Assembly: GCA_029263315.1 (NCBI GenBank) | Contig: JAJCXR010000055.1 | Location: 124,195-188,194, forward strand | Reading direction: 5' to 3' | Origin: Acidobacteriota bacterium | GTDB taxonomy: Bacteria; Acidobacteriota; Thermoanaerobaculia; Multivoradales; J023 | DNA: 64,000 bases | Shown here: positions 1 to 64,000 of the stretch, piece by piece | Layout: every line of letters starts with the position of its first letter | Position numbering within the stretch: the stretch's first letter is position 1 | The notes under the pieces: generated by a model | Databases searched by the model: none | Told to the model about the DNA's origin: nothing | Seen by the model: only the letters and a program-made list of their open reading frames with translations | Made by a program: the position numbers and the translations under genes

Positions 1-593
1 ACGTCCCCGATACGGCCGGACGTGGCCATGCCTACTTCAAGCGCTACTTCTTCCCGCAGGTCCACAAGGATGCGGTGATCGTCGACGAGCGCTACAACGG
101 CGGCGGGCAGATTGCCGACTACTACATCGACATCCTGCGCCGGCCGTCGATCGCCCACTGGACGACCCGCTACGGTCAGGATTTGCATACCCCGCTGGGG
201 GCCATTTACGGCCCCAAGGTGATGATCATCGACGAGACCGCCGGTTCCGGTGGTGACCTCCTGCCTTGGATGTTCAACAAGCTCGAGATCGGTCCGCTGG
301 TCGGCAAACGGACGTGGGGTGGTTTGGTGGGTATCCTCGGTTTCCCGGTGCTGATGGACGGCGGCGGTGTGACCGCCCCCAACATCGCCATCTGGACGAA
401 GGACGGCTTTGTCGTCGAGTCCGTTGGCGTGCCGCCGGATGTAGAAGTCGAGCAGACGCCCAAGGAGGTTATCGCCGGGCATGATCCACAGCTGGAGAAG
501 GCCATCGAGCTGGCCTTGGAAGCCCTGGAAGCCAATCCGCCGGAGACGCCGGAACGGCCGCCCTTCCCGGTGCGTGCGATGCAGCATCGGTGA
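1..593 (+). CDS. Tricorn / tail-specific (S41) protease-like protein, C-terminal fragment; 5' end outside window
   Basis: The frame is open from the window edge (frame 3). Motifs IDETAGSGGD and KRTWGGLVGI are typical of the S41 / tricorn C-terminal catalytic region. Stop at 591-593. Confidence 0.55.
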   Translation, partial: VPDTAGRGHAYFKRYFFPQVHKDAVIVDERYNGGGQIADYYIDILRRPSIAHWTTRYGQDLHTPLGAIYGPKVMIIDETAGSGGDLLPWMFNKLEIGPLVGKRTWGGLVGILGFPVLMDGGGVTAPNIAIWTKDGFVVESVGVPPDVEVEQTPKEVIAGHDPQLEKAIELALEALEANPPETPERPPFPVRAMQHR

Positions 594-605
594 GCCGTCA
601 GGGCC

Positions 606-3600
606 TCAGCCGCCCGAGCGAAAGGTGAAACGTTTCACCCGCGGGGCCCAGCGCTGCAAATCGTGCAGGGTCCGGTCTTGCCCTGCGAAATTGCAGTAGG
701 TATCGAAGGCCAGATGGACGGCGTCGGCCTCTGCTTTGGGGGCTCTCTGCAAACGACGATACCTGCGTAGGGCATCGCGCCAGGTGCCGGCGTCGGCGTC
801 GGCATCTTGCTGTTCCAATAAACGATAGAGGGCGGCGGCGAGGCTGGGGGCGCCGGTGGTCAGGGCGAGCAAGGTCATGGCGGCACGGTAGCTGCCGTCA
901 CGGCCATCATCGCGCACAAAGCGCAAGGCTTCACCCGGAGTGCAGCTCGCTTTGAGGATGCGGTACACATTGACGAAGCGCTTGAGACGGCGCGGTGAAC
1001 GCCCCACGGCACCGGCCAAGGCCTCCATGTAGAGGATCTCGCCGTCTTCCATGTGCAGGGCTTGGGCGGCGGCGACGGTGTTTGGCACGCCGGAGAGAAG
1101 TTGTGAAAGCGGCTCTTCGGAACCTGGAGGGGGCGCCTCGGACGTCGGATCGGTGCGGTCGGATTCTGGCCCCGAGGACGGCTCTGCGTTTTTGGCAAGC
1201 GCTTCATCCTGTGCTTCGACCGACTGCGAGTTGCCAACCGACTGCGACCCGTCGCAAGGCCGGGCGCCCTCTTCAGCCACCGGGTCGATGGCGGGCTGGG
1301 AGGCGTCGGTGGGGAGTGTGCCGTGTGTCACTTGCGATGCGCCGGCCGTCCCGAGGTCTTGCCTTGCCGTGCTGTCCTCGGCCGGGGGATCGAGGTTTGG
1401 CTCTAGTGTTGTCAGGGCGCGGATCAGGTTGCGGCTGGCCTGTTGCCCCATGGGGGGCAGCCAGAAGGGGATCTGGAAAATCTTCTCCAAGTAGTCGTGG
1501 GGCGTGGCCCGACGCTGGAATAACAGGGGGGCTTCGTCCTCAGACGGTTCGGCAGCCTTTGTTCCCCCTGCCCGCAAGTGCTGCGGATACCGATCGGCCA
1601 AAGACTGGGCCACCCAACGCACGTCGACACCCACAACCACCACGAAGAGATCAAAAGCCAGCAGCAGGTGGATGGCCTCCAGCACTTGCACCACGGTGGC
1701 GCTGGGACAGCGATCGAGATCGTCGATGTAGAGGACGATGCGGTCCACGTGGTGCTCGGCGTTGTCGAGCTGATCCTCGGACGCCCTCCGACGCGCCTCT
1801 TTGTGCCGCAGGAGAAGATCGCTCAGGGTGCGAAAATCGTTGTGGACGGCGGAGATGACCCCTAAGTGTTGGCTGTAGGTATTGTCCCCCAGGCGTTGCC
1901 GTAGGAAGCGGCTGAAGCTCGCGGGGGTGCGGAGAGCTTCGAGCTCCCGCAGGGCAGCGTCCCGCTCCGCCTCCAGCTGGGCCACTTGGCGCTGGGCCTC
2001 CTGGACATTCTCTTGATGGATTCGGAGCTTTTGCCGGAGCTCGTCATCAAGGCGGCGATGGTGGGTCTGCAGCCAGTCGCGCAGCGCCGTGAGTTGGCGC
2101 CAAGTTCGCCGTGCGATGTCGGCGATGGGGGCGAAAAAGGCCACCAAGACGGTCAACCCCGCAGCGATTTGGTGCCCCCGCTGTTGCCACCAATTGCTGT
2201 CGAACCACGAGGCCAGATCGACCTGGCTTAGAAGCGCCAGAACGATGAGGACCAGGGCGGCGGCCAGCAGCGGGCGTTTGGGATGGCGCCAGAGCTCGGC
2301 GATGATGGCGCGGATGCCGCTACGGGCCCTCTCGATACCGCTCAGCTGACGGTAGGCCAAGCGAGCGGTGTTGAGGGTTTCTTTCAAGCCAACAGCTTCT
2401 TGCAGGGTTTCGAGACTGCGTCGCACCTCGGAGGGAACCAGCTCCGGAGGCAAGGACTGCCAGAACTCGACACGCCAGATTTCCTCACCCCCCAGGAGTT
2501 GCTTTTCCTTGTCCGCCTCAGCCTGCTGCAAGGCCGCTTGGGCCGCCGCCAGACGCGCTTCTGCCTCTTGCTGTGCGATGCCGATGAGCTCCAGCTTCTG
2601 TAGCTTGGCCTGCGCCTTGGCTTCCCCGAGGGGCCTGTAGAGGCTGCGCAGGATGTGGTCCACCAGGCTGGCCCAGATCTGGGACTCGGCATAGTGCCAG
2701 GCATTGAAATCGATCTGGATGATGCTGCGGCAGAAAACCCGTTGGCCTTGAGCGTCACGGGTTGTATTGCCCTTGAGATCATGGATGGCGTCGTTGAGCA
2801 GGTGCATGAAGAAGCTCTTGCCCGAGCCCCATTCACCGAAGATGCCGATCGACAAAGGTTGTGGTGTTTCCCAGGCGGCCACCACCGCCGCCAGGGCCCG
2901 GGCATAGGGTTCGACAAAAAGTCGATCGGCCCCCTTCGGGCGGTCCGCGGCAAAACGGCTGACGAGATGTGGGCGGGGGCCCACCAGGGCCTGTTGCCAG
3001 ACGTTTTGGTTATCGCCGGGCCACTGCTGTTGCAGATGATCGAAGAGGTGATGGCGTAGGTATTCGAGGGAGTGGCCGGCCCGGTGCAAGCGTCGATGGG
3101 CATAGGCCGGTCTCAGATTGTCTGGCCCGTTGCTGAACAGCGACGCCAGCAAGTGGCGTGTACCGAGGGGTCCCCCGTGGCTCGACCTGGCCAGACGCTC
3201 AGCCCGTCGCAGAATGGTGGCGGCATTGAGGGTGAGGGTGGGCAGGTCGGTTTGGTGATCGAAGGGGAGGGTGAGATCGAGCTCGTCGCCCTGACGCCAT
3301 TGAGCGAGCAGGGAGGTCAGATCTTTCTCGATCTGGTGGCGAAAGGGCCGTTGCAGGCAGCGCCTGAAGAAGGCGACATCGGCATCCGTCGACAGTAGCG
3401 AGTGTGGGTCCGCCAAGGCGAGCAGCAGGGCCGAAGAGCTGAGACGCCGAGCTTTGCCCTCCTTGGAGGGTTTGCGACGACGGGTGTAGTCCACGGCGAT
3501 GTGTAGGGCAGCCCGGGCGTGGGAGTCGAGGGCCAGCCGTCGCAGCAAGCCGTCGTTCTCGGTGGAGTCTGTTGTGTCTTCGTCGGCGGAGTCTGTTGTA

Positions 3601-4658
3601 TCGGGGGAGGCGTCGTCGTCGAGCTCCGCATCGCGATCACCTTCGCCGGGGTCCGGGTCTGGCTGCGCGGCGTGTTCGATCAGAAAGAGGGGCGTCTCCG
3701 GCTCTTGGAGCCACAGGACTGGGCTTCCCCAGGCCGGCCCCGGATGCTCGGCAGCGACGCTTCTTCGAGCCTTGGCAACAGCCGCCTCGGGGGAGTCGCC
3801 TTGTCGTAATTGACGATAGAAGACACGGCTGAAATGGCGGGAGATCGCCCTGTCGATGGCTAGCTCGAATCCCACCGCGGCGGCCGAACCGAAGGCAAGG
3901 GCTTGGCGGGCCAAGAGGTGGCCACCATGCTCGCCAGACGTGTCTTCGATGAATACGAGCCGTGGCACAGGGCTGAGAGACTTTTGGTAGAGATCTTCGA
4001 GGCGCAGCCTCTTCTTGCCTAAATCGAGGGAAATGTGGCCTAGCTCATTGGTCAGGAGATTGGCCGAGAGGTGCAAGATTTCTACTGGTTTGTTGGCTAA
4101 ATCAAGCGAGTTGATATCGCGACCGGTGAAAAGCAGCACCTCTGCATTTGGTGATGCTTCGAGACGAATACTTTCTTCAGATTGATTAGAGCTGATGGGA
4201 GGGCTGATCCACAGAATTCGGCGCAAGGGACGGGGTGGGGAGCCTGCCATGGGTGGCTCGACGAGGCGCGACAGGGTGACGTTTCCCAGCAAGAGGTAGG
4301 CGGAGGTTTCGGCCTCGAAAAGGTACTCCCAAGGCAATTCCAGCCAAGCTCGAGATGCCTCGTCGGCGCTGAGACGCAGGGCCAAGGTCGTCTGGCGGCT
4401 GGAGGACTGGTCCAAGCTCCGCAGGAAAAGCTGCCGGGCTCGGCTTTGGGGGAACAGCGTATCGAAAAGCCGTAGCCCAGCGAGCTCGAGGGAGGTGCCT
4501 CCATCTTCTGGAAAAAGCTCAAAGGCTTGCTCGAGCTGTTCGACCAACCCATTGCGGAGATGGGCTCTTGACGAATGATAGGTCTCGTCGGCGGCGGTAT
4601 AAATCCACCCCTTTTCGGCGAAGCGAACCGACAGCACCGTGGGCGTTGAGGTCAGCAC
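606..4658 (-). CDS. KAP-family P-loop NTPase (1350 aa) with an N-terminal CHAT-like domain and a C-terminal extension
   Basis: KAP-type Walker A SIGIFGEWGSGKSFFMHLL (about nt 2818-2870), FNAWHY motif, Walker B IVLYIDDLDRC. Predicted TM helices are inserted inside the NTPase core (LLAAALVLIVLALL..., LTVLVAFFAPIA), which is the KAP hallmark. The N-terminal ~300 aa show CHAT landmarks: LPWEYLF (about nt 4322-4345), ILHLSAN..GH, and AVGFELAIDRAISRHFSRVFYRQL. The expected catalytic Cys position reads VFIEDTSGE (no Cys). Confidence 0.8.
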   Translation of the reverse strand: MLTSTPTVLSVRFAEKGWIYTAADETYHSSRAHLRNGLVEQLEQAFELFPEDGGTSLELAGLRLFDTLFPQSRARQLFLRSLDQSSSRQTTLALRLSADEASRAWLELPWEYLFEAETSAYLLLGNVTLSRLVEPPMAGSPPRPLRRILWISPPISSNQSEESIRLEASPNAEVLLFTGRDINSLDLANKPVEILHLSANLLTNELGHISLDLGKKRLRLEDLYQKSLSPVPRLVFIEDTSGEHGGHLLARQALAFGSAAAVGFELAIDRAISRHFSRVFYRQLRQGDSPEAAVAKARRSVAAEHPGPAWGSPVLWLQEPETPLFLIEHAAQPDPDPGEGDRDAELDDDASPDTTDSADEDTTDSTENDGLLRRLALDSHARAALHIAVDYTRRRKPSKEGKARRLSSSALLLALADPHSLLSTDADVAFFRRCLQRPFRHQIEKDLTSLLAQWRQGDELDLTLPFDHQTDLPTLTLNAATILRRAERLARSSHGGPLGTRHLLASLFSNGPDNLRPAYAHRRLHRAGHSLEYLRHHLFDHLQQQWPGDNQNVWQQALVGPRPHLVSRFAADRPKGADRLFVEPYARALAAVVAAWETPQPLSIGIFGEWGSGKSFFMHLLNDAIHDLKGNTTRDAQGQRVFCRSIIQIDFNAWHYAESQIWASLVDHILRSLYRPLGEAKAQAKLQKLELIGIAQQEAEARLAAAQAALQQAEADKEKQLLGGEEIWRVEFWQSLPPELVPSEVRRSLETLQEAVGLKETLNTARLAYRQLSGIERARSGIRAIIAELWRHPKRPLLAAALVLIVLALLSQVDLASWFDSNWWQQRGHQIAAGLTVLVAFFAPIADIARRTWRQLTALRDWLQTHHRRLDDELRQKLRIHQENVQEAQRQVAQLEAERDAALRELEALRTPASFSRFLRQRLGDNTYSQHLGVISAVHNDFRTLSDLLLRHKEARRRASEDQLDNAEHHVDRIVLYIDDLDRCPSATVVQVLEAIHLLLAFDLFVVVVGVDVRWVAQSLADRYPQHLRAGGTKAAEPSEDEAPLLFQRRATPHDYLEKIFQIPFWLPPMGQQASRNLIRALTTLEPNLDPPAEDSTARQDLGTAGASQVTHGTLPTDASQPAIDPVAEEGARPCDGSQSVGNSQSVEAQDEALAKNAEPSSGPESDRTDPTSEAPPPGSEEPLSQLLSGVPNTVAAAQALHMEDGEILYMEALAGAVGRSPRRLKRFVNVYRILKASCTPGEALRFVRDDGRDGSYRAAMTLLALTTGAPSLAAALYRLLEQQDADADAGTWRDALRRYRRLQRAPKAEADAVHLAFDTYCNFAGQDRTLHDLQRWAPRVKRFTFRSGG

Positions 4659-4840
4659 GGAACCGACGTCTCCAAGGGACCCGAGGCCGTCGGGTAGATC
4701 GATTCCAGGATCTGCGGCGACGACGGTCTGGGCATCAGGGCCTCACGTTCTTGGGCGTTGCGATACAAGTGCGATAGGACGCCATTGTAGCGGGCCCCTT
4801 CGAGGGCTCACAAGCCGGTGACGGAGGCCTGAAAAACGAA

Positions 4841-4874
4841 ACCCCCGGCACGGCGAGGCCGCAACCGGGGGTTT
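4841..4874. terminator. Bidirectional intrinsic terminator-like hairpin between the 303-aa secreted-protein gene and the KAP NTPase gene
   Basis: Stem CCCCCGG (4841-4847) pairs with CCGGGGG (4864-4870). The + strand follows with TTTT; the - strand follows with TTTCGTTTTT (complement of 4831-4840). Confidence 0.5.
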
Positions 4875-4899
4875 TGAAAGCGATGGATGGGGACTGGGT

Positions 4900-5811
4900 T
4901 CAGGGCTCGGTCGGCGACGCCGCCGTCAGCTCCGGTGAATCGAAGGCGAGGATACCACCGCCAATGACCGCTGTCGCGGCGGTGGGGATGAGCACTGCCG
5001 GCTTGCCCCACCAAGCGATGACGCAGGCTCGACAGCGCTCGTCACCGCGCTTGATCATGTTGGGGTTGATTCGGGCGATGATGCCGTCGCACAACCAGTG
5101 GAAGACCTCTTCGCCCCGTTGCCAGTGGGCCGTCTCGCCCACCGTCAAGTTCTCGGCCTCACCGAGCTGCTGCGGCGTCAGGTCAGGACGGCAGTTCTCC
5201 ACCACTTCGATCACCTTGGTCTTCGATTTGGCGATCAGGCGTCCCGTCGGATCGTGCACCGAAGTGTAAAACTCGGCGGGCTCGTTCTCCAACTGCTCGA
5301 GCCATTCTTGGAAGGTCTCGTTGTCCATGGTGGCCAGCCAGTCGCGGGAGACTTGCTTCCCCAGGCTGGCGCGCTCGCGGATCAGGTCGTCGTCGAGCTC
5401 GTTGTTGGGGTCGCGGTCGTCGGAGGCTTGCTTCTCCCTCCACCACAAAGCCCATTCGTAGTCGTCTTCCCTGTCCCGGCGACGCTCCTCGAGATCATGG
5501 CGGTCCAGGACCTGGTCTTCTGCTTTGGGGAAAACGCCCCAGTAGCGGTCTGACCCGGCCGGGCGCATTTGGACGTAGTACATATCCTCGACGACATCGT
5601 TGAGACGCCGGAAGTTGAGGCGAACCGTGGTGTCCGGGATGTTGTTTTCAACCCGAGCCCAGCCGACGCCATTACCCTCTTCAATGGGTAGGCAGGCAAC
5701 GTCTTCGGCATAAACCCGAAGCGGTTCCTCGGCTAGTGCTGGAAAGGTCAGCAGTGCGAACAGGGCCACCACCGACAAAAAGGGGCCCTGCAGGCTTCGA
5801 GCACGGCGCAT
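4900..5811 (-). CDS. Hypothetical secreted protein (303 aa), acidic, with a hydrophobic C-terminal segment
   Basis: N-terminal signal peptide MRRARSLQGPFLSVVALFALLTFPALA. No recognisable catalytic motifs. Sits directly upstream of the KAP NTPase gene on the same strand. Confidence 0.5.
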   Translation of the reverse strand: MRRARSLQGPFLSVVALFALLTFPALAEEPLRVYAEDVACLPIEEGNGVGWARVENNIPDTTVRLNFRRLNDVVEDMYYVQMRPAGSDRYWGVFPKAEDQVLDRHDLEERRRDREDDYEWALWWREKQASDDRDPNNELDDDLIRERASLGKQVSRDWLATMDNETFQEWLEQLENEPAEFYTSVHDPTGRLIAKSKTKVIEVVENCRPDLTPQQLGEAENLTVGETAHWQRGEEVFHWLCDGIIARINPNMIKRGDERCRACVIAWWGKPAVLIPTAATAVIGGGILAFDSPELTAASPTEP

Positions 5812-6243
5812 TCTCTTCTCCTCGCTTCAAAAGACCTATCGTTTGTTCTGGTCCCAGGAAAGTGCGTGCGAGGTCGCCGGGGGCGACAGCGGACGTACCT
5901 TCAACGGACGGCACGCTCAAAGAACGAGCGGCAAACGAAACGTTGAAGCAAGATTTGTACCAATGCGGTTATATTGCCGGGGCCCTTGTAAGTTGATTGT
6001 TTTCAGTCATTAGGGGGTGTCGAATGGGGATAGGGAGATTCTGTAGCCATGCCGAGGGGGTGGAATTCCCAGGCCGGGGGGCAGATTGCCCCGGTGCCGT
6101 TCGGCGGCACATGGCAGCCGTGGAGGGATAGGGCTCGGTGTCACGCCGGAAATTTTGACCCGCCTCATTTGAGGGCCAGCGCTTCGCTTCAGGCGTCGGC
6201 GGACAGCGCTTGGAGAGGAGCTACGGTATAAGATGGTCCGACT

Positions 6244-7041
6244 ATGAAAGCGATCGCGGTATACAACATCAAGGGTGGCGTCGGAAAAACCGCCAGCGCC
6301 GTCAACCTATCGTACATGGCGGCGCGCTCAGGCTGTCGAACCTTGGTTTGGGACCTCGATCCACAGGGGGCGGCATCGTTCTATTTCCGCATCAAACCGA
6401 AGCTCAAGGGGGGAAGAAAGAAGCTCCTCTCGGAAAAAAGGGGCGGCCTCGGTGAGCATATCCGTGGCAGTGATTTTGACCTCCTGGATGTGGTGCCGGC
6501 GGACTTTTCTTTTCGCCACCTGGACCGGGCCCTCGACGCCAGCAAGAAACCGGAGGAGCGTCTGAAGCGGTTGCTGGAGCCCTTGGCCGACGACTACGAC
6601 ATCGTCATCCTCGATTGTGCGCCCAGCATTTCAGTCACCTCGGAAAGTATCTTCAACGCCTCGGATGCTCTTTTGGTGCCGACCATCCCCACGCCCTTGT
6701 CGATGCGCACCTTGGAGCAATTGGACGCCCACCTAAGCAGAAAAGGGCCGAAGTCGCTGCGCGTCCTGCCTTTCATGTGCATGGTGGATCGGCGCAAGAA
6801 GCTGCACCGCATGGCCAAGGAAATGGCGACGGCCAGTGCCGCTGAATTTGACCATTGTGAGCCTTTCTTGCAGGCCGAGATCCCCTACTCCAGCCAAGTG
6901 GAGCGCATGGGCTTGGAGCGCACGCCGGTGACTGTTTTCTCACCCCGCAGCGCTGCCAGCCGAGCTTACGCCGCCCTCTGGCACGAGGTGGTGGCCCGTT
7001 TGGGTGGGGCGGGGGAGTCGTGCCGTGGGGCGAAGGCTTGA
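6244..7041 (+). CDS. ParA/MinD-family P-loop ATPase (orphan; no parB or parS seen)
   Basis: MKAIAVYNIKGGVGKTASAVNLS is the deviant Walker A KGGxGKT. 265 aa, typical ParA/Soj length. Confidence 0.8.
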   Translation: MKAIAVYNIKGGVGKTASAVNLSYMAARSGCRTLVWDLDPQGAASFYFRIKPKLKGGRKKLLSEKRGGLGEHIRGSDFDLLDVVPADFSFRHLDRALDASKKPEERLKRLLEPLADDYDIVILDCAPSISVTSESIFNASDALLVPTIPTPLSMRTLEQLDAHLSRKGPKSLRVLPFMCMVDRRKKLHRMAKEMATASAAEFDHCEPFLQAEIPYSSQVERMGLERTPVTVFSPRSAASRAYAALWHEVVARLGGAGESCRGAKA

Positions 7042-7066
7042 GGCGATTTCTGCCCTCCAACCGGAG

Positions 7067-8059
7067 CTACGGCTTGACTTGAAAGCGCCGCGGGGCGCCC
7101 TGCTCGGCACCGTCGTAGACCACCAGGATCTCCCAGCCGCCGGCCAGTCCGTGGTCCCGTAGCAGCGTCATGCCTTCCGGTTTGGCGCCGTCTTCGGCCC
7201 CTAGGGTGCCGAGACCCTGCAGCAGGCAAGTGGAGGCGCCGTCGTTGGGCAAGCAGTCCCGGCCATCCCAAAAGTACAGCTCGAACGATATCTCGGCGCC
7301 CCCCACGGCGCCGCCGATGACGAGAAACCCACCGTCGACGGCGGCCAGTGAGCGAATGCCGCGGCCGTCGAGCTGCAACCAGCGCAAGGTGTGTTGCGAC
7401 GGGGCATCGAAACGGGTGACCATGACCGGCACCCAATTGCCGCGCAAGACCGGACCACGAAAACCGATGAAGAGGTTGCCGTCACGCACGGCGAGCCCTT
7501 CGATGTCGATGCCGTTTTCTTTGCTCGGCTGCGTCTCGAAGCGGGAAAGGAAAGGGTCGTGGTGCAGGCGTCGCCGAAGATCTTGCCGCTCGATGTCGCC
7601 CGTCGGCCGCCCATTCGACGGGTCGAGTGTCAGGCGGAAGAGACCGTCGCGGCTCTCTTGGCAAGTCACGGTACGCAGCCGTTTGAGATTCTCGTCGCGA
7701 TCATGTTTTTGCTTGACGCTTCGACGGTTGCAAGCATGGGAGCCGATGACGTAGAGCATGAGCCCATCGCGGGCCATGGCTTCCACGTCGATCTCATCGC
7801 CGTCATCGCTGCGCAAGGGCAGGATGTCGCCGACTCGGCAAGGCCCCGGGTCGCAGTCCACGAGCAGCTGCAAGTGGCGTCCTTCGTCGACTCCGACGAC
7901 GTAAGCTCCGGCCCCGAGGGTCTCGACGGCGCTGACGTCCTCATGGTGTTTGAAGGTGCCGCTGAGGTCGAGCTCGCCGGACGGTTTGACCTCGGCGGTG
8001 ATCGGCGAGACCAAGGACAGTGTGAGGCACGTGGTGATCAAGAGTCGATAGGTCAACAT
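7067..8059 (-). CDS. Secreted beta-rich protein, DUF3616-like (start re-assigned to internal Met)
   Basis: The ORF is open to 8197, but a signal peptide begins at MLTYRLLITTCLTLSLVSPITA (ATG complement at 8057-8059). Motifs such as IEGLAVRDGNLFIGFRGPVLRG and GGAVGGAEISFELYFWDG resemble DUF3616 family members. Confidence 0.45.
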   Translation of the reverse strand: MLTYRLLITTCLTLSLVSPITAEVKPSGELDLSGTFKHHEDVSAVETLGAGAYVVGVDEGRHLQLLVDCDPGPCRVGDILPLRSDDGDEIDVEAMARDGLMLYVIGSHACNRRSVKQKHDRDENLKRLRTVTCQESRDGLFRLTLDPSNGRPTGDIERQDLRRRLHHDPFLSRFETQPSKENGIDIEGLAVRDGNLFIGFRGPVLRGNWVPVMVTRFDAPSQHTLRWLQLDGRGIRSLAAVDGGFLVIGGAVGGAEISFELYFWDGRDCLPNDGASTCLLQGLGTLGAEDGAKPEGMTLLRDHGLAGGWEILVVYDGAEQGAPRRFQVKP

Positions 8060-8343
8060 GGCGGACCCTCCAAAGATCGCACGGGCTGTCTGAGGTGACG
8101 ACGGGCAGCCGGCATTGCAGGGGGACAAGTACTGCAGGCAGACAAGTATTGCAGGCAGAGAGCGTTCCTGGGGTTGAGGGTCCATCGTATACTGCAAGCG
8201 ACTACCTACTTCAGCGCCATGCCGGCCGTCGATCTTCCATCATGAGGACTACTACCATGCTCAGAAGGCCCACCGATACCATGCTCAGAAGGCTCACCAA
8301 CCATGCCACCTCGATACTCTCGACCCTCGACCGGCCGTTTCCC

Positions 8344-10464
8344 ATGGGCCTGGCTTGGCTGGTCGTCATGGTTGTTTCAGTGTGGGCGATGCCTGCCCTG
8401 GGGGCGGAGGAGCATGGGCTCGAACCTTCTCCGGCGTCGCCGGGGGAAACAGCCGATGAGCTGGAGACGGAGGTGGCGTTGCTGGCTCAGATCGGCCGTT
8501 GCTTCTCGCCCAGTTTTTCTCCGGACGGAGAGCGCCTGGCTTTTGTTTCCGACCTCAATGGCATCCCACAGGTATGGACGATTCCCACCCGCGGTGGGTT
8601 TCCCTCCCTGGTGACCAGTCTGCAAGATCAAGTAGGAGAGGTGCATTGGTCGCCCCAAGGGGAGACCTTAGCTTTCAGCTTGGCGCCCGGTGGCGGCATG
8701 AATCAGCAGGTTTACCGTATCGAAGCCGACGGCTCGGGCCTTGAGCGGCTCACCGCCGGAGGGCGGGACAACAACTGGCTAGGGACCTTCGACGACTCGG
8801 GCAAATGGCTCAGTTGGTCGTCCAACGTCGCGGACCCGAGCTCCATGGACGTCTGGCTCTACGACCTGACGGCTGGCCAAGGGCGCCTGGTGGTGGACAA
8901 CGAAGGCATCGGTCGGCTGGTGGATCTGGATCTTGTCGGCGGCCGCGGTGTGGTCTATCGCATGGTGAACCGGGGTGATGACAACCTCTATTTGGTGGAC
9001 TTCGAGGCGTCGTCCGAGACCTTGCTGACGCCCCACCAGGGACCGGGTAGTTTTGGCGGCGGCACCTTTTCGGCCGATGGCCGGACGGTATATATGACGT
9101 CCAATGCCGAGCGCGATCTGTCGGCCTTTGCCAGGGTCCGTCTCGACGCCGCCGGCCAACCGGGTCCCATCGAAGTGTTAGTGGCCAGGGACGATGCCGA
9201 GCTCGAGGGTTTCGAGATTTCCCACGACGGTGATATCGCCGCCTTGATTTGGAATCAAGCAGGACGCAACGAGCTCGAAATGCTGGACTTGGCTACGTTG
9301 AAGCCGTTGCCGTCGCCGCAGATGCCGGCGCAGATGATCAACGGTCTGACCTTCTCAGCGGACGATCGGCGGCTGGCAATGGTGCTCAGTGGAGCCTCTG
9401 CGCCGCTCGACATTTGGGTATTGGAGTTGGCCAGCCAAGAGCTCTGGCAAGTCACCCGCAGCCCCCATCCGGGCATCGATCTCGATCGTCTGGTGCAACC
9501 TGAGCTGGTGCGGTACCCGGCCCACGATGGGCTCGAGCTCTCCGCCTGGCTCTATCGGCCGCTCGGCGTTCAGGGGTCGGCGCCGTTTGTCCTAAGCTTC
9601 CACGGTGGGCCCGAGGGGCAGGAACGGCCCCGCTTCAACAGTGTCTACCAAGCCTTGGTGCAGCGTGGCATCGGCGTCTTGGCGCCGAATGTCCGGGGTT
9701 CGTCGGGTTTTGGCAAGCGCTTCGTCAATCTCGACAACGGTGCCCTGCGTTTCGACGGCATCAAGGACATCGAGGCGTCGACGAATTACCTCATCGATCA
9801 TCACCACAGTGAGGTCGGGCAGCTCGGCATCATGGGCGGCTCCTACGGCGGCTACATGACCATGGCCGGTTTGGCGTGGTATCCCGACCTCTTCGCGGCC
9901 GGTGTCAATCTATTCGGAGTGGTCAACTTCGAGACCTTCTTTGCGCAGACGGAGCCCTGGATGGCCGCCGTCTCGAAAGTCGAATACGGTGATCCCGAGA
10001 CCCAGGCCGATCTTTTGCGCCGGCTCTCGCCCATCCATTATCTCGATGCGGTCAAAACGCCCACCTTGGTGGTGCACGGCGCCAACGACACCAATGTTCC
10101 AGTGGTGGAGGCAGAGCAGGTGGTCGATCATCTGGAGAAGCGCGGAATTCCGGTGAGCTACGTGCTCTTCCCCGACGAAGGCCACGGCTTCCGCAAAACC
10201 GCCAATCGGCTGCGCATGGCGGTGGAGATCGTGCGCTGGTTCGAGACTTACTTGGTACGCCGCCAACCCCAAAACCCGAGCAGCAGCAGCATGGCACCAC
10301 CGCCCGCGACCTTCCATCCCCAGGTCGATGCACCGGCCGCCGCTTCCGGCGACACCCTCAGGTCCCCATTGCCCAGCAGACTGACCCCGGCCCAGGCGGC
10401 GGTGGGAAGCCCCTTGGCGATGGCCTCCCGCCGGGCGGATCGCAGGGCGGCGGCGGCGCTTTGA
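8344..10464 (+). CDS. Prolyl oligopeptidase family (S9) serine peptidase with an N-terminal TolB-like beta-propeller
   Basis: Catalytic region GIMGGSYGGYM (Ser), HGANDTNV (Asp) and DEGHGF (His). The ORF is open from 8095, but the likely start is the Met before the signal peptide MGLAWLVVMVVSVWAMPALGA (ATG at 8344). The 3' ~70 codons after the DEGHGF catalytic-His motif are low-complexity and overlap the convergent CHAT gene by 217 bp. Confidence 0.8.
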   Translation: MGLAWLVVMVVSVWAMPALGAEEHGLEPSPASPGETADELETEVALLAQIGRCFSPSFSPDGERLAFVSDLNGIPQVWTIPTRGGFPSLVTSLQDQVGEVHWSPQGETLAFSLAPGGGMNQQVYRIEADGSGLERLTAGGRDNNWLGTFDDSGKWLSWSSNVADPSSMDVWLYDLTAGQGRLVVDNEGIGRLVDLDLVGGRGVVYRMVNRGDDNLYLVDFEASSETLLTPHQGPGSFGGGTFSADGRTVYMTSNAERDLSAFARVRLDAAGQPGPIEVLVARDDAELEGFEISHDGDIAALIWNQAGRNELEMLDLATLKPLPSPQMPAQMINGLTFSADDRRLAMVLSGASAPLDIWVLELASQELWQVTRSPHPGIDLDRLVQPELVRYPAHDGLELSAWLYRPLGVQGSAPFVLSFHGGPEGQERPRFNSVYQALVQRGIGVLAPNVRGSSGFGKRFVNLDNGALRFDGIKDIEASTNYLIDHHHSEVGQLGIMGGSYGGYMTMAGLAWYPDLFAAGVNLFGVVNFETFFAQTEPWMAAVSKVEYGDPETQADLLRRLSPIHYLDAVKTPTLVVHGANDTNVPVVEAEQVVDHLEKRGIPVSYVLFPDEGHGFRKTANRLRMAVEIVRWFETYLVRRQPQNPSSSSMAPPPATFHPQVDAPAAASGDTLRSPLPSRLTPAQAAVGSPLAMASRRADRRAAAAL

Positions 10465-13103
10465 CCCGTTGCTAGATGACCGTAGAAGCTTTCGAAGAAA
10501 AAGGCGGCGTCGGCGTCCCGCAAGGGCCAACGGGAGCCGATGACACCGTGGGCTCCCGCTTCGAAGAAGGCCCGCGCCAGACTCAAGATGCCTTCGGCCC
10601 GCAGCAGCTCACCGGCGGCTGTCTGGCAAGCGGAGACCACCACCAGGCGACCTCCGAGATCGAGGTCGGCGATCTCCGGCGATCTCAGCAGGCCATCCTC
10701 TTCCAAGCCCCCGGGGGTGAGGATGAGGCAGGAACGCTCGGCCCGTTGACCGTCGGCGACCGCATGGGAGGCAAAATGAACGACACCATATTGGGCCAGG
10801 TCGTGCCCCTTGACAAAGTGCTCACTAGCCTCGGCGCCGACCACCAAGCGTCCTCCCAAGCGCCGGACGATGGCTCTGCCTTCGTGTCGTGCATGGGGCA
10901 GCTGGCCGAGATGTAGGCCCTGCAGCAGGACAGCGCTGCGGGTGGTGTCGGCATGCCGCGGAGCGGAGGGTAGCCGTGGGTCGGCGAGGGCGAGCAGCGA
11001 ACGCCGGGCGGGGGGAACCTCGTCGTGGCGCCAGCGGTGCCACAGGCTGGCGGACGGCGCCTGGACGATCTCAAAACGTTGGCCGAGGGCCGGGGCCTCC
11101 GGTTCAGCCCGCAAGGCCGCAAAGGGCAAGTGATGCAGCACTCCATCGGGCACCAGCACGAGGCGCCGGGTGGCGGCGGGGAGATCCGCCAGGGCGTCGG
11201 TCAGCAGGGCGGTGTAGAGCTGGTGTGCCACGTCGGCCTCGCTGCCGTCCCGGCGCTGCAGCAGGCCGAGAAAAATGGAGACCGACGGCGCCAGGGCCAG
11301 CGAAGGGTCGAGGGCGAAGCGTCGGCTACCCTGCGCCGTGCTGACGATGACCCAGGCGCCGCCCCCCGCCTGGCCGAAGAAGTCGATCCACAGGTCGATC
11401 TGAAAGGACAATAGCGCCTCGTCGGGCCGCAACGTCGCCTCGATCTCCCGCAGCTCGACGAAACGGGTCTCGCGGCGCTCCTTGGCGACCTCGGGGGCGG
11501 CGAGGAAACGCTCTTGGAGCTCCCAGCCGTCGAGCTCGTTGAGCAGGCGTTGACGGAGGTCGGAACCCAGGCCGGGATCGAGCAGACGCCGCTGGATGGC
11601 AGCGATGCGTTTGCGGATCCGCCGACGCTCACCTTCGGAGGTCCCAACGGTGGGGCTTCGCTCCACGCTCTCCAGCAGCACCGGCGAGCGCAGGCGCTCG
11701 ATGATGGCGAAGGCTTGGGCCAAATCCGGCGTTTCGTCTTCCAGCAGACGGCCCGCCAGCCAAGCCAGCTCCGTCGACCAGTTGCTCAGCAGCTGTGCTC
11801 GGGTGAGGGGATCTTGTTGCACCTTTCGCAAGCTTTCGATGGCGTCGAGGGCCTGGTGGCTGACCTCCAGAGCGGCCTCCCGTTCGAGGGCATGCCAGGC
11901 GGCACGCACCAGGGAGCGCCAAGCGAACACTTCGTAGAGAGGATTCTGATGTCGCTGCGCGAGATCGAGGCCCTGGCGACTCGCCGCCAGCGCCGCGGCC
12001 GGGTCTCGCTGGGCCAAGAGTCGGCCGCGCACCGAATGGCAGGAGGACTCGATGGCCACGTCGGCGATCTCCCTGGCCGCTGCAAGACAGGCCTCGATAT
12101 GGACTTTGGCGTCCTCGGGCCGACGGCTGATCAAAACCTCCGCCAGCATGCGATGGGCCCGTGCGGCGTTGATCCGGCTGCCTTCCTTGTTCGCTAAGTC
12201 GAGGGCGACCGCCGCTCGGGCCTCGAGATCCGGCAGAGCCGCCGCGTCTGGGGCCAGCTCCAACTGGCCTTGACGTGCCATGGCGATATTGAGGGCGATG
12301 CCCGCCGTGCCGTAGGCATCCTCCTGGGCCTGGCGCAGGGCCAGCAGATGCTCATAGGTGGTGATGGCGTCATGCCAGCGACCCAGCTCGAAGGCCAGCC
12401 TGCCGAGCTCGAAGAGAATCGACGATTGCAGGCGTGCCAGGTCATCTCGTTCGGCAACCAGCCCGGCGGCCCGTTGTAGATCGGCGTAGGAGCGCCCGAG
12501 GTCACCCCCGGTGTTGAGGCGATGGCTGGCGGCAAGCACCAGGGCTCGGGCCGTGGCCTCGCTGTTCGCGCCAGCTTCGGCGCTGCGTTGGGCTGCCAAC
12601 ATGTGCTCTGTCGCGGCCCGGTGTTGGCCCTGTCGCAGCAGAATGCGGTGGGCATTGGCATGGGCTAGGACCACTCCGAGGGTTTCACCGTGCCTTTCGA
12701 GCTGTGGGATGGCGGCTTCGAAGTGACGCAAGGCCGCCTCGTTGTCGCGCCCGGTGGCGAAATAGCCGAGCACCAAGCTGGGCCAGCCGTGGTCTGTATC
12801 GTCTCGGCGGCGGGTTTGCAGCGCCTCCCTCGATTGTGACCAGGCTTGGGGGTGGGTCGAACGGGAGTACTGGCGGGCGACCTGGAAGAAGCACAGGTGG
12901 CTAAGGTAGTCCTGGGGAGCGTCTAACACTTTCTGACGGCAAGCGGCGAGCTGCATCGCCGGGTCGTTTTCTTCGCCGCTGGCCCAGGCCGGTTGGAGAG
13001 TCAGCCAGGCGAGGCACACAACAAGCACCGCAGCGACGAGCCCAACTGAGGGCGCGCTGTAGCACGCAGTGTGTCGACGCAAGGCCCGGAGCTCAGAACC
13101 CAT
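10248..13103 (-). CDS. Secreted/anchored TPR-repeat protein with a C-terminal CHAT (caspase-like) peptidase domain
   Basis: CHAT landmarks: LVLVPDGVLHHLPFAALRA, His in VHFASHAVADG, Cys in LVVVSACQTAAG, and the closing GAHGVIGSRWPLRDADAAFFFESFY. The upstream part is TPR-like helical repeats. A signal/anchor follows the internal Met MGSELRALRRH... (ATG complement at 13101-13103); the ORF is open further to 13271. Confidence 0.85.
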   Translation of the reverse strand: MGSELRALRRHTACYSAPSVGLVAAVLVVCLAWLTLQPAWASGEENDPAMQLAACRQKVLDAPQDYLSHLCFFQVARQYSRSTHPQAWSQSREALQTRRRDDTDHGWPSLVLGYFATGRDNEAALRHFEAAIPQLERHGETLGVVLAHANAHRILLRQGQHRAATEHMLAAQRSAEAGANSEATARALVLAASHRLNTGGDLGRSYADLQRAAGLVAERDDLARLQSSILFELGRLAFELGRWHDAITTYEHLLALRQAQEDAYGTAGIALNIAMARQGQLELAPDAAALPDLEARAAVALDLANKEGSRINAARAHRMLAEVLISRRPEDAKVHIEACLAAAREIADVAIESSCHSVRGRLLAQRDPAAALAASRQGLDLAQRHQNPLYEVFAWRSLVRAAWHALEREAALEVSHQALDAIESLRKVQQDPLTRAQLLSNWSTELAWLAGRLLEDETPDLAQAFAIIERLRSPVLLESVERSPTVGTSEGERRRIRKRIAAIQRRLLDPGLGSDLRQRLLNELDGWELQERFLAAPEVAKERRETRFVELREIEATLRPDEALLSFQIDLWIDFFGQAGGGAWVIVSTAQGSRRFALDPSLALAPSVSIFLGLLQRRDGSEADVAHQLYTALLTDALADLPAATRRLVLVPDGVLHHLPFAALRAEPEAPALGQRFEIVQAPSASLWHRWRHDEVPPARRSLLALADPRLPSAPRHADTTRSAVLLQGLHLGQLPHARHEGRAIVRRLGGRLVVGAEASEHFVKGHDLAQYGVVHFASHAVADGQRAERSCLILTPGGLEEDGLLRSPEIADLDLGGRLVVVSACQTAAGELLRAEGILSLARAFFEAGAHGVIGSRWPLRDADAAFFFESFYGHLATGQSAAAALRSARREAIAKGLPTAAWAGVSLLGNGDLRVSPEAAAGASTWGWKVAGGGAMLLLLGFWGWRRTK

Positions 13104-13183
13104 CACCGGGCGGGACGCCCTTCGGGGCGCCCCGCCTATGGTTTCTCGGGCTGCTGCCTTGGCGGCAAAGTTGAAGGGGGTGA

Positions 13184-13735
13184 TCAGAAGGTGGTCTCCC
13201 CAGACTGCCAAACCCCAGGGCAATCCCCGTTGAAGATCGGACCCTCTTCTTCGGCTGCTGGCCCAGTGCACTTCACTAGCTCTTCGGTGGTCATGTTGCC
13301 GAGGTCGATCTGGTTGAGCGAGGTAATCGGCTGCATTCCCGCTTCGGTCTTGCGGCTCAACACGATGACGAACCTCACCGTGAGGGTTAGCCCATTATGG
13401 TTGTAGTCGTCACCCCGGACCGTCAGGCTCAACGCCTGACCAGCATTCAGGTTCTGATGAAGATCCTCGAGACGTACGCCGAGATCGTCGTAGGCTTCGA
13501 GGGTGAGCGTGCCGCCCTCACTGGTCGCGGCGACATCGGCCACGGTCAGCAATAGGAGCTGATCCGGCAGGAGGTCGTAGAACCCCGTTTTCATGGTCGA
13601 GGTCAGGACATCGGCGCTCGCCGGCAGGGATGTCAGCATGAGCAGAACGAGAAAGCACCCCGCTCCCAAAATCTTGCCTACGACGCGGTGGGGGATCAAA
13701 GATGAGGAGGAGATCGTTGCATTGGGTTGAGACAT
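13184..13735 (-). CDS. Hypothetical small secreted protein (183 aa)
   Basis: Hydrophobic signal-like segment ILGAGCFLVLLMLTSLPASA. No known motifs. Sits between the anti-sigma factor gene and the CHAT-TPR gene on the same strand. Confidence 0.4.
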   Translation of the reverse strand: MSQPNATISSSSLIPHRVVGKILGAGCFLVLLMLTSLPASADVLTSTMKTGFYDLLPDQLLLLTVADVAATSEGGTLTLEAYDDLGVRLEDLHQNLNAGQALSLTVRGDDYNHNGLTLTVRFVIVLSRKTEAGMQPITSLNQIDLGNMTTEELVKCTGPAAEEEGPIFNGDCPGVWQSGETTF

Positions 13736-13815
13736 GGCTGCTTCTCCGAAGGTAATCTGAGGTTGATCGAAGCAACAGTGGAGTTGGGGGCGCCCGTCCG
13801 TCGGAGCGAGCTCCG

Positions 13816-14535
13816 CTACTGCATCTCGGCGAAGAAGGTCGCCGAGGTGAGCCGACGACCATCGGGTAGATGGGCATCGATTTGCCAGAGGAGACGGGAG
13901 CCTGAAGGGATGGCGCTCAGCTGTTGGGCCGCGACGCGATACTCGTTGGTTCCGAGATCATCGACATCGAGTAGCACCTGCAACTGCGGCGTCAGCAGTC
14001 GCAACCGATAGCGGGCATCTTCGATCGCCGACCACCGGAGCGTAAAATCCTGCCTGGGAAGACGTTCCCCTTCGGCCAACAGGCTGACGACTTCGTCTTG
14101 CGTCGCCTGCCGGTATTGGGAGACCGATCCGGGCATCCATGGAGACTGACTGAGACCTATGCTCAGGGCCAACATGGCTGCCACCGCAAATCCGAGGCTC
14201 CATTGATGCCGCCGAACCCACGGTCGGGTGGCGACCCAAGAGGGCGTCGCGGTTTGGCGTGCGCTGACCTCAGCGTCTTCTTCCGCCCCTAGGCGTTGGT
14301 CTGCCGTGACCAGGTCGCCGAGCTCGTCGCTGAGGGCTTTGGCGATGCGCCAGGATTCCGCCATGGCTGGATTTCGAGCCGTCTCTTCGATCACTGCATG
14401 GCGTTCTTCTCGGCTCAGCTCGCCCCGTACCGCTCGCCAGATGCGTTCATCGTCGACCGTATCCAGGTCGCCGTCTTCCGCCATCGCGGAAAAGGCTCGA
14501 CGTAGCGCTTCGCTGTCTTCGGGGTTGAAGCTCAA
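13816..14535 (-). CDS. Putative anti-sigma factor (single-pass membrane protein)
   Basis: Start overlaps the stop of the upstream ECF sigma gene by 4 bp (ATGA coupling). Cytoplasmic N-terminal ~100 aa, one TM helix (SLGFAVAAMLALSIGL), then a periplasmic domain. This is the usual ECF partner architecture. Confidence 0.55.
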   Translation of the reverse strand: MSFNPEDSEALRRAFSAMAEDGDLDTVDDERIWRAVRGELSREERHAVIEETARNPAMAESWRIAKALSDELGDLVTADQRLGAEEDAEVSARQTATPSWVATRPWVRRHQWSLGFAVAAMLALSIGLSQSPWMPGSVSQYRQATQDEVVSLLAEGERLPRQDFTLRWSAIEDARYRLRLLTPQLQVLLDVDDLGTNEYRVAAQQLSAIPSGSRLLWQIDAHLPDGRRLTSATFFAEMQ

Positions 14536-15083
14536 GGCTGGATTCCCTTCTTGCGCAGACAGTGCCTTAGATTATCGAGGCCACGGAACACTAGATTCTC
14601 GGTTCGTTTTCGCTTCCATCCCAAGGTTCGGGAGGATTCTGGTACCGAGTGACCCTGCAAGTAGAGGATCACCGCCATGCGGCGTTCTTGTTTCATGAGA
14701 CCTAAACAATCTTTGATCGCCCGTCCCGTCTGGCGGGCGACCGCGTCCCGTTCCGGATCGTGGGCGTCCCTTGGTTCCACTGTGTCGTCGCTGTCCTCCA
14801 GTGGGCTCTCCCGTTGGCGGCGTAAACGACGGATTTCATCGACGAGGGCACTGTGTGCCACTCTGAACAGATAGGACGCATTGGCGGGGATCATTCCCTC
14901 ACTCTGTCTTCGCTGCATCTGCATGATCTTCATCATTGCCATTTGCACCAAGTCGTCGCGGCGATCGGACAGCCAGGCGGGACAAATACGATAGATGGCC
15001 CGCTCCAGCTTGGGCCGTAGCTCATCCAGGGAGATGCCGTCGGCCTGTCCTGTCTCGGGGTTTGCCATCGCTGGTTCCATCAT
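14532..15083 (-). CDS. ECF (sigma-70 family) RNA polymerase sigma factor
   Basis: Region-2-like DDLVQMAMMKIMQ and region-4 HTH RMAVILYLQGHSVPESSRTLGWKRKRTENLVFRGLDNLR. The ORF is open to 15572, but an ECF-sized 184-aa product starts at MMEPAMANPETG (ATGATG complement at 15078-15083). Confidence 0.75.
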   Translation of the reverse strand: MMEPAMANPETGQADGISLDELRPKLERAIYRICPAWLSDRRDDLVQMAMMKIMQMQRRQSEGMIPANASYLFRVAHSALVDEIRRLRRQRESPLEDSDDTVEPRDAHDPERDAVARQTGRAIKDCLGLMKQERRMAVILYLQGHSVPESSRTLGWKRKRTENLVFRGLDNLRHCLRKKGIQP

Positions 15084-15467
15084 GTTTGTCTTCGTTGCCC
15101 TTGGTGAATGAAGCACCCTGTGGACCAATCGCTCGGGATCTGCCGTTCCTTGGATCGACAATAACAGCCGATCGACGTTCGCCTGCGGACACCACCGTCC
15201 CGGTATCGGACATTGGGCCGTCCCGGAATGGCGGATGCCAGGGTAGGCCAGAGGGCCGTCGAGACCGGTGGCTCCATACAATAAGGCGAGAAGCCATCCC
15301 TCATCCCTTTGTCGACGGAGATTCTGCCGTCTGGAACGTCCTTTGCAAAGACCGAGGTCGATAAGACATTTTTGCAGCTCCATGCAACCACAGGCGTCTG
15401 GCGACAGGGAAGCGCATGGGGCTGTATGGGGCGAAGGTTGTGATGTGCGTGGGTTATGGTGTTGTGG

Positions 15468-15563
15468 GGCTGTAGTACTTTGCCGTAGCTCTTCGAAGCC
15501 GTAGCGCTTTGAAGCCGTTGCGCGGTGAAAGCTGTGGTGCTGTGAAGCTGTAGTGTCTTGAAA
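15468..15563. repeat. Array of 5-6 degenerate ~16-bp direct repeats (GCYGTNGYGYBNTGAA) ending 18 bp upstream of the permease start codon
   Basis: Units read directly: gccgtagctcttcgaa / gccgtagcgctttgaa / gccgttgcgcggtgaaa / gctgtggtgctgtgaa / gctgtagtgtcttgaaa, preceded by a weaker copy gctgtagtacttt. They lie in the divergent ECF-sigma / permease intergenic region. Confidence 0.5.
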
Positions 15564-15583
15564 GTTGGACATGGAGATCGGTG

Positions 15584-18001
15584 ATGTTGGGTGAGCTTCT
15601 ACGGGATGTGGGCTTGGCGGCCCGTCGCTTGATCAGGCGCCCGTTGTGGACGCTGCAGGCGGTGACTGTCTTGGCCTTGGGTTTGGGGGCGGCGCTAGCG
15701 CTGTACGGCGTCATCCATGCGGTGCTGCTGCGGCCTTTGCCCTTTGATCAGGCGCAGGAGGTGGTCAAGGTGATGCCACAACATCGCCAGACCGGTACCC
15801 TGTCGACGGTTCCCTACCGTAGTTTTGTGCGTTGGCGAGATACCGTCGACGGTTTCAGCGACATCGCGGTGTTCCGCGGCGGAATGCGGGTGCTCGATGG
15901 TGCGGAGCTCCCGGAACGGTTGTCGACGGCGGCGGTTTCGGAGGACTATTTCGACGTTTTGGGGGTCACGGCTGATCGCGGTCGGGTGTTTGTGGCGGAG
16001 GATTTTGCAGCCGGCGCCCCGCCGACGGTGGTCATTGATCGGCGGCTCTGGCGGAGCCGCTTCGGCGGCGACAAAGATGTCGTGGGCCGTCGTATTGTCC
16101 TCGACGGCGAGCCCGCGACGGTGATCGGCGTGGTGGATCGCCAATACCACGATGCCCGGGCGGATCTATTCGGCTGGAAAGCCGTGTGGGTGCCGTTGCG
16201 GGTGGACGAAGCGGTGGAGGTGGCGGCCGGTACCCATGGTTATGGGGTGGTGGCGCGGTTGGCCGATGGCGTCGACGTGACGGCGGTGGAGTCGTCCCTC
16301 GAAGCGGTGGCTCTGAACCTGGAAGCCACCTATCCCGACACCCACCGGGGCTGGGGAGTGAGCGTCCGCACGGCGCCGGATCTGCTGCTCGGTGAGGCTG
16401 AGGAACCGCTGCGCATTTTGACCGTCGCCGTCCTCCTGTTGTTGCTCATCGCTTGCTCCAATGTGGCCCACCTCTTCCTCGCCCTAGCCCCTGAGCGCCG
16501 CCGGCGGGCGGCGATTTGCCGCGCTCTGGGGGCTAGCAATTGGCAGATGTTGCGTCAGCTTTGGTGCGAGAGTCTGTGGGTATCCTGCCTGGCCGCGGTC
16601 GGCGGGCTGCTGCTGGCGCTCTGGGTCCTGGAGATCATCCCCCTGCTGGCGCCGGCCGGCACCCCGCGGCTCGATCATCTGGCGATCGGCGGCCCGGTCT
16701 TGTGGGGTGCCTTGATCCTGACCCTCGGCACGGCGTTCCTGTCGAGTCTCTTGCCGGCCCTCGGTCTGCGGCGTATGGGCGCCGAGACGTTTGCCAGTCG
16801 ACGCCACGGTCGGCCCCGCCACGGCCGTTGGTCGCGGGAGCTCTTGGTGGTCGCTGAGGTGGCCTTGGCCCTCGTCCTGGTGCTCTCCACCGGGCTCCTA
16901 CTGCGCAGCTTGTGGAGCCTGCAGGCGGTAGACCCGGGGTTCGACAGCAATAATCTATTGCTAGCCCGCATCGACCTACCGCCCTCCCGCTATGGTGACG
17001 CAGAGCAGCGGCAGGAGCTGGCCAGCCATCTCGAGACGACGTTGCGTCAGCTGCCCGAAATCGAGGACGCGGGACTGCTCTTCCAAGAACCGCCGCTCAA
17101 GGATCTGCCCCATGTCTTCCACTATTGGCTGCCCGGGTCGCCGCCACCGGAGGGCCGTCGCTACACCGCCGGATGGCTGGTCAGCGGTGGCTACCAGCGG
17201 GCCATGGGATTGCGACTGTTGGCGGGACGCTGGTTCGAGGACGACGAGCGCACCGACAACAGCACTCATTTGGTGATCAACCAGACACTGGCCCGGAGCC
17301 TCTGGCCGGACCAGGACGCGGTGGGTCGTATCTTGATGTCGGGCACCGCGGATGCCCCAAAGCAGCATCGGGTCCTCGGGGTCGTGGCGGATGTGGCCTA
17401 TGCCGGCTTGGGGACAACGCCGGAGCTGCAAATGGAGATGTATGCCCCGTGGGGTTCCGTCCAGCGGCAAGTGACCGCAGTGGTGCGGGGGCCGGGCATC
17501 ACCAGGCGACGGCAGCAAGTGGAGGACGCCATCCGGCAGATCCTCCCCGGGGCGCCCATCCTCGGCCTGGAGAGTGGCCGTGAGCTACTCGCAGCCGATC
17601 TCGTCGAGCAGCGTTTCCTCACCCAACTGCTCAGCGCCTTCGCCCTCCTCGCCTTGGTCCTGGCCGCCGCCGGGCTCCATGGGGTGCTCAGCCATGGGGT
17701 CAGCCAACGACGAGCCGAAATCGGTCTGCGCATGGCCCTGGGAGCCGATGCCAGGCAGATGGCGGGCATGATCGCCGCCCAGGGCATGCGGGCGGTGGGC
17801 CTCGGCTTGATGGTCGGTGTTGTGCTGTCCTTGGCCTTGCGCCGTCCCTTGGCGTCCCACCTGTACGGTATCGGTCCCGGAGACTTGATGACCTATGCGG
17901 TGGTCATCATGCTGTTGCTGGGCGTCGCCCTGGTGGCCAGTTGGTGGCCCGCCCGGCGCGCCGCACGCACTGACCCGGCGACGACCCTGCGGTGGGAGTA
18001 A
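15584..18001 (+). CDS. MacB/FtsX-type ABC transporter permease with duplicated FtsX domains (806 aa); no adjacent ATPase subunit
   Basis: N-terminal TM, large periplasmic domain, a four-TM bundle, then a second periplasmic domain and TM bundle (DUF214/FtsX-like pattern). GTG at 15581 and ATG at 15584 are both possible starts. Confidence 0.75.
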   Translation: MLGELLRDVGLAARRLIRRPLWTLQAVTVLALGLGAALALYGVIHAVLLRPLPFDQAQEVVKVMPQHRQTGTLSTVPYRSFVRWRDTVDGFSDIAVFRGGMRVLDGAELPERLSTAAVSEDYFDVLGVTADRGRVFVAEDFAAGAPPTVVIDRRLWRSRFGGDKDVVGRRIVLDGEPATVIGVVDRQYHDARADLFGWKAVWVPLRVDEAVEVAAGTHGYGVVARLADGVDVTAVESSLEAVALNLEATYPDTHRGWGVSVRTAPDLLLGEAEEPLRILTVAVLLLLLIACSNVAHLFLALAPERRRRAAICRALGASNWQMLRQLWCESLWVSCLAAVGGLLLALWVLEIIPLLAPAGTPRLDHLAIGGPVLWGALILTLGTAFLSSLLPALGLRRMGAETFASRRHGRPRHGRWSRELLVVAEVALALVLVLSTGLLLRSLWSLQAVDPGFDSNNLLLARIDLPPSRYGDAEQRQELASHLETTLRQLPEIEDAGLLFQEPPLKDLPHVFHYWLPGSPPPEGRRYTAGWLVSGGYQRAMGLRLLAGRWFEDDERTDNSTHLVINQTLARSLWPDQDAVGRILMSGTADAPKQHRVLGVVADVAYAGLGTTPELQMEMYAPWGSVQRQVTAVVRGPGITRRRQQVEDAIRQILPGAPILGLESGRELLAADLVEQRFLTQLLSAFALLALVLAAAGLHGVLSHGVSQRRAEIGLRMALGADARQMAGMIAAQGMRAVGLGLMVGVVLSLALRRPLASHLYGIGPGDLMTYAVVIMLLLGVALVASWWPARRAARTDPATTLRWE

Positions 18002-18050
18002 GGCACAATGTCACCGAATGGACCGCCGCCGAGTAACGTACAATGAACCT

Positions 18051-18473
18051 ATGCGTGCCCTCGGCCAACATCTTCTGCTCGACCTCTGGGGGGTCGGCTC
18101 CCTGCTCGACGATGCGGAGGCCTTGCGCCTCCATTTGGAGGCGGCAGCCAGGGCCGGTGGAGCGACGGTGGTGGAGTCCCGCTTCCATCGGTTTACACCC
18201 CAGGGGGTGAGCGGCGTGGTTATCCTAGCGGAGAGCCATCTCGCCCTGCATACGTGGCCCGAGAACGATTTTGCGGCTGTGGATGTCTTCACCTGCGGCG
18301 ATCCCGAGCTGACACGTGCCGTGGCCGATGAGGTGGTGGCTCGTTTGTCACCTCTGGTGCACCAGGTACGCCGCTTCGAGCGCGGCTCTCCGCTGGCCGT
18401 GAAGCGCGAGAGACCTGAGACGCCCAAGAGACCTGTGACGCTCAAGAAACCTGTGACGGCAGAGAACCACTAG
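18051..18473 (+). CDS. speH: S-adenosylmethionine decarboxylase proenzyme, small bacterial/archaeal pyruvoyl type
   Basis: Signature autoprocessing motif VVILAESHLALHTWPE (about nt 18222-18263) and FTCGD. Start taken at the internal Met MRALGQHLLLDLWG (18051). The ORF is open from 17895 but overlaps the permease. Confidence 0.8.
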   Translation: MRALGQHLLLDLWGVGSLLDDAEALRLHLEAAARAGGATVVESRFHRFTPQGVSGVVILAESHLALHTWPENDFAAVDVFTCGDPELTRAVADEVVARLSPLVHQVRRFERGSPLAVKRERPETPKRPVTLKKPVTAENH

Positions 18474-18476
18474 GCG

Positions 18477-19118
18477 ATGCAAGGCCCACCTCCCCCGCGC
18501 ACCATCGCGTGCCCGTCCTGTGGTGCATCGCGCACCCTGCACAATCCCGGCTTGGCCATGTTCGTCTGTGAGTACTGCTCCAGCGCCGTCTACTGGGACG
18601 ACGAGAAAGTACGGGCCGCCGGCCAGACAGCCGTCCTCAGTGAGGGTTGCTCGCGGCTCTATCGCGGCGCCGTGGGGAGTTTTCACAGCAAGCGTTTCCG
18701 TGTCCTCGGCCGAGTGCGCTACGGCTTCGCCGACGGATTCCTGGACGAATGGTTCCTCGAGCTGGACGACGGCTCCACCTGCTGGATGAGCGAAGATCAG
18801 CATCAGCTGGCGGTGCAAAGGCGCATCGAGCTCGAAGCTCTGCGGGCCTTCGAGCACTATGCCGTCGGCATGGAGATCGCAGCCCGCGACAGTCGTTTCA
18901 TGGTGCAGGAGATCGGCCACCTGACCTGCCTGGGGCTCGAAGGGGAGCTGCCGAAGGCCATCGAGGTGGGAGAGACCTACCCTTATGTCGACGCCACCAG
19001 CCTGGAGGGGCGCTATGCCCTGGGCATTGAATTCGACGACGATCCGCCATCGGTATTCCTCGGCCGTTGGTTGGGCAACAGCGAAGTGAAGCTCGACGAC
19101 GAAGGGGAAGTCTGGTGA
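18477..19118 (+). CDS. DUF4178-family protein with an N-terminal zinc ribbon
   Basis: CPSCGASRTLHNPGLAMFVCEYCSSAVYWD is a Cys4 ribbon. It is followed by the ~150-aa beta-rich region characteristic of DUF4178 proteins. Placed 4 bp after the speH stop. Confidence 0.55.
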   Translation: MQGPPPPRTIACPSCGASRTLHNPGLAMFVCEYCSSAVYWDDEKVRAAGQTAVLSEGCSRLYRGAVGSFHSKRFRVLGRVRYGFADGFLDEWFLELDDGSTCWMSEDQHQLAVQRRIELEALRAFEHYAVGMEIAARDSRFMVQEIGHLTCLGLEGELPKAIEVGETYPYVDATSLEGRYALGIEFDDDPPSVFLGRWLGNSEVKLDDEGEVW

Positions 19119-20431
19119 CTTCGTCGTCCTTTGCTGCCGGTGCCGGCCGTGCCCGCCCAGCCTACCAACCCAGGCGGTCGGCTTGCCCCCATTGTGGTGC
19201 CCCGCTGGACCTCAAAGACGAAAACAGCCGCATGGTGGTCTGCGGTTCCTGTGGCAGCCACCTACAAGCAGACGCCGGGGTCTCCGAGGTGGAGCTGCGA
19301 GTGCTGTCGCAGCAGGCCATCGCTCAGCCGCACGGTTTTGTCTTGGAGATCGGCGATTCCTTTGTCCACGAGAAAGCCCGTTACGAGGTCATCGGGCGGT
19401 TGGCCATCGGCGACGCCGAAGAGCCCCATGGCGAGCCGACGCTGCAGTATTTGCTCTTCAATCCCCGGCGCGGCACCCTGTGGTTGAGCTCCTACCTAGG
19501 GCATTGGGATCTGTCCGAGACCTGGCGTGTCTTGCCGGCGGGTGAGCCCAGGGCGTTGCGCAAGGGCGACGCCATGAAGAGCCATGACGGGCGCTCCTGG
19601 CTGCTGGTGGAGCAGGGGACCTCGGTGATCCGCTACGTCGATGGGGCCTTGCCTTGGGTGGCACACATCGGGGACCGCTCCGACTATGTTGAGCTAGCCG
19701 CCGCCGACGGCAGCGGTGAGCTCTATGAGGTGGAATACCGTCAAGGGGAGATGGAGGTGGGGCGGGGCCGCTGGTTGTCGGTGGCGGATGTGGCCCAAGC
19801 CACCGGCAAAGAGATCGCCAAACCCCAGGTTCGGCGGGAGAACGTCGCCCAGGTTCTGAAGACCTACAACGGCATGCTGTGGATCGCCGGATTGATTCTG
19901 GTGGTCAATATCGTCTTCGCATTGATGACCCTCAGCCTCGGTGATCGGGTGCTGGACCAACGGCTGGATACCGAAGCCCTGCGCGGCGAGGTGTTGACCG
20001 AGCCGTTCAACGTCGCCTCGCCGGGCAACGTCATCGACGTTTCCTTCGAGGCCCCCTTGGACAACGCCTGGATGAGCATCGACTGGGCGGTGGTGCGGGG
20101 CGACGAAGAAGTCATCCATGTCGACGACGGCGATCTCGAGTACTACCATGGCGTCGAGGGGGGCGAAAGCTGGAGCGAGGGCAGCCGTTCGAGCACATCG
20201 TACCTGCGCATCGACGAGGCGGGGAGCTACCGCTTGCTGGTACGGGCGGTCAGCGCCCGAGGGGAAGCGGTCGAAGCCCAGCCCAGTCAGGTGCCCGTGC
20301 GGGTCAAAGTCATCGACGGGGCGCGGCCGCCGTGGTTCGCCCTGCTGGCCTTGGGGGCCAGCGTCCTAGCCTTCATCATGGTGGCGGTGCTTCGCCATCA
20401 GTGGAAAACCGGCGACGAGGAGGACGACTGA
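19067..20431 (+). CDS. Second DUF4178-like protein with N-terminal zinc ribbon, two TM helices and an extracytoplasmic domain
   Basis: Zinc ribbon CPHCGAPLDLKDENSRMVVCGSCGSHL. Its domain is paralogous to the preceding gene (HGFVLEIGDSF..ARYEVIGR). TM helices MLWIAGLILVVNIVFALMTL and WFALLALGASVLAFIMVAVL. The start could be ATG 19067 or GTG 19115. Confidence 0.55.
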   Translation: MVGQQRSEARRRRGSLVTSSSFAAGAGRARPAYQPRRSACPHCGAPLDLKDENSRMVVCGSCGSHLQADAGVSEVELRVLSQQAIAQPHGFVLEIGDSFVHEKARYEVIGRLAIGDAEEPHGEPTLQYLLFNPRRGTLWLSSYLGHWDLSETWRVLPAGEPRALRKGDAMKSHDGRSWLLVEQGTSVIRYVDGALPWVAHIGDRSDYVELAAADGSGELYEVEYRQGEMEVGRGRWLSVADVAQATGKEIAKPQVRRENVAQVLKTYNGMLWIAGLILVVNIVFALMTLSLGDRVLDQRLDTEALRGEVLTEPFNVASPGNVIDVSFEAPLDNAWMSIDWAVVRGDEEVIHVDDGDLEYYHGVEGGESWSEGSRSSTSYLRIDEAGSYRLLVRAVSARGEAVEAQPSQVPVRVKVIDGARPPWFALLALGASVLAFIMVAVLRHQWKTGDEEDD

Positions 20432-20629
20432 ATGTTCAAACGATTGTTATTGGCTGTGCTGTTGGGTGGAGGCTCTCTGTTGGCCATGGCGGCCACCTTC
20501 CTCAATGTCGGCGTGGCCCGTGCTGAGGAACCCCAAGGCGTTCAGTTGCGCCAGGAAAGCGCCCGCGGCGGCGCCTTTTTCACCACCTACCGCAGCCACC
20601 GTGGGGGTGGTCTCCGCGGCGGTAAATGA
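20432..20629 (+). CDS. Small secreted Gly-rich protein (65 aa)
   Basis: Its ATG directly abuts the previous gene's TGA (ctgaATG). Signal peptide MFKRLLLAVLLGGGSLLAMAATFLNVGVARA. An RBS-like GAGGA for the next gene overlaps its stop. Confidence 0.4.
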   Translation: MFKRLLLAVLLGGGSLLAMAATFLNVGVARAEEPQGVQLRQESARGGAFFTTYRSHRGGGLRGGK

Positions 20630-20639
20630 GGATGGAACG

Positions 20640-20852
20640 ATGAGCAACGATCCCGTATGGACCTTGATTTCGACGCTTTTCTACGCTGGGCTCGGCGTGG
20701 TTTTTTTCGGTTTTTCTTTTTGGGTGGTGACGATGATCGCCCCCTTCTCGGTACGTAAGGAGATCGAAGAGGATCAGAACATCGCCTTGGCCATCATCCT
20801 GGGCGCGGTGTTCATCGGCTTGTCGATCATCATCGCCGCCGCCATCACTTGA
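20640..20852 (+). CDS. DUF350-family small membrane protein (YjfL-like)
   Basis: 70-aa two-TM protein MSNDPVWTLISTLFYAGLGVVFFGFSFWVVTMIAPFSVRKEIEEDQNIALAIILGAVFIGLSIIIAAAIT. This is the DUF350 pattern (TM, ..R.EI..DN.A.AI.., TM). Confidence 0.6.
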   Translation: MSNDPVWTLISTLFYAGLGVVFFGFSFWVVTMIAPFSVRKEIEEDQNIALAIILGAVFIGLSIIIAAAIT

Positions 20853-22507
20853 CGGAACCCCCGATGCAGACATCGAGCGATCGACGGACGGCCGCGGCGC
20901 CTACGAGTCCGGTCGCTCAAGTCTTACTGCTGGCCTCGGTGTTTGCCGTGGCCACTTGCGGTTTGGTCTATCAGCTGGTGGCGGGGGCCATTTCCAGCTA
21001 CCTCTTCGGCGACGCGGTCACCCAGTTCTCCCTGGTGATCGGCGTCTTCCTCAGCGCCATGGGGGTGGGCTCGTACTTCTCCCAGTTCATCCGTCGCAAC
21101 CTGCTGGCGACGTTTGTCGAGCTGGAGATTTGGATCGGCCTGGTGGGCGGTACAAGCTCCCTGGCCATGTTCGCCGTCAGCGCCTACGCCGACCAGGTCT
21201 TTGCCCCCTTCTTCTACAGCCTGTGCGGCCTGATCGGCATCATGGTGGGTCTGGAGATCCCGCTGCTGGTACGTATCCTCGGCTCCGGCCGCGGTGCTGA
21301 AGCCACCGCCAGTGCCGCGGTTGCCGATGCCGACAACCTCGCGACCGACGGCGACCAGCCGCTGAGGGACCGTGCCCTCAGCCAAGTCCTGGCCCTCGAC
21401 TACATCGGCGCCCTGGCCGGTTCCCTGGCTTTTCCGTTCTTCGCCTTGCCTTGGTTTGGCCTCAGCCGGGCCTCGGTGGTCTTCGGCATCATGAACCTGG
21501 CGGTGGCCGCCGCCGGCCTGGCGTTGGTGCCTGGGCGTCGAGTCTGGCAAGGCCTGCGGTGGGGCGCCGCGGTCACCCTCTTGGCGGTCACCTTCTTTTA
21601 CTCCGCGGCGTGGATCGGTTTCCTGGAAGATCGCCTCTACCAGGATCAAATCCTCCTCACCCGCGATACTCCCTACCAGCGCATCGTCGTCACCCGCTGG
21701 CGCGACGATGTCCGGCTCTTCCTCAACGGCCACCTGCAATTCAGCTCCGTCGACGAGGCGCGCTATCACGAGAGCTTGGTGGTGCCGATCATGGCGGCCA
21801 CCGCTGCGAAGCAGGTGCTGATCCTCGGCGGCGGCGACGGCCTAGCGGTACGAGAGCTGCTCAAGTTCCCGTCGGTGGAGAGCATCACCTTAGTCGATAT
21901 CGACCCGGAGATGACTCGGTTGGCGGCTAGCCGTCCCGAGCTCAACGCGCTCAATGACGGTGCCCTCGAATCGCCGAAGCTGAGTATCGTCCACCAGGAC
22001 GCCATGCGCTTTCTTCAAGAGGATGCCGGCTTCTACCAGGCCATCCTCATCGACCTGCCCGATCCGTCGACCTTGACTCTAGCCAAGCTCTACTCCCAGT
22101 CCTTTTATGCCCTGGTCATGCGGCGCCTGTCCGAAGATGGCGTTCTGGTGACCCAGGCCACCTCGCCGTACTTCGCCCGGCAGGCCTTTTGGTGTGTCGT
22201 CACCACCCTGGAATCGGTCACCACCGACGCTGAAGAGGCAGCTGGTTTGCCGGTTGTCCAAACCTACCCCTACCGCGTCCACGTGCCCAGCTTCGGTGAG
22301 TGGGGGTTCGTCATGGCCGGCAAGCGCCCGGTGGCCATCGAAGCGTTGCGCGTCCAAGTACCCACCCGCTTCCTCGAAGACGCCGTGCTGCCCGGTCTCT
22401 TTGTCTTCGGCAAAGATATCCAGCGGCAAGAAGCGGAGGTCAACCGGCTGGATCATCCGGTGTTGCATCGGTATTACCAGCGGGGTTGGCAGACATATAA
22501 CGAGTAG
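20849..22507 (+). CDS. Membrane-anchored polyamine aminopropyltransferase (spermidine/spermine synthase-like) fused to an N-terminal multi-TM domain
   Basis: About 7 predicted TM helices in the first ~230 aa. The C-terminal catalytic domain carries VLILGGGDGLAVRELLKF (SAM/dcSAM-binding glycine loop), VDIDPEM and ILIDLPDPST. Its TTG start overlaps the DUF350 stop; an alternative ATG lies at 20864. Confidence 0.85.
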   Translation: MTEPPMQTSSDRRTAAAPTSPVAQVLLLASVFAVATCGLVYQLVAGAISSYLFGDAVTQFSLVIGVFLSAMGVGSYFSQFIRRNLLATFVELEIWIGLVGGTSSLAMFAVSAYADQVFAPFFYSLCGLIGIMVGLEIPLLVRILGSGRGAEATASAAVADADNLATDGDQPLRDRALSQVLALDYIGALAGSLAFPFFALPWFGLSRASVVFGIMNLAVAAAGLALVPGRRVWQGLRWGAAVTLLAVTFFYSAAWIGFLEDRLYQDQILLTRDTPYQRIVVTRWRDDVRLFLNGHLQFSSVDEARYHESLVVPIMAATAAKQVLILGGGDGLAVRELLKFPSVESITLVDIDPEMTRLAASRPELNALNDGALESPKLSIVHQDAMRFLQEDAGFYQAILIDLPDPSTLTLAKLYSQSFYALVMRRLSEDGVLVTQATSPYFARQAFWCVVTTLESVTTDAEEAAGLPVVQTYPYRVHVPSFGEWGFVMAGKRPVAIEALRVQVPTRFLEDAVLPGLFVFGKDIQRQEAEVNRLDHPVLHRYYQRGWQTYNE

Positions 22508-22691
22508 GGGTGTCGATGATCGAGAAGCTCACTGGAGCTATCTCGAAGAGGCGCAGCCGATTCTCGATATGTGGGCGTGCGACCGTTGTGTTTCCATGAC
22601 CTTGCGGCTCAGACAGCGCTCCGTCCGTGCTCGCTCGGAGGGCCTCCCGCTGGCACCAATTTCGGTAGAACTGAATGGACACCAACTAGAA

Positions 22692-22985
22692 CTAAGCGGC
22701 GTCGAGCTCAACCTCTTGAACCTCAGACAGGTCTATTGCCTTTCTAGCTCGATAGAGATCGTAGCTATGCTGCATCGCGAGCCAGCTCTCGGGAGACCGC
22801 CCAAGGGCCTTGGACAAACGCAGTGCCATTTCCGGGCTGATCCCACTGCGCTGGCCAATGACGCGTGCGAGCGTCGAGGGGGATATACCCAAACTTCGGG
22901 CCAACGAACGGATGCTCAAGCCGAACGGCACGATGTAGGTGGCTCGGATGAATTCTCCGGGGTGTGGGGGATTGTGCATGACCAT
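22692..22985 (-). CDS. higA: HigA-type antitoxin (XRE-family HTH)
   Basis: MVMHNPPHPGEFIRATYIVPFGLSIRSLARSLGISPSTLARVIGQRSGISPEMALRLSKALGRSPESWLAMQ is the conserved HigA/VapI antidote HTH. Confidence 0.75.
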   Translation of the reverse strand: MVMHNPPHPGEFIRATYIVPFGLSIRSLARSLGISPSTLARVIGQRSGISPEMALRLSKALGRSPESWLAMQHSYDLYRARKAIDLSEVQEVELDAA

Positions 22986-23054
22986 CAGTGATAATCCTCG
23001 TAGTCCAAGATGTGGACGTTACCATCCTTGAGCTGACGGCTCTCTGGCCTCGGC
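22986..23054 (-). pseudogene. higB: Relic of a HigB-type toxin gene (C-terminal ~24 codons only)
   Basis: The frame ending TGA (overlapping the higA ATG as TGATG) encodes ...KDGNVHILDYEDYH*. This matches the conserved C-terminus of Rts1-type HigB toxins (...NGDAYILNYEDYH). No start codon and no room for the N-terminal ~70 residues: the M20 peptidase stop is at 23055. Confidence 0.5.
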
Positions 23055-24389
23055 TCATTGAACCGGCATCAACTCCTTGAGCGCGATTACCGTTGCCACC
23101 ACACCGCTGCGCACGGAGGGCTCGGGCGAGATCTCGAAGAGCGGCGAATGGTGGGAGGGCACGGGTTTGCCCCCCGCGGCCTCTTCGTCAAAACGCTCCT
23201 TGGGAGTGCCGCCGATGGCGAAATAAGCGCTGGGAATGTACGGATCCGTGGTCAGGAAGCCAAAGTCTTCAGCGCCCATGCCTTGGCGCTCGTGGTCGGC
23301 AAAGACCCCATCGCCGAGCTCAGCGCGCCAACGACTGCTGATCCGCTTGACCAGGGATACATCATTGACGGTGACGGGAACCCCGCCCCGCAGCTCAACC
23401 CGCGGCAGCCGATCCTCCGGCAGACCCGCGGCGCGGCCGGTGTTGACGGCGATACGCTCGATGCCTTCGAGCAGGGTCTGTCTCGTTTTTGTAGAGTCGG
23501 AGCGCACGGTTAGCTCGAGCACCGCCTCTTCGCCGATGATATTTCTCTTGTTACCGGCGCGAAAGACACCGACCGTGACCACCCCCGGTTCTCTGGGGTC
23601 GAGCTCCCGCGACACCAGCTGCTGAAGCGCCACGACGATCTGTGAGCCGATGAGAATCGGATCTTTGCCGCGATGGGGACTGGCCCCATGGGCACCGATG
23701 CCCGGAACGATGATGTCGACGCTGTCGGCCCCTGAGTAGGCGGCGCTCTCGGCGACAAAGATCTTTCCGGCTTCGATGGCCGCGGCCACATGAAAGGCCA
23801 GGGCAAAGTCGGGCTGGCCGAAGCGTTTCCAGAGATCGTCTTGGTGCATTGCCTGGGCGCCGGAAATCTTCCACTCTTCTGCCGGCTGTCCGATCAACAT
23901 GAGCGTGCCGGACCAGGAGCCCTTCTCGGCGGCCATGCGGCGGGCCGTGCCCACCAGTGACGTGATGTGCACATCGTGGCCGCAGGCATGCATCACCGGA
24001 AATTCCTGGCCGTCGTCGTTGACCTGCGTCGCTTGGGAGGCGTAGGGCAGACCCGAGAGCTCCTTGACCGGCAGGCCATCCATGTCGGCCCGCATCATCA
24101 CCAGGGGCCCAGGCCCGTTCTCCATTATGGCCACGATACCCGTGCGTCCCACCTTCTCAGTGACCTCGAAACCGGCGCTACGCAGCTCCGCCGCCAGCCG
24201 TGAAGCGGTCTTGTGCTCGACAAAAGAGTGCTCCGGGTTGGCGTGAAAGTGCTTGAAGAGGGTGCCCAGATGGGCGTCGTAGTCGGCTTTCACCGCCGCG
24301 ATCAGCTCGTCGTTGGCTGATGCCAGGGACGGTAGCCCGACAAGAGCTATCAGGGTGAGGGAAATCATCAGGCGTTGCATCATCGGCAC
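23055..24389 (-). CDS. M20D-family amidohydrolase/peptidase (aminoacylase / hippurate hydrolase-like), secreted
   Basis: Signal peptide MPMMQRLMISLTLIALVGLPSLASA. Metal-binding motif MHACGHDVH and the M20 dimerisation-domain pattern. Confidence 0.85.
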   Translation of the reverse strand: MPMMQRLMISLTLIALVGLPSLASANDELIAAVKADYDAHLGTLFKHFHANPEHSFVEHKTASRLAAELRSAGFEVTEKVGRTGIVAIMENGPGPLVMMRADMDGLPVKELSGLPYASQATQVNDDGQEFPVMHACGHDVHITSLVGTARRMAAEKGSWSGTLMLIGQPAEEWKISGAQAMHQDDLWKRFGQPDFALAFHVAAAIEAGKIFVAESAAYSGADSVDIIVPGIGAHGASPHRGKDPILIGSQIVVALQQLVSRELDPREPGVVTVGVFRAGNKRNIIGEEAVLELTVRSDSTKTRQTLLEGIERIAVNTGRAAGLPEDRLPRVELRGGVPVTVNDVSLVKRISSRWRAELGDGVFADHERQGMGAEDFGFLTTDPYIPSAYFAIGGTPKERFDEEAAGGKPVPSHHSPLFEISPEPSVRSGVVATVIALKELMPVQ

Positions 24390-24536
24390 CTCAAGGTCGT
24401 GGAGTTGGCAGCAGATCCAAGTTGCGACCCTGAGTCAAAAGCGCCCGCGGTCGTACACTTTTGGCCGGATCGTTCAATTTGTGGGAGCTCAGAAGCCTCA
24501 GTTGATTGGAGGATAGCAGCGATCGAATCATGAAGA

Positions 24537-24980
24537 TTACGGCTGGGGTGGGACGATCGGCGCCTCGGCCTGGGCCAGTGCAGCCAAGAGCTCTCTTGGC
24601 ACATAGACGGCAAGGGCGCCGGCCGCGAAGCCGCTAGGATCCCGGGTCACCACCGCTTCCACTCCAGCCTCACGGCCAGCCTCGTGCAGCACTGCGTCAT
24701 CGAAATCTTTGATTCCCGTCAACAGGGCCGATTCCAGGACGCTTCGAGTTACGGGAGCAATCTCGAAGAGCCGAAGCAGATCCTCTAGGAATGTGCAAGC
24801 TGCCGTCGGATTTCGTGCACGGGCCGCAACATAGTGAATCGTCGTCAAGGTCGTTGCGCCGAGGACCCCTGTCAACTCACCTCGCTCTACTAGGTCGATC
24901 AGCTCGGCGGCGCTGTCCGACCACGGTGCTCTGTCCAAGAGAAGATCCAAGACAAGGTTGGTATCAAAGAGAATCTTCAA
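24537..24980 (-). CDS. vapC: PIN-domain ribonuclease toxin (VapC-like)
   Basis: MKILFDTNLVLDLLLDR... with the conserved acidic residues of the PIN fold. Overlaps the upstream antitoxin by 4 bp. Confidence 0.75.
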   Translation of the reverse strand: MKILFDTNLVLDLLLDRAPWSDSAAELIDLVERGELTGVLGATTLTTIHYVAARARNPTAACTFLEDLLRLFEIAPVTRSVLESALLTGIKDFDDAVLHEAGREAGVEAVVTRDPSGFAAGALAVYVPRELLAALAQAEAPIVPPQP

Positions 24981-25216
24981 AGGTGTTTGTCCAACAGGTG
25001 ATTTCGATAGTCGTCCTCATCGATATTCACCCCCGACAGAGTTCCTCGCAACCTCCTGACGATCGGTGACAGCTCTTTTCGAGGCTCGCGAGGGGCTGTC
25101 AGGGCAATGAAGTAGTCTTCGACCAGGCGCGACACCGGCTTGCCGACTTTCCGAGAATAGGACTTGGCACGGTGGATGACGTTTTCATCGAGGCGTAGAG
25201 TTAGCTTCGTATTCAT
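24977..25216 (-). CDS. Putative VapB-type antitoxin (79 aa)
   Basis: MNTKLTLRLDENVIHRAKSYSRKVGKPVSRLVEDYF is a CopG/RHH-like antitoxin N-terminus. Start at the internal Met (25216); the ORF is open to 25255. Confidence 0.5.
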   Translation of the reverse strand: MNTKLTLRLDENVIHRAKSYSRKVGKPVSRLVEDYFIALTAPREPRKELSPIVRRLRGTLSGVNIDEDDYRNHLLDKHL

Positions 25217-25306
25217 CTGCTGAGCCCCCTGTGATGTTGACGTACAGTCTACCATGACAGTGCCGTGCAGCGCCCTGGGTCCTGGAGCCTTTTGACAGGT
25301 GCTTTT

Positions 25307-28300
25307 CTACTCCGCCAAGGCCCGCGTATCGATCTTGCGCAACGACGCCACCAAGTCACGCATCATGTCGAGGTTGCGCAGGGTGCGATCCAGGTAGTGG
25401 GTCATCTGCCGATCGCCCTTGGATTGCTGGCCCAAGGTCTTGACGACGGGCATCAGCTGGTCGTTGACGGCGTCGCTGAGGCGGCTCAGCAATTCGTGCA
25501 CGCCGGGGGTGAGGGACTGGACGACCTCCTTGCCCCGGGGGGCCTCGGCCAGGCGCTCCAGGGTGCTGCCGAGGCGTTCCAGGTAAGGGCTCAGGTCGGT
25601 GCCAGGCACCTGCGGCGGAGCGCTGGCGGGCACAGTGCCCGATGCTGGTGGGAGGTTTTGTGTCGCCTGGAGGACGCCCTTGGCGAGGTGCTCACCGAGC
25701 TCGCTGAAGGTGGCGTCGAGGCGTTCTAGGAGGGGCGACAGGTCGGGCGCGGGCGGGGGGGCCTTTGCCGGCTTGCCCTTGGACGGCGCAGCGGCCTTGG
25801 CCAGGGCTTCGAGACGGGCGATGAGGGTGTCGAGGCGGGGTGCCAGCAGGTCTCCGATGCCGGAGTCGCCGCTTTCCGGGGACGCCGAATCCTGCGACTG
25901 TGCTGCCAGGGCCTCGAGGTTACCCTGCAGCTTGTCGAGGAAGGGATCGACGAGGCCGGCGAGGCTTTGGAGTAGGGGGCCGTCGTCCCGCTGCGGGGCC
26001 TCCCGGGCTTTGTCGATACCGCGGCCGATTTCTCCGAGGCGATCGGAGACCAGCCCCAACTGACCCAGGAGACGAATGGCCGGGTCGTCGTCGGAGCCGC
26101 CCATGGCCTGGACGCGGGCGAAGCCGCGTTTGATCTCTTGCCAACGTTCCTCCTGCTCCGGCGTCAGGGTGCCGCGCAACTCCGCCAGCTTGAGCAGGTT
26201 GTGCTCGGCGCCGCTGGTCAAGGTTTGGGCCTCGCCGATGTAATGATCGTCGATCAGGGCTTCCAGCTCACGATCGTTCATCACCGCCACAACTTTTTCC
26301 GCCAGCTTGTTCATGTTGCGGTAGCTGCCCTGCAACTGGAAGCGGGGCTCGGTGCGATAGGCGTCGTCCTGGGCCGCCGACAGGATGTATTGCTGGTTGA
26401 TGGCCAACACCACCTCTTGGATGCGCAACAGCTTGCGCAGCACTGAGAGGATTTCTTCCAGCTCCATGGCGGAATAGCCGTGGCTCAGCTGGTCGGCCTG
26501 CAGCGCACCGTCGCGGGCCATCTCCACCAGCTTGAAGACATCGTCCGGGTCGCGGGTGGTGAGCGGCGCCAGGACGGCGTTGGAGGTCAGGCTGTTCTCG
26601 ATGTAGCTGAGGGCGAAGACGTCGTCCTTGCCTTCGAGAATGTCCCCCAGGTTGTATGTGTCGGCTCGGTTGGCCAGCATGTCGGGGATCTGGAATTTGT
26701 CACCGGACTCGGTGTAGGGATTGCCGGCCATGCAGATGGCGAAGCGTTTGCCCTTGAAATCGTAGGTGCGGGTGCGGCCGTTCCACACCCCTTCGATGCG
26801 CCGTTGGGCGTCGCAAAGAGAGATGAATTTTTGCAGCAGCTCGGGATGGGTGTGCTGGATGTCGTCGAGGTACAGCAACACATTGTTACCCATCTCCAGG
26901 GCGAAATTGATCTTCTCGACCTCCTGCCGTGCCGTGGCGTTGGGAGCGTCTAGGGGGTCGATGGAGGTGACGGCGTGGCCGAGGGCGGGCCCATTGACCT
27001 TGACGAAGACCAACCCCAGACGGTTGGCGATGTACTCCATCAGGGTGGTTTTGCCATAGCCCGGGGGCGAAATGAGCAGCAAGAGCCCCATCTGATCGGT
27101 GCGTTTGTCGTCGCCGAGGGCGCCCATCTGCTTGGCCAAGTTGTCGCCGATGATCGGCAGGTAGACCTCGTTGATCAGGCGGTTACGGACGAACGAGCTC
27201 ATCACTTGGGGTTTGTATTCACCGAGCCGCAAGGCATGTCGCTGTTGCTCCAGGAGTCGATGCCTGAGGGCCTGGAAACGGCGGAAACCGGGCACTCGAT
27301 GCTGGCGGAAGTGGGCCAGGCGGCTGAGCAGCTCGTCGAGGCGCAAGCTCAGGGTGCGCTGCTCGATCCGAGGATGCTGGCCCAACAATCCGCTGACCTC
27401 GGCTTTGGCCAGGGCTTCGCTGGCCGACCTCTCGATACGGTCGCGGCTGATCAGCTGGACGACGGCCTCATTCTCTGCCGGTGCCAGCTGCATCAGCTCC
27501 TTGGCCCGCTGGCTCACATCGTCGTCGGAGGCTGCGCCCGCGGAGGCGAGGAAACCGCCCAGCCAAGCCTTGGCCAGGTGAAAGCGCTGGCCGAGATGCC
27601 CTTCCAGCTCCTGCAAATCCCGCTGCAATTCACCTGCGCTGCGACTGTTCTTCAGGTGTTCGGAGAACAGCTCGAGCAGCTTGTTGGCTTCGGCGCTGAT
27701 CACCAAACGCACCGGGTCTTGGCACAGCTCTTCGAAGAGATAACCCCCCGCCATGTGGGCGTCCTCCGGTGTCAGCTCGATGCTGTGCTGACGGTGGAAG
27801 GCGGCGATGCCCTCGCTGAGCTCTGCGGCCAAGGTGACGATGGCCGGGCTGTGGGCGAAGGCGGTCCGCAGGCGTGCCAGGCTGACGGCGCGACGGTGCC
27901 AGGTGGCACGCTGCGTCGCCTCGTCGAAGAAGGCCCAGTAGAGGACAGCGGCGGCCCTGGCCCGGGGTGTGAAGCGCAGCAGGCCCGCATTGGAGTAGAG
28001 CGCTATCAGCTGTTGCAGGATGAGCACCGTGTCGGCGTCGTGTAGTCCCCGCTCGTAGCCTTCGTCATAGCGCTCGGCGCTGTAGGTGCGCACCAAGCCG
28101 AGGAGGGCCCCGGGCTCTTCCGCCGCTTGCTGCAGGGCCGTCAAGCTGAGCCCTGCCCGCTCTTCCTCGGCATCGAAGAGGATCGAGGCGGCGAGATACT
28201 CCCCCCGGTAGACCTGCGCCGTTTCGGAGACCAAATGCTGGTCCCAGTAGTCGCGGGTGGCAGCAAAGGCCTCGTCGTTCACCGGCTGATAGAAATCGGT

Positions 28301-30970
28301 GCCGGTGAGGTGATAGGCCATGGTCGTCTGCCCCTCGTCGTCGGCCCTGGGTACCAAAGTGAGGGCGACGGGCTGGGTGTTGACGCTGAAGCGGTGACGG
28401 CCGAATTTGATGACGTTGCTGCCGTCCTCGAAGATATCTTGCCGGTCGCGCAGGGCACGGGCGGCCTCTTCTTTCGTCGCCTTGAGGCGCGAGTCCAGCT
28501 CGTCGGCGCGGACGTTTTCTTTGATTTCCCGCAGCTCTGAGGCCAGGTCCCGCACCTTGGCCACCATGGCGTCGCCGACGAAATAGGTATTGAGATCGTC
28601 GGCCGACTCGAGGGCCGAGGCTCGGCGGGTGATGCCCTCGAGGATGCGTTGCGCCGCCTGCACCATGCGACCGGCCCGTCGCTGCCGGGCGTCGAGCAAG
28701 GATTGCTTGCGGGAGCTGAAAGCCTCGTAGACGTCCTCTCGCTTGGTGGCCAGTTGCTCGATGAACTGGTCGAGCTCGCCGAAGCGGCTTTCCAGCTCTT
28801 CCAGCTGCAGCATCAGCTTGGAGAGTTGCTCGTCGCATTTCTCCGGCGTATCGGCCATCGCCAAGGCGCCGCTCACCGCCTGGCTGAAAAGCTTGAACTG
28901 GGCGCCAAACTCGGCCACCCCTTCGGCCGACATCAGCTCCTTGCGCCGCGCCTCGAGCAGGGCGCGGCCGCGGTTGAGGTTGCCTAAAACCTCGGAAATG
29001 TCTTCCAAGATGGCGGTGCGAACCGTGGCGTCGTCGATGTCGAGACCACCCAAGACGTCGTTGAGCAGCTCGAGGCTGGTGGCCACGTGGTCGAGCCCGT
29101 CGCGGATGGGGACGGTCTCGGCGACCTTGGCGACCTCATCCACCGAGGCCACCAGCCCTTCGATCTTCTGGTGGTACGGCGCCAGGGCGGTGTCGCCTTC
29201 GAGAAAGGCCACCATTTGATCACTGAGCTCGGAAAAGCGCTCGACGAGGCGCTGCTCTAGGGCATCGACCCGCTCTTGATCGACGTAGCGCAACTCCCGC
29301 ACGGTGAGCAGGTGGCCCCGTTGGTGGCGCAACTCGGCGAGGGCATCGACGAAGTGGTCGACGGCGTCGCGGGACTGTCGCCGCAGGGTTTCGAAAAGCT
29401 CTTCCAGGGTGCCCTCGGCGGCGTCGGTGGCTTCCTGGGCGCGACGCTGAATGGCTTGGACCTTGGCGAATTCGTCGACGATGAGCTCGGCGGTGCCGTA
29501 GATCTCCTGCAGCTCGTCGGCCAAGTTGCCGACTTCGTCGCGATTCAACCAGTAGTAGGTGTCCTGGGCTCGCACCACACTGGCGATCAGATCCTCGTAG
29601 GTCTGCGTCGTCGGCTCTTGATCTTCGATGGTGCGGCAAATGGAGAGGGCGTCCGAGATGCCGCGCACCAGATCGGCATTGCCCACCTTCTCCAGAAAGG
29701 TCCCCTGGGACGGCGCCTGGGCGGCGTGCACGTCGCTCATGTAGGGGGTCTGCCAGACCTGCATCGGGTGGACCCGCGTCGGCTCGCTGGAGACGGCGCG
29801 GAAGATCACCAGGCGGCCGTCGTCGAAGAGGCTGAAGCCATTGCAGTAGATGGGGTTCTCCACCTGCTTGCGGATCATGTTGTACGACAACAGGATGCTC
29901 TGGCCGCTGTCGCGCTCGTGGAAGACGTAGAGCACATCTTCGCCATTGGGAGAGCGCACTGACTTGAGGAATTCCATCTGCTCGATGTTGCCCTCAAAGG
30001 TCTTGGTCTCACCGTTCTGCAGGTAGTAGCCGCCGGGAAAGATCAGGCCGTGGTCCTCTGGCAGCAGCAGACAGGCTTGGCCGATGGCGTCGATGCGATG
30101 CACCTTCTGGTTGCGGGTATTGAAGATCAGATAACGCCAGATGGTCTCGTTGTAGGGCAGGATCTTGAGCAGGATCAGGCTGCCCACCTTGGCGTAGTGG
30201 ACCTGCGCGTCATCGAGGCTCTGCTGCGCTTCGTCGACATCTTCGCTGTAGATGCCGAGGCCGTCCTCGGTGTTGTCCTCCACCTTGACGGTGAGGTCAC
30301 CGCCTACCGTTTCGACGAAGACTTCGTCGAGGATGTTGACGTGGGGATGCCGTCCGTGCACGTGATGCTGGCGGCCGGTCTCCTGCCACTCGAAGTCGTG
30401 GGAGGGCGGAAAGACATGGTCCCGCTCGCCGCGATTGTCGATGTAGGTAACCCGGCCCTGCGGGTCCACCGCCCAGCGGAAGACTTTGAAATCCGTCAGG
30501 TTGGCGCCGGTGCGGAAGACCGCCAGCAGCTTGCCTTCGGTGCGTCGGAGCTGCATCAGGCGAGCGTCTTTGTAGTACTTGTAGAGCTCTTGGAAGTCCC
30601 GCAGCAAGGTACGGTCGTTGAGGAAGTACTGCCGTGCGTCCGTGGCCACCGGCTCGAAAGAGAAGGTGTCGTCCTTCTCGACGAAACGGTGCAGGCTGAG
30701 CACGTCCTCCATGTGGGTCTCGGTCTTGAGCCCCAGAAAGACGTTGTAGCCGAAGAGCAAGAGCTCACCGACGGCTCGGATGTCCCGCGGCACACAGTTG
30801 TGCTCGGTGCGGATGCGCTCGTTGCCGATCAACGCCATCTCGGTGCCGCCGAAGAGCTCCAGGCGCTCGCCGTTGAGGCTGTTGGCCTTCTTGGCGAGCT
30901 TCTTGGAATGCTCCCCTAGGCGGCCCCGGAGAATCTCGTAGGTGCCGCGTTCGATGGTGTCGCTGCTCAT
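25307..30970 (-). CDS. Giant (1887 aa) multidomain protein with a single dynein/MoxR-type (AAA_5-like) AAA+ module in its C-terminal third
   Basis: Walker A LLLISPPGYGKTTLMEYI (about nt 27045-27080), Walker B NVLLYLDDIQ, sensor FAICMAGNP. The N-terminal ~430 aa are beta-rich (possibly a propeller). About 850 aa of helical/coiled-coil follow before the AAA+ domain; the C-terminal ~350 aa are helical with a Pro/Ala-rich linker. The stop lies 5 bp after the start of the upstream flotillin gene. Confidence 0.8.
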   Translation of the reverse strand: MSSDTIERGTYEILRGRLGEHSKKLAKKANSLNGERLELFGGTEMALIGNERIRTEHNCVPRDIRAVGELLLFGYNVFLGLKTETHMEDVLSLHRFVEKDDTFSFEPVATDARQYFLNDRTLLRDFQELYKYYKDARLMQLRRTEGKLLAVFRTGANLTDFKVFRWAVDPQGRVTYIDNRGERDHVFPPSHDFEWQETGRQHHVHGRHPHVNILDEVFVETVGGDLTVKVEDNTEDGLGIYSEDVDEAQQSLDDAQVHYAKVGSLILLKILPYNETIWRYLIFNTRNQKVHRIDAIGQACLLLPEDHGLIFPGGYYLQNGETKTFEGNIEQMEFLKSVRSPNGEDVLYVFHERDSGQSILLSYNMIRKQVENPIYCNGFSLFDDGRLVIFRAVSSEPTRVHPMQVWQTPYMSDVHAAQAPSQGTFLEKVGNADLVRGISDALSICRTIEDQEPTTQTYEDLIASVVRAQDTYYWLNRDEVGNLADELQEIYGTAELIVDEFAKVQAIQRRAQEATDAAEGTLEELFETLRRQSRDAVDHFVDALAELRHQRGHLLTVRELRYVDQERVDALEQRLVERFSELSDQMVAFLEGDTALAPYHQKIEGLVASVDEVAKVAETVPIRDGLDHVATSLELLNDVLGGLDIDDATVRTAILEDISEVLGNLNRGRALLEARRKELMSAEGVAEFGAQFKLFSQAVSGALAMADTPEKCDEQLSKLMLQLEELESRFGELDQFIEQLATKREDVYEAFSSRKQSLLDARQRRAGRMVQAAQRILEGITRRASALESADDLNTYFVGDAMVAKVRDLASELREIKENVRADELDSRLKATKEEAARALRDRQDIFEDGSNVIKFGRHRFSVNTQPVALTLVPRADDEGQTTMAYHLTGTDFYQPVNDEAFAATRDYWDQHLVSETAQVYRGEYLAASILFDAEEERAGLSLTALQQAAEEPGALLGLVRTYSAERYDEGYERGLHDADTVLILQQLIALYSNAGLLRFTPRARAAAVLYWAFFDEATQRATWHRRAVSLARLRTAFAHSPAIVTLAAELSEGIAAFHRQHSIELTPEDAHMAGGYLFEELCQDPVRLVISAEANKLLELFSEHLKNSRSAGELQRDLQELEGHLGQRFHLAKAWLGGFLASAGAASDDDVSQRAKELMQLAPAENEAVVQLISRDRIERSASEALAKAEVSGLLGQHPRIEQRTLSLRLDELLSRLAHFRQHRVPGFRRFQALRHRLLEQQRHALRLGEYKPQVMSSFVRNRLINEVYLPIIGDNLAKQMGALGDDKRTDQMGLLLLISPPGYGKTTLMEYIANRLGLVFVKVNGPALGHAVTSIDPLDAPNATARQEVEKINFALEMGNNVLLYLDDIQHTHPELLQKFISLCDAQRRIEGVWNGRTRTYDFKGKRFAICMAGNPYTESGDKFQIPDMLANRADTYNLGDILEGKDDVFALSYIENSLTSNAVLAPLTTRDPDDVFKLVEMARDGALQADQLSHGYSAMELEEILSVLRKLLRIQEVVLAINQQYILSAAQDDAYRTEPRFQLQGSYRNMNKLAEKVVAVMNDRELEALIDDHYIGEAQTLTSGAEHNLLKLAELRGTLTPEQEERWQEIKRGFARVQAMGGSDDDPAIRLLGQLGLVSDRLGEIGRGIDKAREAPQRDDGPLLQSLAGLVDPFLDKLQGNLEALAAQSQDSASPESGDSGIGDLLAPRLDTLIARLEALAKAAAPSKGKPAKAPPPAPDLSPLLERLDATFSELGEHLAKGVLQATQNLPPASGTVPASAPPQVPGTDLSPYLERLGSTLERLAEAPRGKEVVQSLTPGVHELLSRLSDAVNDQLMPVVKTLGQQSKGDRQMTHYLDRTLRNLDMMRDLVASLRKIDTRALAE

Positions 30971-30974
30971 CGCC

Positions 30975-33026
30975 TCAGGACTTGAAGAGGGCCGAGAGCT
31001 TTACATCTTCGACGCCCATGCGCTCGACCACTTCCGACAGCTGCTCGAGCTTGACCTGTTTGTCGCCTTCGGACTTGCTCGCCAATTGGGAGAGGAAGGC
31101 GGCCAGGGTGAGATTGCGCACATCGGCGCTGGAGGTGGCGGGACGGGTGAGCACGTCCTTGAGGTCGGCGGCAAAGCTGGAATCGCCGCTGAGGTAGTCG
31201 CCGAGCAGCTTCTGGCCGGTTTCGCTGCGATCGATGAAACCATCGATGGATTTGCTCATGCCGATGCTGTTGACCAGGCGATCGAAGAACATGCTGTCGC
31301 CGCCGACGATGTCGATCTTGGCGTTCTGCAGGCCCGTCGACAGCACACCGGCTTGCACCTCTGCCACTTTGCGGTGGGCGTCCACTTGTGCCAGGGCGAC
31401 ATCCTTCTCCATGGCCAGGCGCAAGCGAAATTCCTCGTGCTCCTGGCTGGCTTCGTCGAGGGCCTTCATGGCGTTGGCTTTCTCGGTCAGGCCCTCGGCT
31501 TCGCCCTTGAGCTTTTCGCGGATGGCTTCGGCTTCCGCCAAACCCATTTCCTTGAGCACCTTGGCTTCGATGAGCTGCATGCGCTCCTCGGCATCGACAT
31601 CCGCTTGTTTGACTTCCACCTCCGCCAGTCCGACCTTCTTGGTGGCGTCGGCATTGGCTTCTTTGACCCGCACTTGGGCCAAGCCGACCTTCTCGATGGC
31701 CTCGGCGTCGGCCTCTTTGACTTGGACCTCGGCCAAACCCCTGGCGGCGGTCTCCGCCTGCACACCTTCGGCCATTCGCATCTTGGCTTTGGCTTCCTTG
31801 TCGCTGGCTTCGAGGTGGGCTTCGGCGAGGATCAGCTGTTCGCGGCCCTTGTGCTTGGCGGCGGCTTCGGCGGCTTCGGCGGCCTTGATGTCCTTGACCA
31901 ACTGTTCTTCGGCGTGGGCTTCGGCGCCGATGATGGTCGCTTCTTTGGTCCGGTTGGCCTCTTCGACGAGGCGCAGCCGCTTGATGGCCTCCTCCTCCTC
32001 CGCCACCGTCTTCTCCACCGAGATGCGCTCGCGGATAACGCTGGCGATGTCCCGTTTCTGGACTTCCACTTCCTTGTCCTTGGCGATGGTCTGGAGCTCG
32101 GTCTCCCGTTCCCGGGAGATGACCTCGATCAGGCGTTCCTTTTCGACCCGCTCGGTCTCCACGGCCACCACCCGCTCGCGGTTCTTTTGGGCCACCTCCA
32201 CTTGACGCTTGAGGTTCTCCTCCTGGACGGCGATGTCCTCATCGGCCTTGATGCGCGCCGTCTCGAACTTGAGCCGTTCCTCGGCCTCGATTTTTTGTGT
32301 TTCCGCCTGCTCCCGGGCCCGGACCGACAGGATCTCCCGCTGCTGTTTGGCCTCGGCGTCGGATTTCTGACGCTCGAGCTCGAAGATGGCCTCCGCCGCT
32401 TCGACATCCTGCTTGGTGATCTGCTTCTTCTCGGTGTTCTGGAACTCGTTGGTGCGCACGTGCTCGATGGCCGTCAGCTCAGTGATCTTGCGGATACCCT
32501 GGGCATCGAGGATATTGTGCTCGTCGAGCTTTGAAATTGGCGTCTGCTCGAGGTAGTCGATGGCGCAGTCTTCGAGGGAATAGCCGTTGAGATCCTGGCC
32601 AATGACCTCGATGATCTCATCGCGAAACTCTTTCCGCTGGGTGTAGAGATCGACGAAATCCAGCTTCTTGCCCGCGGTTTTCAAAGCTTCCGAGAATTTG
32701 GCGGCGAAGAGGTGCTCCAGCGTTTTCTGATCCGAAGCGCGGGCGCAGCCGATGATCTGTGCCACCTTGATGACGTCTTCGGCGGTTTTGTTGACCCGCA
32801 CGAAGAAGGTCACTTTGATGTCGGCGCGGATGTTGTCGCGACAGATCAAGCCATCAGAGCCGCTGCGATCGATCTCGATGGTCTTGACCGAGATGTCCAT
32901 GAGCTCGGCTTTGTTGATCACCGGGACAACCAGGCCGCCGGTGAAGCTGACCGTCACCGTGCCCCTGACCACGTTGCTCAGAACCAATGCTTTGCCTTGT
33001 TCTACCTTGAGAATGCCGAATGCCAT
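30975..33026 (-). CDS. SPFH/band-7 flotillin-like protein (YqiK-like) with a long Glu/Ala-rich coiled-coil tail
   Basis: N-terminal membrane hairpin + SPFH domain (MAFGILKVEQGKALVLSNVVRGTV...). Extended EA-rich repeats (GLAEVQVKEADAEAIEKV / GLAQVRVKEANADATKKV / GLAEVEVKQADVDAEERM). Confidence 0.85.
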   Translation of the reverse strand: MAFGILKVEQGKALVLSNVVRGTVTVSFTGGLVVPVINKAELMDISVKTIEIDRSGSDGLICRDNIRADIKVTFFVRVNKTAEDVIKVAQIIGCARASDQKTLEHLFAAKFSEALKTAGKKLDFVDLYTQRKEFRDEIIEVIGQDLNGYSLEDCAIDYLEQTPISKLDEHNILDAQGIRKITELTAIEHVRTNEFQNTEKKQITKQDVEAAEAIFELERQKSDAEAKQQREILSVRAREQAETQKIEAEERLKFETARIKADEDIAVQEENLKRQVEVAQKNRERVVAVETERVEKERLIEVISRERETELQTIAKDKEVEVQKRDIASVIRERISVEKTVAEEEEAIKRLRLVEEANRTKEATIIGAEAHAEEQLVKDIKAAEAAEAAAKHKGREQLILAEAHLEASDKEAKAKMRMAEGVQAETAARGLAEVQVKEADAEAIEKVGLAQVRVKEANADATKKVGLAEVEVKQADVDAEERMQLIEAKVLKEMGLAEAEAIREKLKGEAEGLTEKANAMKALDEASQEHEEFRLRLAMEKDVALAQVDAHRKVAEVQAGVLSTGLQNAKIDIVGGDSMFFDRLVNSIGMSKSIDGFIDRSETGQKLLGDYLSGDSSFAADLKDVLTRPATSSADVRNLTLAAFLSQLASKSEGDKQVKLEQLSEVVERMGVEDVKLSALFKS

Positions 33027-33052
33027 GGAATCAATACCTCCAGAAAAAGGGC

Positions 33053-33817
33053 TCAGAGATCGCGGACGAGCGGCGACGGCGCGGCCGTCTCGACATCGGC
33101 GCGCGGTTGAGCGACGAAAAAAACTTGGGTCTGAGGGTCGTAGTCGAAGATCAATGCCTTGTCGCCGCGACGCAAGGTGTTGGCGTCTCGACTGCGGGCT
33201 TGGATGAGAATCGTCGAGGCGTCATTGTCCACCACTTCGGCCTGGCCGAAGGTTCCGTCGACCCTCAGCGTGGTGACGGTGCAGACCTTGCCCACCAGGT
33301 CGGAATGCTGGGTCACCGGCGGTAGGGCGAAGACCTTTTTCAGCGGACGCAGGCTGATCGAGGTGGCCACCAAGGAAGCTCCGACGGAGCCGACTCCCAC
33401 AGCCCAAGGCACCAAGGCCACCATCGAGGCTGCCAGATCGAGGTGGGAAATCCACGACGATCCGAAGTAGGACCCCAGCCAGCCGAAGACCGTGAAGGTG
33501 GTGAGGATGATGATGCTCGGCACCCCTCCCAGACCGAGGCAACCATCGTGGTCGCCCATGCCATCGGCCCCTTCGGCCAAACCCTCGGCGGCGCCCTCCG
33601 CGGCCCCTTCGATCATGCCTTCGGCGGCCCCGCCGATGGAGTCCGTCGCGCCACCCAAGGACTCGGCGGCTCCGCCGACGGAATCAAAGACGCCGTCCAG
33701 GATCTCTAGATCCAGAATGCCGAAAAGAAACGTCAGCCAGTAGAAAGCCACCAGGATCAGCAGCCCGCTGAAAATGGCGGTGGGTAGCGAGAAGGCGGCT
33801 TCGAGGAACGCGCTCAT
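33053..33817 (-). CDS. NfeD-like membrane protein (YqiJ-like) with C-terminal OB-fold
   Basis: N-terminal TM helices, a Gly/Ala-rich middle, and a C-terminal NfeD OB-fold-like segment GKVCTVTTLRVDGTFGQAEVVDNDASTILIQARSRD..LRRGDKALIFDYD. Sits 26 bp upstream of the flotillin gene, which is the classic yqiJ-yqiK arrangement. Confidence 0.65.
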   Translation of the reverse strand: MSAFLEAAFSLPTAIFSGLLILVAFYWLTFLFGILDLEILDGVFDSVGGAAESLGGATDSIGGAAEGMIEGAAEGAAEGLAEGADGMGDHDGCLGLGGVPSIIILTTFTVFGWLGSYFGSSWISHLDLAASMVALVPWAVGVGSVGASLVATSISLRPLKKVFALPPVTQHSDLVGKVCTVTTLRVDGTFGQAEVVDNDASTILIQARSRDANTLRRGDKALIFDYDPQTQVFFVAQPRADVETAAPSPLVRDL

Positions 33818-33980
33818 GGTTTGTGGCTCACAGGAAAGAGGTTGTCGGTCACAACCCTCTTTACGGTAGGCGAGGACGCTCTATTCGTCACCATCTCCTC
33901 GATTGTGTGAGCGGGTTCTCAGTCCCTCGGCCCGCCGAAGCAGCCCATAGGTCGAAGCTTCATCACCCCAGCGCCCAGCC

Positions 33981-36440
33981 TCAATAACCCCAGCGCGGCC
34001 ACAGGGCTTCCGTGCCGGTGATCTTGCCCAGGCCCTCGGTGTACATGCGCGCCGTCTCGACCAAACCCGGGGTGATGATGTGCTGGCCGCGGTGGTCCAT
34101 CTGGAAGAGATGTTTCCAGGTCTCGCGGGTGCCGAGCTCGATGCGCCGCCGGGTCACCTTGTCCCCCAACCGACGGAGGCGTAGCAGCATGGCGTTGAGA
34201 CCGCAGGTGGTGAAGTACGAGCCGATTTCGACCTCCTGCAGCCAGCTCTTCAGCGCCTCGGAGGAGTCGAAAGAGTGGACTTGGGACGCCAAGTCGCGAT
34301 GTGAGGCGGCCTTGGCCGTGGTGGCCAAGGCGTGGGGTCGCAGGTCGACAAAACCGTTGTTGACGATGGTCCAATCGCGGTAGGTGGTCATCGGAACGCC
34401 GATGGCGGTGGCCCGTTCTCGCCACAGGTCGCTCACCTCGTGTCGGCGTACGATGGCGGCGTCGAGGGGGGCAACATAGGGCCCCACCAACATGCGATCC
34501 CGCCGGCGTCCGGTATCGTGGAAGAGGATGGGGATACCGAGGGAGGTGATGCTTTGCAGATAGCGTCCGATACGGGTGGCCAAACGGGCTAAAAAACGTT
34601 CCCGCCCCGGCTGCCGGAGGCCATGGGTGTGCGGGTCGTAGCCCAAGAGCTGGCCGGCGGATTCCATCGAATCGGCCCGACAGAGATTGTAGAAACCGCA
34701 GGCCAGCTCGTCGACGCCCAGGGTCTGCAAATCCTCGAAGCAGGGACGATGGGTTTCGTGCCACAGGAAGTCGTCGATGTCCGTCAAGGCATCGATCAGC
34801 TGTTGCTCGGTGTAAAGATGAAACTTGCTGGCCAATTGCCGTAGGCGCAACAGGAGCAACAGCAAGCCGAGCTCGTGGAGCCTCGCCTGGTGGGTGGCGG
34901 AGCCCAGGGCTTGATAAGCCTGGAGGGCAAAGGGCCCATGGTGGGCCCTCTGCAATTGCGGGTAGTTGTCCAACAGGCGCAGGGCGAAATAGGAGTTCTC
35001 GGTCTCGGTGTAATAAGCGATTTTTTCCTGGAACCAGTCCCGACGCCGTTCTGGACCAAAGAGGGCATGGCGCACCAAGACCATGGCCAGCTCTTCGGGG
35101 ATGGCGACCTTCATGACGTTGTACAGGGCGATGCAATTGGCGACCGAGAACAGGCCGTTTTCGCCGGAGCGAATTGCGGCGGCGACCATCAGCTCCTTGC
35201 CCTGCCCGAACTGCAACAGATCCTTGTCGGCTTTCGGGGCTTGGAGGCCTTGGATCGGCAGCTCCTGGGTGACGTCGTCGTTCTCGGGGAACGGGGCGCC
35301 GGCCTCGGGCGACGGGTTCTCCTGTTCCGGCGCTCCAGCCGCCGCGCTCTGGTCCCCGTTCCCTGGGGCGGCATCGACGGTTGCCTCGGACGCTTCCGCC
35401 GGCTTCTCGAAATCCAGCGGCAGCTCCTGGCAGGGATAGAGGAGGATATTGGGTTGGTCGAGGTCGGCGGGCCGCAGATGGGGTTTGTCGAGGCCCCGGA
35501 GCCGTTGCTCGACGGCACCCTTGATGGCCGGCGTGGCGGGAAGCTGACAACGCAACTCGACGGCGTCGATGCCGATGGCCGCGGCGGTGACCAGGACGTC
35601 GAAGCCGTGGTCGATGTAGAGTTGGGTCAGCTCGTCGGCAAAATATTTCTTGTCCACCAGCTTGTCACCGAGGGCGCTGTGGGCAAAGCCGAGGCGGATC
35701 TCTGCCTGTCCGCCGTCGACCCGGTACATGCCACCGACCGCGGTGGTGTGGGCGATCACCACATGGCGAGCATGGCGTTGCTGGATGACGGCCAGGCCTC
35801 GGATGAAGGTTTGCAGGTAAGCCTTCTTGAGGCGCTGATTCTGCACGTGATCCATGCCGTGTTCCGCCGCCAAACGATCAATCGCCACCAGCGTATAGGT
35901 GGCGACGCTGGGTAGTGGAATGGCCACCACCACGGCGTGCAACAGGCGGGCATCGAGGCCTTCGATGTAGCTGAGGAAAGGGCAGGGCTGGGCGGCGAAG
36001 TAGGCGTCGAGGGCTACCCCCAGGTCAAAGCTTTCGCCTTTGGCCACCCGCCGTTCGGCGACGTGGGTCGGCAAATCTTGAGGGATTTCGAGCTGCAAGA
36101 GGGAGAACTTCAAATCGATGCGGCCGTCGATGCGGAAATGGCGCCGAGGTTTGATCTTTTCGACGGAAAACTCACCATCGAAGGCCAGGTAGAGCCGCTG
36201 CACGAACTTGACGATTTCTTTCTCAGACATGCCGGTGGCGTGGATTTCCCCCTGCAAGGGGCTCTGGCGCAAGCTCTTGGACATCAAGATCATGCGGCAG
36301 AGCTCCATCACCGAAGCGCCTCCCACGGCACCGGTGCCACCAAAAACGACGAAGTACACCGGCTCGTTGCCGCCGCCGGGCAATAGGCGGGTGGCGAGAA
36401 TGTGCTCGAGGGACTCGAACTCGTGATAAACGGTTCTCAT
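33981..36440 (-). CDS. Hypothetical 819-aa two-domain protein; N-terminus has a GGTGAVGG Rossmann-type dinucleotide-binding loop
   Basis: YFVVFGGTGAVGGASVMEL near the N-terminus. Acidic/Pro-rich linker (EKPAEASEATVDAAPGNGDQSAAAGAPEQENPSPEAGAP). C-terminal ~430-aa domain of unknown type. The overlapping 543-aa ORF in another frame is R/P/G-rich and judged spurious. Confidence 0.6.
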   Translation of the reverse strand: MRTVYHEFESLEHILATRLLPGGGNEPVYFVVFGGTGAVGGASVMELCRMILMSKSLRQSPLQGEIHATGMSEKEIVKFVQRLYLAFDGEFSVEKIKPRRHFRIDGRIDLKFSLLQLEIPQDLPTHVAERRVAKGESFDLGVALDAYFAAQPCPFLSYIEGLDARLLHAVVVAIPLPSVATYTLVAIDRLAAEHGMDHVQNQRLKKAYLQTFIRGLAVIQQRHARHVVIAHTTAVGGMYRVDGGQAEIRLGFAHSALGDKLVDKKYFADELTQLYIDHGFDVLVTAAAIGIDAVELRCQLPATPAIKGAVEQRLRGLDKPHLRPADLDQPNILLYPCQELPLDFEKPAEASEATVDAAPGNGDQSAAAGAPEQENPSPEAGAPFPENDDVTQELPIQGLQAPKADKDLLQFGQGKELMVAAAIRSGENGLFSVANCIALYNVMKVAIPEELAMVLVRHALFGPERRRDWFQEKIAYYTETENSYFALRLLDNYPQLQRAHHGPFALQAYQALGSATHQARLHELGLLLLLLRLRQLASKFHLYTEQQLIDALTDIDDFLWHETHRPCFEDLQTLGVDELACGFYNLCRADSMESAGQLLGYDPHTHGLRQPGRERFLARLATRIGRYLQSITSLGIPILFHDTGRRRDRMLVGPYVAPLDAAIVRRHEVSDLWRERATAIGVPMTTYRDWTIVNNGFVDLRPHALATTAKAASHRDLASQVHSFDSSEALKSWLQEVEIGSYFTTCGLNAMLLRLRRLGDKVTRRRIELGTRETWKHLFQMDHRGQHIITPGLVETARMYTEGLGKITGTEALWPRWGY

Positions 36441-36649
36441 GTGATGTCGTCGTCCGCCAAAGACTGTATTGCACCTGCCAACAGGGTGCTCCCATCAACA
36501 GAGGTCTGTATTGATTGTCCTGTGTCGATCTTTCTGGGCCGATCGTAGCTTCAGAACCTGTAGTGTCTAGGTACGTTCTTACCCCGTGATCATAGCGGAT
36601 CGACGGGGCATCGCCCATGGCCCATTTCGAATGCCGACGTCGGAGGGCC

Positions 36650-37933
36650 TCAGCAGAGGGGAGTGTCCTCGCCGAGGGGCAAAAGGGGGGCGCTGGGGGT
36701 CAAGGGAGCGTCCTCCGGCTCGCCGACGCTCCAGGTGGCGTCGAGCTCTGCCAAGTAGGCGCGCACCGACCCGGCGACGCTAGCTGCGATCTGGCCCGCC
36801 ACCTGATCGGCATCACTGCGCAGACGCCAAGGCAAGCCTCGATCATCGAGGTCGCAGAGCAGATCCTTGCGGACCTCGAGGCCGAGGCAGCTGGGTCGCA
36901 CCTTGGGATCAAGACGGTACATCTCCACCAGCTCGTTGCGATGGGTGGCCTGGAAGCGACTGATCTTGGCGTAGGCTTTGCGGGCTTCGGCGAACAGGGT
37001 TTCGCTGCCGGGGGGGGCTTCCCGATAGCGGTGCAAGTAGGCCCGGAGGCGTTCGCAGGGGGCAGAGCGGCGAACCACGTCGAGCAAAAGCTGCCAAATC
37101 CGTTGGTAGGCCAGCTGATCGCTGGTCTCCGGGTGGGCAGCGGTGAAGCGACGCCGCAGGAAGCGGAAATAAAACCAGACCTGGGCACGGATCTCCACCG
37201 AGCCTTCGGGCATCAAATAGGGATAGTCGAGGGCGGTGGGCCAATCCAGGTCCTCGAGATCGAGGGCGATGCGATAGCTCAGCTTGCGGTGCGTCGTTTG
37301 CTCCCCGAGGATATGTGGGAACAGCGGATCAAAGATGAATGGAGGCATCTCCGATGTCTCCTGATAGGAGAGAGAGCGGGTCACCAGGCTGATTTCGGGC
37401 CGTGAGGTGCCGGTGCGATTCACCTGATCGTAGGTGTGAACCGCCAAGGTCAGGCGCCGGTCGGCGAAATGCTGCACCAGATTCTGAGACATGGTGTCGT
37501 AATAGCGCGCCAACAGGTCATGGCGCGCCTCTTCGGAGAGTAAATGCTGCAACGGCGGGAAGATGGAGTGGCGTAGCAGGTAATTCTCGCCGATCGACGA
37601 AATACCCGGGAAGCGGCCGAAATCGAGCACCACACGGGCCAACGAAACTCGCAGGTAGGAGTCTTGTCCGAGCTCTTTGGCGAGGTGGCGAGCCACCAGA
37701 TTGGCACCCCAATCGCGCTCGCGGGCATAGGCGTCACGGACTTCCGGTAGGTCGATCACTTGGTCGCTGCGTTCGCCGAAGAGATGACGCGGGAAGCCAT
37801 CCCCATCATGGATGGTGAAGACCAGCGGTCCGTCGGGGTCGGTGGCCGTTTGGGGTTGGCTAGACACCGGAATCCTCTCCAGCGGCTCCATCGCATCGAC
37901 GATCTTGGGGCGGGGCGATTCGGTAACAGTCAT
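36650..37933 (-). CDS. Hypothetical protein, N-formylglutamate amidohydrolase (FGase)-like N-terminal domain with a ~150-aa C-terminal extension
   Basis: LVFTIHDGDGFPRHL, ARVVLDFGRFPG and LTLAVHTYD align by eye to the FGase motifs (..PHAG.., ..IDLNRP.., ..WDAHS..). Weak call. Confidence 0.35.
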   Translation of the reverse strand: MTVTESPRPKIVDAMEPLERIPVSSQPQTATDPDGPLVFTIHDGDGFPRHLFGERSDQVIDLPEVRDAYARERDWGANLVARHLAKELGQDSYLRVSLARVVLDFGRFPGISSIGENYLLRHSIFPPLQHLLSEEARHDLLARYYDTMSQNLVQHFADRRLTLAVHTYDQVNRTGTSRPEISLVTRSLSYQETSEMPPFIFDPLFPHILGEQTTHRKLSYRIALDLEDLDWPTALDYPYLMPEGSVEIRAQVWFYFRFLRRRFTAAHPETSDQLAYQRIWQLLLDVVRRSAPCERLRAYLHRYREAPPGSETLFAEARKAYAKISRFQATHRNELVEMYRLDPKVRPSCLGLEVRKDLLCDLDDRGLPWRLRSDADQVAGQIAASVAGSVRAYLAELDATWSVGEPEDAPLTPSAPLLPLGEDTPLC

Positions 37934-38159
37934 TGGGTAAGGGATTCCTGAGGCAGTTCTTGGGGGTGGGGGCGATATGTTGCGATCCCACTGTCGGGGC
38001 GATTGTCAAGGGGGATCCAATAAGCTCAAATGCCTGTCGACGTGCGCATTGTATCCAGGAAAGGGGACCGATGGAAGACCGACCGGTTGGACGGAAAAGG
38101 TCTGTCGCCAGGCGCAAGGGTTTACGCCAACCGTCGAAGACGATCGGTCACGCCAGCCG

Positions 38160-39377
38160 TCAATGTAACCAGCCGCTCTCTACGGTGTCTTCGGCCGATC
38201 GGTTAGCCCGCCGCCCGGCCAACACGTCGACCGCTTCGGCGATACCGTCGAGGGTGAGCTCGTACATGGGGAAGAGCTGACGGATGAGGCGCACGCTGGG
38301 GGCCGCCCAAATGCGCTGCGGCTCCGGGTTGAGCCACAGGGAGCTCGGGCAGCGCTCGCGAAAACGGCGTAACCATTCGAGACCGGTGGTGCGGTTGTGA
38401 TGGAAGTAATCGATGGCGCCGCCGGCATGGGTGAGCTCGTAGGGGCTCATCCAGGCGTCGCCGACGAAAAGAACGGACCACGTGGTGTCGATCCGCCGTA
38501 GGACATCCGAGGTCGCCTCCCCTTTGCCCAGGTAGATGTCGCTGTAGAGGCGTTCATAGGGGCAGTTGTGGAAGAAGAGGTGCTCGAAGTGGTGAAAGTG
38601 GTTGGCGGCATGGGCGGCGCTGAACAGGCGTTCCGAAAGGTCGGCGTGGGGATCCATTGAGCCGCCGACATCGATCAGCAGGAGCAGCTTGATGCGGTTG
38701 CGGCGCGGTGGCGCAAACACCAGATCGATATCGCCGCCGTTACGGGCGCTGACATCGATGGTGGCGTCGATATCCAGCTCCTCCAGGCCGTCGTCTTTAC
38801 CCAGACGTCGCAGCCGGCGCAGCGCCATGCCGATCTGCCGGGTGTCGAGAACGCGGTCGCTGCGCAAATTACGAAATCGACGGTCGCTGGCCACCTGAAC
38901 TGCCGAACGCCCACCTCCCGGGCCGCCGATGCGGACGCCGGTGGGATGGGTGCCGCCGTGGCCGAAGGGCGACGTGCCCCCGGTGCCGATCCACCGACTG
39001 CCCCCGTCATGGCGCTCGTCCTGCTCGCCGCGCCGTTCCTCGAAACGGCGGCGCAATTCGTCGAGGTCCAAGGCCTCGAGGGCGGCCCGCTCTTCGTCGC
39101 TCAGCTCTCGGGGCAGGATGGGATCGGCCAGCCACTGCAAAAGCTCATCGTCGATGTCGAATTGAGCTTCGATGTCGCGAAAGAACTCTGAAAATGCCTG
39201 GTCGAAGCGGTCGTAGTCGGTTTCCCTCTTGATCAACAGGGCGCGGCTCAGATGGTAGAAAACGCTGAGGTCGCTGCGGGCATGGCCCTCCGCCAAGGCG
39301 CGGATCAGCGGCAGCCATTCGCTGAGGGACACTTTCAGGCCCCGGCCCCGCAAGTGAAAGAGGAAATCCGTGAACAC
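38160..39377 (-). CDS. VWA-domain protein of the CoxE type (MoxR partner)
   Basis: CoxE-type N-terminus (MFTDFLFHLRGRGLKVSLSEWLPLIRAL...FDQAF). VWA core LLLLIDVGGSMDP (MIDAS DxGxS). 8 bp downstream of the MoxR gene. Confidence 0.8.
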   Translation of the reverse strand: MFTDFLFHLRGRGLKVSLSEWLPLIRALAEGHARSDLSVFYHLSRALLIKRETDYDRFDQAFSEFFRDIEAQFDIDDELLQWLADPILPRELSDEERAALEALDLDELRRRFEERRGEQDERHDGGSRWIGTGGTSPFGHGGTHPTGVRIGGPGGGRSAVQVASDRRFRNLRSDRVLDTRQIGMALRRLRRLGKDDGLEELDIDATIDVSARNGGDIDLVFAPPRRNRIKLLLLIDVGGSMDPHADLSERLFSAAHAANHFHHFEHLFFHNCPYERLYSDIYLGKGEATSDVLRRIDTTWSVLFVGDAWMSPYELTHAGGAIDYFHHNRTTGLEWLRRFRERCPSSLWLNPEPQRIWAAPSVRLIRQLFPMYELTLDGIAEAVDVLAGRRANRSAEDTVESGWLH

Positions 39378-39384
39378 GTCGGGC

Positions 39385-40218
39385 TCAGCTCACCGGACGT
39401 CGTCGTTGGCGGGGGCCGCTGATGGCCTCGAGGTCTTGCTCCCGCTTCAACAGGACGCCGAGGAAAGGCAGCTTCTCCTGGAGCGTTTCGACAGCGATAC
39501 CGGCCCGCCGTAGGGCGGCGATCCAATCGATCAGCTCGCTGGTGGACGGACGTTTGCGGATCTCGGTCTGCTCCCGCAGCCAGTAGAAGGCGATCAGCAC
39601 TTGCCGCACCAGCTCTTCTTCCACCTCCGGATGATGCACCCGTACGATGTCGTTCATCATCGCCTTGTCGGGAAACGAGATGAAGTGGAAGACGCAGCGC
39701 CGCAGGAAGGCATCGGGCAATTCTTTCTCGTTGTTCGAGGTTACCAAGACGATGGGTCGCTGCTCGGCGGTGACCGTCTCGCCGGTTTCGTCGATGTGGA
39801 AGCTCATTTGATCGAGCTCGTGTAGGAGGTCGTTGGGGAACTCCATATCCGCCTTGTCGATCTCGTCGATCAGCAAGACGCGGCGCCGGTTGTCGCGGAA
39901 GGATTGGCCGAGGGGGCCGAGCTTGATGTATTGGCTGATATCGCTGATGTCACGATCGTCGAAGCGGGCATCGTTCAAGCGTTGGACGGTGTCGTAGACG
40001 TAAAGGCCGTCCCGCGCCTTGCTGGTGGATTTGACGTTCCAGCTTAGCAACTCCAGGTCGAGATCTTGAGCGATGGCTTCGGCCAGCCTGGTCTTGCCGG
40101 TGCCGGGCTCGCCTTTGATCAGTAGCGGTTTTTCGAGGGCGATGGCGACGTTGACGGCATCGCGGAGCTCTGCTGAAGCGAGGTAGCTGTCGGTGCCGGT
40201 GAATTGCATGAAATTCAT
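39385..40218 (-). CDS. MoxR-family AAA+ ATPase (CoxD/NorQ-like, 277 aa)
   Basis: Walker A LLIKGEPGTGKTRLAEAIA, Walker B RVLLIDEIDKA, sensor IVLVTSNNEKELPDAFLRRC. Confidence 0.85.
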   Translation of the reverse strand: MNFMQFTGTDSYLASAELRDAVNVAIALEKPLLIKGEPGTGKTRLAEAIAQDLDLELLSWNVKSTSKARDGLYVYDTVQRLNDARFDDRDISDISQYIKLGPLGQSFRDNRRRVLLIDEIDKADMEFPNDLLHELDQMSFHIDETGETVTAEQRPIVLVTSNNEKELPDAFLRRCVFHFISFPDKAMMNDIVRVHHPEVEEELVRQVLIAFYWLREQTEIRKRPSTSELIDWIAALRRAGIAVETLQEKLPFLGVLLKREQDLEAISGPRQRRRPVS

Positions 40219-41750
40219 AGATTCTCCTTGGGGGCCCCCGACTGTACCTGAATTCCGTCCTGATCCGAATCCGGTCGCAGCACCAAGGCCAGGGTGCCGG
40301 TGGCCTCACCTTGGAGAAGGGCCGGCGGCTCGGAAGTTGCGCTGTCTTGCAACTGAAGGATGAACTGCGAGCCCTTGCCGAGGGCGCTTTCGACTTTGAT
40401 GTGCAAGCCCAAGCGCTGGCTGAGCAGGCGGCAGATGGCCAAACCCAAGCCGCTGCTGTGCTCAGAGGATTCGCTGCCATCGGTGTCGAGATTCTGCTCG
40501 TAGGGCTCGAAGATATGTTCCAGTCGGTCGGCGGGGATGCCCGGGCCGGTGTCTTGGATCACCACCGCCAAGGGACGCAGCGTTTGGCGCTCGCCCCGCA
40601 GCCGTAGGGTGACGCCGCCTTGTTGGGTGAACTTGATGGCGTTGCCCAGCAGGTTGATGAGGATCTGCTTGAAGCGCCGCCGGTCGGTCTCGATGGGAAG
40701 GAGCTTGGCCGGGCTTTCGAGATGCAAGGAAAGGCCCTTCTCGCGAGCCAAGGGGTGCAACTCGTGCAATGTCTCGCTGGCCAGCTCGGCGAGGTCGAAG
40801 CTGGACAAGGTGAGGTCGAGCCGATCGGCTTCGAGGCTGGAGAGATCCAGCACCTGATTGATCACTCCGAGGAGGTGGTGCCCATTGCCGCTGATCCGCG
40901 AGATGTAATGCAGCTGTTTATCATCGAGGTTCTGTTGGCGATTCTTACCGAGCAGATTGGCAAAGCCGATGACGGCGTTCAACGGCGTGCGCATCTCGTG
41001 GCTCAGGTGGGCGATGAAGCGACTCTTTCCCCGGCTGACGGTGATCGCCTTGCTGGCCAGCTCTTGGAGCTGTAGCTGTTGGCTCTGGCTTTTCTGATGC
41101 ATGGTGCCTAGAGCTTCCAGTTGCCGCCGGTGGACGATGTGCAGGACGACGCTCAGCAGGGTGGCAGTGAGCATGGCGAAGGCGAAATGGCTCCATTGCT
41201 GTGGGGCTGGTGCAAGAAGCCATAGGGCGGCCCACGTGGTGATGACGCAGAGGGCGCCGCCGGTGAACCAGCGGTGGTCCAGCAGAACAAAAGCGATGCC
41301 GACGAGCATCAGCAGAAAGTTGGTGGTCTGTTTGGGATCCGACAGCAAGTAGAGATGGGCGGCCGAATTGACCACCGGAATGGCGACCAGGGCGGTCATC
41401 GTCAGATGGCCCTTACCGGGTGCCACCGGTTGACTGCGCAATCGCCATGCGAGAATCAGGGTAACCGTCGCCGAGACGACGGCGAGAGTCGTCATGATCA
41501 GACGGGGACCGGTCGGCAGAACCAGAACGTGGCTGGTGGCGAGGAGCGCGTAAAGAACCGCCATGCCTAGGCTGACCGGTTGCAAGGCGGTGGCAACTTG
41601 TCGATCGAGGAAACTTGCCAGGGAGTGATTTACTGTCACGGTGCTCTTTTGGACATGCTGGGGAAAATGAGACGGCCACAAAGATGACCGCATGATGTAA
41701 GTATAGCCCTTGCGGAGGATGTTGTGCCCACATGACGCAAGAGGACGCAT
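40215..41750 (-). CDS. Sensor histidine kinase with an N-terminal ~6-7 TM sensing domain; no response regulator in the window
   Basis: HisKA H-box FIAHLSHEMRTPLNAVIGF and HATPase_c G-boxes (LGNAIKFT, DTGPGI, GSGLGLAICR). Its stop overlaps the MoxR start (ATGA). The true start may be an internal Met (the ORF 5' end overlaps the divergent methyltransferase). Confidence 0.8.
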   Translation of the reverse strand: MRPLASCGHNILRKGYTYIMRSSLWPSHFPQHVQKSTVTVNHSLASFLDRQVATALQPVSLGMAVLYALLATSHVLVLPTGPRLIMTTLAVVSATVTLILAWRLRSQPVAPGKGHLTMTALVAIPVVNSAAHLYLLSDPKQTTNFLLMLVGIAFVLLDHRWFTGGALCVITTWAALWLLAPAPQQWSHFAFAMLTATLLSVVLHIVHRRQLEALGTMHQKSQSQQLQLQELASKAITVSRGKSRFIAHLSHEMRTPLNAVIGFANLLGKNRQQNLDDKQLHYISRISGNGHHLLGVINQVLDLSSLEADRLDLTLSSFDLAELASETLHELHPLAREKGLSLHLESPAKLLPIETDRRRFKQILINLLGNAIKFTQQGGVTLRLRGERQTLRPLAVVIQDTGPGIPADRLEHIFEPYEQNLDTDGSESSEHSSGLGLAICRLLSQRLGLHIKVESALGKGSQFILQLQDSATSEPPALLQGEATGTLALVLRPDSDQDGIQVQSGAPKENL

Positions 41751-41872
41751 TTCTTGATAGGGACTGCGTGTTCCATGGGCGGCTAGCGCCGCAATATGCT
41801 AGGAGAGAGGGGAGGCAAAGCGACGTGTCAGCCTTGAATTTTTCGCAGCGACAAGGTGATCTTAGGGAACGT

Positions 41873-42532
41873 ATGGAGGATCCGGAAGCCGATCCTGAGT
41901 GGATGCGCAACAGCTACGCCCAATTTCGCCATGTCAATCGGCTGGTTTCCAGCTGGCGGAGCTTGTATCGGCGCCATTTGCGTCCCCATATGGCCCGTCA
42001 AGGGCCGACCACCCTGTTGGATATCGGCTTTGGCGGCGGCGATGTGGTGGCGGGGTTGGCGAGCTGGGCTCGCCGCGATGGTTTGCATCTGGAAATTACC
42101 GCCATCGACAGCGATGGGCGGGCCTTTGCCTGGACAAAGGGCCGCCAGTGGCCCGCCAATCTGACCTTTCGCCATGCTAGAGCAGAGGATTTGCTGGCGG
42201 CGGGAGAGCGCTTCGATTGGGTGACCTCGAACCATGTGCTTCACCACTTGGAGGATGACAGCTGGGACGGATTTCTCGACGTCAGTCGGCGTCTGGGGAA
42301 GCGCGTCCTGCACTGCGATCTAGTGCGCAGCCGACGCGCCTACATTCTCTTCCGCTGCTTCGTGGCACCGTTCTTTCGGCACTCTTTCATCGCTGAAGAT
42401 GGTCTGCTCTCGGTACGTCGGAGCTACACCTTGCAAGAGATGCATCAGCGCGTCCCCGAGGTCTGGGATGTGAGACCGGTGTTTCCCTTCCACCAACTAC
42501 TGAGTCACCCGGCGGATGGTACGGCGTTCTGA
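41873..42532 (+). CDS. Class I SAM-dependent methyltransferase
   Basis: Motif I LLDIGFGGGDVV, then ..AIDSD.. and the post-II acidic loop. The ORF is open from 41732, but that start overlaps the divergent kinase gene, so the start is placed at Met 41873. Confidence 0.65.
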   Translation: MEDPEADPEWMRNSYAQFRHVNRLVSSWRSLYRRHLRPHMARQGPTTLLDIGFGGGDVVAGLASWARRDGLHLEITAIDSDGRAFAWTKGRQWPANLTFRHARAEDLLAAGERFDWVTSNHVLHHLEDDSWDGFLDVSRRLGKRVLHCDLVRSRRAYILFRCFVAPFFRHSFIAEDGLLSVRRSYTLQEMHQRVPEVWDVRPVFPFHQLLSHPADGTAF

Positions 42533-42863
42533 GTGGCTGCGTCGGAACCCGGCGCTCCACCTACCGGATTTGACGCCGCGGCGTCGCCTATGGTTGTTGG
42601 TGGTTGGATGGTTTTTGATGTTGTTGGGAGTTGTCGGGCTGTTCTTGCCGATCCTGCAGGGGTTTCTTTTCTTGGCCCTAGGGGCCGCCACCTTGTCGCT
42701 GGTCAGCGAGTCCATGCTGTGGGGATTGCGCTGGTTGATGGGTCCATGTCCACGGGCCTGGAGGGCTATCCTACGGGTACGGCGACGCCTTTTGCGTGAA
42801 GTGGGCGGCAGCGGGCGAAAGGACGAGGGCACGACCGAAGACGGCCCAGATCAGAGCGGCTGA
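42516..42863 (+). CDS. Small inner-membrane protein, DUF454/YbaN-like
   Basis: LWLLVVGWFLMLLGVVGLFLPILQGFLFLALGAATLS resembles the YbaN pattern GWLAVVLGTLGVVLPVLPTTPFILLAAW. Two to three TM helices. Confidence 0.4.
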   Translation: MVRRSEWLRRNPALHLPDLTPRRRLWLLVVGWFLMLLGVVGLFLPILQGFLFLALGAATLSLVSESMLWGLRWLMGPCPRAWRAILRVRRRLLREVGGSGRKDEGTTEDGPDQSG

Positions 42864-42970
42864 GCGGCGTAATGGCGCACTTCAACCGGGGGGACAGCAA
42901 CAGGGATCACAGCGCCCCTCGAGACTTGATCTGGGTACCCCGGGATTGGGAAATGGCCCACAACGTATAA

Positions 42971-42993
42971 AGGCCAGGCTTGGAGCCTGGCCT
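42971..42993 (-). terminator. Hairpin downstream of tRNA-fMet (on the minus strand)
   Basis: Perfect inverted repeat AGGCCAGGC-ttgga-GCCTGGCCT. On the minus strand it is followed by TTTAT. Lies 40 bp beyond the tRNA 3' end. Confidence 0.4.
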
Positions 42994-43030
42994 TGAACGA
43001 AATCCAGATGAATTTCGGTGACTGATAAAG

Positions 43031-43109
<79 letters not shown>

Positions 43110-43440
43110 ACACTTTTTGTTCCCGCTGGCCTTGGAAACCGTCGACCTCGGAAGGCTGTGGATTCGAAGACCTTGTCGGCGTTGCCCGATACCGTTTTAG
43201 GTCAAAATTTTTGACTCAAAGCCGGTTTGAAAATCGGTCCCGCCGTCAGCGGACAGTTAGAGTCTCACAAGGGTAGAGGGCTGTCAACCGTCAGTTGTTG
43301 GGAATTCTACGATAATTCCAAGGGTCACAAGATTGTGACCGAGGCGCTTTGCGGTTATCCTTCGCTGATGTAAGTGACGTCGGCGAGCGCTTGAAACGGC
43401 CGCCCTGGGGGGCCGGAAGCCATCTGCCGTAATGATCTGA

Positions 43441-45074
<1,634 letters not shown>

Positions 45075-45099
45075 CACGCCTTTTTTTGATTCAAACATT

Positions 45100-48000
45100 A
45101 TGTCGAGATCCAATGTCTGGGACGAGCCTACCCGCCTGTTGCGACAGAGCGTCCCCTATGGGCGCCTGTCGCAGCAGCTTGGGGAGGTGGTGCGCCTGCC
45201 GGTGCCGGCGGCGGCCTGGGTTCTCGATCTGCTGAGTGAAGATCTCGGGCGTCCACTGTTGGTGGTGGTGCCCCACGAGGTCAACGCCTACGAATGGCTG
45301 GAGGCCAGCCGCCACTTCTGTCGTCACCCGGCGACCTACTTCCCGGCTCCCTCCCTCAGCCCCTACCAGGAGACCGCGGTGTCGTTGCTGGTGCGGGCCG
45401 AAGAGGCGGGTGCCCTGGATCGACTGTTTCGTGGTCAGATCCAAACCGTCGTCACGACCCCCCGCGCCCTGTTTCAGCGCCTTCCGGACAAACACGATTT
45501 CGAGCCCTCGGTGCTCGACCTGGCGGTCGATCAGGAGATCGCCATCGACGGGCTTGTCGAGCATTTGATGCGTTGGGGTTACCGGCGCAGCGACCTGGTG
45601 TTCGAGGTAGGGCAACTGGCGGTCCGCGGTGGCGTCTTCGATCTGTTCCCCCCCGGTGAAAGTCTGCCCATTCGTCTCGATTTCTTTGGCGACACCATCG
45701 ATGCCATCCATCAATTCGAACCTGAAGGCCAGCGTTCCCAGGATAGCTTGGATGGCATTCGCATTCTGCCCTTGTCGCTCTTTCCACAGGGGGCGGAGGA
45801 GGCCAAGTTTCTGGCTGACCTACTGGCCGAGCAGGTGGGGCCCGGCGCCGGTCAAGAGATTTCAGAGAAGTTGGCGGCGCTGCGCAACGAAGGGGGTTTC
45901 GACGGCTGGGAGCATTATTTGCCGCTGTTGGCCGCCTCGACCACCACCTTGCCCGAGTTGCTCGCCGACCCGTTGATCGTCAGTCTCGACCACGCAGCCT
46001 TGGTGGAGGAGGTAGCCCACCACGGCGAGATTCTGCAAGCAGAGGTGGGCGAGCGGCAGCGGCAAGGTCGATTGGCGATTCCCCCGGAGCTCTTGGAAAC
46101 GCCACCGGATGAGGTGAAGGATTGGTTGGACCGGGCTCAGGTCCGCCTCGGGGATTTGCTGGTGGAGCAACGGACGGCGGTGGACTTCGAAGCCAGCAGG
46201 ACCGACCTCCTGCACGATCAGCTGCCCCGCCTGTCGCGGGAAGTGGATGTCGCCAAGAGCCGCGGTGATCGCTTCATACTCATGACGCCGGAGGAGCATC
46301 GGTCGCGCATGTCGGAGCTCCTGGAAGGGCGCGACATCGTGCTCGGCAGCTCCGGCGTCGAGCTGGCGACCGGTGATCTGCAACGGGGGTTCCGTCTGCC
46401 GGCGGCGGCGGTGACCGTCTTCGGCGAGCGCCAGCTGCTGCGTCGTAGCCCCATCCTGCGTCGGCGCAAAGAGCGCAACAAGAGCTACGGTGTTTTTCTG
46501 TCGTCATTGCGCGATCTCAAGATCGGCGATTACGTTGTGCACTCGGACCACGGCATCGGCCAGTTCGTCGCCCTGCGCTCGGTGGGCGGCTCGTCGGGCC
46601 CGCTGCGCGAGATCCCCTCCGAGGTCGGCAAAGCGGCGCCGGAGGGTGCCGACGGTGTCGAGGTGATGGAGATTTCCTACGCCTCCGGTAAGAGTCTGTT
46701 GCTGCCCTTGAGCCGCCTGGATCAGGTCCAGAAATACAGCGGCATCGAGGGCCTGGCACCACGCCTCGACCGTCTCGGCGGTAGCTCCTGGAAACGCACC
46801 AAGAAGCGCATCAAGTCCGGCCTTCGGGACATGGCGGAAGAGCTGCTCAAGCTCTATGCCGAACGTCAATTGGCCCAGGCACCGCAGATCGGCACCCAGG
46901 GTGACTTGATGGGGCAGTTCGAAGCGGTCTTCGAATACGAGGCGACGGAAGATCAAGTGGATGCCATCCGCGACATCTTCGACGACTTGAGCAAAGCTCA
47001 GCCGATGGATCGACTGCTGTGCGGCGATGTGGGGTTCGGTAAGACCGAAGTTGCCATGCGCGCCGCTTTCCGGGTGGTGGAGGGGGGCTATCAAGTGGCC
47101 GTCCTGGCGCCGACGACCATCCTCGCGGATCAACACCTGGAGACCTTCCAGAAGCGCTTCAAAGACTTTCCGGTGCGTATCGAGATGATTTCCCGTTTCC
47201 GCAGTCAAGCGGAGGTGCGGGAGATCCAGAAGCAGGTCGAAGCGGGCAAGATCGATATCTTGATCGGTACCCATCGCCTGCTCAGCCGCAAGATCCAGTT
47301 TCCCAAGCTCGCCATGGTCATCATCGACGAAGAGCAGCGCTTCGGCGTCGCCCACAAGGAGCGCCTCAAGCAGATGCGCAAGGATGTGCATGTGCTCGCC
47401 ATGTCGGCGACGCCGGTACCCCGCACCCTGCAACTGTCCCTGGCCGGCGTGCGGGACCTGTCGTTGATCGAGACGCCGCCGCGGGATCGCATGGCGGTGG
47501 AGACGGCCATCCTGCCCTTCGACGCCAATTTCATTCGCGAAGCGGTGGAGTTCGAGCTCGAGCGCCAAGGCCAGGTGTATTACGTCTACAACCGTGTCGA
47601 GTCGATCGACAACATGGCGACGTATCTCAAGGAAGTGATACCCGGCCTCAAAGTGACGGTGGGGCATGGCCAGATGGATGAGAAGGAGCTGTCGAAGCGT
47701 ATGCACGCTTTTGTCAACGGCGACTACCATCTCTTGCTGGCCACCACGATCATCGAGAATGGCATCGACATCCCCAACGTCAACACCATGATCGTGCACC
47801 GGGCCGATCGCTTTGGCCTGTCGCAGCTCTACCAGCTGCGCGGTCGGGTGGGGCGTAGCGATCAACTGGCCTACTGCTATCTGCTGGTGCCGCAGGATCG
47901 GGTCCTGTCGCAAGAGGCCCGCAAGCGCCTCGACGCCATCCGTGAGTTCACCGAGCTGGGAGCGGGTTTTCGTGTCGCCGGTCGAGATCTGGAGATCCGC

Positions 48001-48567
48001 GGTGCAGGCAATCTATTGGGATCCGAGCAGAGTGGCCACATCGCCGCGGTGGGGATCGAAACCTATCTAAAGATGCTCGAAGAGATGGTGGCGGAGCTCA
48101 AGGGAGAAGCGCCGCAGGAAGCGCCGTCGGTGGCTCTGGATTTGCCCGTGCCCATGGCCATCCCGGAGGATTACGTCAGCGAAGCCAATCTGCGCATGGA
48201 GATTTACCGCCGTTTGGCCACCGGCGACGAATCCGAAGAGGCATTGCTGGCCGAGCTGCGCGACCGCTTCGGCCCACCGCCGGAAAGCGTCTTGACGCTC
48301 CTACAGGTGGCGGGGATCAAGCGGCTGGCCGAGTCCCTCTACCTGCAAGCCATCTCGGCCCGCAACGGCAAGCTGGTGCTGCGGCTGCGCCAGGACGCCA
48401 AGGTCGAGCCGCAACGGTTGATCGATTTGGTGTCGCAGCGGCCCAAAACCCATTTCAGCCCCTCCGGTGCCCTGACCCTCGATGGGGTGCCGACGGCGGA
48501 TATCCTCGACACCGCACGGCGGGTGCTCGAGCATTTGGCGCAACCGGTCGAGGCGACCGAAGCATGA
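45100..48567 (+). CDS. mfd: Transcription-repair coupling factor
   Basis: 1155 aa. UvrB-homology N-terminus, RNAP-interaction domain, and superfamily-2 translocase motifs (CGDVGFGKTEVAMRAAF, DEEQRFGV, TRIG-like C-terminus). Confidence 0.9.
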   Translation: MSRSNVWDEPTRLLRQSVPYGRLSQQLGEVVRLPVPAAAWVLDLLSEDLGRPLLVVVPHEVNAYEWLEASRHFCRHPATYFPAPSLSPYQETAVSLLVRAEEAGALDRLFRGQIQTVVTTPRALFQRLPDKHDFEPSVLDLAVDQEIAIDGLVEHLMRWGYRRSDLVFEVGQLAVRGGVFDLFPPGESLPIRLDFFGDTIDAIHQFEPEGQRSQDSLDGIRILPLSLFPQGAEEAKFLADLLAEQVGPGAGQEISEKLAALRNEGGFDGWEHYLPLLAASTTTLPELLADPLIVSLDHAALVEEVAHHGEILQAEVGERQRQGRLAIPPELLETPPDEVKDWLDRAQVRLGDLLVEQRTAVDFEASRTDLLHDQLPRLSREVDVAKSRGDRFILMTPEEHRSRMSELLEGRDIVLGSSGVELATGDLQRGFRLPAAAVTVFGERQLLRRSPILRRRKERNKSYGVFLSSLRDLKIGDYVVHSDHGIGQFVALRSVGGSSGPLREIPSEVGKAAPEGADGVEVMEISYASGKSLLLPLSRLDQVQKYSGIEGLAPRLDRLGGSSWKRTKKRIKSGLRDMAEELLKLYAERQLAQAPQIGTQGDLMGQFEAVFEYEATEDQVDAIRDIFDDLSKAQPMDRLLCGDVGFGKTEVAMRAAFRVVEGGYQVAVLAPTTILADQHLETFQKRFKDFPVRIEMISRFRSQAEVREIQKQVEAGKIDILIGTHRLLSRKIQFPKLAMVIIDEEQRFGVAHKERLKQMRKDVHVLAMSATPVPRTLQLSLAGVRDLSLIETPPRDRMAVETAILPFDANFIREAVEFELERQGQVYYVYNRVESIDNMATYLKEVIPGLKVTVGHGQMDEKELSKRMHAFVNGDYHLLLATTIIENGIDIPNVNTMIVHRADRFGLSQLYQLRGRVGRSDQLAYCYLLVPQDRVLSQEARKRLDAIREFTELGAGFRVAGRDLEIRGAGNLLGSEQSGHIAAVGIETYLKMLEEMVAELKGEAPQEAPSVALDLPVPMAIPEDYVSEANLRMEIYRRLATGDESEEALLAELRDRFGPPPESVLTLLQVAGIKRLAESLYLQAISARNGKLVLRLRQDAKVEPQRLIDLVSQRPKTHFSPSGALTLDGVPTADILDTARRVLEHLAQPVEATEA

Positions 48568-49517
48568 GCCAGATGCCGAGTTTCCGGGGCAGATGGGCCG
48601 AGGCGGCTGGGCTGGCCGTCGTTCGGCGCACAGGTGTAGGCTTGGACAGACGCCGTCGCCTTGTTCGACGGTGGACCTTGGTGGGGTATTGTGCCGCCCT
48701 TGGCGCCGTGCTTTCGGCCTGTGGGCCCCACAGTGGCTCGCAGGCTGGCATGGCGCTGGCGATCGAGGGTGAGCCCATTGCCTATGGCGATTTCGAGAGC
48801 TACTCGAGGCGTCAGCTCGGCGGTGAGGAGCTGGCCCTTGATGGGGTCGTCGAGAGCCGTCTCCTCGATCGTTTCATCGACGAACGGTTGGTGGTTCGCC
48901 TAGCCCGAGATCGTGGTTTGACCCGCCAATCCGAGCCCTTGGACCAACAGGATGCCATCTCCTTTCTGCTACGCGATCAGCGGCGTGCCAGGGTGACCGA
49001 GGAGCGTCTACGGTCTTACTATGATCAGCACCTGGCGCGTTACCAACGGCCGGCCGGGGTCTGGCTCTGTCAGATTTTGGTGGACGACAAGCAGCGGGCG
49101 GCGGCGGCCTACCAGGCCTTGCAGGAGGGCGAGCCATTTGTCGAGGTGGCGGCACGATTCTCGCAGGGGCCCAAGGCACAGCAGGGCGGTGATCAAGGAC
49201 GCCTCGCCAAGGAGGACTTGCCGCCGGAATTCGTCGACGTGATCTTCCACCTGGAGCCTGGGGAGTTTTCTCAGGTGGTGGTGGCCGACTATGGCCTGCA
49301 TATTTTCCAAGTGAAGGCGGTCTATGCCGCCGAAGTGCAGCCTTTCGAAGACGTTGTCGACGATATTCGACAAGAGCTGCTCCGCCTCCAGGTCGACGAG
49401 ATCGTCGACGGTTTCTTCGCCGAAGCGAGGAAGCGGTACAATGTGCAAGTCTTCTCCCTCAACCTTCCTTTCGACTACCAGGGTTCCTTTTCCTATGACA
49501 CGCAAGATACCCCTTGA
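48564..49517 (+). CDS. Parvulin-type peptidyl-prolyl cis-trans isomerase, probable lipoprotein
   Basis: Lipobox LSAC after a signal sequence. PpiC-type rotamase domain (GVWLCQILVDD...DYGLHIFQV). Start overlaps the mfd stop by 4 bp. Confidence 0.6.
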   Translation: MSQMPSFRGRWAEAAGLAVVRRTGVGLDRRRRLVRRWTLVGYCAALGAVLSACGPHSGSQAGMALAIEGEPIAYGDFESYSRRQLGGEELALDGVVESRLLDRFIDERLVVRLARDRGLTRQSEPLDQQDAISFLLRDQRRARVTEERLRSYYDQHLARYQRPAGVWLCQILVDDKQRAAAAYQALQEGEPFVEVAARFSQGPKAQQGGDQGRLAKEDLPPEFVDVIFHLEPGEFSQVVVADYGLHIFQVKAVYAAEVQPFEDVVDDIRQELLRLQVDEIVDGFFAEARKRYNVQVFSLNLPFDYQGSFSYDTQDTP

Positions 49518-50667
49518 CGCTCTGGCCGGCCGGCGCCCTGCCGTTCTGGCACTCCTCTCAACCCTTTGCCTGGCGGCTGCTTTCGGGGCGATGGCGGCGG
49601 AAGACCTGGACCGCGTGGTGCTGCGTGTCAATGATGAAATCGCCACCCTGCACGAGTACGAGGCCCGCAAGTCGGCGGAGATGACCCGTATCCTCGGCAG
49701 CCCCCAGATGACGGCGGACCAACGCCAGGAGTCCATGGAAACGGTGGGTCAGGAGGTCATGCAAGGTATCTTCAGCGAGCTGTTGCTGCTCTCCTTCGCC
49801 GATCAGCAAGGCATCAAGATTCGCGACGCCGAAGTCGAAGCCGCCCTAGAGACCATGAAGCAGCAGCAAGGGGTAAGCAGTCGGGCTGAGCTGGAAGAGG
49901 CGTTGGCCGCCTTTGGCATGACCTACGACGATCTCTGGGAGAACACGCGCCGAGATCTGTTGTGGAATCAGGTGGTGGGCCGCGAGGTCAACTCGCAGAT
50001 CGATATCGGCGACGAAGAGTTACGGGCCTACTACCGCAACAACCGCGAGCAGTTTCAGCTGCCAGAGAAACGGCAGCTGCGGGAGATCATCGTGCTCGAC
50101 AGCAGCGGTCTGGACGGTGACGCGTTGCTGGCCAAGGCGAACGAGTTGCGGCAGCGAATTGTGGCGGGGGAAGGCCTCGAGAGCGTAGCTGCGGAGGGCA
50201 AAGAGGCCGGATGGACCACCGGTGTCATCGATCTCGACTGGCTTCAGGAGGGCGAGCTGGAAGCGGCCTTGGGCGAAGCCGCCTGGGGGCTTAAGGTGGG
50301 TGAGGTCTCCGCTCCCGTCGCTGGCCGTGGTGGATTCCACATCCTCGAGCTGGTGGCCTTGGAAGAAGCCGGTCTGCGGCCCTTCAAGGAAGTCGAAGAG
50401 CTGATCGCCCGCCGCGAGCGCTCCCGGCGTTTTGCCAAAGAGCTGCGCGATTTCGTCAAAGAGCTCGAGCGCAAGTCCTACATCGTCGAGAATTTGCCGC
50501 CCGAAGCGGTGGGTTATCGAAATTTGGTGGAGGACTTCGAGAGCGAGGACGGCCTGGAGGCCTTTCGTGCTCAGGTGATCCCCTCGAAGGCTTCCGAGGC
50601 GGCCCCTGAGGAAGCCTTGCCGGAAGAGGCTGAAGCGGGAGAGGCCGTCACCCCAGCCGAGGGCTGA
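49495..50667 (+). CDS. SurA-like periplasmic chaperone / parvulin PPIase
   Basis: Signal peptide (MTRKIPLDALAGRRPAVLALLSTLCLAAAFGAMA), SurA_N-like helical region, then a rotamase domain (REIIVLD...GGFHILEL). Start taken at internal Met 49495; the ORF is open from 49324. Confidence 0.6.
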   Translation: MTRKIPLDALAGRRPAVLALLSTLCLAAAFGAMAAEDLDRVVLRVNDEIATLHEYEARKSAEMTRILGSPQMTADQRQESMETVGQEVMQGIFSELLLLSFADQQGIKIRDAEVEAALETMKQQQGVSSRAELEEALAAFGMTYDDLWENTRRDLLWNQVVGREVNSQIDIGDEELRAYYRNNREQFQLPEKRQLREIIVLDSSGLDGDALLAKANELRQRIVAGEGLESVAAEGKEAGWTTGVIDLDWLQEGELEAALGEAAWGLKVGEVSAPVAGRGGFHILELVALEEAGLRPFKEVEELIARRERSRRFAKELRDFVKELERKSYIVENLPPEAVGYRNLVEDFESEDGLEAFRAQVIPSKASEAAPEEALPEEAEAGEAVTPAEG

Positions 50668-50968
50668 TCCAGGCTCGGCCTTCTTCGCCGCTAGCAGCTC
50701 GCCGCATCGGCCCGCTATCTGGCCCGATATCCGGCCCAATATCCGGCCCAACATATTGTGTGTGCCAGCTCAATGGTAACGATATGTTGGGCTTTTCCAT
50801 TTTCGTTTAGAAAACACTTTCCAATCCCACTGCCACCGCCTGCCAGCGCTGAGGCTTCGGTGCCGGGCACTTGCTGCTCAACATCCTAGGGGCCCCAGCG
50901 GTGGGGGTTTGCAACCGATTCATACCCAGTTAGTGGAACAAAGTGGATAATTGTGTTTCTCAGTGGAA

Positions 50969-51037
50969 GGAAATGGACAAAAATGGACGATAATGGTACG
51001 TTGCCAAGGCTAACCCCCCTGCGAGGTGAAATGGACT
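50969..51037 (+). promoter_or_regulatory. Putative Pmra promoter / MraZ operator: AATGGAC-type direct repeats at 10-bp spacing upstream of mraZ
   Basis: gaAATGGACaa (50969), aAAATGGACga (50979), tAATGGTACg (50989), and gAAATGGACtt immediately before the mraZ ATG (51027). Weaker copies AAGTGGA (50942) and CAGTGGA (50961). The region is locally AT-rich. Confidence 0.4.
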
Positions 51038-51038
51038 T

Positions 51039-51479
51039 ATGTTTCGAGGCAGCGCACCGACAAAGATCGACGACAAAGGTCGTCTCAAGGTTCCGACGGA
51101 ATTCCGTCGGATCCTCGAGGAGAGCTTTGGGCCGGAGGTCTTCATCACGTCGCTGCATGGCGATTCAGCGATTCTCTACCCGCTGCCGGTTTGGGAAGAG
51201 ATCGAGCGCAAGTTGATGCAAGTGCCATCGGCCTCCAGCTCCAAGCAGCGGTACCTGGCAAGGGTCAACTACTTTGGGCAGCAGCTACGCCTTGATAGCC
51301 AAGGGCGTGTGGTCTTGCCTCAAATCCTGCGCGAGCATGCCGAGATGGCGGGGGAAGCCATCGTCAGCGGTCGACTGGACCGCTTGGAGATCTGGAACCG
51401 TGACCTCTTCGCTCGCAAGCTGGAGCTGGAACCCTTCTCCGAGGACGATGCGCAGAAGCTGACGGATTATGGGATCTAG
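51039..51479 (+). CDS. mraZ: Transcriptional regulator MraZ
   Basis: MFRGSAPTKIDDKGRLKVPTEFRR... with the duplicated SpoVT/AbrB-like halves (..DSQGRVVLPQILREHA..). Confidence 0.9.
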   Translation: MFRGSAPTKIDDKGRLKVPTEFRRILEESFGPEVFITSLHGDSAILYPLPVWEEIERKLMQVPSASSSKQRYLARVNYFGQQLRLDSQGRVVLPQILREHAEMAGEAIVSGRLDRLEIWNRDLFARKLELEPFSEDDAQKLTDYGI

Positions 51480-52518
51480 CGACGAATCCGTCGACGGTTT
51501 GGCGGAGCAGTCGGCCAGCTTGGATGTCACAGGGAAGGGGCCTGCCAACGACGGAAAGTCGGCGCCCCGGCATCTACCGGTTCTCCTGGCAGAGACACTG
51601 GACCTCTGGGTGAGCGATCCCCGAGGTTGTTATGTCGATGCGACGCTGGGGCTCGGGGGTCATGGAGAGGCCCTGTTGCAGCGCTGTCCGGAGGCCACCT
51701 TGGTGGGCCTGGACCGAGACCCCAGGGCCTTGGCCTTGGCTGCGGAGCGGTTGGCGATTTTTGGCGATCGGGTGCGATTGGTGCGTGGGCGGTTCGATCA
51801 GTTGAGTGAGCGGCTGAGGGATCTCGGTATTACGGCGGTGGATGGGATCTTGGCGGATCTCGGTGTGTCGTCGATGCAGTTGGACTTAGCAGCGCGTGGT
51901 TTTTCGTTTGCTCGTCCTGGGCCCCTCGATATGCGAATGGGTTTGGGCGAAATGACGGCGGCGGATGTCGTCAACGGCTACCCGGAGGACGATTTGGTCA
52001 CAATCTTCAAGGAATACGGCGAAGAGAAGAAGGCGCGCCCGATCGCTCGAGCGATCGTCCGGCAGCGCGCCGAGGAACCCTTCGAGACGACGGCCGATCT
52101 CTGCAAGGTGGTCGAAAGCTGCAAAAAGGCACCCCCCGCTTGGGTAGCCCATCGACAGCGTCGTGGTGGTGGACGTCAGCGCACCATCCATCCGGCTACA
52201 CAGGTATTTCAGGCACTGCGCATCGAGGTCAACGACGAGCTTCGGCAGGTGGAGGCGCTGCTCGACGAATCGGTCCAAATGCTGCGGCAGGAGGGGCATT
52301 TGGTGGTGATTTCGTACCACAGCTTGGAGGATCGCATCGTCAAGCATCGGTTGCGGGATATGGCTCGCGGCGAGGTGGAGCCGGTCACCGGACGCCCCCG
52401 TGCCGAGACGCAGCTCATCGAGGTGTTGACACGGCGGCCGGTGCGTCCCAGTGACACGGAAGTGGTGGCCAATCCACGTTCACGCTCGGCTAGGCTCCGT
52501 GCCGCCAAGAGAATTTGA
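51469..52518 (+). CDS. rsmH: 16S rRNA (cytosine1402-N4)-methyltransferase
   Basis: HLPVLLAETLDLW.., YVDATLGLGGHGEALL, GILADLGVSSMQLD. Confidence 0.9.
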   Translation: MGSSDESVDGLAEQSASLDVTGKGPANDGKSAPRHLPVLLAETLDLWVSDPRGCYVDATLGLGGHGEALLQRCPEATLVGLDRDPRALALAAERLAIFGDRVRLVRGRFDQLSERLRDLGITAVDGILADLGVSSMQLDLAARGFSFARPGPLDMRMGLGEMTAADVVNGYPEDDLVTIFKEYGEEKKARPIARAIVRQRAEEPFETTADLCKVVESCKKAPPAWVAHRQRRGGGRQRTIHPATQVFQALRIEVNDELRQVEALLDESVQMLRQEGHLVVISYHSLEDRIVKHRLRDMARGEVEPVTGRPRAETQLIEVLTRRPVRPSDTEVVANPRSRSARLRAAKRI

Positions 52519-52714
52519 GGGTCATACGACGTTGGAGAGAGAAACTTTGGGTAGCGGAGCTTTGGATGTGTGGAGCGGCAACGGGTCTGTAGTGGACAGG
52601 TCTGTGGTGGGCAGCCGTGCGGTGATCGGCTTCGGGGGCAAGGCCTGAGGGCCTGCTGCCGGAGCTTCTGAGAGCGGTATTCGATGCGCTGGCCGAGACG
52701 ACCCGTCAGGGCGG

Positions 52715-53080
52715 ATGGTAAGAGGTTCGAACGAGTTGAGACAGTACGCCATACGTCGACCGGTGGAAAACACCTACTTGGTGCGGCAACTCGACCGCCG
52801 TCGTTTGCGCGAGCTGTTGGGTGTTTTTGGCATCGTGTGTCTGGTAGGCAGCGGATTATTGGCGTACACCTGGGTTCATATCGAAATCATGCGCACTGGA
52901 TATCAAGTCAATGATTTGGAACGCACGCTCGAGCGATTGCAGGAAGAGGAACGCCGCTATCGCTTAGAAGCCTCCTTTTTGGCACATCCTCGCCAGTTGG
53001 AAGAGCGCTCGGCAGAAGAGCTGGGCATGGTGACGCCGACCCTCGAGCAAACGGTTTTCTTCCACGAGATGGTGCCGTGA
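52715..53080 (+). CDS. ftsL: Cell division protein FtsL
   Basis: Small bitopic protein (one TM, then leucine-zipper-like coiled coil). Located between rsmH and ftsI. Exact start uncertain. Confidence 0.6.
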   Translation: MVRGSNELRQYAIRRPVENTYLVRQLDRRRLRELLGVFGIVCLVGSGLLAYTWVHIEIMRTGYQVNDLERTLERLQEEERRYRLEASFLAHPRQLEERSAEELGMVTPTLEQTVFFHEMVP

Positions 53081-55059
53081 AACCCCGTCTGATCATTTTG
53101 ACGGCCTTGGCTGCCTCCTGGGTTCTTGCCGTCAGCCTGCGTCTGTACGACTTGCAGGTTCGGCAGCATGAGCACTATTTCCAGAAGGCGGAGCAACAAC
53201 AGCAGCGTGTCGTGGTGCTCGATCCGCCCCGCGGCACGATCTACGATGCCCAGGGCCGTGAGCTTGCGGTCTCGGTAGAGGTCAAATCGTTGGCCGCCGA
53301 TCCGAGCCGTATCGTGGACCCTGTCGCCACCGCGCGGGCACTGGCGGAAATTTTGAGTGTCGACGCCGGCTCCTTGGCCAAGACCTTCGCCTCCCCCCGA
53401 CAGTTCGTCTGGATTCAGCGCAAGCTCGACATTCCGGTGGCGGAGCGCATCGAAGCACTGGGTCTGGAAGGGGTTTTTACCCTGCCCGAGAACAAACGCT
53501 ACTACCCGTTGCACGAGCTGGGAGCGCAGATTCTCGGCTATGTCGGCACTGACAACTCCGGTTTGGCCGGGCTCGAGTACCTCTACGAAAAGGAAGTGGC
53601 CGGCGAGCAAGGGCGTCGTCGGGTGGTACAGGATGCCCGCCTGGGTACGGTGCAATACCCACACACCGATCTATCGTCGGCGCGTCCGGGGCGGGATCTC
53701 TACTTGACTTTGGATGCCACGATCCAACACATCACGGAGCGGGAGCTGGCCAAGGCGGTGCAAGGAAGCGGTGCCAAAAGTGGCATGGCGGTGGTCATGG
53801 ACCCCAACACCGGAGCCATCCTGGCCATGGCTTCCTACCCCACCTTCGACCCCAACGACTTCGCTGCCTCACGCCCGGAGACGTGGCGCAATCGTCCCGT
53901 CATGGACGCTTACGAGCCCGGTTCCACCTTCAAGATGGTGACCTTGGCGGCTGCCCTCGAGGCGGGGACCCTCGATCCCCTACGGCAAGTGGACTGCGGC
54001 AATGGAGGCATCGTGCTGGGTGGGGTGAGGATCAACGATCACACATCCTTCGGTATGTTGACGACGCAGGAAATCATCGCCAACTCCAGCAACATCGGCG
54101 CCATCAAGCTCGGCATGGCAGCGGGACGCAAGCGGTTCTACGACACCATTCTGGAGTTCGGCTTCGGCAAGCCGACGGATATCGATTTGCCGAGCGAAAG
54201 CTCCGGCATTCTGCGGCCCTTGGATCGTTGGACGCCCTTGGCACCGGCCTACATCTCCTTTGGCCAAGGGATTTCGGTGACCGCCCTGCAGTTGACCACT
54301 TCGTTTGCCGCCATCGCCAACGGTGGAGAGCTCTTGCGGCCCTATATCGTCGCCTCCATCGGCACGCCCCGAGAAGGGCGGCGGGTCTGGAAACAGCGGC
54401 AAGTGGTGGCCCGCCCGGTCTCCCGTGACACGGTGCATCAGGTGCGGGCGATTCTGGAAAGCGTCGTCGTCGACGGCACGGCCAGCAAGGCGGGTCTCGG
54501 AGACTACCGGGCGGCGGGCAAAACCGGCACGGCGGAGAAGGCGGTGCCGGGCCGAGGTTATGCCGCCCACAAATACATCGCCAGCTTTGTCGGCTTTGCT
54601 CCGGTCAGTCGTCCGGCCCTGGCCGCGTCGGTCATCCTCGATGAGCCTTGGCCCCGCTACCATGGTGGCGATGTGGCGGCGCCGGCCTTTGCGGCCATTG
54701 CCCAGCGGGTATTGTTGTACCTCGGCGTGCCGCCGGAACGTCGTCGTTCGGAGGAACCGTCGGCCCCGGAGACGATCGCTGAGGTAACGCTGCATGCGGT
54801 GCCCGAGCCCACCGTGGAGAGCCAACCGCTGGCCCTGCGCTGGCGCGGCGAGGCGACGGGCGCTCCGGTGCCCGCGGGCACGGTGCCGGACTTGGTGGGA
54901 CTGTCGGCCCGTCAAGCCCTGGTACAGACACAGGCCTCGGGTCTACGTTTAGCCCTCAACGGACACGGGGCCGTGAGCCGTCAGCTCCCGGCTCCTGGAA
55001 CGCCGCTGGAAACCACCGGTGGCGCGGTGGAAGTTTGGCTGACGGCGGGTGGACCGTGA
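53077..55059 (+). CDS. ftsI: Peptidoglycan D,D-transpeptidase FtsI (PBP3)
   Basis: N-terminal anchor and PBP dimerisation domain. Transpeptidase motifs STFK (..PGSTFKMV..), SSN (..ANSSNIGA..), KTG (..AAGKTGTAE..). Confidence 0.9.
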   Translation: MKPRLIILTALAASWVLAVSLRLYDLQVRQHEHYFQKAEQQQQRVVVLDPPRGTIYDAQGRELAVSVEVKSLAADPSRIVDPVATARALAEILSVDAGSLAKTFASPRQFVWIQRKLDIPVAERIEALGLEGVFTLPENKRYYPLHELGAQILGYVGTDNSGLAGLEYLYEKEVAGEQGRRRVVQDARLGTVQYPHTDLSSARPGRDLYLTLDATIQHITERELAKAVQGSGAKSGMAVVMDPNTGAILAMASYPTFDPNDFAASRPETWRNRPVMDAYEPGSTFKMVTLAAALEAGTLDPLRQVDCGNGGIVLGGVRINDHTSFGMLTTQEIIANSSNIGAIKLGMAAGRKRFYDTILEFGFGKPTDIDLPSESSGILRPLDRWTPLAPAYISFGQGISVTALQLTTSFAAIANGGELLRPYIVASIGTPREGRRVWKQRQVVARPVSRDTVHQVRAILESVVVDGTASKAGLGDYRAAGKTGTAEKAVPGRGYAAHKYIASFVGFAPVSRPALAASVILDEPWPRYHGGDVAAPAFAAIAQRVLLYLGVPPERRRSEEPSAPETIAEVTLHAVPEPTVESQPLALRWRGEATGAPVPAGTVPDLVGLSARQALVQTQASGLRLALNGHGAVSRQLPAPGTPLETTGGAVEVWLTAGGP

Positions 55060-56603
55060 TGCGTTTGGGCGAGCTCTTGCCGGAGCACGGTGGCATGGAT
55101 GCGTCGGTGTCACATTTGGAGGTCAGTGGCGTGACCCAGGATTCCCGCCGCGTCCAACCTGGAGATTTGTACGTCGCGGTACGCGGTCAAACCTTCGACG
55201 GGCGTTGTTTTGTACCCGAAGCCTTGCGTCGGGGAGCCGTCGCCGTGTTGGCCGAAGACGCTCCCCTCGATGAGGTCAGCGTCCCATGGCTGACGGTTCC
55301 GGAGGTACGTTCCCTGCTGGCGCCGTTGGCGGCCACTTTGTACGACCAGCCGGATCGCAAAATGTGTCTGGTGGGCATCACCGGCACCAACGGAAAATCA
55401 ACCGTGGCCACCCTGGTCGGCCGGATCATGGAAGCGGCATCGCGGCCCACCGGAGTCCTCGGAACCCTGGGGTATCACTTTGCCGGCAGGTCCTTCGGCG
55501 GTGCAAGCGACAACCGTGGCCAGAGGACGACGCCGGAAGCCGCCGAGCTCTACCGCATTCTGGCGGCCATGTGGCGCCAGGGGGCGGAGGCGGTGGCGAT
55601 GGAAGTCTCCTCCCACGCCCTCGAGCTCGGACGCGTCGTCGGCATCGAGTTTCAAGTTGGCGTGTTTACCAACCTCACCCACGACCACCTGGATTTCCAT
55701 GGTGACATGGAGCGTTATTTCCTGGCCAAGTGCCGTCTCTTCGATCAACTCGGCGAAGCTGGCCAAGCGGTGATTTGTACCGACAGCGAATATGGCCGGC
55801 GTTTGGCGAAGCAATACCCGGAAGCCTTGACCTTTGGTCGCGGCGGCCAGGTGACGGTTGAACGGGAGAGCTTCGACTACTCTGGAATGGACCTCCAGTT
55901 ACGGACACCCCGCGGAGCCTTGGCACTGACCTGTCCTTTGCTCGGCAGCTTCAATCGCGACAATGTCTTGGCGGCGGTGTCGGTGGCGGAGGCCTTGCAG
56001 TTGCCTCAGGCGGCGATCATCGAAGGGCTGCGTCTTCAGTCGCCATTGCCGGGACGCCTGGAGCCGGTGCAAGCCGGACAGCCCTTCCCCGCCTTGGTGG
56101 ACTATGCCCACACCCCCGAAGCCCTGCGAGCAGTCCTCGGCTCCCTGCGTCAGTTGGGCGAGCACCGCTTGGCGGTGGTGTTCGGATGTGGCGGCGGCCG
56201 TGATGCCAGCAAACGGCGTCCCATGGGACTCATCGCGGGGCAGGGGGCGGACCTGCCAGTGGCGACCTCGGACAATCCGCGCAACGAAGATCCCGAGGCC
56301 ATTTTGGCCATGGTGGAAGAAGGGTTGGAGCTCAGTGGCAATACCGCTTACCGCAGTGTCGTCGACCGACGTCAGGCTATCTTCGAGGCGGTGACAAAGG
56401 CCGTCGAGGAAGAGGGCTGGGCTGTTCTGGTGGCCGGTAAAGGCCACGAGACAGTGCAGATCTTGGCCGATCGGACCGAGCCATTCGATGACCGCCTGGA
56501 GCTGGCGGCGGCCATCCGCCAGGCCCTGCGACAGCGGGCCCAAGAATCCTTCGAAAGTCCGTCCGGAGGACAAGACAAAGGGGTAAACCATGGCGGAGCG
56601 TAG
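55035..56603 (+). CDS. murE: UDP-N-acetylmuramoyl-L-alanyl-D-glutamate--2,6-diaminopimelate ligase
   Basis: Mur ligase P-loop GITGTNGKSTV and the DAP-specifying region (DNPR). Confidence 0.9.
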   Translation: MADGGWTVMRLGELLPEHGGMDASVSHLEVSGVTQDSRRVQPGDLYVAVRGQTFDGRCFVPEALRRGAVAVLAEDAPLDEVSVPWLTVPEVRSLLAPLAATLYDQPDRKMCLVGITGTNGKSTVATLVGRIMEAASRPTGVLGTLGYHFAGRSFGGASDNRGQRTTPEAAELYRILAAMWRQGAEAVAMEVSSHALELGRVVGIEFQVGVFTNLTHDHLDFHGDMERYFLAKCRLFDQLGEAGQAVICTDSEYGRRLAKQYPEALTFGRGGQVTVERESFDYSGMDLQLRTPRGALALTCPLLGSFNRDNVLAAVSVAEALQLPQAAIIEGLRLQSPLPGRLEPVQAGQPFPALVDYAHTPEALRAVLGSLRQLGEHRLAVVFGCGGGRDASKRRPMGLIAGQGADLPVATSDNPRNEDPEAILAMVEEGLELSGNTAYRSVVDRRQAIFEAVTKAVEEEGWAVLVAGKGHETVQILADRTEPFDDRLELAAAIRQALRQRAQESFESPSGGQDKGVNHGGA

Positions 56604-58011
56604 CGTCGCTTTTGCCATGGCGGCCATGGGTGCGGAGCTGCTCAGCGGTGATCGCCAACAGCTGTGGCGGGGTATCGACTTCGATTGCCGCCGTCTGCGG
56701 GGTGGGGAGCTTTTTTTCGCCCTGCCCGGCGAACGGCTCGACGGCCATGATTTTGTGGCCCAAGCGGCAGCGTCCGGGGCCGTCGGAGTGGTGGTGACGC
56801 GGGATCTGAGACCCCAAGTGGAGCAGGATATCGCTTGGCTCAAGGTCGACGATACTCTCCGAGCCCTGCACGCTTTGACCCACGCCGTACGCCGGGAGGT
56901 GCCGGAAAACCTCGTGGCGATCACCGGTTCGGCGGGCAAGACCACCACCAAAGAGCTGCTGAGCGCCATGTTGGAGCGCCGATTTCGGGTCGCCAAGAGC
57001 CCGGGCAACTTCAATAACCTGTATGGCTTTCCGCTATCCCTGCTCAACATTCCCGATGACACCGAATGGATGGTGGCGGAGATGGGCATGTCGGTGCCGG
57101 GTGAGCTGCGGCAGGTGAGCAAGTTGGGCTGCCCGGAGGTGGCGGTGTTCACCAACGTGCGCCCAGTGCATTTGGAGAATTTCGACAACCTGCGGGGCAT
57201 CTCCGAGGCCAAAGCCGAGCTCCTGGCGGGGCTCGCCGATGGGGGTCTCGTGGTGGCCAACTGTGACGATCGAGAGGTCATGCACATCGTCCGAACCCAT
57301 CTGCCGGAGGGTGCCCGCTTGCTGCGCTACGGTTTTTTGAAGGAAGCGGAGGTACGCGGCCGTGAGCTCCAGCCGTTGGGGCCGGATCGTCCCGGCTGTC
57401 GTTTTCTGCTCACCGTCGAGGATGAGGGGGAGCAGTGGATCGAGCTTCCCATCCACGGACTCTACAACGCCGAGAATTGCCTGGCGGCGGCGGCCACCAG
57501 CCATGCCTTGGGCATTTCCTTGGCTGAGATCGCCGAGGCGATGGCCTCGTTTCGCCCCAGCAGCATGCGCGGTGAGGTGCATCGTTTGGCCGGTGGCCTG
57601 GCGGTGGTCGACGATTCCTACAACTCCAACCCCGACGCCGCCATCAAAGCCTTGGAAAGCGCCCGTCAGCTGGCGGCGAAGCGCTACTGGGCGGTGCTCG
57701 GTGACATGTTGGAGCTCGGTCCCCAGGGGCCGGAAATGCATCGCCAGGTGGGGAAACGGGCAGCGGATCTCGGGTTCAACGTGGTCGGAGTGGGGCCCCT
57801 TTGTCAGCAGCTGGTCGCGGCGGTCCAGGGGGCGGGCGGGCGGGGAGAGCATCTGCCGGATGCGGCCTCGGCGGCGGCCTGGGCCGAAGAGCAGGTGATG
57901 AGCCATAAGCTTTCAGACGGCGATCTGATCTTGATCAAGGGTTCGCGGGGTATCGGTCTAGAGGCCGTGACGCAGGCCTTGGTGCGAGCGGCGCAGGGAG
58001 ATGCCGACTGA
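56590..58011 (+). CDS. murF: UDP-N-acetylmuramoyl-tripeptide--D-alanyl-D-alanine ligase
   Basis: Mur ligase P-loop [12 protein letters not shown]. Position between murE and mraY. Confidence 0.9.
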
Positions 58012-59096
58012 TGCTCTATCACTTGCTCTATCCGCTCAGCGACAGCATCCGGCTGTTCAATGTCTTTCGCTACATCACCTTTCGCACCGCCGGCGCAGTG
58101 GTCACCGCCTTGCTCCTGTCTTTGCTGCTGGGGCCTTGGTTCATCCGTACCCTGAGGCGCCTGTCGGTAGGTCAGAACATCCGCGAGGTGGGTCCGGAAA
58201 CACACCAAGTCAAGGCCGGTACGCCGACCATGGGCGGGTTGCTGATTCTTTTTGCCCTCCTCAGCTCGACGCTGTTGTGGGCCAATCTCACCAACCCCTT
58301 TGTGTGGTTGACGGTGGGGGTGACCGCCATTTATGGCTTGATCGGCTTTTGGGACGACTTCATCAAGGTGCGCAAGCACCGCAACCTGGGGTTGACCTCC
58401 CGCGGCAAGGCCCTGTTGCAAGCCTTGGTGGCGGGCGGCGTCGCGGTGCTGTTGTTGTCCAAACCCGAGGTCTTTCATCTCGAGCCGGTTTTGACCTTCC
58501 CCTTCTTCAAGAACCTGAGCCTCGACCTCGGTTGGCTCTATGTGCCCTTTGTCATGGTGGTCTTGGTGGGGGCGTCGAACGCGGTCAATCTCACCGACGG
58601 GCTCGATGGTTTGGCCATCGGTTCGACACTCATTGCGGCGGCCACCTACGCCATCTTCACCTATGTCACGGGCCACGCCGTCGTCGCTTCGTATCTCCAG
58701 CTGACGACGGTGCCCGGGGTCGGCGAGGTGACCGTCTTCTGCGGCGCCCTGGTGGGTGCCAGCCTCGGCTTCTTGTGGTTCAACAGCCATCCGGCGGAGG
58801 TCTTCATGGGGGACGTGGGTTCCCTGGCCCTCGGCGCCGGCATCGGCATCGTCGCCGTGCTCACCCGTCAGGAGCTGGTATTGGTCTTGGTGGGTGGGCT
58901 CTTTGTCATGGAGGCGGGCTCGGTCATCCTGCAGGTGACGTCCTACAAGCTGTTTGGGCGACGCATCTTCAAGATGGCGCCGATCCATCATCACTTCGAG
59001 CTCAAGGGCTGGGCCGAGCCGAAGATCATCGTCCGTTTCTGGATCCTGGCGGTGCTCTTTGCGCTGCTCGGTCTGTCGACTCTCAAGTTGCGGTGA
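58011..59096 (+). CDS. mraY: Phospho-N-acetylmuramoyl-pentapeptide-transferase
   Basis: Ten-TM protein with [13 protein letters not shown] and the conserved HHH region (APIHHHFEL). Confidence 0.95.
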
Positions 59097-59105
59097 GGAG
59101 CTGAC

Positions 59106-60575
59106 ATGACGATCCCATGGCATGAGCAACATTGGCGGCGAGCCTTGGTCTACGGACTGGGCATCTCCGGCCGTGCCGCCGCCGCCGTCTTGCGCCATCG
59201 CGGCATCGAAGTCGTGGCGTTGGACGAACGGGCCATGGTCGGCACCGAGCTCGGTCCCTTGGCGGGCGATCCCGGCGTCGAGCTGATGCTCGGGCCGCCG
59301 CCCGAGAGCCTGCCCAGCGGCCTCGACGCCGTGGTGGTGAGCCCTGGTGTGCCGTTGAATCGTCCTCTGCTGCAGGCGGCCCGCGATGCCGGGTTGCCGG
59401 TCCTAGCCGAAGTGGAGCTGGCCTTTCCGCTGCTCGACGGGCCGGTGATCGGCATCACCGGGTCCAACGGCAAGAGCACCACCACCGCCCTGGCCGGTGC
59501 CATGCTGCGGGCAGGCGGGCATCGGGTGGAGGTGTGCGGCAATATCGGCGAGGCGTTGACGGCTCGCCTGTCGGAGATGGTGGGCGAAGTGCCCGGCCGA
59601 ATTTTTGTCGTCGAGTTGTCGAGCTTTCAGCTGGAAACCATTGATCGCTTTCATCCGCAGGCCGCAGCTTTGCTCAACCTGACCCCGGATCACCTCGATA
59701 GGCATGCGGATTTTGCCGCCTATCGCGATGCCAAGGTAGCCCTGTTCCGGTCGCAGGTCGGTGACGATTTGGCAGTGCTCAACGCGGGCGATCCCGAGGT
59801 CGCCGATCTGCCCTTGACGGCCCGCTGTCGCTACTTTGCGTCCCGCGGCACGGTGCGGGACGGCTGCCATCTGCAAGGGGATACGGTGGTGGAGGTGGTG
59901 CCCGGCGGCGAGGCGTCAGTGCTCTTCGAACGCCAGGACATGCCCTTGCCGGGGTTGCACAATTTGGAGAACGCCATGGCAGCGGCGCTGCTGGCGCGTT
60001 CCTTCGGCGTCGCCGCCAAGACCATCCGGCGGGCCGTGCAAGGCTTTTGTGGTTTGCCCCATCGGCTCGAATGGGTCGGCCAGCGACACGGTGTCGATTG
60101 GTACGACGATTCGAAGGGGACCAATCTGGCTGCCACCGTGCGTTCCTTGGAGGGTTTTGCGGACAACTCCGTGCACATCATTCTCGGTGGCATCTACAAG
60201 GGCGGTGACTTGACGGAGCTCTGCGAGGCGGTGGAGCGCAAGGCCTGCCGCGCCTATCTCATCGGTCAGGCGGCGCCGACCTTTGGCGAAGCCTTGGCCG
60301 CTCGGCAGGTGGCGCACGAGCACTGCGGCGAGCTGGCGTCGGCGGTGGGACGGGCCTCCGAGACGGCCTCGGTGGGGCAATGTGTGCTGCTGTCCCCCGC
60401 TTGTTCCAGCTTCGATCAGTTTCCCAATTTCGCGGAGCGGGGGCGTGTCTTCAAACGTTTGGTGCGAGCCCTGGATGGTCTGCAGGAAGAGCGCCATCCG
60501 CAGACCTCTCAGCGGGCACCGGGTCGCCGGGCGATGGCCGGCGCAGCGCCAAAAGGAGACCGGCATGGCGCGTAA
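59106..60575 (+). CDS. murD: UDP-N-acetylmuramoylalanine--D-glutamate ligase (with ~40-aa basic C-terminal tail)
   Basis: P-loop GITGSNGKSTTT and MurD-specific C-terminal domain. The tail overlaps the ftsW start by 11 bp. Confidence 0.9.
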   Translation: MTIPWHEQHWRRALVYGLGISGRAAAAVLRHRGIEVVALDERAMVGTELGPLAGDPGVELMLGPPPESLPSGLDAVVVSPGVPLNRPLLQAARDAGLPVLAEVELAFPLLDGPVIGITGSNGKSTTTALAGAMLRAGGHRVEVCGNIGEALTARLSEMVGEVPGRIFVVELSSFQLETIDRFHPQAAALLNLTPDHLDRHADFAAYRDAKVALFRSQVGDDLAVLNAGDPEVADLPLTARCRYFASRGTVRDGCHLQGDTVVEVVPGGEASVLFERQDMPLPGLHNLENAMAAALLARSFGVAAKTIRRAVQGFCGLPHRLEWVGQRHGVDWYDDSKGTNLAATVRSLEGFADNSVHIILGGIYKGGDLTELCEAVERKACRAYLIGQAAPTFGEALAARQVAHEHCGELASAVGRASETASVGQCVLLSPACSSFDQFPNFAERGRVFKRLVRALDGLQEERHPQTSQRAPGRRAMAGAAPKGDRHGA

Positions 60576-61650
60576 GCTGGTCTTTGATCGCATCCTTTTT
60601 TCCACCGTCATCGCCCTGACCGGCCTTGGCCTGGTCATGGTGTTCTCCGCCAGCGCCGTGATGGCGCGGGAACGGGGGTTGGCCTTCAATCCCTATTTTG
60701 CCAAGCAATGCGTGGCTGCGGTATTGGGCCTGGTGGGCATGTTTGTGGTCATGCATGTCGACTATCGGCGGCTGCGCAAGCCGGTGGTGATCTACACCAT
60801 GGTGGGGGGTGTCATGGTGTTGTTGGTGGCGGTTCTCTTCATGCCGGCCCTCAACAATTCCCATCGCTGGTTCTTCATCGGCGGTCTGTCGATCCAACCC
60901 TCGGAGCTGGCCAAGCTGGCATTGATCCCCTTTGTCGCGTATCAGATCGATCGCAAGGCGGATCAGATCAATACCTACGCCCTGCTGGTCCCCTGTGCCT
61001 TCTTGACCGCCACCATGGTGGCGCTGATTTTTCTCGGCCGAGATCTCGGGACGACGGTATTGCTGAGTATTCCGCCCCTGGTGATGATTTTCTTGGCCGG
61101 CATCTCGGCTCGTCTGTTGTTCGTGGGCGGCGCCATGTTGCTGCCCATGGTCGCCATGGCCATCGCCTTGGAGCCCTACCGTTTTCGTCGCATGACGGCA
61201 TTTTTGGATCCCGAGCAGGACCCCCTGGGCACCGGTTTCCAGCCCCTGCAATCGCTCATCGCCGTGGGTTCCGGTGGCATCTTTGGCCTGGGGCCGGGAA
61301 ACAGCGTCCAGAAGCTCTACTTCTTGCCCTCGCCCCATGCCGATTTCATCTATTCGATCATCGCCGAGGAGCTGGGCCTGATCGGCGGGCTTTTTGTCTT
61401 GGGGCTGTTCGGGGTATTGCTATGGCGCGGCATCATCGCCGGTCAGCAAGCGCCGGACAACCTGGGCCGCTATTTGGCTTGGGGATTCACCTGCCTGATC
61501 GTCGTCCAGGCGTTGATGCATATCAGTGTCACCCTTTCGATCATGCCCACCACCGGAATGCCGCTGCCCTTGGTGTCCCACGGCGGCTCGTCCCTGGTCA
61601 CCACCATGCTCGCCTGTGGCGTGGTGCTCAACGTCTCGCAGCACACCTGA
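60565..61650 (+). CDS. ftsW: Peptidoglycan glycosyltransferase FtsW (SEDS family)
   Basis: Ten-TM SEDS pattern (MARKLVFDRILFSTVIALTGLGLVMVFSAS...). ATG at 60565; the longer 455-aa ORF upstream is out-of-frame overlap with murD. Confidence 0.9.
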   Translation: MARKLVFDRILFSTVIALTGLGLVMVFSASAVMARERGLAFNPYFAKQCVAAVLGLVGMFVVMHVDYRRLRKPVVIYTMVGGVMVLLVAVLFMPALNNSHRWFFIGGLSIQPSELAKLALIPFVAYQIDRKADQINTYALLVPCAFLTATMVALIFLGRDLGTTVLLSIPPLVMIFLAGISARLLFVGGAMLLPMVAMAIALEPYRFRRMTAFLDPEQDPLGTGFQPLQSLIAVGSGGIFGLGPGNSVQKLYFLPSPHADFIYSIIAEELGLIGGLFVLGLFGVLLWRGIIAGQQAPDNLGRYLAWGFTCLIVVQALMHISVTLSIMPTTGMPLPLVSHGGSSLVTTMLACGVVLNVSQHT

Positions 61651-61651
61651 G

Positions 61652-62789
61652 GATGCACGTGTCGCCGATCACCCATCAACCTTCGCCTACCCCCCGGGAT
61701 CAGCATGCGCTGTTCTGCGGTGGCGGTAGCGGTGGTCATGTCTTCCCCGGTTTGGCGGTGGCCCAGGAGCTGCGTCAACGTGGTTGGCGGGTGAGCTGGA
61801 GTGGCTCGTCCCGGGGCATGGAAAAGCGCTTGCTGGAGGCACGCGACATACCGTTCTATGCCCTGCCTGCCCGGCCGCTGGTCGGGCAGGGCCCGTTGGG
61901 CAAGATGCGTGCTCTCTTCACTGTGGCGGCGGCTGCTTGGCGGGCCCGTGGCATGGTGCGGCGTCTGAAGGCGGGGGTGGTGATCGGCACCGGGGGTTAT
62001 GTTTCGGCGCCGATGGTCCTGGGAGCGCGTTTGGCGCGGCGTCCGGTGCTATTGCTCGAACCCAACGCCGAGGTTGGATTCGCCAACCGTTGGTTGTCGC
62101 GGGTCGCCTCCGAAGCGGCGGTGGTGGACGCCGCCAGCGGTGCTCAGCTGGCCTGCCCTTGGCGGCAAACCGGTATCCCCATTCGGCCCGAGCTCTTCAC
62201 CGTGGGGGAGGAACCGCCGTCGCCGCCATGGCGTCTCCTAGTGCTCGGTGGCAGCCAAGGGGCACGGCAGCTCAATCTGTTGTTGCCGGCGGCATTGGGA
62301 CGGCTGGGTCTCGATCAACCGGTGGCGGTACGTCATCAATGTGGTGAGCGTCATGTGGAGGCTACGCAAGCGGCCTACGCCGAGGCTGGGTTGACCTCCG
62401 ATCCGCGCTACGACATCGAGGTGGTGCCGTTTCTGGAGGATATGGCGGCGGCCCTCGGCGATTGCCATGTGGTGATCTCCCGTGCGGGTGCCATTACCTT
62501 GGCGGAAATATGTGCTGCCGGCCGCGCCAGCCTGCTGTTGCCCTTGTCGTTGGCGGCGGCCCATCAAGTGGGCAATGCGCGTCATCTGGTCGATGCCGGG
62601 GCCGCTGCCATGCTACTTGCCGAGGCCACGGCGGAGGATCTAGCGGCGCTGTTGGAGGCTTTATTGACCGACCTGCCACGGCGCCAGGCCATGGCTTCTT
62701 CGGCCCGTTCCTTGGCCCGTCCGCAGGCGGCCCAAGACATTGCTGATCGTATCGAGAGCTTGGCCCTCGAGGGGCGGGGGAAGGTCTGA
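61652..62789 (+). CDS. murG: UDP-N-acetylglucosamine--N-acetylmuramyl-(pentapeptide) pyrophosphoryl-undecaprenol N-acetylglucosamine transferase
   Basis: CGGGSGGHVFPGLAVAQEL (G-loop 1) and the C-terminal GT-B domain. The 693-aa ORF call starting at 60708 is mostly overlap with ftsW in another frame. Confidence 0.85.
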
Positions 62790-64000
62790 TGTTTCGCATT
62801 TTTGCAGGTCTATCGCACGTTCACTTCGTCGGCATCGGCGGCGCCGGCATGAGCGGTATTGCCGAGGTGCTCTTGGATTACGAGCTGCTGGTCAGCGGCT
62901 GCGACCGAGCGCGCAGCAACACTACGGACCGCCTCCAGCAGTTGGGGGTCAAGGTCAGCTTCGGCCACTCGCCGAGCCATCTCGACGGGGTCGATCTGGT
63001 GGTCAAGTCGTCGGCCATTCCCGACGACAATGAAGAGATCATGGCGGCCCGCGAACGGGGTATCACCGTGGTGCGGCGGGCTGAGATCCTGGGTGAGCTG
63101 ATGCGCCTCAAATACGGCATCGCGGTGGCGGGCACCCATGGCAAGACGACGACGACGTCGTTGATTGGTACTCTGTTCACCGAAGCGGGGCTCGACCCGA
63201 CGGTTATCGTCGGCGGTCGCATGCGGGTTTCCGGAACCGGTGCGCGGGTGGGGCGCAGCGATTATCTGGTGGCCGAGGCCGATGAGTTCGACCGCAGTTT
63301 TTTACGTTTGATGCCGGTGTTGGCGGTGATCACGTCCATCGACGAGGATCACCTCGACACCTACGGGAACTTCGCCGCCATCCGCGAGGCATTCCTCGAG
63401 TTCGCCGGTCGGGTGCCTTTCTTTGGCCAGATCATCCTATGTCTGGACGATGCCAATATTCAGCAGGTGTTGCCCACCCTGTCGAAGGAGCACCGGGTGG
63501 TGACCTATGGTCTCTCGCCGCAGGCGGATCTGATGGCTCAGGACATCGAGGCGACCCCCGAAGGCTGCCGTTTTCAGGTCATCGCTGCGGGGGAAGGTTT
63601 GCTCGGCACCATCGAGGTTCCCATGCCCGGGCATCACAACGTCTGCAACACCTTGGCGGCGGTGGCGGTGGGCCGAGCTGTCGGTTTGCGCTTCGAGCAA
63701 ATTGCCGAAGCGCTCAAAACCTTTGGTGGCGTGCATCGGCGGTTCGAGAGGGTGGGGCACTGCTCGCAGGCGGTGGTGGTCGACGACTATGCCCATCACC
63801 CGGCGGAAGTGAGGGCCACCCTCAACGCCGCCCGTCAAGCCTTCCCCAAGGGGCGCATCCACGCCATCTTCCAACCGCATTTGTTCACTCGCACCCGCGA
63901 TCTGGCGGAAGACTTCGGACGTGCTCTGATGGGAGCTGACCACGCGGTGGTGACCTCGATCTACGCTTCCCGCGAATCGCCGCTGCCGGGTGTCAGCGGC
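62789..64000 (+). CDS. murC: UDP-N-acetylmuramate--L-alanine ligase, 3' end outside window
   Basis: HFVGIGGAGMSGIAEVL (N-terminal Rossmann) and GTHGKTTTTS (Mur ligase P-loop). ATG at 62789 overlaps the murG stop. Open to the window edge. Confidence 0.9.
   Translation, partial: MFRIFAGLSHVHFVGIGGAGMSGIAEVLLDYELLVSGCDRARSNTTDRLQQLGVKVSFGHSPSHLDGVDLVVKSSAIPDDNEEIMAARERGITVVRRAEILGELMRLKYGIAVAGTHGKTTTTSLIGTLFTEAGLDPTVIVGGRMRVSGTGARVGRSDYLVAEADEFDRSFLRLMPVLAVITSIDEDHLDTYGNFAAIREAFLEFAGRVPFFGQIILCLDDANIQQVLPTLSKEHRVVTYGLSPQADLMAQDIEATPEGCRFQVIAAGEGLLGTIEVPMPGHHNVCNTLAAVAVGRAVGLRFEQIAEALKTFGGVHRRFERVGHCSQAVVVDDYAHHPAEVRATLNAARQAFPKGRIHAIFQPHLFTRTRDLAEDFGRALMGADHAVVTSIYASRESPLPGVSG

Follow-up and report, generated by a model that had tools for sequence, protein, structure and literature searches.

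Three adjacent minus-strand genes, encoding a small membrane protein, a flotillin and a giant ATPase, raise the question of whether they act together and whether they belong to a known system. An initial annotation had proposed an undescribed membrane-associated system. The locus was analysed in its surroundings (the window, i.e. the whole 64,000-nucleotide stretch of DNA) and in homologous loci from other genomes.

Three genes, one operon

ORF calls in the window gave three co-oriented genes with exactly the boundaries claimed initially. The features of the operon, all on the minus strand, are as follows.

33839..33857, minus strand: terminator-like hairpin, 21 nt upstream of the ATG of the first gene (terminator scan and sequence)
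33053..33817, minus strand: YqiJ/YuaF-type membrane anchor, 254 aa (hydrophobic segments, hhalign against YqiJ, BLASTP against BacC)
30975..33026, minus strand: YqiK-type flotillin, 683 aa (hhalign against YqiK, identity to BacD)
31590..31736, minus strand: 54-nt tandem repeat, 2.7 copies, in the flotillin coiled coil (tandem repeat search)
25307..30970, minus strand: giant soluble AAA+ protein, 1887 aa (Pfam domains, >7500 homologues, BacE identity)

The spacer between the anchor and flotillin genes is 26 nt, as annotated initially; that between the flotillin and giant genes is 4 nt (TGAggcgATG) and not 5 bp. A strong SD sequence (GGAGG) is located 9 nt ahead of the flotillin ATG. No promoter-like or terminator-like sites were found by the scan between the three genes, including the junction of the flotillin and giant genes. 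The hairpin just 5' of the first gene was the only terminator-like hairpin found by the scan; it probably terminates the upstream transcription unit or is a structure within a 5' leader. A sigma-54 site was not found upstream of the operon. The three genes thus constitute a real operon consisting of a membrane anchor, a flotillin scaffold and a giant ATPase.

Pfam and NCBIfam searches at normal thresholds missed both the anchor and the flotillin, and their identities rest on profile comparison. The anchor contains three hydrophobic segments (19-mers at residues 3–40, 92–114 and 128–151), a Gly/Ala/Glu-rich loop and a strand-rich C-terminal region, which aligns with the C-terminus of YqiJ and weakly with the soluble (NfeD-type) domain of YuaF. 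Its family matched Escherichia coli YqiJ with a probability of 87.8% and E = 3.3e-6 (hhalign), in agreement with the YqiJ-type protein proposed initially. The matches of the anchor profile to YuaF (2K14; E = 0.51) and to Pfam YqiJ_N (E = 0.02, two of 13 family members) were weak, and the anchor gave no Pfam NfeD match.

The flotillin comprises an SPFH domain (residues ~1–190), a Glu/Ala-rich coiled coil (residues ~190–560; 19% Glu, 17% Ala) and a conserved C-terminal IDIVGGD region. Its assignment as a YqiK-type protein held: the family matched E. coli YqiK with a probability of 99.9% and E = 1.7e-32 over 412 columns (hhalign). Pfam Band_7 was reached by only two of the 13 family members (best E = 1.2e-7), and neither the window flotillin nor its profile gave a direct Pfam or PDB sequence match. 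The tandem repeat encodes 18-residue GLAEVxVKEAxAxAxEKV units starting from residue 430, the copy number of which varies among homologues (alignment gaps at columns 500–590).

No hydrophobic or transmembrane (TM) segment was found in the window flotillin, which begins (MAFGILKVEQG) directly at the SPFH domain, with the strong SD sequence ahead. A TM helix is present in all 12 aligned relatives and in 72 of 78 loci; the TM-less start is shared with one homologous locus (L084). The N-terminal helix of the relatives has been lost in the flotillin of the window lineage. As the window flotillin has no TM helix of its own, it would have to be attached to the membrane through the anchor or the SPFH surface.

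The giant AAA+ protein

No hydrophobic or TM segment was found in the giant protein. Its parts, all on the minus strand, are as follows.

29552..30898, minus strand: DUF3686 region, residues 25–473 (Pfam; AF2 secondary structure, pLDDT ~90)
28436..29698, minus strand: long helical/coiled-coil region, residues 425–845 (AF2 DSSP)
28937..29188, minus strand: DUF7902, residues 595–678 (Pfam, E = 6.6e-28)
27446..28363, minus strand: three-strand unit, residues 870–896, and compact all-helical domain, residues 922–1175 (AF2, pLDDT mostly 85–97 for residues 920–1175)
26051..27181, minus strand: single AAA+ module with lid and conserved C-terminal helical extension, residues 1264–1640
27044..27070, minus strand: Walker A SPPGYGKTT, residues 1301–1309
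26855..26878, minus strand: Walker B LLYLDDIQ, residues 1365–1372
26717..26734, minus strand: sensor-1 CMAGNP, residues 1413–1418
25310..26050, minus strand: C-terminal tail, residues 1641–1887, with helices and Pro/Ala/Ser-rich low-confidence linkers

Pfam assigned DUF3686 with E = 2e-213 and AAA/AAA_5 to residues 1297–1420. Together with the AlphaFold models (pLDDT 83.9 and 78.7; monomers only), these matches agree with the architecture put forward initially (propeller, long rod, single motor, helical tail), and the motifs quoted there lie at the residues given above. In the models, a beta-propeller (residues 46–407), preceded by one long helix (residues 10–40), is followed by a helical region (425–845), a beta unit (870–896), a second helical region (922–1175) that sits N-terminal to the ATPase, and the AAA+ core (~1296–1445) with its lid. 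The lid is followed by a helical tail, which is interrupted by four linkers of low confidence (pLDDT <50 at 515–523, 549–562, 592–610 and 630–640 in local residue numbering). The tail differs in length between lineages and retains a terminal LRKIDT motif in the consensus sequence; homologue matches stop near residue 1650 in Actinomycetota and in many Gammaproteobacteria. In full-length proteins (1.6–2.0 thousand residues), DUF3686 invariably lies at the N-terminal end. A Foldseek search using the propeller returned generic propellers only (E = 1e-5 to 1e-3) and no close structural relative.

The AAA+ module has a pre-sensor-1 beta-hairpin (residues ~1391–1404) and a conserved Arg1435, and its motifs are invariant across 82 sequences. 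Its fold is nearest to MoxR-type modules (MoxR/midasin/dynein, Pfam AAA_5). The invariant Walker B is LDD in place of the usual hDE, which may point to slow, switch-like hydrolysis rather than to a processive motor. This substitution would suit a giant protein serving as a structural scaffold that links the flotillin patch elsewhere, with the AAA+ module as an oligomerization or conformational switch that does no mechanical work; so would the ~1200 of 1887 residues that form non-catalytic propeller and helical rod, and the flexible C-terminal tail. However, Walker A, the sensor-1 Asn, the conserved Arg and the pre-sensor-1 hairpin are strictly conserved, as in an active ring ATPase, and the nearest structures are active remodellers, which makes a purely structural role quite improbable.

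Modules related to the window AAA+ are found in the MoxR-family chaperones CbbQ, NorQ and RavA, in midasin and in dynein. MoxR ATPases usually pair with a VWA partner. The giant protein differs from this family in the ~1260 residues of propeller and rods on the N-terminal side, in the DD of Walker B and in having no VWA gene in its operon, either here or in the 80 homologous loci. A profile comparison with E. coli RavA was not significant. Genes for a separate small AAA+ protein and VWA_CoxE protein are located 4.3–7.2 kb upstream (38160–40218); among the relatives, only the closest retains this pair.

Homologues do carry the name 'DNA repair ATPase' or 'ATPase involved in DNA repair' in NCBI and Pfam, for which a check had been proposed initially. 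This label could draw on a weak local similarity to the P-loop region of RuvB and on recJ, two genes downstream in Pseudomonas aeruginosa. The alignment with RuvB covers no more than 44 P-loop columns, Pfam detected no DNA-binding or repair domain in the giant protein, and the conserved context is one of membrane stress. A function in DNA repair is scarcely credible, and the database name is probably misleading.

Homologous loci and described relatives

Homologous loci were collected from species genomes (Actinomycetota 36, Gammaproteobacteria 22, Myxococcota-type 19, plus others). In 78 of the 80, the flotillin and giant genes share strand and order, and the anchor gene almost always sits 5' of that for the flotillin. 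The operon occurs in at least six phyla, including in P. aeruginosa. The linkage of the giant gene to an SPFH gene that was proposed initially is therefore not due to chance. YjfI (DUF2170) and PspA genes precede the triad in 15 of the 22 gammaproteobacterial loci, and a rhomboid protease and/or a PLD-type hydrolase gene often follows it there; the CesT/Tir (YjfI/DUF2170)–PspA dyad is absent from all actinobacterial and myxobacterial loci. No PspA, YjfI, rhomboid or PLD gene was found within the 64-kb window, and any link to PspA would therefore be indirect here.

In P. aeruginosa the order is DUF2170–PspA–213 aa–688 aa–giant–PLD, adjoined by yaeQ, recJ and a peptidase M4 gene, which we take to be lasB. 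On the megaplasmid pQBR103 the triad runs in one direction with genes for PspA, a rhomboid protease, DUF2491, DUF350, DUF1190 and a glutathionylspermidine-synthase-like protein. In the window a polyamine/DUF350/DUF4178 cluster lies ~2.8 kb from the end of the operon; it is directly adjacent in an 88%-identical relative. This type of cluster was linked to PspA by Ravi et al. (2024; PMC11237479).

A PIN_3/DUF6364 toxin–antitoxin pair is located 51 nt downstream of the operon, as had been noted initially. The linkage is not conserved: the pair is absent from this position in the 88%-identical relative, and its adjacency is incidental. Large coiled-coil ATPases are common in defence systems, and the coiled-coil region of the giant protein gave a weak coiled-coil-type match to LmuB (PADLOC). 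Together with the adjacent pair, these observations might suggest a membrane-acting anti-phage or abortive-infection system. Against this, neither the three proteins nor their neighbours gave a significant PADLOC match, with marginal P-loop/coiled-coil matches only. The giant gene is a core chromosomal gene with housekeeping flanks in P. aeruginosa (3222 member sequences). Among 72,556 plasmid records it was found in 13, each a very large record (169 kb to 11.9 Mb; several are chromosome-sized), and it gave no matches in phage. The conserved neighbours are PspA, YjfI, rhomboid, PLD and polyamine genes. A defence function is accordingly given a very small chance, and the search for a defence island suggested initially pointed to none.

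The operon class has been described. In section 19 and Table S3 of Ravi et al. (2024; PMC11237479), a YqiJ/YuaF gene is followed by genes for a Band-7+coiled-coil+flotillin protein and a beta-propeller+coiled-coil+AAA-ATPase protein; domain architectures and gene order are identical to those in the window (Dokdonia example in Table S3). The same paper places CesT/Tir–PspA upstream of the operon in some lineages and reports a wide distribution of PspA-less abbreviated operons, some with an AAA+ ATPase. The work is comparative only and proposes no more than a general role as a chaperone or in sub-membrane assembly; no description of a TM-less flotillin or of its polyamine/DUF350/DUF4178 neighbourhood was found in the text consulted. 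The window operon is an abbreviated (PspA-less) form of this widespread phage-shock-protein (PSP) envelope-stress network operon. The initial designation as undescribed is thus withdrawn: the class dates from 2024, and the window adds little that is new in kind.

In P. aeruginosa the 'biofilm-associated cluster' bacABCDEF (PA3732–PA3727) is one operon by RT-PCR, and in a bacA mutant BacB–F over-accumulate 6- to 13-fold, with defects in biofilm formation, rhamnolipids and swarming (Wallart et al., 2024; PMC10948618). Judged by sequence, the window genes are counterparts of bacC–bacD–bacE (PA3730–PA3728). Their order and orientation are the same and the products are collinear homologues, with identities of 29% to BacC (BLASTP, E = 1e-21), 50% to BacD and 50% to BacE (PA3728; over 1708 aa). 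The window differs in lacking BacA (DUF2170/YjfI), BacB (PspA) and BacF (PLD-type), in its flotillin without a TM helix and in the longer C-terminal linker region of the giant protein. The P. aeruginosa phenotypes are pleiotropic and were seen in mutants of bacA and of bacB; no report of a bacE mutant was found in the literature searched.

The same kind of pair, an NfeD-type partner with a flotillin, is encoded by E. coli yqiJ–yqiK and Bacillus subtilis yuaF–floT, but these operons have no AAA+ gene. E. coli YqiK is shorter than the window flotillin (553 versus 683 aa) and, unlike it, carries an N-terminal TM helix. That a partner can hold a TM-less flotillin has a precedent in PspA–YdjG/H–YdjI of B. 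subtilis, where the SPFH protein YdjI requires integral membrane proteins as partners in order to localize and itself recruits PspA (Scholz et al., 2021; PMC8581546). That system differs from the window in its partners (YdjG/YdjH), in the absence of an AAA+ ATPase and in a much shorter SPFH protein.

A possible mechanism and its meaning

The locus is best explained as an abbreviated PSP-network/bacCDE-type operon, probably combined with ATP-driven remodelling of a flotillin lattice, a mechanism that we infer. In the likeliest reading, the anchor would hold the flotillin on the cytoplasmic face of the membrane, where the soluble AAA+ protein would remodel the assembly or its clients. In such a scheme the 3TM anchor would retain an oligomeric flotillin assembly at the inner membrane. 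The giant protein would oligomerize via its AAA+ ring, and its rods and propellers would reach the flotillin lattice or its clients, for example PspA polymers encoded elsewhere. ATP would be spent to assemble, remodel or recycle the lattice under membrane stress, in a manner comparable to that of Vps4 on ESCRT-III or of MoxR chaperones on their partners. The 'ATP-driven scaffold acting on flotillin microdomains' of the initial annotation may be regarded as reasonable in this light.

SPFH cages are also known to surround FtsH and to regulate it; this AAA+ protease (M41) belongs to the classical clade and is anchored in the membrane, and its HflK/C cage is periplasmic. By analogy with this pairing of an SPFH oligomer and an AAA+ ATPase at the inner membrane, the flotillin–anchor cage might gate or concentrate the giant protein at a patch of membrane, where its clients would be, for example, misassembled membrane proteins or machines of secretion and of the cell envelope instead of the flotillin. 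MoxR-type ATPases, to which the module is structurally matched, are client-specific chaperones, and in several loci of Gammaproteobacteria a rhomboid protease gene comes after that for the giant protein, with one also present in the pQBR103 cluster, which fits a theme of membrane-protein quality control. Unlike FtsH, however, the window ATPase is soluble and MoxR-like, has neither a protease domain nor a TM segment, and is encoded within the operon. The flotillin and the anchor are moreover the only invariant partners across phyla and are therefore the simplest candidate substrates. An FtsH-like arrangement is thus considered rather unlikely.

Returning to remodelling of the flotillin lattice, the comparison with Vps4 and ESCRT-III is a functional analogy only, that of a ring ATPase recycling a membrane-bound polymer. 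PspA, an ESCRT-III homologue, is encoded in the extended operon. Bacterial PspA has no known Vps4-like ATPase, and such an enzyme appears to be absent in bacteria (2025 review; PMC7619361). As a tentative proposal, possible rather than probable, the DUF3686 giant might be the missing bacterial ATP-driven recycler of sub-membrane scaffolds: a MoxR/dynein-type counterpart of Vps4 that would form a ring, dock through its propeller and disassemble or reshape SPFH cages or PspA polymers. If this were so, the TM-less flotillin would cycle on and off the membrane under the control of the ATPase.

Membrane organization and repair depend centrally on flotillin/SPFH cages and PspA/ESCRT-III polymers. 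We know of no bacterial ATPase that controls the assembly of either. Across at least six phyla, the gene that immediately follows the flotillin gene in this operon encodes a strictly conserved MoxR-type ATPase of very large size. In P. aeruginosa the operon affects biofilm formation, rhamnolipid secretion and virulence. The window provides a clean minimal three-gene version with a TM-less flotillin, which could be well suited to testing whether the ATPase remodels the flotillin.

Operon layout and gene linkage

Three ORFs were located on the minus strand, in exact agreement with the positions and shared orientation of the initial annotation:
33817–33053, minus strand: anchor, the small membrane protein (254 aa)
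33026–30975, minus strand: flotillin (683 aa)
30970–25307, minus strand: giant AAA+ protein (1887 aa)

The anchor/flotillin spacer is 26 nt, as annotated, and contains GGAGG 9 nt 5' of the flotillin ATG; the flotillin/giant spacer is 4 nt (TGA-GGCG-ATG) rather than 5. A separating terminator or promoter had been named as an argument against a single unit. The consensus scan detected neither promoter-like nor terminator-like sites in the two intergenic spacers of the triad, and the single terminator-like hairpin of the operon region was placed at 33857–33839, just 5' of the anchor gene. A search of 17–40 kb of the window against Rfam gave no family match.

More than 7500 homologues of the giant protein were found among the searched candidates; their usual NCBI name is 'DNA repair ATPase', a label for which the initial annotation had proposed a check. 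Their DUF3686 domain forms 754 clusters at 50% identity and is always N-terminal in full-length proteins (1.6–2.0 thousand residues). A one-genome-per-species scan gave at least 570 loci, the best 80 of which were examined (36 from Actinomycetota, 19 Myxococcota-type, 22 from Gammaproteobacteria and three others).

A flotillin homologue lies 5' of the giant gene on the same strand in 78 of these best 80 loci, almost always no more than a few hundred nucleotides away; this is clearly the reverse of homologues never adjacent to SPFH/NfeD genes, which had been named as counting against the partnership. In the two exceptions the contig has no upstream DNA (L035) or ends inside the giant gene, which leaves the giant ORF unclosed (L042). 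The anchor gene is 5' of the flotillin gene in nearly all of the best 80 loci. The triad linkage is real and strongly conserved, and the association with flotillin is phylogenetically stable. Pairwise identities of flotillin and giant protein correlate with r = 0.90, which is compatible with co-inheritance; the value was not counted as evidence of interaction because shared phylogeny alone would give the same.

The neighbouring genes of the window were assigned as follows:
39385–40218, minus strand: small AAA+ ATPase (MadB-like, below cut-off)
38160–39377, minus strand: VWA_CoxE protein
36650–37933, minus strand: 427-aa protein (no match in Pfam, NCBIfam or PADLOC)
33981–36440, minus strand: 819-aa protein (no match in Pfam, NCBIfam or PADLOC)
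24537–25255, minus strand: PIN_3 toxin (147 aa) and DUF6364 protein (92 aa), 4-nt overlap
20849–22507, plus strand: membrane-fused spermidine-synthase-like protein (552 aa)
about 20466–20852, plus strand: DUF350 protein
19067–20431, plus strand: zinc-ribbon and DUF4178 protein
18477–19118, plus strand: DUF4178 protein
17895–18473, plus strand: AdoMet decarboxylase
within 17895–22507, plus strand: 65-aa ORF

Conservation of the upstream set (33981–40218) does not extend beyond the closest relative. Its 819-aa and 427-aa proteins were rejected as parts of the system, with no family match and no homologue in the 80 loci. A histidine kinase gene was observed further 5' of this set. Elsewhere in the window, TPR repeats are combined with a C-terminal CHAT (caspase-like) domain in a protein of 1007 aa (10248–13271, minus strand), whose gene adjoins an ECF-type sigma factor gene (14532–15572) and a MacB/FtsX-type permease gene (15581–18001).

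The PIN_3/DUF6364 pair follows the giant gene after 51 nt that contain no terminator-like site. Toxin–antitoxin modules are immediately downstream, as had been annotated, but their association with the operon is not conserved: the pair is missing from this position in L084, an 88%-identical relative from an independent metagenomic assembly. On account of this absence the pair is probably a recent insertion, as are probably the M20 peptidase gene (23055–24389) and the HTH gene. The polyamine-type cluster (17895–22507, plus strand) is convergent with the operon and starts about 2.8 kb past its end; in L084 it directly abuts the operon, without intervening toxin–antitoxin, peptidase or HTH genes.

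A location in defence islands had been raised in the initial annotation, and a defence role would suit an adjoining toxin gene. The PIN_3/DUF6364 pair, however, is not conserved, the giant gene belongs to the chromosomal core of P. aeruginosa, and the plasmid search gave only 13 records, all of them very large. This reading, unlikely on these grounds, was rejected because PADLOC matched no system in the operon and its neighbours and a phage search for the giant protein gave zero matches.

Anchor and flotillin

At normal thresholds Pfam and NCBIfam recognized neither the anchor nor the flotillin, and direct sequence searches of the PDB gave nothing usable. The homology of both was shown by comparing family profiles with YqiK and YqiJ of E. 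coli. The flotillin profile (13 family members) matched YqiK with a probability of 99.9% (E = 1.7e-32, 412 columns) and had no PDB match by sequence; Pfam Band_7 was reached by two members of the family. The window protein is a genuine YqiK-type flotillin, and the long EA-rich coiled coil previously described for it (19% Glu, 17% Ala) was confirmed. A 54-nt tandem repeat (31590–31736, minus strand, 2.7 copies) encodes 18-residue GLAEVxVKEA repeats in this coiled coil. The length of the coiled coil may be evolutionarily adjustable, as suggested by a copy number that differs widely between homologues.

An N-terminal transmembrane helix was present in 12 of 12 flotillin relatives compared and in 72 of 78 loci, the remaining six being truncated or missed by the regular expression. 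The window flotillin starts directly at the SPFH domain, without this helix and behind a good ribosome-binding site, and L084 has the same start.

The anchor is membrane-anchored, with three hydrophobic segments. Its profile matched YqiJ (87.8%, E = 3e-6) and aligned weakly to the soluble (NfeD-type) domain of YuaF. It was accepted as a probable YqiJ/YuaF-type protein; the NfeD OB-fold of the initial annotation is no more than putative.

Antisense ORFs within the flotillin and giant genes (30942–32534, plus strand, 530 aa; 26975–28045, plus strand, 356 aa) were rejected as genes. They appear to result from high GC content and Glu/Ala-rich coding; antisense ORFs of this kind occur in many loci. 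Antisense ORF clusters in GC-rich loci were regarded as a spurious product of crude gene calling and were left out.

The giant AAA+ protein

Pfam assigned DUF3686 to residues 25–473 (E = 2e-213), DUF7902 to 595–678 and, marginally, AAA/AAA_5 to 1297–1420. The protein was modelled as segments 1–1200 and 1181–1887 from an 82-sequence alignment (pLDDT 83.9 and 78.7, respectively).

Organization of the giant AAA+ protein in the structure models
Residues 10–40: single long helix
Strands 46–407: beta-propeller, about seven blades of four strands each according to the DSSP string of the model
Residues 425–845: long helices (about 420 residues)
Residues 870–896: small three-strand unit
Residues 922–1175: compact helical domain
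Residues about 1264–1640: single AAA+ module, lid and conserved helical extension
C-terminal of the AAA+ extension: helical tail interrupted at four low-confidence linkers rich in Pro, Ala and Ser

No hydrophobic segment was found in the giant protein, which predicts that it is soluble. A Foldseek search of the 1–1200 model against the PDB gave generic propeller (E = 1e-5 to 1e-3) and solenoid matches only, from which no ligand or partner can be inferred. Sequence profiles against E. coli proteins were indecisive as to the AAA+ clade (RavA 6%, DnaA 19%, RuvB 94% over only 44 P-loop columns); structure comparison decided for a MoxR-type module. The P-loop similarity to RuvB would fit a DNA repair ATPase, as the database label has it, and this reading finds no support beyond it.

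Walker A (GYGKTT), sensor-1 Asn1417, Arg1435 and the pre-sensor-1 hairpin are invariant in the homologues. Walker B (LLYLDDIQ, residues 1365–1372, nt 26855–26878, minus strand) is invariant in 82 homologues and reads LDD, not hDE; Asp-Asp replaces Asp-Glu, resembling the DDIQ of DnaA. This DD makes it possible that the giant protein is largely a structural tether with a nucleotide switch.

Described operons and a proposed mechanism

Of the 22 loci from Gammaproteobacteria, 15 have YjfI/DUF2170 and PspA genes 5' of the triad, often with a rhomboid protease and/or HKD phospholipase-D-type (PLD) gene on the 3' side. Linkage to PspA is found in some phyla. On the megaplasmid pQBR103 the triad lies in a single-direction cluster with genes for PspA, rhomboid, DUF2491, DUF350, DUF1190 and a glutathionylspermidine-synthase-like protein. 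The P. aeruginosa DUF3686 protein P0131, a homologue of the giant protein, has 1746 aa and 3222 member sequences. The gene order there is DUF2170-PspA-213 aa-688 aa-giant-PLD, then yaeQ, recJ and a gene for a peptidase M4 protein, taken here to be lasB (PA3724).

Rhomboid genes directly follow the giant gene in gammaproteobacterial loci L041, L047, L050, L051, L056, L065 and L073, and one is inside the pQBR103 cluster (L087, 427–981). Rhomboid and PLD genes often occur together; passages of Ravi et al. (2024; PMC11237479) mention the PLD gene and not the rhomboid.

The P. aeruginosa order corresponds to PA3732–PA3727, reported by Wallart et al. (2024; PMC10948618) as the operon bacABCDEF. BacC, BacD and BacE share 29, 50 and 50% identity, respectively, with their counterparts in the window. 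bacABCDEF is co-transcribed (RT-PCR), with a proposed sigma-54 promoter; in a bacA mutant BacB–F over-accumulate 6- to 13-fold, with biofilm, rhamnolipid and swarming defects (PMC10948618). No match to such a promoter was found in the intergenic DNA upstream of the window operon, and sigma-54 motif counts across the whole window were at chance level.

Passages of the phage-shock-protein survey of Ravi et al. (PMC11237479) already describe the operon class, report abbreviated operons without PspA as widespread (example in Table S3) and tie PspA to polyamine/DUF350/DUF4178 clusters, the gene set present at 17895–22507. PspA, YjfI, rhomboid and PLD genes were all absent from the 64-kb window. The triad very probably belongs to this class, as an additional member that is abbreviated and whose flotillin has no TM helix. 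The anatomy drawn in the initial annotation was accurate; the system it took to be undescribed is of a kind described in these passages and as bacABCDEF. A literature search gave no paper on the biochemical role of BacE-type proteins, mentions of PA3728 being incidental.

We tentatively propose that the anchor would hold a flotillin oligomer at the cytoplasmic membrane face, that the giant protein would assemble into a ring through its MoxR-type module, and that its rods and propellers may contact the flotillin lattice, or clients of that lattice, for ATP-driven remodelling. In this specific form the mechanism falls somewhat short of an even chance. Flotillin and anchor are the most probable substrates because they are the only invariant partners. 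The main alternative is an HflK/C–FtsH-like arrangement, in which the flotillin would control the ATPase and other clients would be its targets. A precedent for partner-dependent membrane placement is B. subtilis YdjI, an SPFH protein that integral partners bring to the membrane and that recruits PspA (PMC8581546). According to a 2025 review (PMC7619361), bacteria appear to be without a Vps4-like ATPase for PspA; the giant protein could fill this gap.

What the first reader, a model, noticed from the sequence alone, without database searches (positions are those of the whole stretch)
36650..41750. Histidine kinase, MoxR AAA+, CoxE-type VWA and FGase-like protein in one co-directional block
The kinase stop overlaps the MoxR start (ATGA). 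MoxR and the VWA gene are 8 bp apart. After a 226-bp spacer comes a 427-aa protein whose N-terminal half resembles N-formylglutamate amidohydrolase-type zinc hydrolases. MoxR/VWA pairs are chaperone-like switches that insert metals or remodel a specific client; here the client is not obvious. The kinase has an unusual all-membrane sensor domain and no response regulator nearby. The FGase-like protein and/or the 819-aa protein may be the clients or effectors, reminiscent of MoxR-VWA 'ternary' conflict systems.
Basis: partly seen in the sequence, partly recalled or inferred. Interest (0 to 1): 0.6.

Follow-up and report, generated by a model that had tools for sequence, protein, structure and literature searches.

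The report
MoxR–VWA pair beside unrelated enzyme genes
The four genes are real and correctly named, but the ATPase/VWA chaperone pair is a widespread stand-alone housekeeping module that sits beside the hydrolase-like gene only in some members of one bacterial class, so this is an ordinary mosaic neighbourhood and not a new multi-gene system.

Summary
On the minus strand lie a membrane histidine kinase (HisKA+HATPase_c), a 277-aa MoxR-type AAA+ ATPase (AAA_5), a 405-aa VWA_CoxE protein and a 427-aa FGase-fold protein. The ATGA overlap and the 226-bp spacer are as described; the AAA–VWA gap is 7 bp, not 8.

The AAA–VWA pair is very conserved: 56–79% identity in metagenomes and 55%/42% in Acinetobacter, Aeromonas and Ralstonia. 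In 38 loci anchored on VWA orthologues the ATPase is almost always upstream. None of about 24 informative loci has the FGase-like gene, the 819-aa gene or the kinase.

Adjacency to FGase-like/819 is patchy and confined to one Thermoanaerobaculia (Acidobacteriota) clade. The kinase is kept only in near relatives. No defining feature of MoxR–vWA ternary conflict systems is met.

The 819-aa protein belongs to a rare family with no Pfam model and an SDR-like Rossmann fold. It associates loosely with the FGase-like gene (8 of 20 loci) and with a downstream 254-aa/SPFH-like/DUF3686 trio (10 of 25 loci).

Best reading: several independent modules lying side by side. The client of the chaperone pair is still unknown.

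The parts
40215..41750 (-). Orphan membrane histidine kinase. It has 5-6 predicted TM helices followed by HisKA and HATPase_c, and no receiver domain. The true start may be about 37 codons downstream, near 41639.
   Evidence: Pfam HisKA 62.6 bits and HATPase_c 86.2 bits. Hydropathy profile and lack of any REC domain in the window. 70% identical orthologue with the same 4-bp overlap in L123 only. Absent next to AAA-VWA in every other locus.
39385..40218 (-). MoxR-type (AAA_5, CoxD-like) AAA+ ATPase of 277 aa. Motifs read from the sequence: Walker A GEPGTGKT, Walker B LLIDEID, sensor-1 TSNN, RR arginine finger.
   Evidence: Pfam AAA 47.2 bits and AAA_5 42.6 bits. Motifs read from the translation. 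Best PDB sequence hit is midasin AAA. 55-57% identical orthologues are annotated 'MoxR family ATPase' or 'AAA family ATPase' in Azospirillum and Acinetobacter. 68-80% identical and directly upstream of the VWA gene in metagenomic loci.
38160..39377 (-). CoxE-type VWA partner protein of 405 aa. It has an N-terminal helical region, a Gly-rich segment, and a VWA domain with an invariant variant MIDAS motif, DVGGSMD...T...GDA.
   Evidence: Pfam VWA_CoxE 41.2 bits. 8000 or more homologues, the best 120 of them at 69% identity or more. Alignment showing the invariant motif, Acinetobacter included.
36650..37933 (-). FGase-fold (N-formylglutamate amidohydrolase superfamily) putative metal-dependent amidohydrolase of 427 aa, with a helical stretch (~246-341) that looks like an insertion in the fold. 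It is not a HutG orthologue.
   Evidence: Family hits to PF05013. AlphaFold model with pLDDT 89.3. Foldseek matches to 2odf and 2q7s with probability 1.0. Invariant H42 D43 R73 D74 R100 D104 R107 E353 K356 D357, and near-invariant H166.
33981..36440 (-). 819-aa protein of a rare family with no Pfam model. The N-terminal part has an SDR-like Rossmann fold (GGTGAVGG at 34-41). There is a disordered insert at 348-402, a conserved S425...Y440xxxK444 motif, and a C-terminal half with no recognisable relative.
25307..33817 (-). Downstream co-directional trio: a 254-aa protein (33053-33817), a 683-aa weakly SPFH/flotillin-like protein (30975-33026), and a 1887-aa DUF3686+DUF7902+AAA protein (25307-30970). 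This is a separate conserved module that often follows the 819-aa gene.
   Evidence: Pfam DUF3686 at E=2e-213, plus DUF7902 and AAA. Weak FloT hit of 17 bits. The trio lies downstream of 819-aa orthologues in about 10 of 25 loci and in L123 and L124.

Best explanation
The block is a side-by-side arrangement of independently inherited modules on the chromosome of a Thermoanaerobaculia-type acidobacterium. It is not one dedicated system.

Module 1 is a two-gene MoxR-type AAA+/CoxE-type VWA chaperone pair. By analogy with CoxD/CoxE and NorQ/NorD, the ATPase should form a hexameric ring. The VWA protein should dock on that ring and use its MIDAS face to hold an acidic patch on a client protein. 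ATP hydrolysis would then remodel the client, typically to allow cofactor or metal insertion. These mechanistic steps are inferred, not shown. The pair is very conserved and occurs with ever-changing neighbours from Acidobacteriota to Gammaproteobacteria. Its client is therefore most likely a conserved housekeeping protein encoded elsewhere, not the adjacent genes.

In this genus only, an orphan multi-pass membrane histidine kinase has been fused into the pair's operon by a 4-bp overlap. That implies co-expression. It need not imply a signalling link.

Module 2 is the FGase-fold hydrolase. All catalytic-signature positions of its family are conserved, so it is probably an active metal-dependent N-deacylase or deformylase for an unknown small amide.

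Module 3 is the 819-aa SDR-fold protein, probably an NAD(P)-dependent oxidoreductase, epimerase or dehydratase-type enzyme. Modules 2 and 3 are loosely linked to each other. In two lineages a galactokinase-like GHMP kinase lies between them, which hints at a shared small-molecule, possibly sugar or amino-sugar, pathway.

Module 4 is the 254-aa/SPFH-like/DUF3686-AAA trio.
For: Shown:
- Domain and fold assignments.
- AAA-VWA is a strict pair. The ATPase is upstream of the VWA gene in nearly all VWA-anchored loci that have upstream sequence. Flanking genes differ completely: SIR2/DUF3014, BNR, PIN/sulfatase, trpB/prmB.
- None of about 24 informative VWA-anchored loci carries FGase-like, 819 or the kinase.
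- The pair is 70-79% identical across the class and 55%/42% identical to proteobacterial orthologues.
- In the VWA tree, loci adjacent to FGase-like/819 are interleaved with non-adjacent ones inside one clade.
- The kinase is kept only in L123.
- Among about 25 close 819 orthologues, FGase-like is upstream in 8 of 20 informative loci, AAA-VWA is nearby in 4, and the trio is downstream in about 10.
- An FGase-like+819 pair occurs alone in L125.
- FGase-like occurs alone in L004, L128, L129 and L130.
- Distant 819 homologues in Bacteroidia sit beside ftsQAZ with none of these partners.
- A GHMP kinase lies between FGase-like and 819 in L002/L008 and near them in L028.
- The window's other genes are housekeeping: enolase, mfd, SurA/PpiC, rsmH.

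From the literature: mechanism of MoxR/VWA pairs (PMC9976466; PMC7159879; PMC3893208).
Against: - AAA-VWA lies next to FGase-like and/or 819 in at least three separate Thermoanaerobaculia lineages: the window genus, L002/L008, and the Multivoradales loci L022 and L023. This is more than chance if the events are independent, so some functional coupling in this class cannot be excluded.
- All genes of the block are co-directional with short spacers.
- No terminator or promoter signal above background separates them.
- Neighbourhood counts rest on tblastn against fragmentary MAG contigs and on at most 80 and 31 sampled loci.
- No expression or interaction data exist.
Confidence: 0.65

Rival explanations
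1. In Thermoanaerobaculia the MoxR/VWA pair is a dedicated maturation or activation machine for the adjacent FGase-fold metallohydrolase (for example, metal loading) and/or the 819-aa SDR-like protein. In this genus the membrane kinase would be the sensor.
For: - The order AAA-VWA-FGase-like-819 recurs in the window, L123, L124, L002/L008, L017 and L022. AAA-VWA lies 6.5 kb upstream of 819 in L023.
- FGase-family enzymes depend on a metal, and known MoxR/VWA pairs insert metals.
- All genes are co-directional.
Against: - None of about 24 VWA-anchored loci outside these lineages has either candidate client.
- The pair next to FGase-like/819 is the ordinary orthologue, not a specialised paralogue.
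- The pair exists in Proteobacteria, where no homologue of the 819-aa family turned up.
- FGase-like+819 occur without the pair (L125, L007, L009, L010).
- A 226-bp spacer separates the VWA and FGase-like genes.
- The FGase-like protein diverges much faster than AAA/VWA (49% against 72-78% identity to L002).
Confidence: 0.15
2. The block is a MoxR-vWA 'ternary'-type conflict or defence system. The kinase or the FGase-like protein would be the third component, and the large downstream proteins would be effectors.
For: - The arrangement superficially resembles the pattern of a third gene followed by MoxR and vWA.
- The VWA protein has weak NCBIfam similarity to SAV_2336_NTERM (41 bits against a 200-bit cut-off) and to MadB/MadC models, all far below cut-off.
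Against: - There are no PADLOC hits beyond generic P-loop matches and no PHROG hits.
- bpMoxR scores 18 bits against a cut-off of 27.
- No effector is fused to the vWA protein.
- The vWA protein is extremely conserved, whereas ternary-system vWA proteins evolve rapidly.
- The gene in the third-component position is not conserved.
- The genomic context is core housekeeping, not a defence island.
Confidence: 0.03
3. The pair is a true CoxD/CoxE orthologue that matures a molybdenum hydroxylase (CO dehydrogenase family) encoded elsewhere in the genome.
For: - The VWA_CoxE Pfam hit and the CoxD-like size and AAA_5 type.
- CoxD belongs to the MoxR family.
Against: - There are no coxMSL-like genes in the 64 kb or next to any of the sampled orthologous pairs.
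- A tblastn search of plasmids with the VWA protein found only 16 records, none from a carboxidotroph.
- The pair is present in Acinetobacter baumannii in a trpB/aroC context.
Confidence: 0.07

Closest known systems
CoxD/CoxE of Oligotropha carboxidovorans (MoxR APE2220 subfamily plus CoxE-type VWA)
   Same: - A ~280-aa single-module AAA+ of the AAA_5/MoxR type.
- It is immediately followed by a ~400-aa protein with an N-terminal region and a C-terminal VWA_CoxE domain.
- The presumed ATP-driven client remodelling is the same.
   Different: - It is not in a cox cluster, and no Mo-hydroxylase genes are nearby.
- It belongs to a different, much more widespread orthologous group (Acidobacteriota, Alpha-, Beta- and Gammaproteobacteria).
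- The MIDAS motif reads DxGxS instead of DxSxS.
- The client is unknown.
NorQ/NorD and CbbQ/CbbO (MoxR CGN subfamily with VWA partners)
   Same: The working principle is the same: a hexameric MoxR ring, one VWA adaptor, and client binding through MIDAS (PMC9976466).
   Different: - The VWA partner here is much smaller (405 aa against ~640-770 aa).
- No nor or RuBisCO genes are present.
- Sequence similarity is limited to the generic AAA core.
MoxR-vWA ternary conflict systems (Kaur, Burroughs, Iyer and Aravind 2020)
   Same: A MoxR-vWA core preceded by another gene on the same strand. According to that paper, these systems derive from CoxD-CoxE-like pairs.
   Different: - There is no VMAP, iSTAND, FtsH or beta-propeller third component.
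- There are no effector domains on the vWA protein.
- Conservation is slow, of the housekeeping type.
- The copy sits in a core-genome context.
N-formylglutamate amidohydrolase family (PF05013; structures 2q7s and 2odf)
   Same: The same fold, and the same conserved signature positions: H-D near the N-terminus, RxxxDxxR, a central His, and a C-terminal Glu.
   Different: - It is about 150 aa longer, with a helical stretch (~246-341) that looks like an insertion.
- It has only 11-14% identity to the solved structures.
- There is no histidine-utilisation (hut) context.
- The window protein itself falls below Pfam detection.
Short-chain dehydrogenase/reductase superfamily (classical and extended SDRs)
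   Same: The N-terminal Rossmann fold, a Gly-rich dinucleotide-binding motif, and a conserved S...YxxxK.
   Different: - It is about 800 aa, with a ~55-residue disordered insert and a ~370-aa C-terminal region with no known relative.
- It has no sequence-level link to any SDR.
- The family is tiny: 102 cluster representatives in 1.84 billion proteins.

Membership tests
MoxR family AAA+ ATPase | Single AAA+ module of the AAA_3/AAA_5 type with intact Walker A, Walker B, sensor 1 and arginine finger | tested here: met
   AAA_5 scores 42.6 bits against a cut-off of 22. GEPGTGKT, LLIDEID, TSNN and RR are read from the translation. Orthologues are annotated 'MoxR family ATPase'.
MoxR family AAA+ ATPase | Genomic pairing with a VWA-domain protein | tested here: met
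   The VWA gene lies 7 nt downstream. The pairing is kept in nearly all of the 38 VWA-anchored loci that have upstream sequence.
MoxR family AAA+ ATPase | Helix-2 insert and pre-sensor-1 hairpin (AAA+ clade 7) | not tested
CoxD/CoxE CO-dehydrogenase maturation system | VWA partner belongs to the VWA_CoxE family | tested here: met
   PF05762 scores 41.2 bits against 26.4, although only over profile positions 6-97 of 222.
CoxD/CoxE CO-dehydrogenase maturation system | Location in a cox cluster or next to a Mo-hydroxylase (coxMSL) | tested here: not met
   Neighbours in the window and in the orthologous loci carry no such genes.
MoxR-vWA ternary conflict systems | Conserved third core component (VMAP, iSTAND, FtsH or beta-propeller) in fixed order upstream of MoxR | tested here: not met
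   The upstream gene is a histidine kinase kept only in L123. Other loci have a divergent HExxH protein or unrelated genes there.
MoxR-vWA ternary conflict systems | vWA protein fused to variable C-terminal effector domains | tested here: not met
   The protein is 405 aa and ends with the VWA domain. Its length is constant at 396-415 aa in the 120 best homologues.
MoxR-vWA ternary conflict systems | Rapid divergence of the vWA component | tested here: not met
   Identity is 69-85% across the 120 best clusters, and 42% to Proteobacteria.
MoxR-vWA ternary conflict systems | MoxR of the ternary-system type (Pfam bpMoxR or relatives) | tested here: not met
   PF20030 scores 18.1 bits against a cut-off of 27. 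PADLOC gives only P-loop-level hits.
N-formylglutamate amidohydrolase family (PF05013) | Match to the family profile | tested here: inconclusive
   The window protein gives no hit at E<=1. However, 29 of 37 family members match, and four that I checked exceed the gathering score.
N-formylglutamate amidohydrolase family (PF05013) | FGase fold | tested here: met
   Foldseek top hits are 2odf and 2q7s, with probability 1.00 and target-normalised TM-score 0.60-0.69.
N-formylglutamate amidohydrolase family (PF05013) | HutG function: hut operon context and N-formylglutamate as substrate | tested here: not met
   No hutH, hutU or hutI-type genes are in any of the examined loci. The substrate cannot be tested with these tools.
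Two-component sensor histidine kinase | HisKA phospho-acceptor domain plus HATPase_c catalytic domain | tested here: met
Two-component sensor histidine kinase | Cognate response regulator encoded nearby | tested here: not met
   tblastn with CheY, PhoB, NtrC-REC and NarL found no receiver domain in the 64-kb window at E<0.01.
SDR superfamily (819-aa protein) | Rossmann fold with Gly-rich motif, and catalytic Ser/Tyr/Lys | tested here: inconclusive
SPFH/flotillin (683-aa neighbour) | Match to SPFH/FloT profiles | tested here: inconclusive
   The only hit is NCBIfam FloT at 17.3 bits against a cut-off of 700. There is no Pfam or PDB sequence hit.

The most novel reading that the evidence does not exclude
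In one subclade of Thermoanaerobaculia, the otherwise housekeeping MoxR/CoxE-type pair has been recruited to activate or metal-load the adjacent FGase-fold hydrolase or the orphan 819-aa SDR-fold enzyme. In this genus that would happen under a membrane histidine kinase that signals without a response regulator. This would give the first identified client for this very widespread but unstudied MoxR/VWA orthologous group.
Probability: 0.12. Interest if true: 0.55.

Novelty: new member of a known kind. Interest (0 to 1): 0.3.

Why it matters
As a proposed multi-gene system, the block does not stand up, so it matters little. Two by-products are modestly useful.

First, this CoxD/CoxE-like pair defines a very conserved orthologous group. 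It reaches from Acidobacteriota to Acinetobacter, Aeromonas and Ralstonia. I found no client for it in the searched literature.

Second, the 819-aa protein represents a rare, isolated ~800-aa family with no Pfam model. It has an SDR-like fold and is found in Acidobacteriota, Bacteroidia, Planctomycetota, Myxococcota and Gemmatimonadota MAGs, plus a few MAGs labelled as archaea. In Thermoanaerobaculia it is repeatedly neighboured by an FGase-fold hydrolase and by an SPFH-like/DUF3686 giant-AAA trio.

Either could be a starting point for function discovery. Neither is surprising in kind.

Tried and rejected
- PADLOC and PHROGs gave nothing beyond P-loop noise, so a defence or phage origin was rejected.
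- An Rfam scan of 30-44 kb found only a tRNA at 43036-43109. No riboswitch or leader lies in the 226-bp or 209-bp spacers.
- The promoter and terminator scan was not above shuffled expectation (3 against 1.5, and 11 against 7). Transcription units could not be defined.
- Full-text searches for 'DUF3686', 'PF12458', FGase plus MoxR, and MadB/MadC plus AAA/VWA found nothing relevant. The origin of the NCBIfam MadB/MadC names could not be traced, and those hits are far below cut-off (107 against 475 bits; 24 against 600 bits).
- Profile searches of PDB sequences with the FGase-like and 819-aa families gave nothing. Only fold comparison worked.
- My greedy ORF calling in the high-GC loci picked spurious antisense ORFs. 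I relied on tblastn tables instead.
- I tested whether the kinase's membrane domain is related to the ~450-490-aa protein that lies upstream of AAA-VWA in other genomes. It is not.
- The afdb50 fold library was unavailable.

Full report
**What is there**

Between 25.3 and 41.75 kb, eight co-directional minus-strand ORFs fill the region:
- a 511-aa kinase at 40215-41750
- a 277-aa AAA+ at 39385-40218
- a 405-aa VWA protein at 38160-39377
- a 427-aa protein at 36650-37933
- an 819-aa protein at 33981-36440
- a 254-aa protein at 33053-33817
- a 683-aa protein at 30975-33026
- a 1887-aa protein at 25307-30970

Pfam gives these hits, all above the gathering scores:
- HisKA and HATPase_c for the kinase
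- AAA and AAA_5 for the ATPase
- VWA_CoxE for the VWA protein
- DUF3686, DUF7902 and AAA for the 1887-aa protein

The 427-, 819-, 254- and 683-aa proteins give no Pfam hit.

The sequence confirms the ATGA stop/start overlap of kinase and ATPase. The 226-bp spacer before the 427-aa gene follows from the coordinates. The kinase has 5-6 hydrophobic segments in residues 52-208. No receiver domain is detectable anywhere in the 64 kb. The rest of the window is core chromosome: enolase, mfd, SurA/PpiC, rsmH, a spermidine-synthase-like gene and an M20 peptidase.

**The FGase-like call**

- The window protein is invisible to PF05013 even at E<=1.
- Its family is about 232 detectable cluster representatives, mostly Acidobacteriota, Myxococcota and Alphaproteobacteria MAGs.
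- The family matches FGase in 29 of 37 aligned members.
- Four members that I checked exceed the gathering score, at 32-34 against 28.9 bits, over residues ~32-237.
- An AlphaFold model (pLDDT 89.3, pTM 0.88) hits the two FGase-family crystal structures first: 2odf and 2q7s, probability 1.00, target-normalised TM-score 0.60-0.69.
- These positions are invariant in the family: H42-D43, R73-D74, R100/D104/R107 and E353/K356/D357. H166 is near-invariant. From my own knowledge of the family, they correspond to its signature positions. I infer an active metal-dependent amidohydrolase.
- The alignments to those structures run along almost the whole chain, and residues ~246-341 form a helical stretch that looks like an insertion in the fold.
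- No examined locus has a hut context, so it is not a HutG orthologue.

**The MoxR/VWA pair**

The ATPase has intact Walker A and B motifs, sensor 1 and arginine residues. Its orthologues at 55-57% identity in Azospirillum and Acinetobacter are annotated 'MoxR family ATPase' or 'AAA family ATPase'.

The VWA protein belongs to a very large and very conserved group. There are at least 8000 homologues, and the best 120 are 69-85% identical with lengths of 396-415 aa. Identity is about 42% in Paracoccus, Ralstonia, Aeromonas and Acinetobacter. Its MIDAS motif is an invariant variant, DVGGSMD...T...GDA.

I anchored 38 loci on VWA orthologues: 7 through exact-protein look-ups and 31 from a metagenome scan.
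- tblastn finds the ATPase directly upstream in essentially every locus with upstream sequence. In a few loci another gene is inserted between them.
- None of about 24 loci with at least 1.3 kb downstream contains the FGase-like gene, the 819-aa gene, the kinase, or the SPFH-like and DUF3686 genes.
- Flanking genes differ completely between loci: SIR2 and DUF3014; BNR sialidase-like; PIN toxins with a sulfatase; trpB, prmB and aroC in Acinetobacter.

The pair therefore behaves as a self-contained housekeeping module.

**How conserved is the block?**

- Near relatives keep everything. L123 (85% identity for the FGase-like protein) has methyltransferase / kinase-AAA-VWA-FGase-like-818-261-683-DUF3686, with the same 4-bp kinase/AAA overlap.
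- L124 (78%) keeps everything from AAA onward, but its contig ends before the kinase position.
- A more distant acidobacterial MAG (L002, the same place as L008) keeps AAA (78%), VWA (72%), FGase-like (49%) and 830 aa (61%). It has a galactokinase-like GHMP kinase inserted, and it has neither the kinase nor the downstream trio.

I fetched 80 genome loci anchored on homologues of the 819-aa protein and searched them with all window proteins. Among about 25 close orthologues (48% identity or more):
- FGase-like lies upstream in 8 of 20 informative loci.
- AAA-VWA lies nearby in 4 (L008, L017, L022, L023).
- The 254/683/DUF3686 trio lies downstream in about 10.
- The kinase is present in none.

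Further points:
- All loci with AAA-VWA next to FGase-like/819 belong to Thermoanaerobaculia or to unclassified Acidobacteriota. Multivoradales is an order of that class.
- In a neighbour-joining tree of VWA proteins, these loci fall in one clade, interleaved with loci that lack the adjacency. The window's nearest non-congeneric orthologues are among the non-adjacent ones.
- FGase-like+819 occur as a bare pair in L125.
- FGase-like genes occur alone in L004, L128, L129 and L130.
- Homologues of the 819-aa protein at 30-37% identity in Bacteroidia and other phyla have none of these neighbours. In Bacteroidia the gene lies after ftsQ-ftsA-ftsZ.

**The 819-aa protein**

- It has no Pfam, NCBIfam, PHROG or PDB sequence match.
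- The AlphaFold model has pLDDT 82.
- Foldseek gives classical and extended SDRs: a PKS thioester reductase, UDP-GlcNAc 4,6-dehydratase and UDP-galactose 4-epimerase.
- GGTGAVGG at 34-41 is invariant.
- A YxxxK at 440-444 (100% and 97% conserved) follows the invariant S425 and S432 at SDR-like spacing. I could not verify the three-dimensional equivalence.
- A full HMMER scan of 1.84 billion cluster representatives found only 102 hits. Many are fragments, and none is an ordinary SDR. The family is rare and isolated.

**Mechanism**

From the literature, MoxR rings bind one VWA adaptor, and the adaptor's MIDAS face holds the client while ATP hydrolysis remodels it for cofactor insertion (NorQ/NorD, PMC9976466). 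CoxD/CoxE is the closest architectural analogue, and CoxD is a MoxR of the APE2220 subfamily (PMC3893208). Kaur et al. derive the conflict-type ternary systems from such pairs (PMC7159879).

For this locus I infer the same chaperone action on a client encoded elsewhere. The kinase is a genus-specific operon passenger or regulator. FGase-like (a deacylase) and 819 (an NAD(P)-dependent enzyme), with the GHMP kinase seen in two lineages, may share a small-molecule pathway. That step is speculative.

**Comparison with ternary conflict systems**

Every defining feature that I could test fails:
- There is no conserved third component.
- No effector is fused to the vWA protein.
- The vWA protein evolves slowly.
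- bpMoxR is below threshold.
- PADLOC gives no support.
- The context is core genome.

**Verdict**

The domain calls are right. The client and conflict-system ideas are not supported. This is a new member of a known kind (a CoxD/CoxE-like MoxR-VWA pair) in a mosaic neighbourhood, and its interest is low to moderate.

Noticed in passing
window 33981-36440 (-); loci L005-L084: The 819-aa protein defines a rare, isolated ~750-840-aa family: 102 cluster representatives in 1.84 billion proteins, and no Pfam model. It has an SDR-like N-terminal fold and an unrecognisable C-terminal half. It is found in Acidobacteriota, Bacteroidia, Planctomycetota, Myxococcota and Gemmatimonadota MAGs, plus a few MAGs labelled as archaea.
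   Followed up: partly
window 25307-33817 (-); L005-L007, L010-L012, L016, L023, L025, L123, L124: A trio made of a 254-aa protein, a 683-aa weakly flotillin-like protein and a 1887-aa DUF3686+DUF7902+AAA protein is conserved as a unit. It follows the 819-aa gene in about 10 of 25 loci. I found no literature on DUF3686/PF12458.
   Followed up: partly
L002 6296-7732 (-), L022 4912-6387 (-), L023 1012-2505 (-), L088 5758-7110 (-), L120: In several Thermoanaerobaculia, a divergently transcribed ~450-490-aa protein lies directly upstream of the AAA-VWA pair. It has an N-terminal membrane anchor and an HExxH motif (weak Peptidase_MA_2 and SprT-like hits). In the window the kinase occupies that position. 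This protein could be a better client candidate than FGase-like or 819.
   Followed up: partly
L002 11255-12538; L028 about 6182: A galactokinase-like GHMP kinase lies between the FGase-like gene and the 819-aa gene in L002 (the same place as L008). A homologue also lies in the 5-kb stretch between those two genes in L028. This hints at a shared sugar or small-molecule pathway.
   Followed up: no
window 38160-39377 (-), residues 236-242: The MIDAS motif of this VWA orthologous group reads DVGGSMD, with Gly in place of the first Ser of DxSxS. It is invariant from the window to Acinetobacter.
   Followed up: partly
window 41639-41750 and 41732-42532: The longest kinase ORF overlaps the divergent methyltransferase ORF by 19 bp. 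The closest orthologue aligns only from residue 38, so the real kinase start is probably downstream, at M20 or at V38 (GTG).
   Followed up: partly
window 43036-43109 (-): A tRNA gene (Rfam RF00005, 65 bits) lies between the methyltransferase and enolase genes.
   Followed up: no
window 18477-22507 (+): Two adjacent DUF4178 proteins, one with an N-terminal zinc ribbon, are followed by a 552-aa protein with a spermidine-synthase domain.
   Followed up: no
L029-L075 (Bacteroidia loci): Distant homologues of the 819-aa protein in Bacteroidia sit in a fixed synteny, next to a branched-chain aminotransferase on one side and ftsZ-ftsA-ftsQ on the other. Sometimes a single-domain receiver protein lies just upstream.
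   Followed up: no
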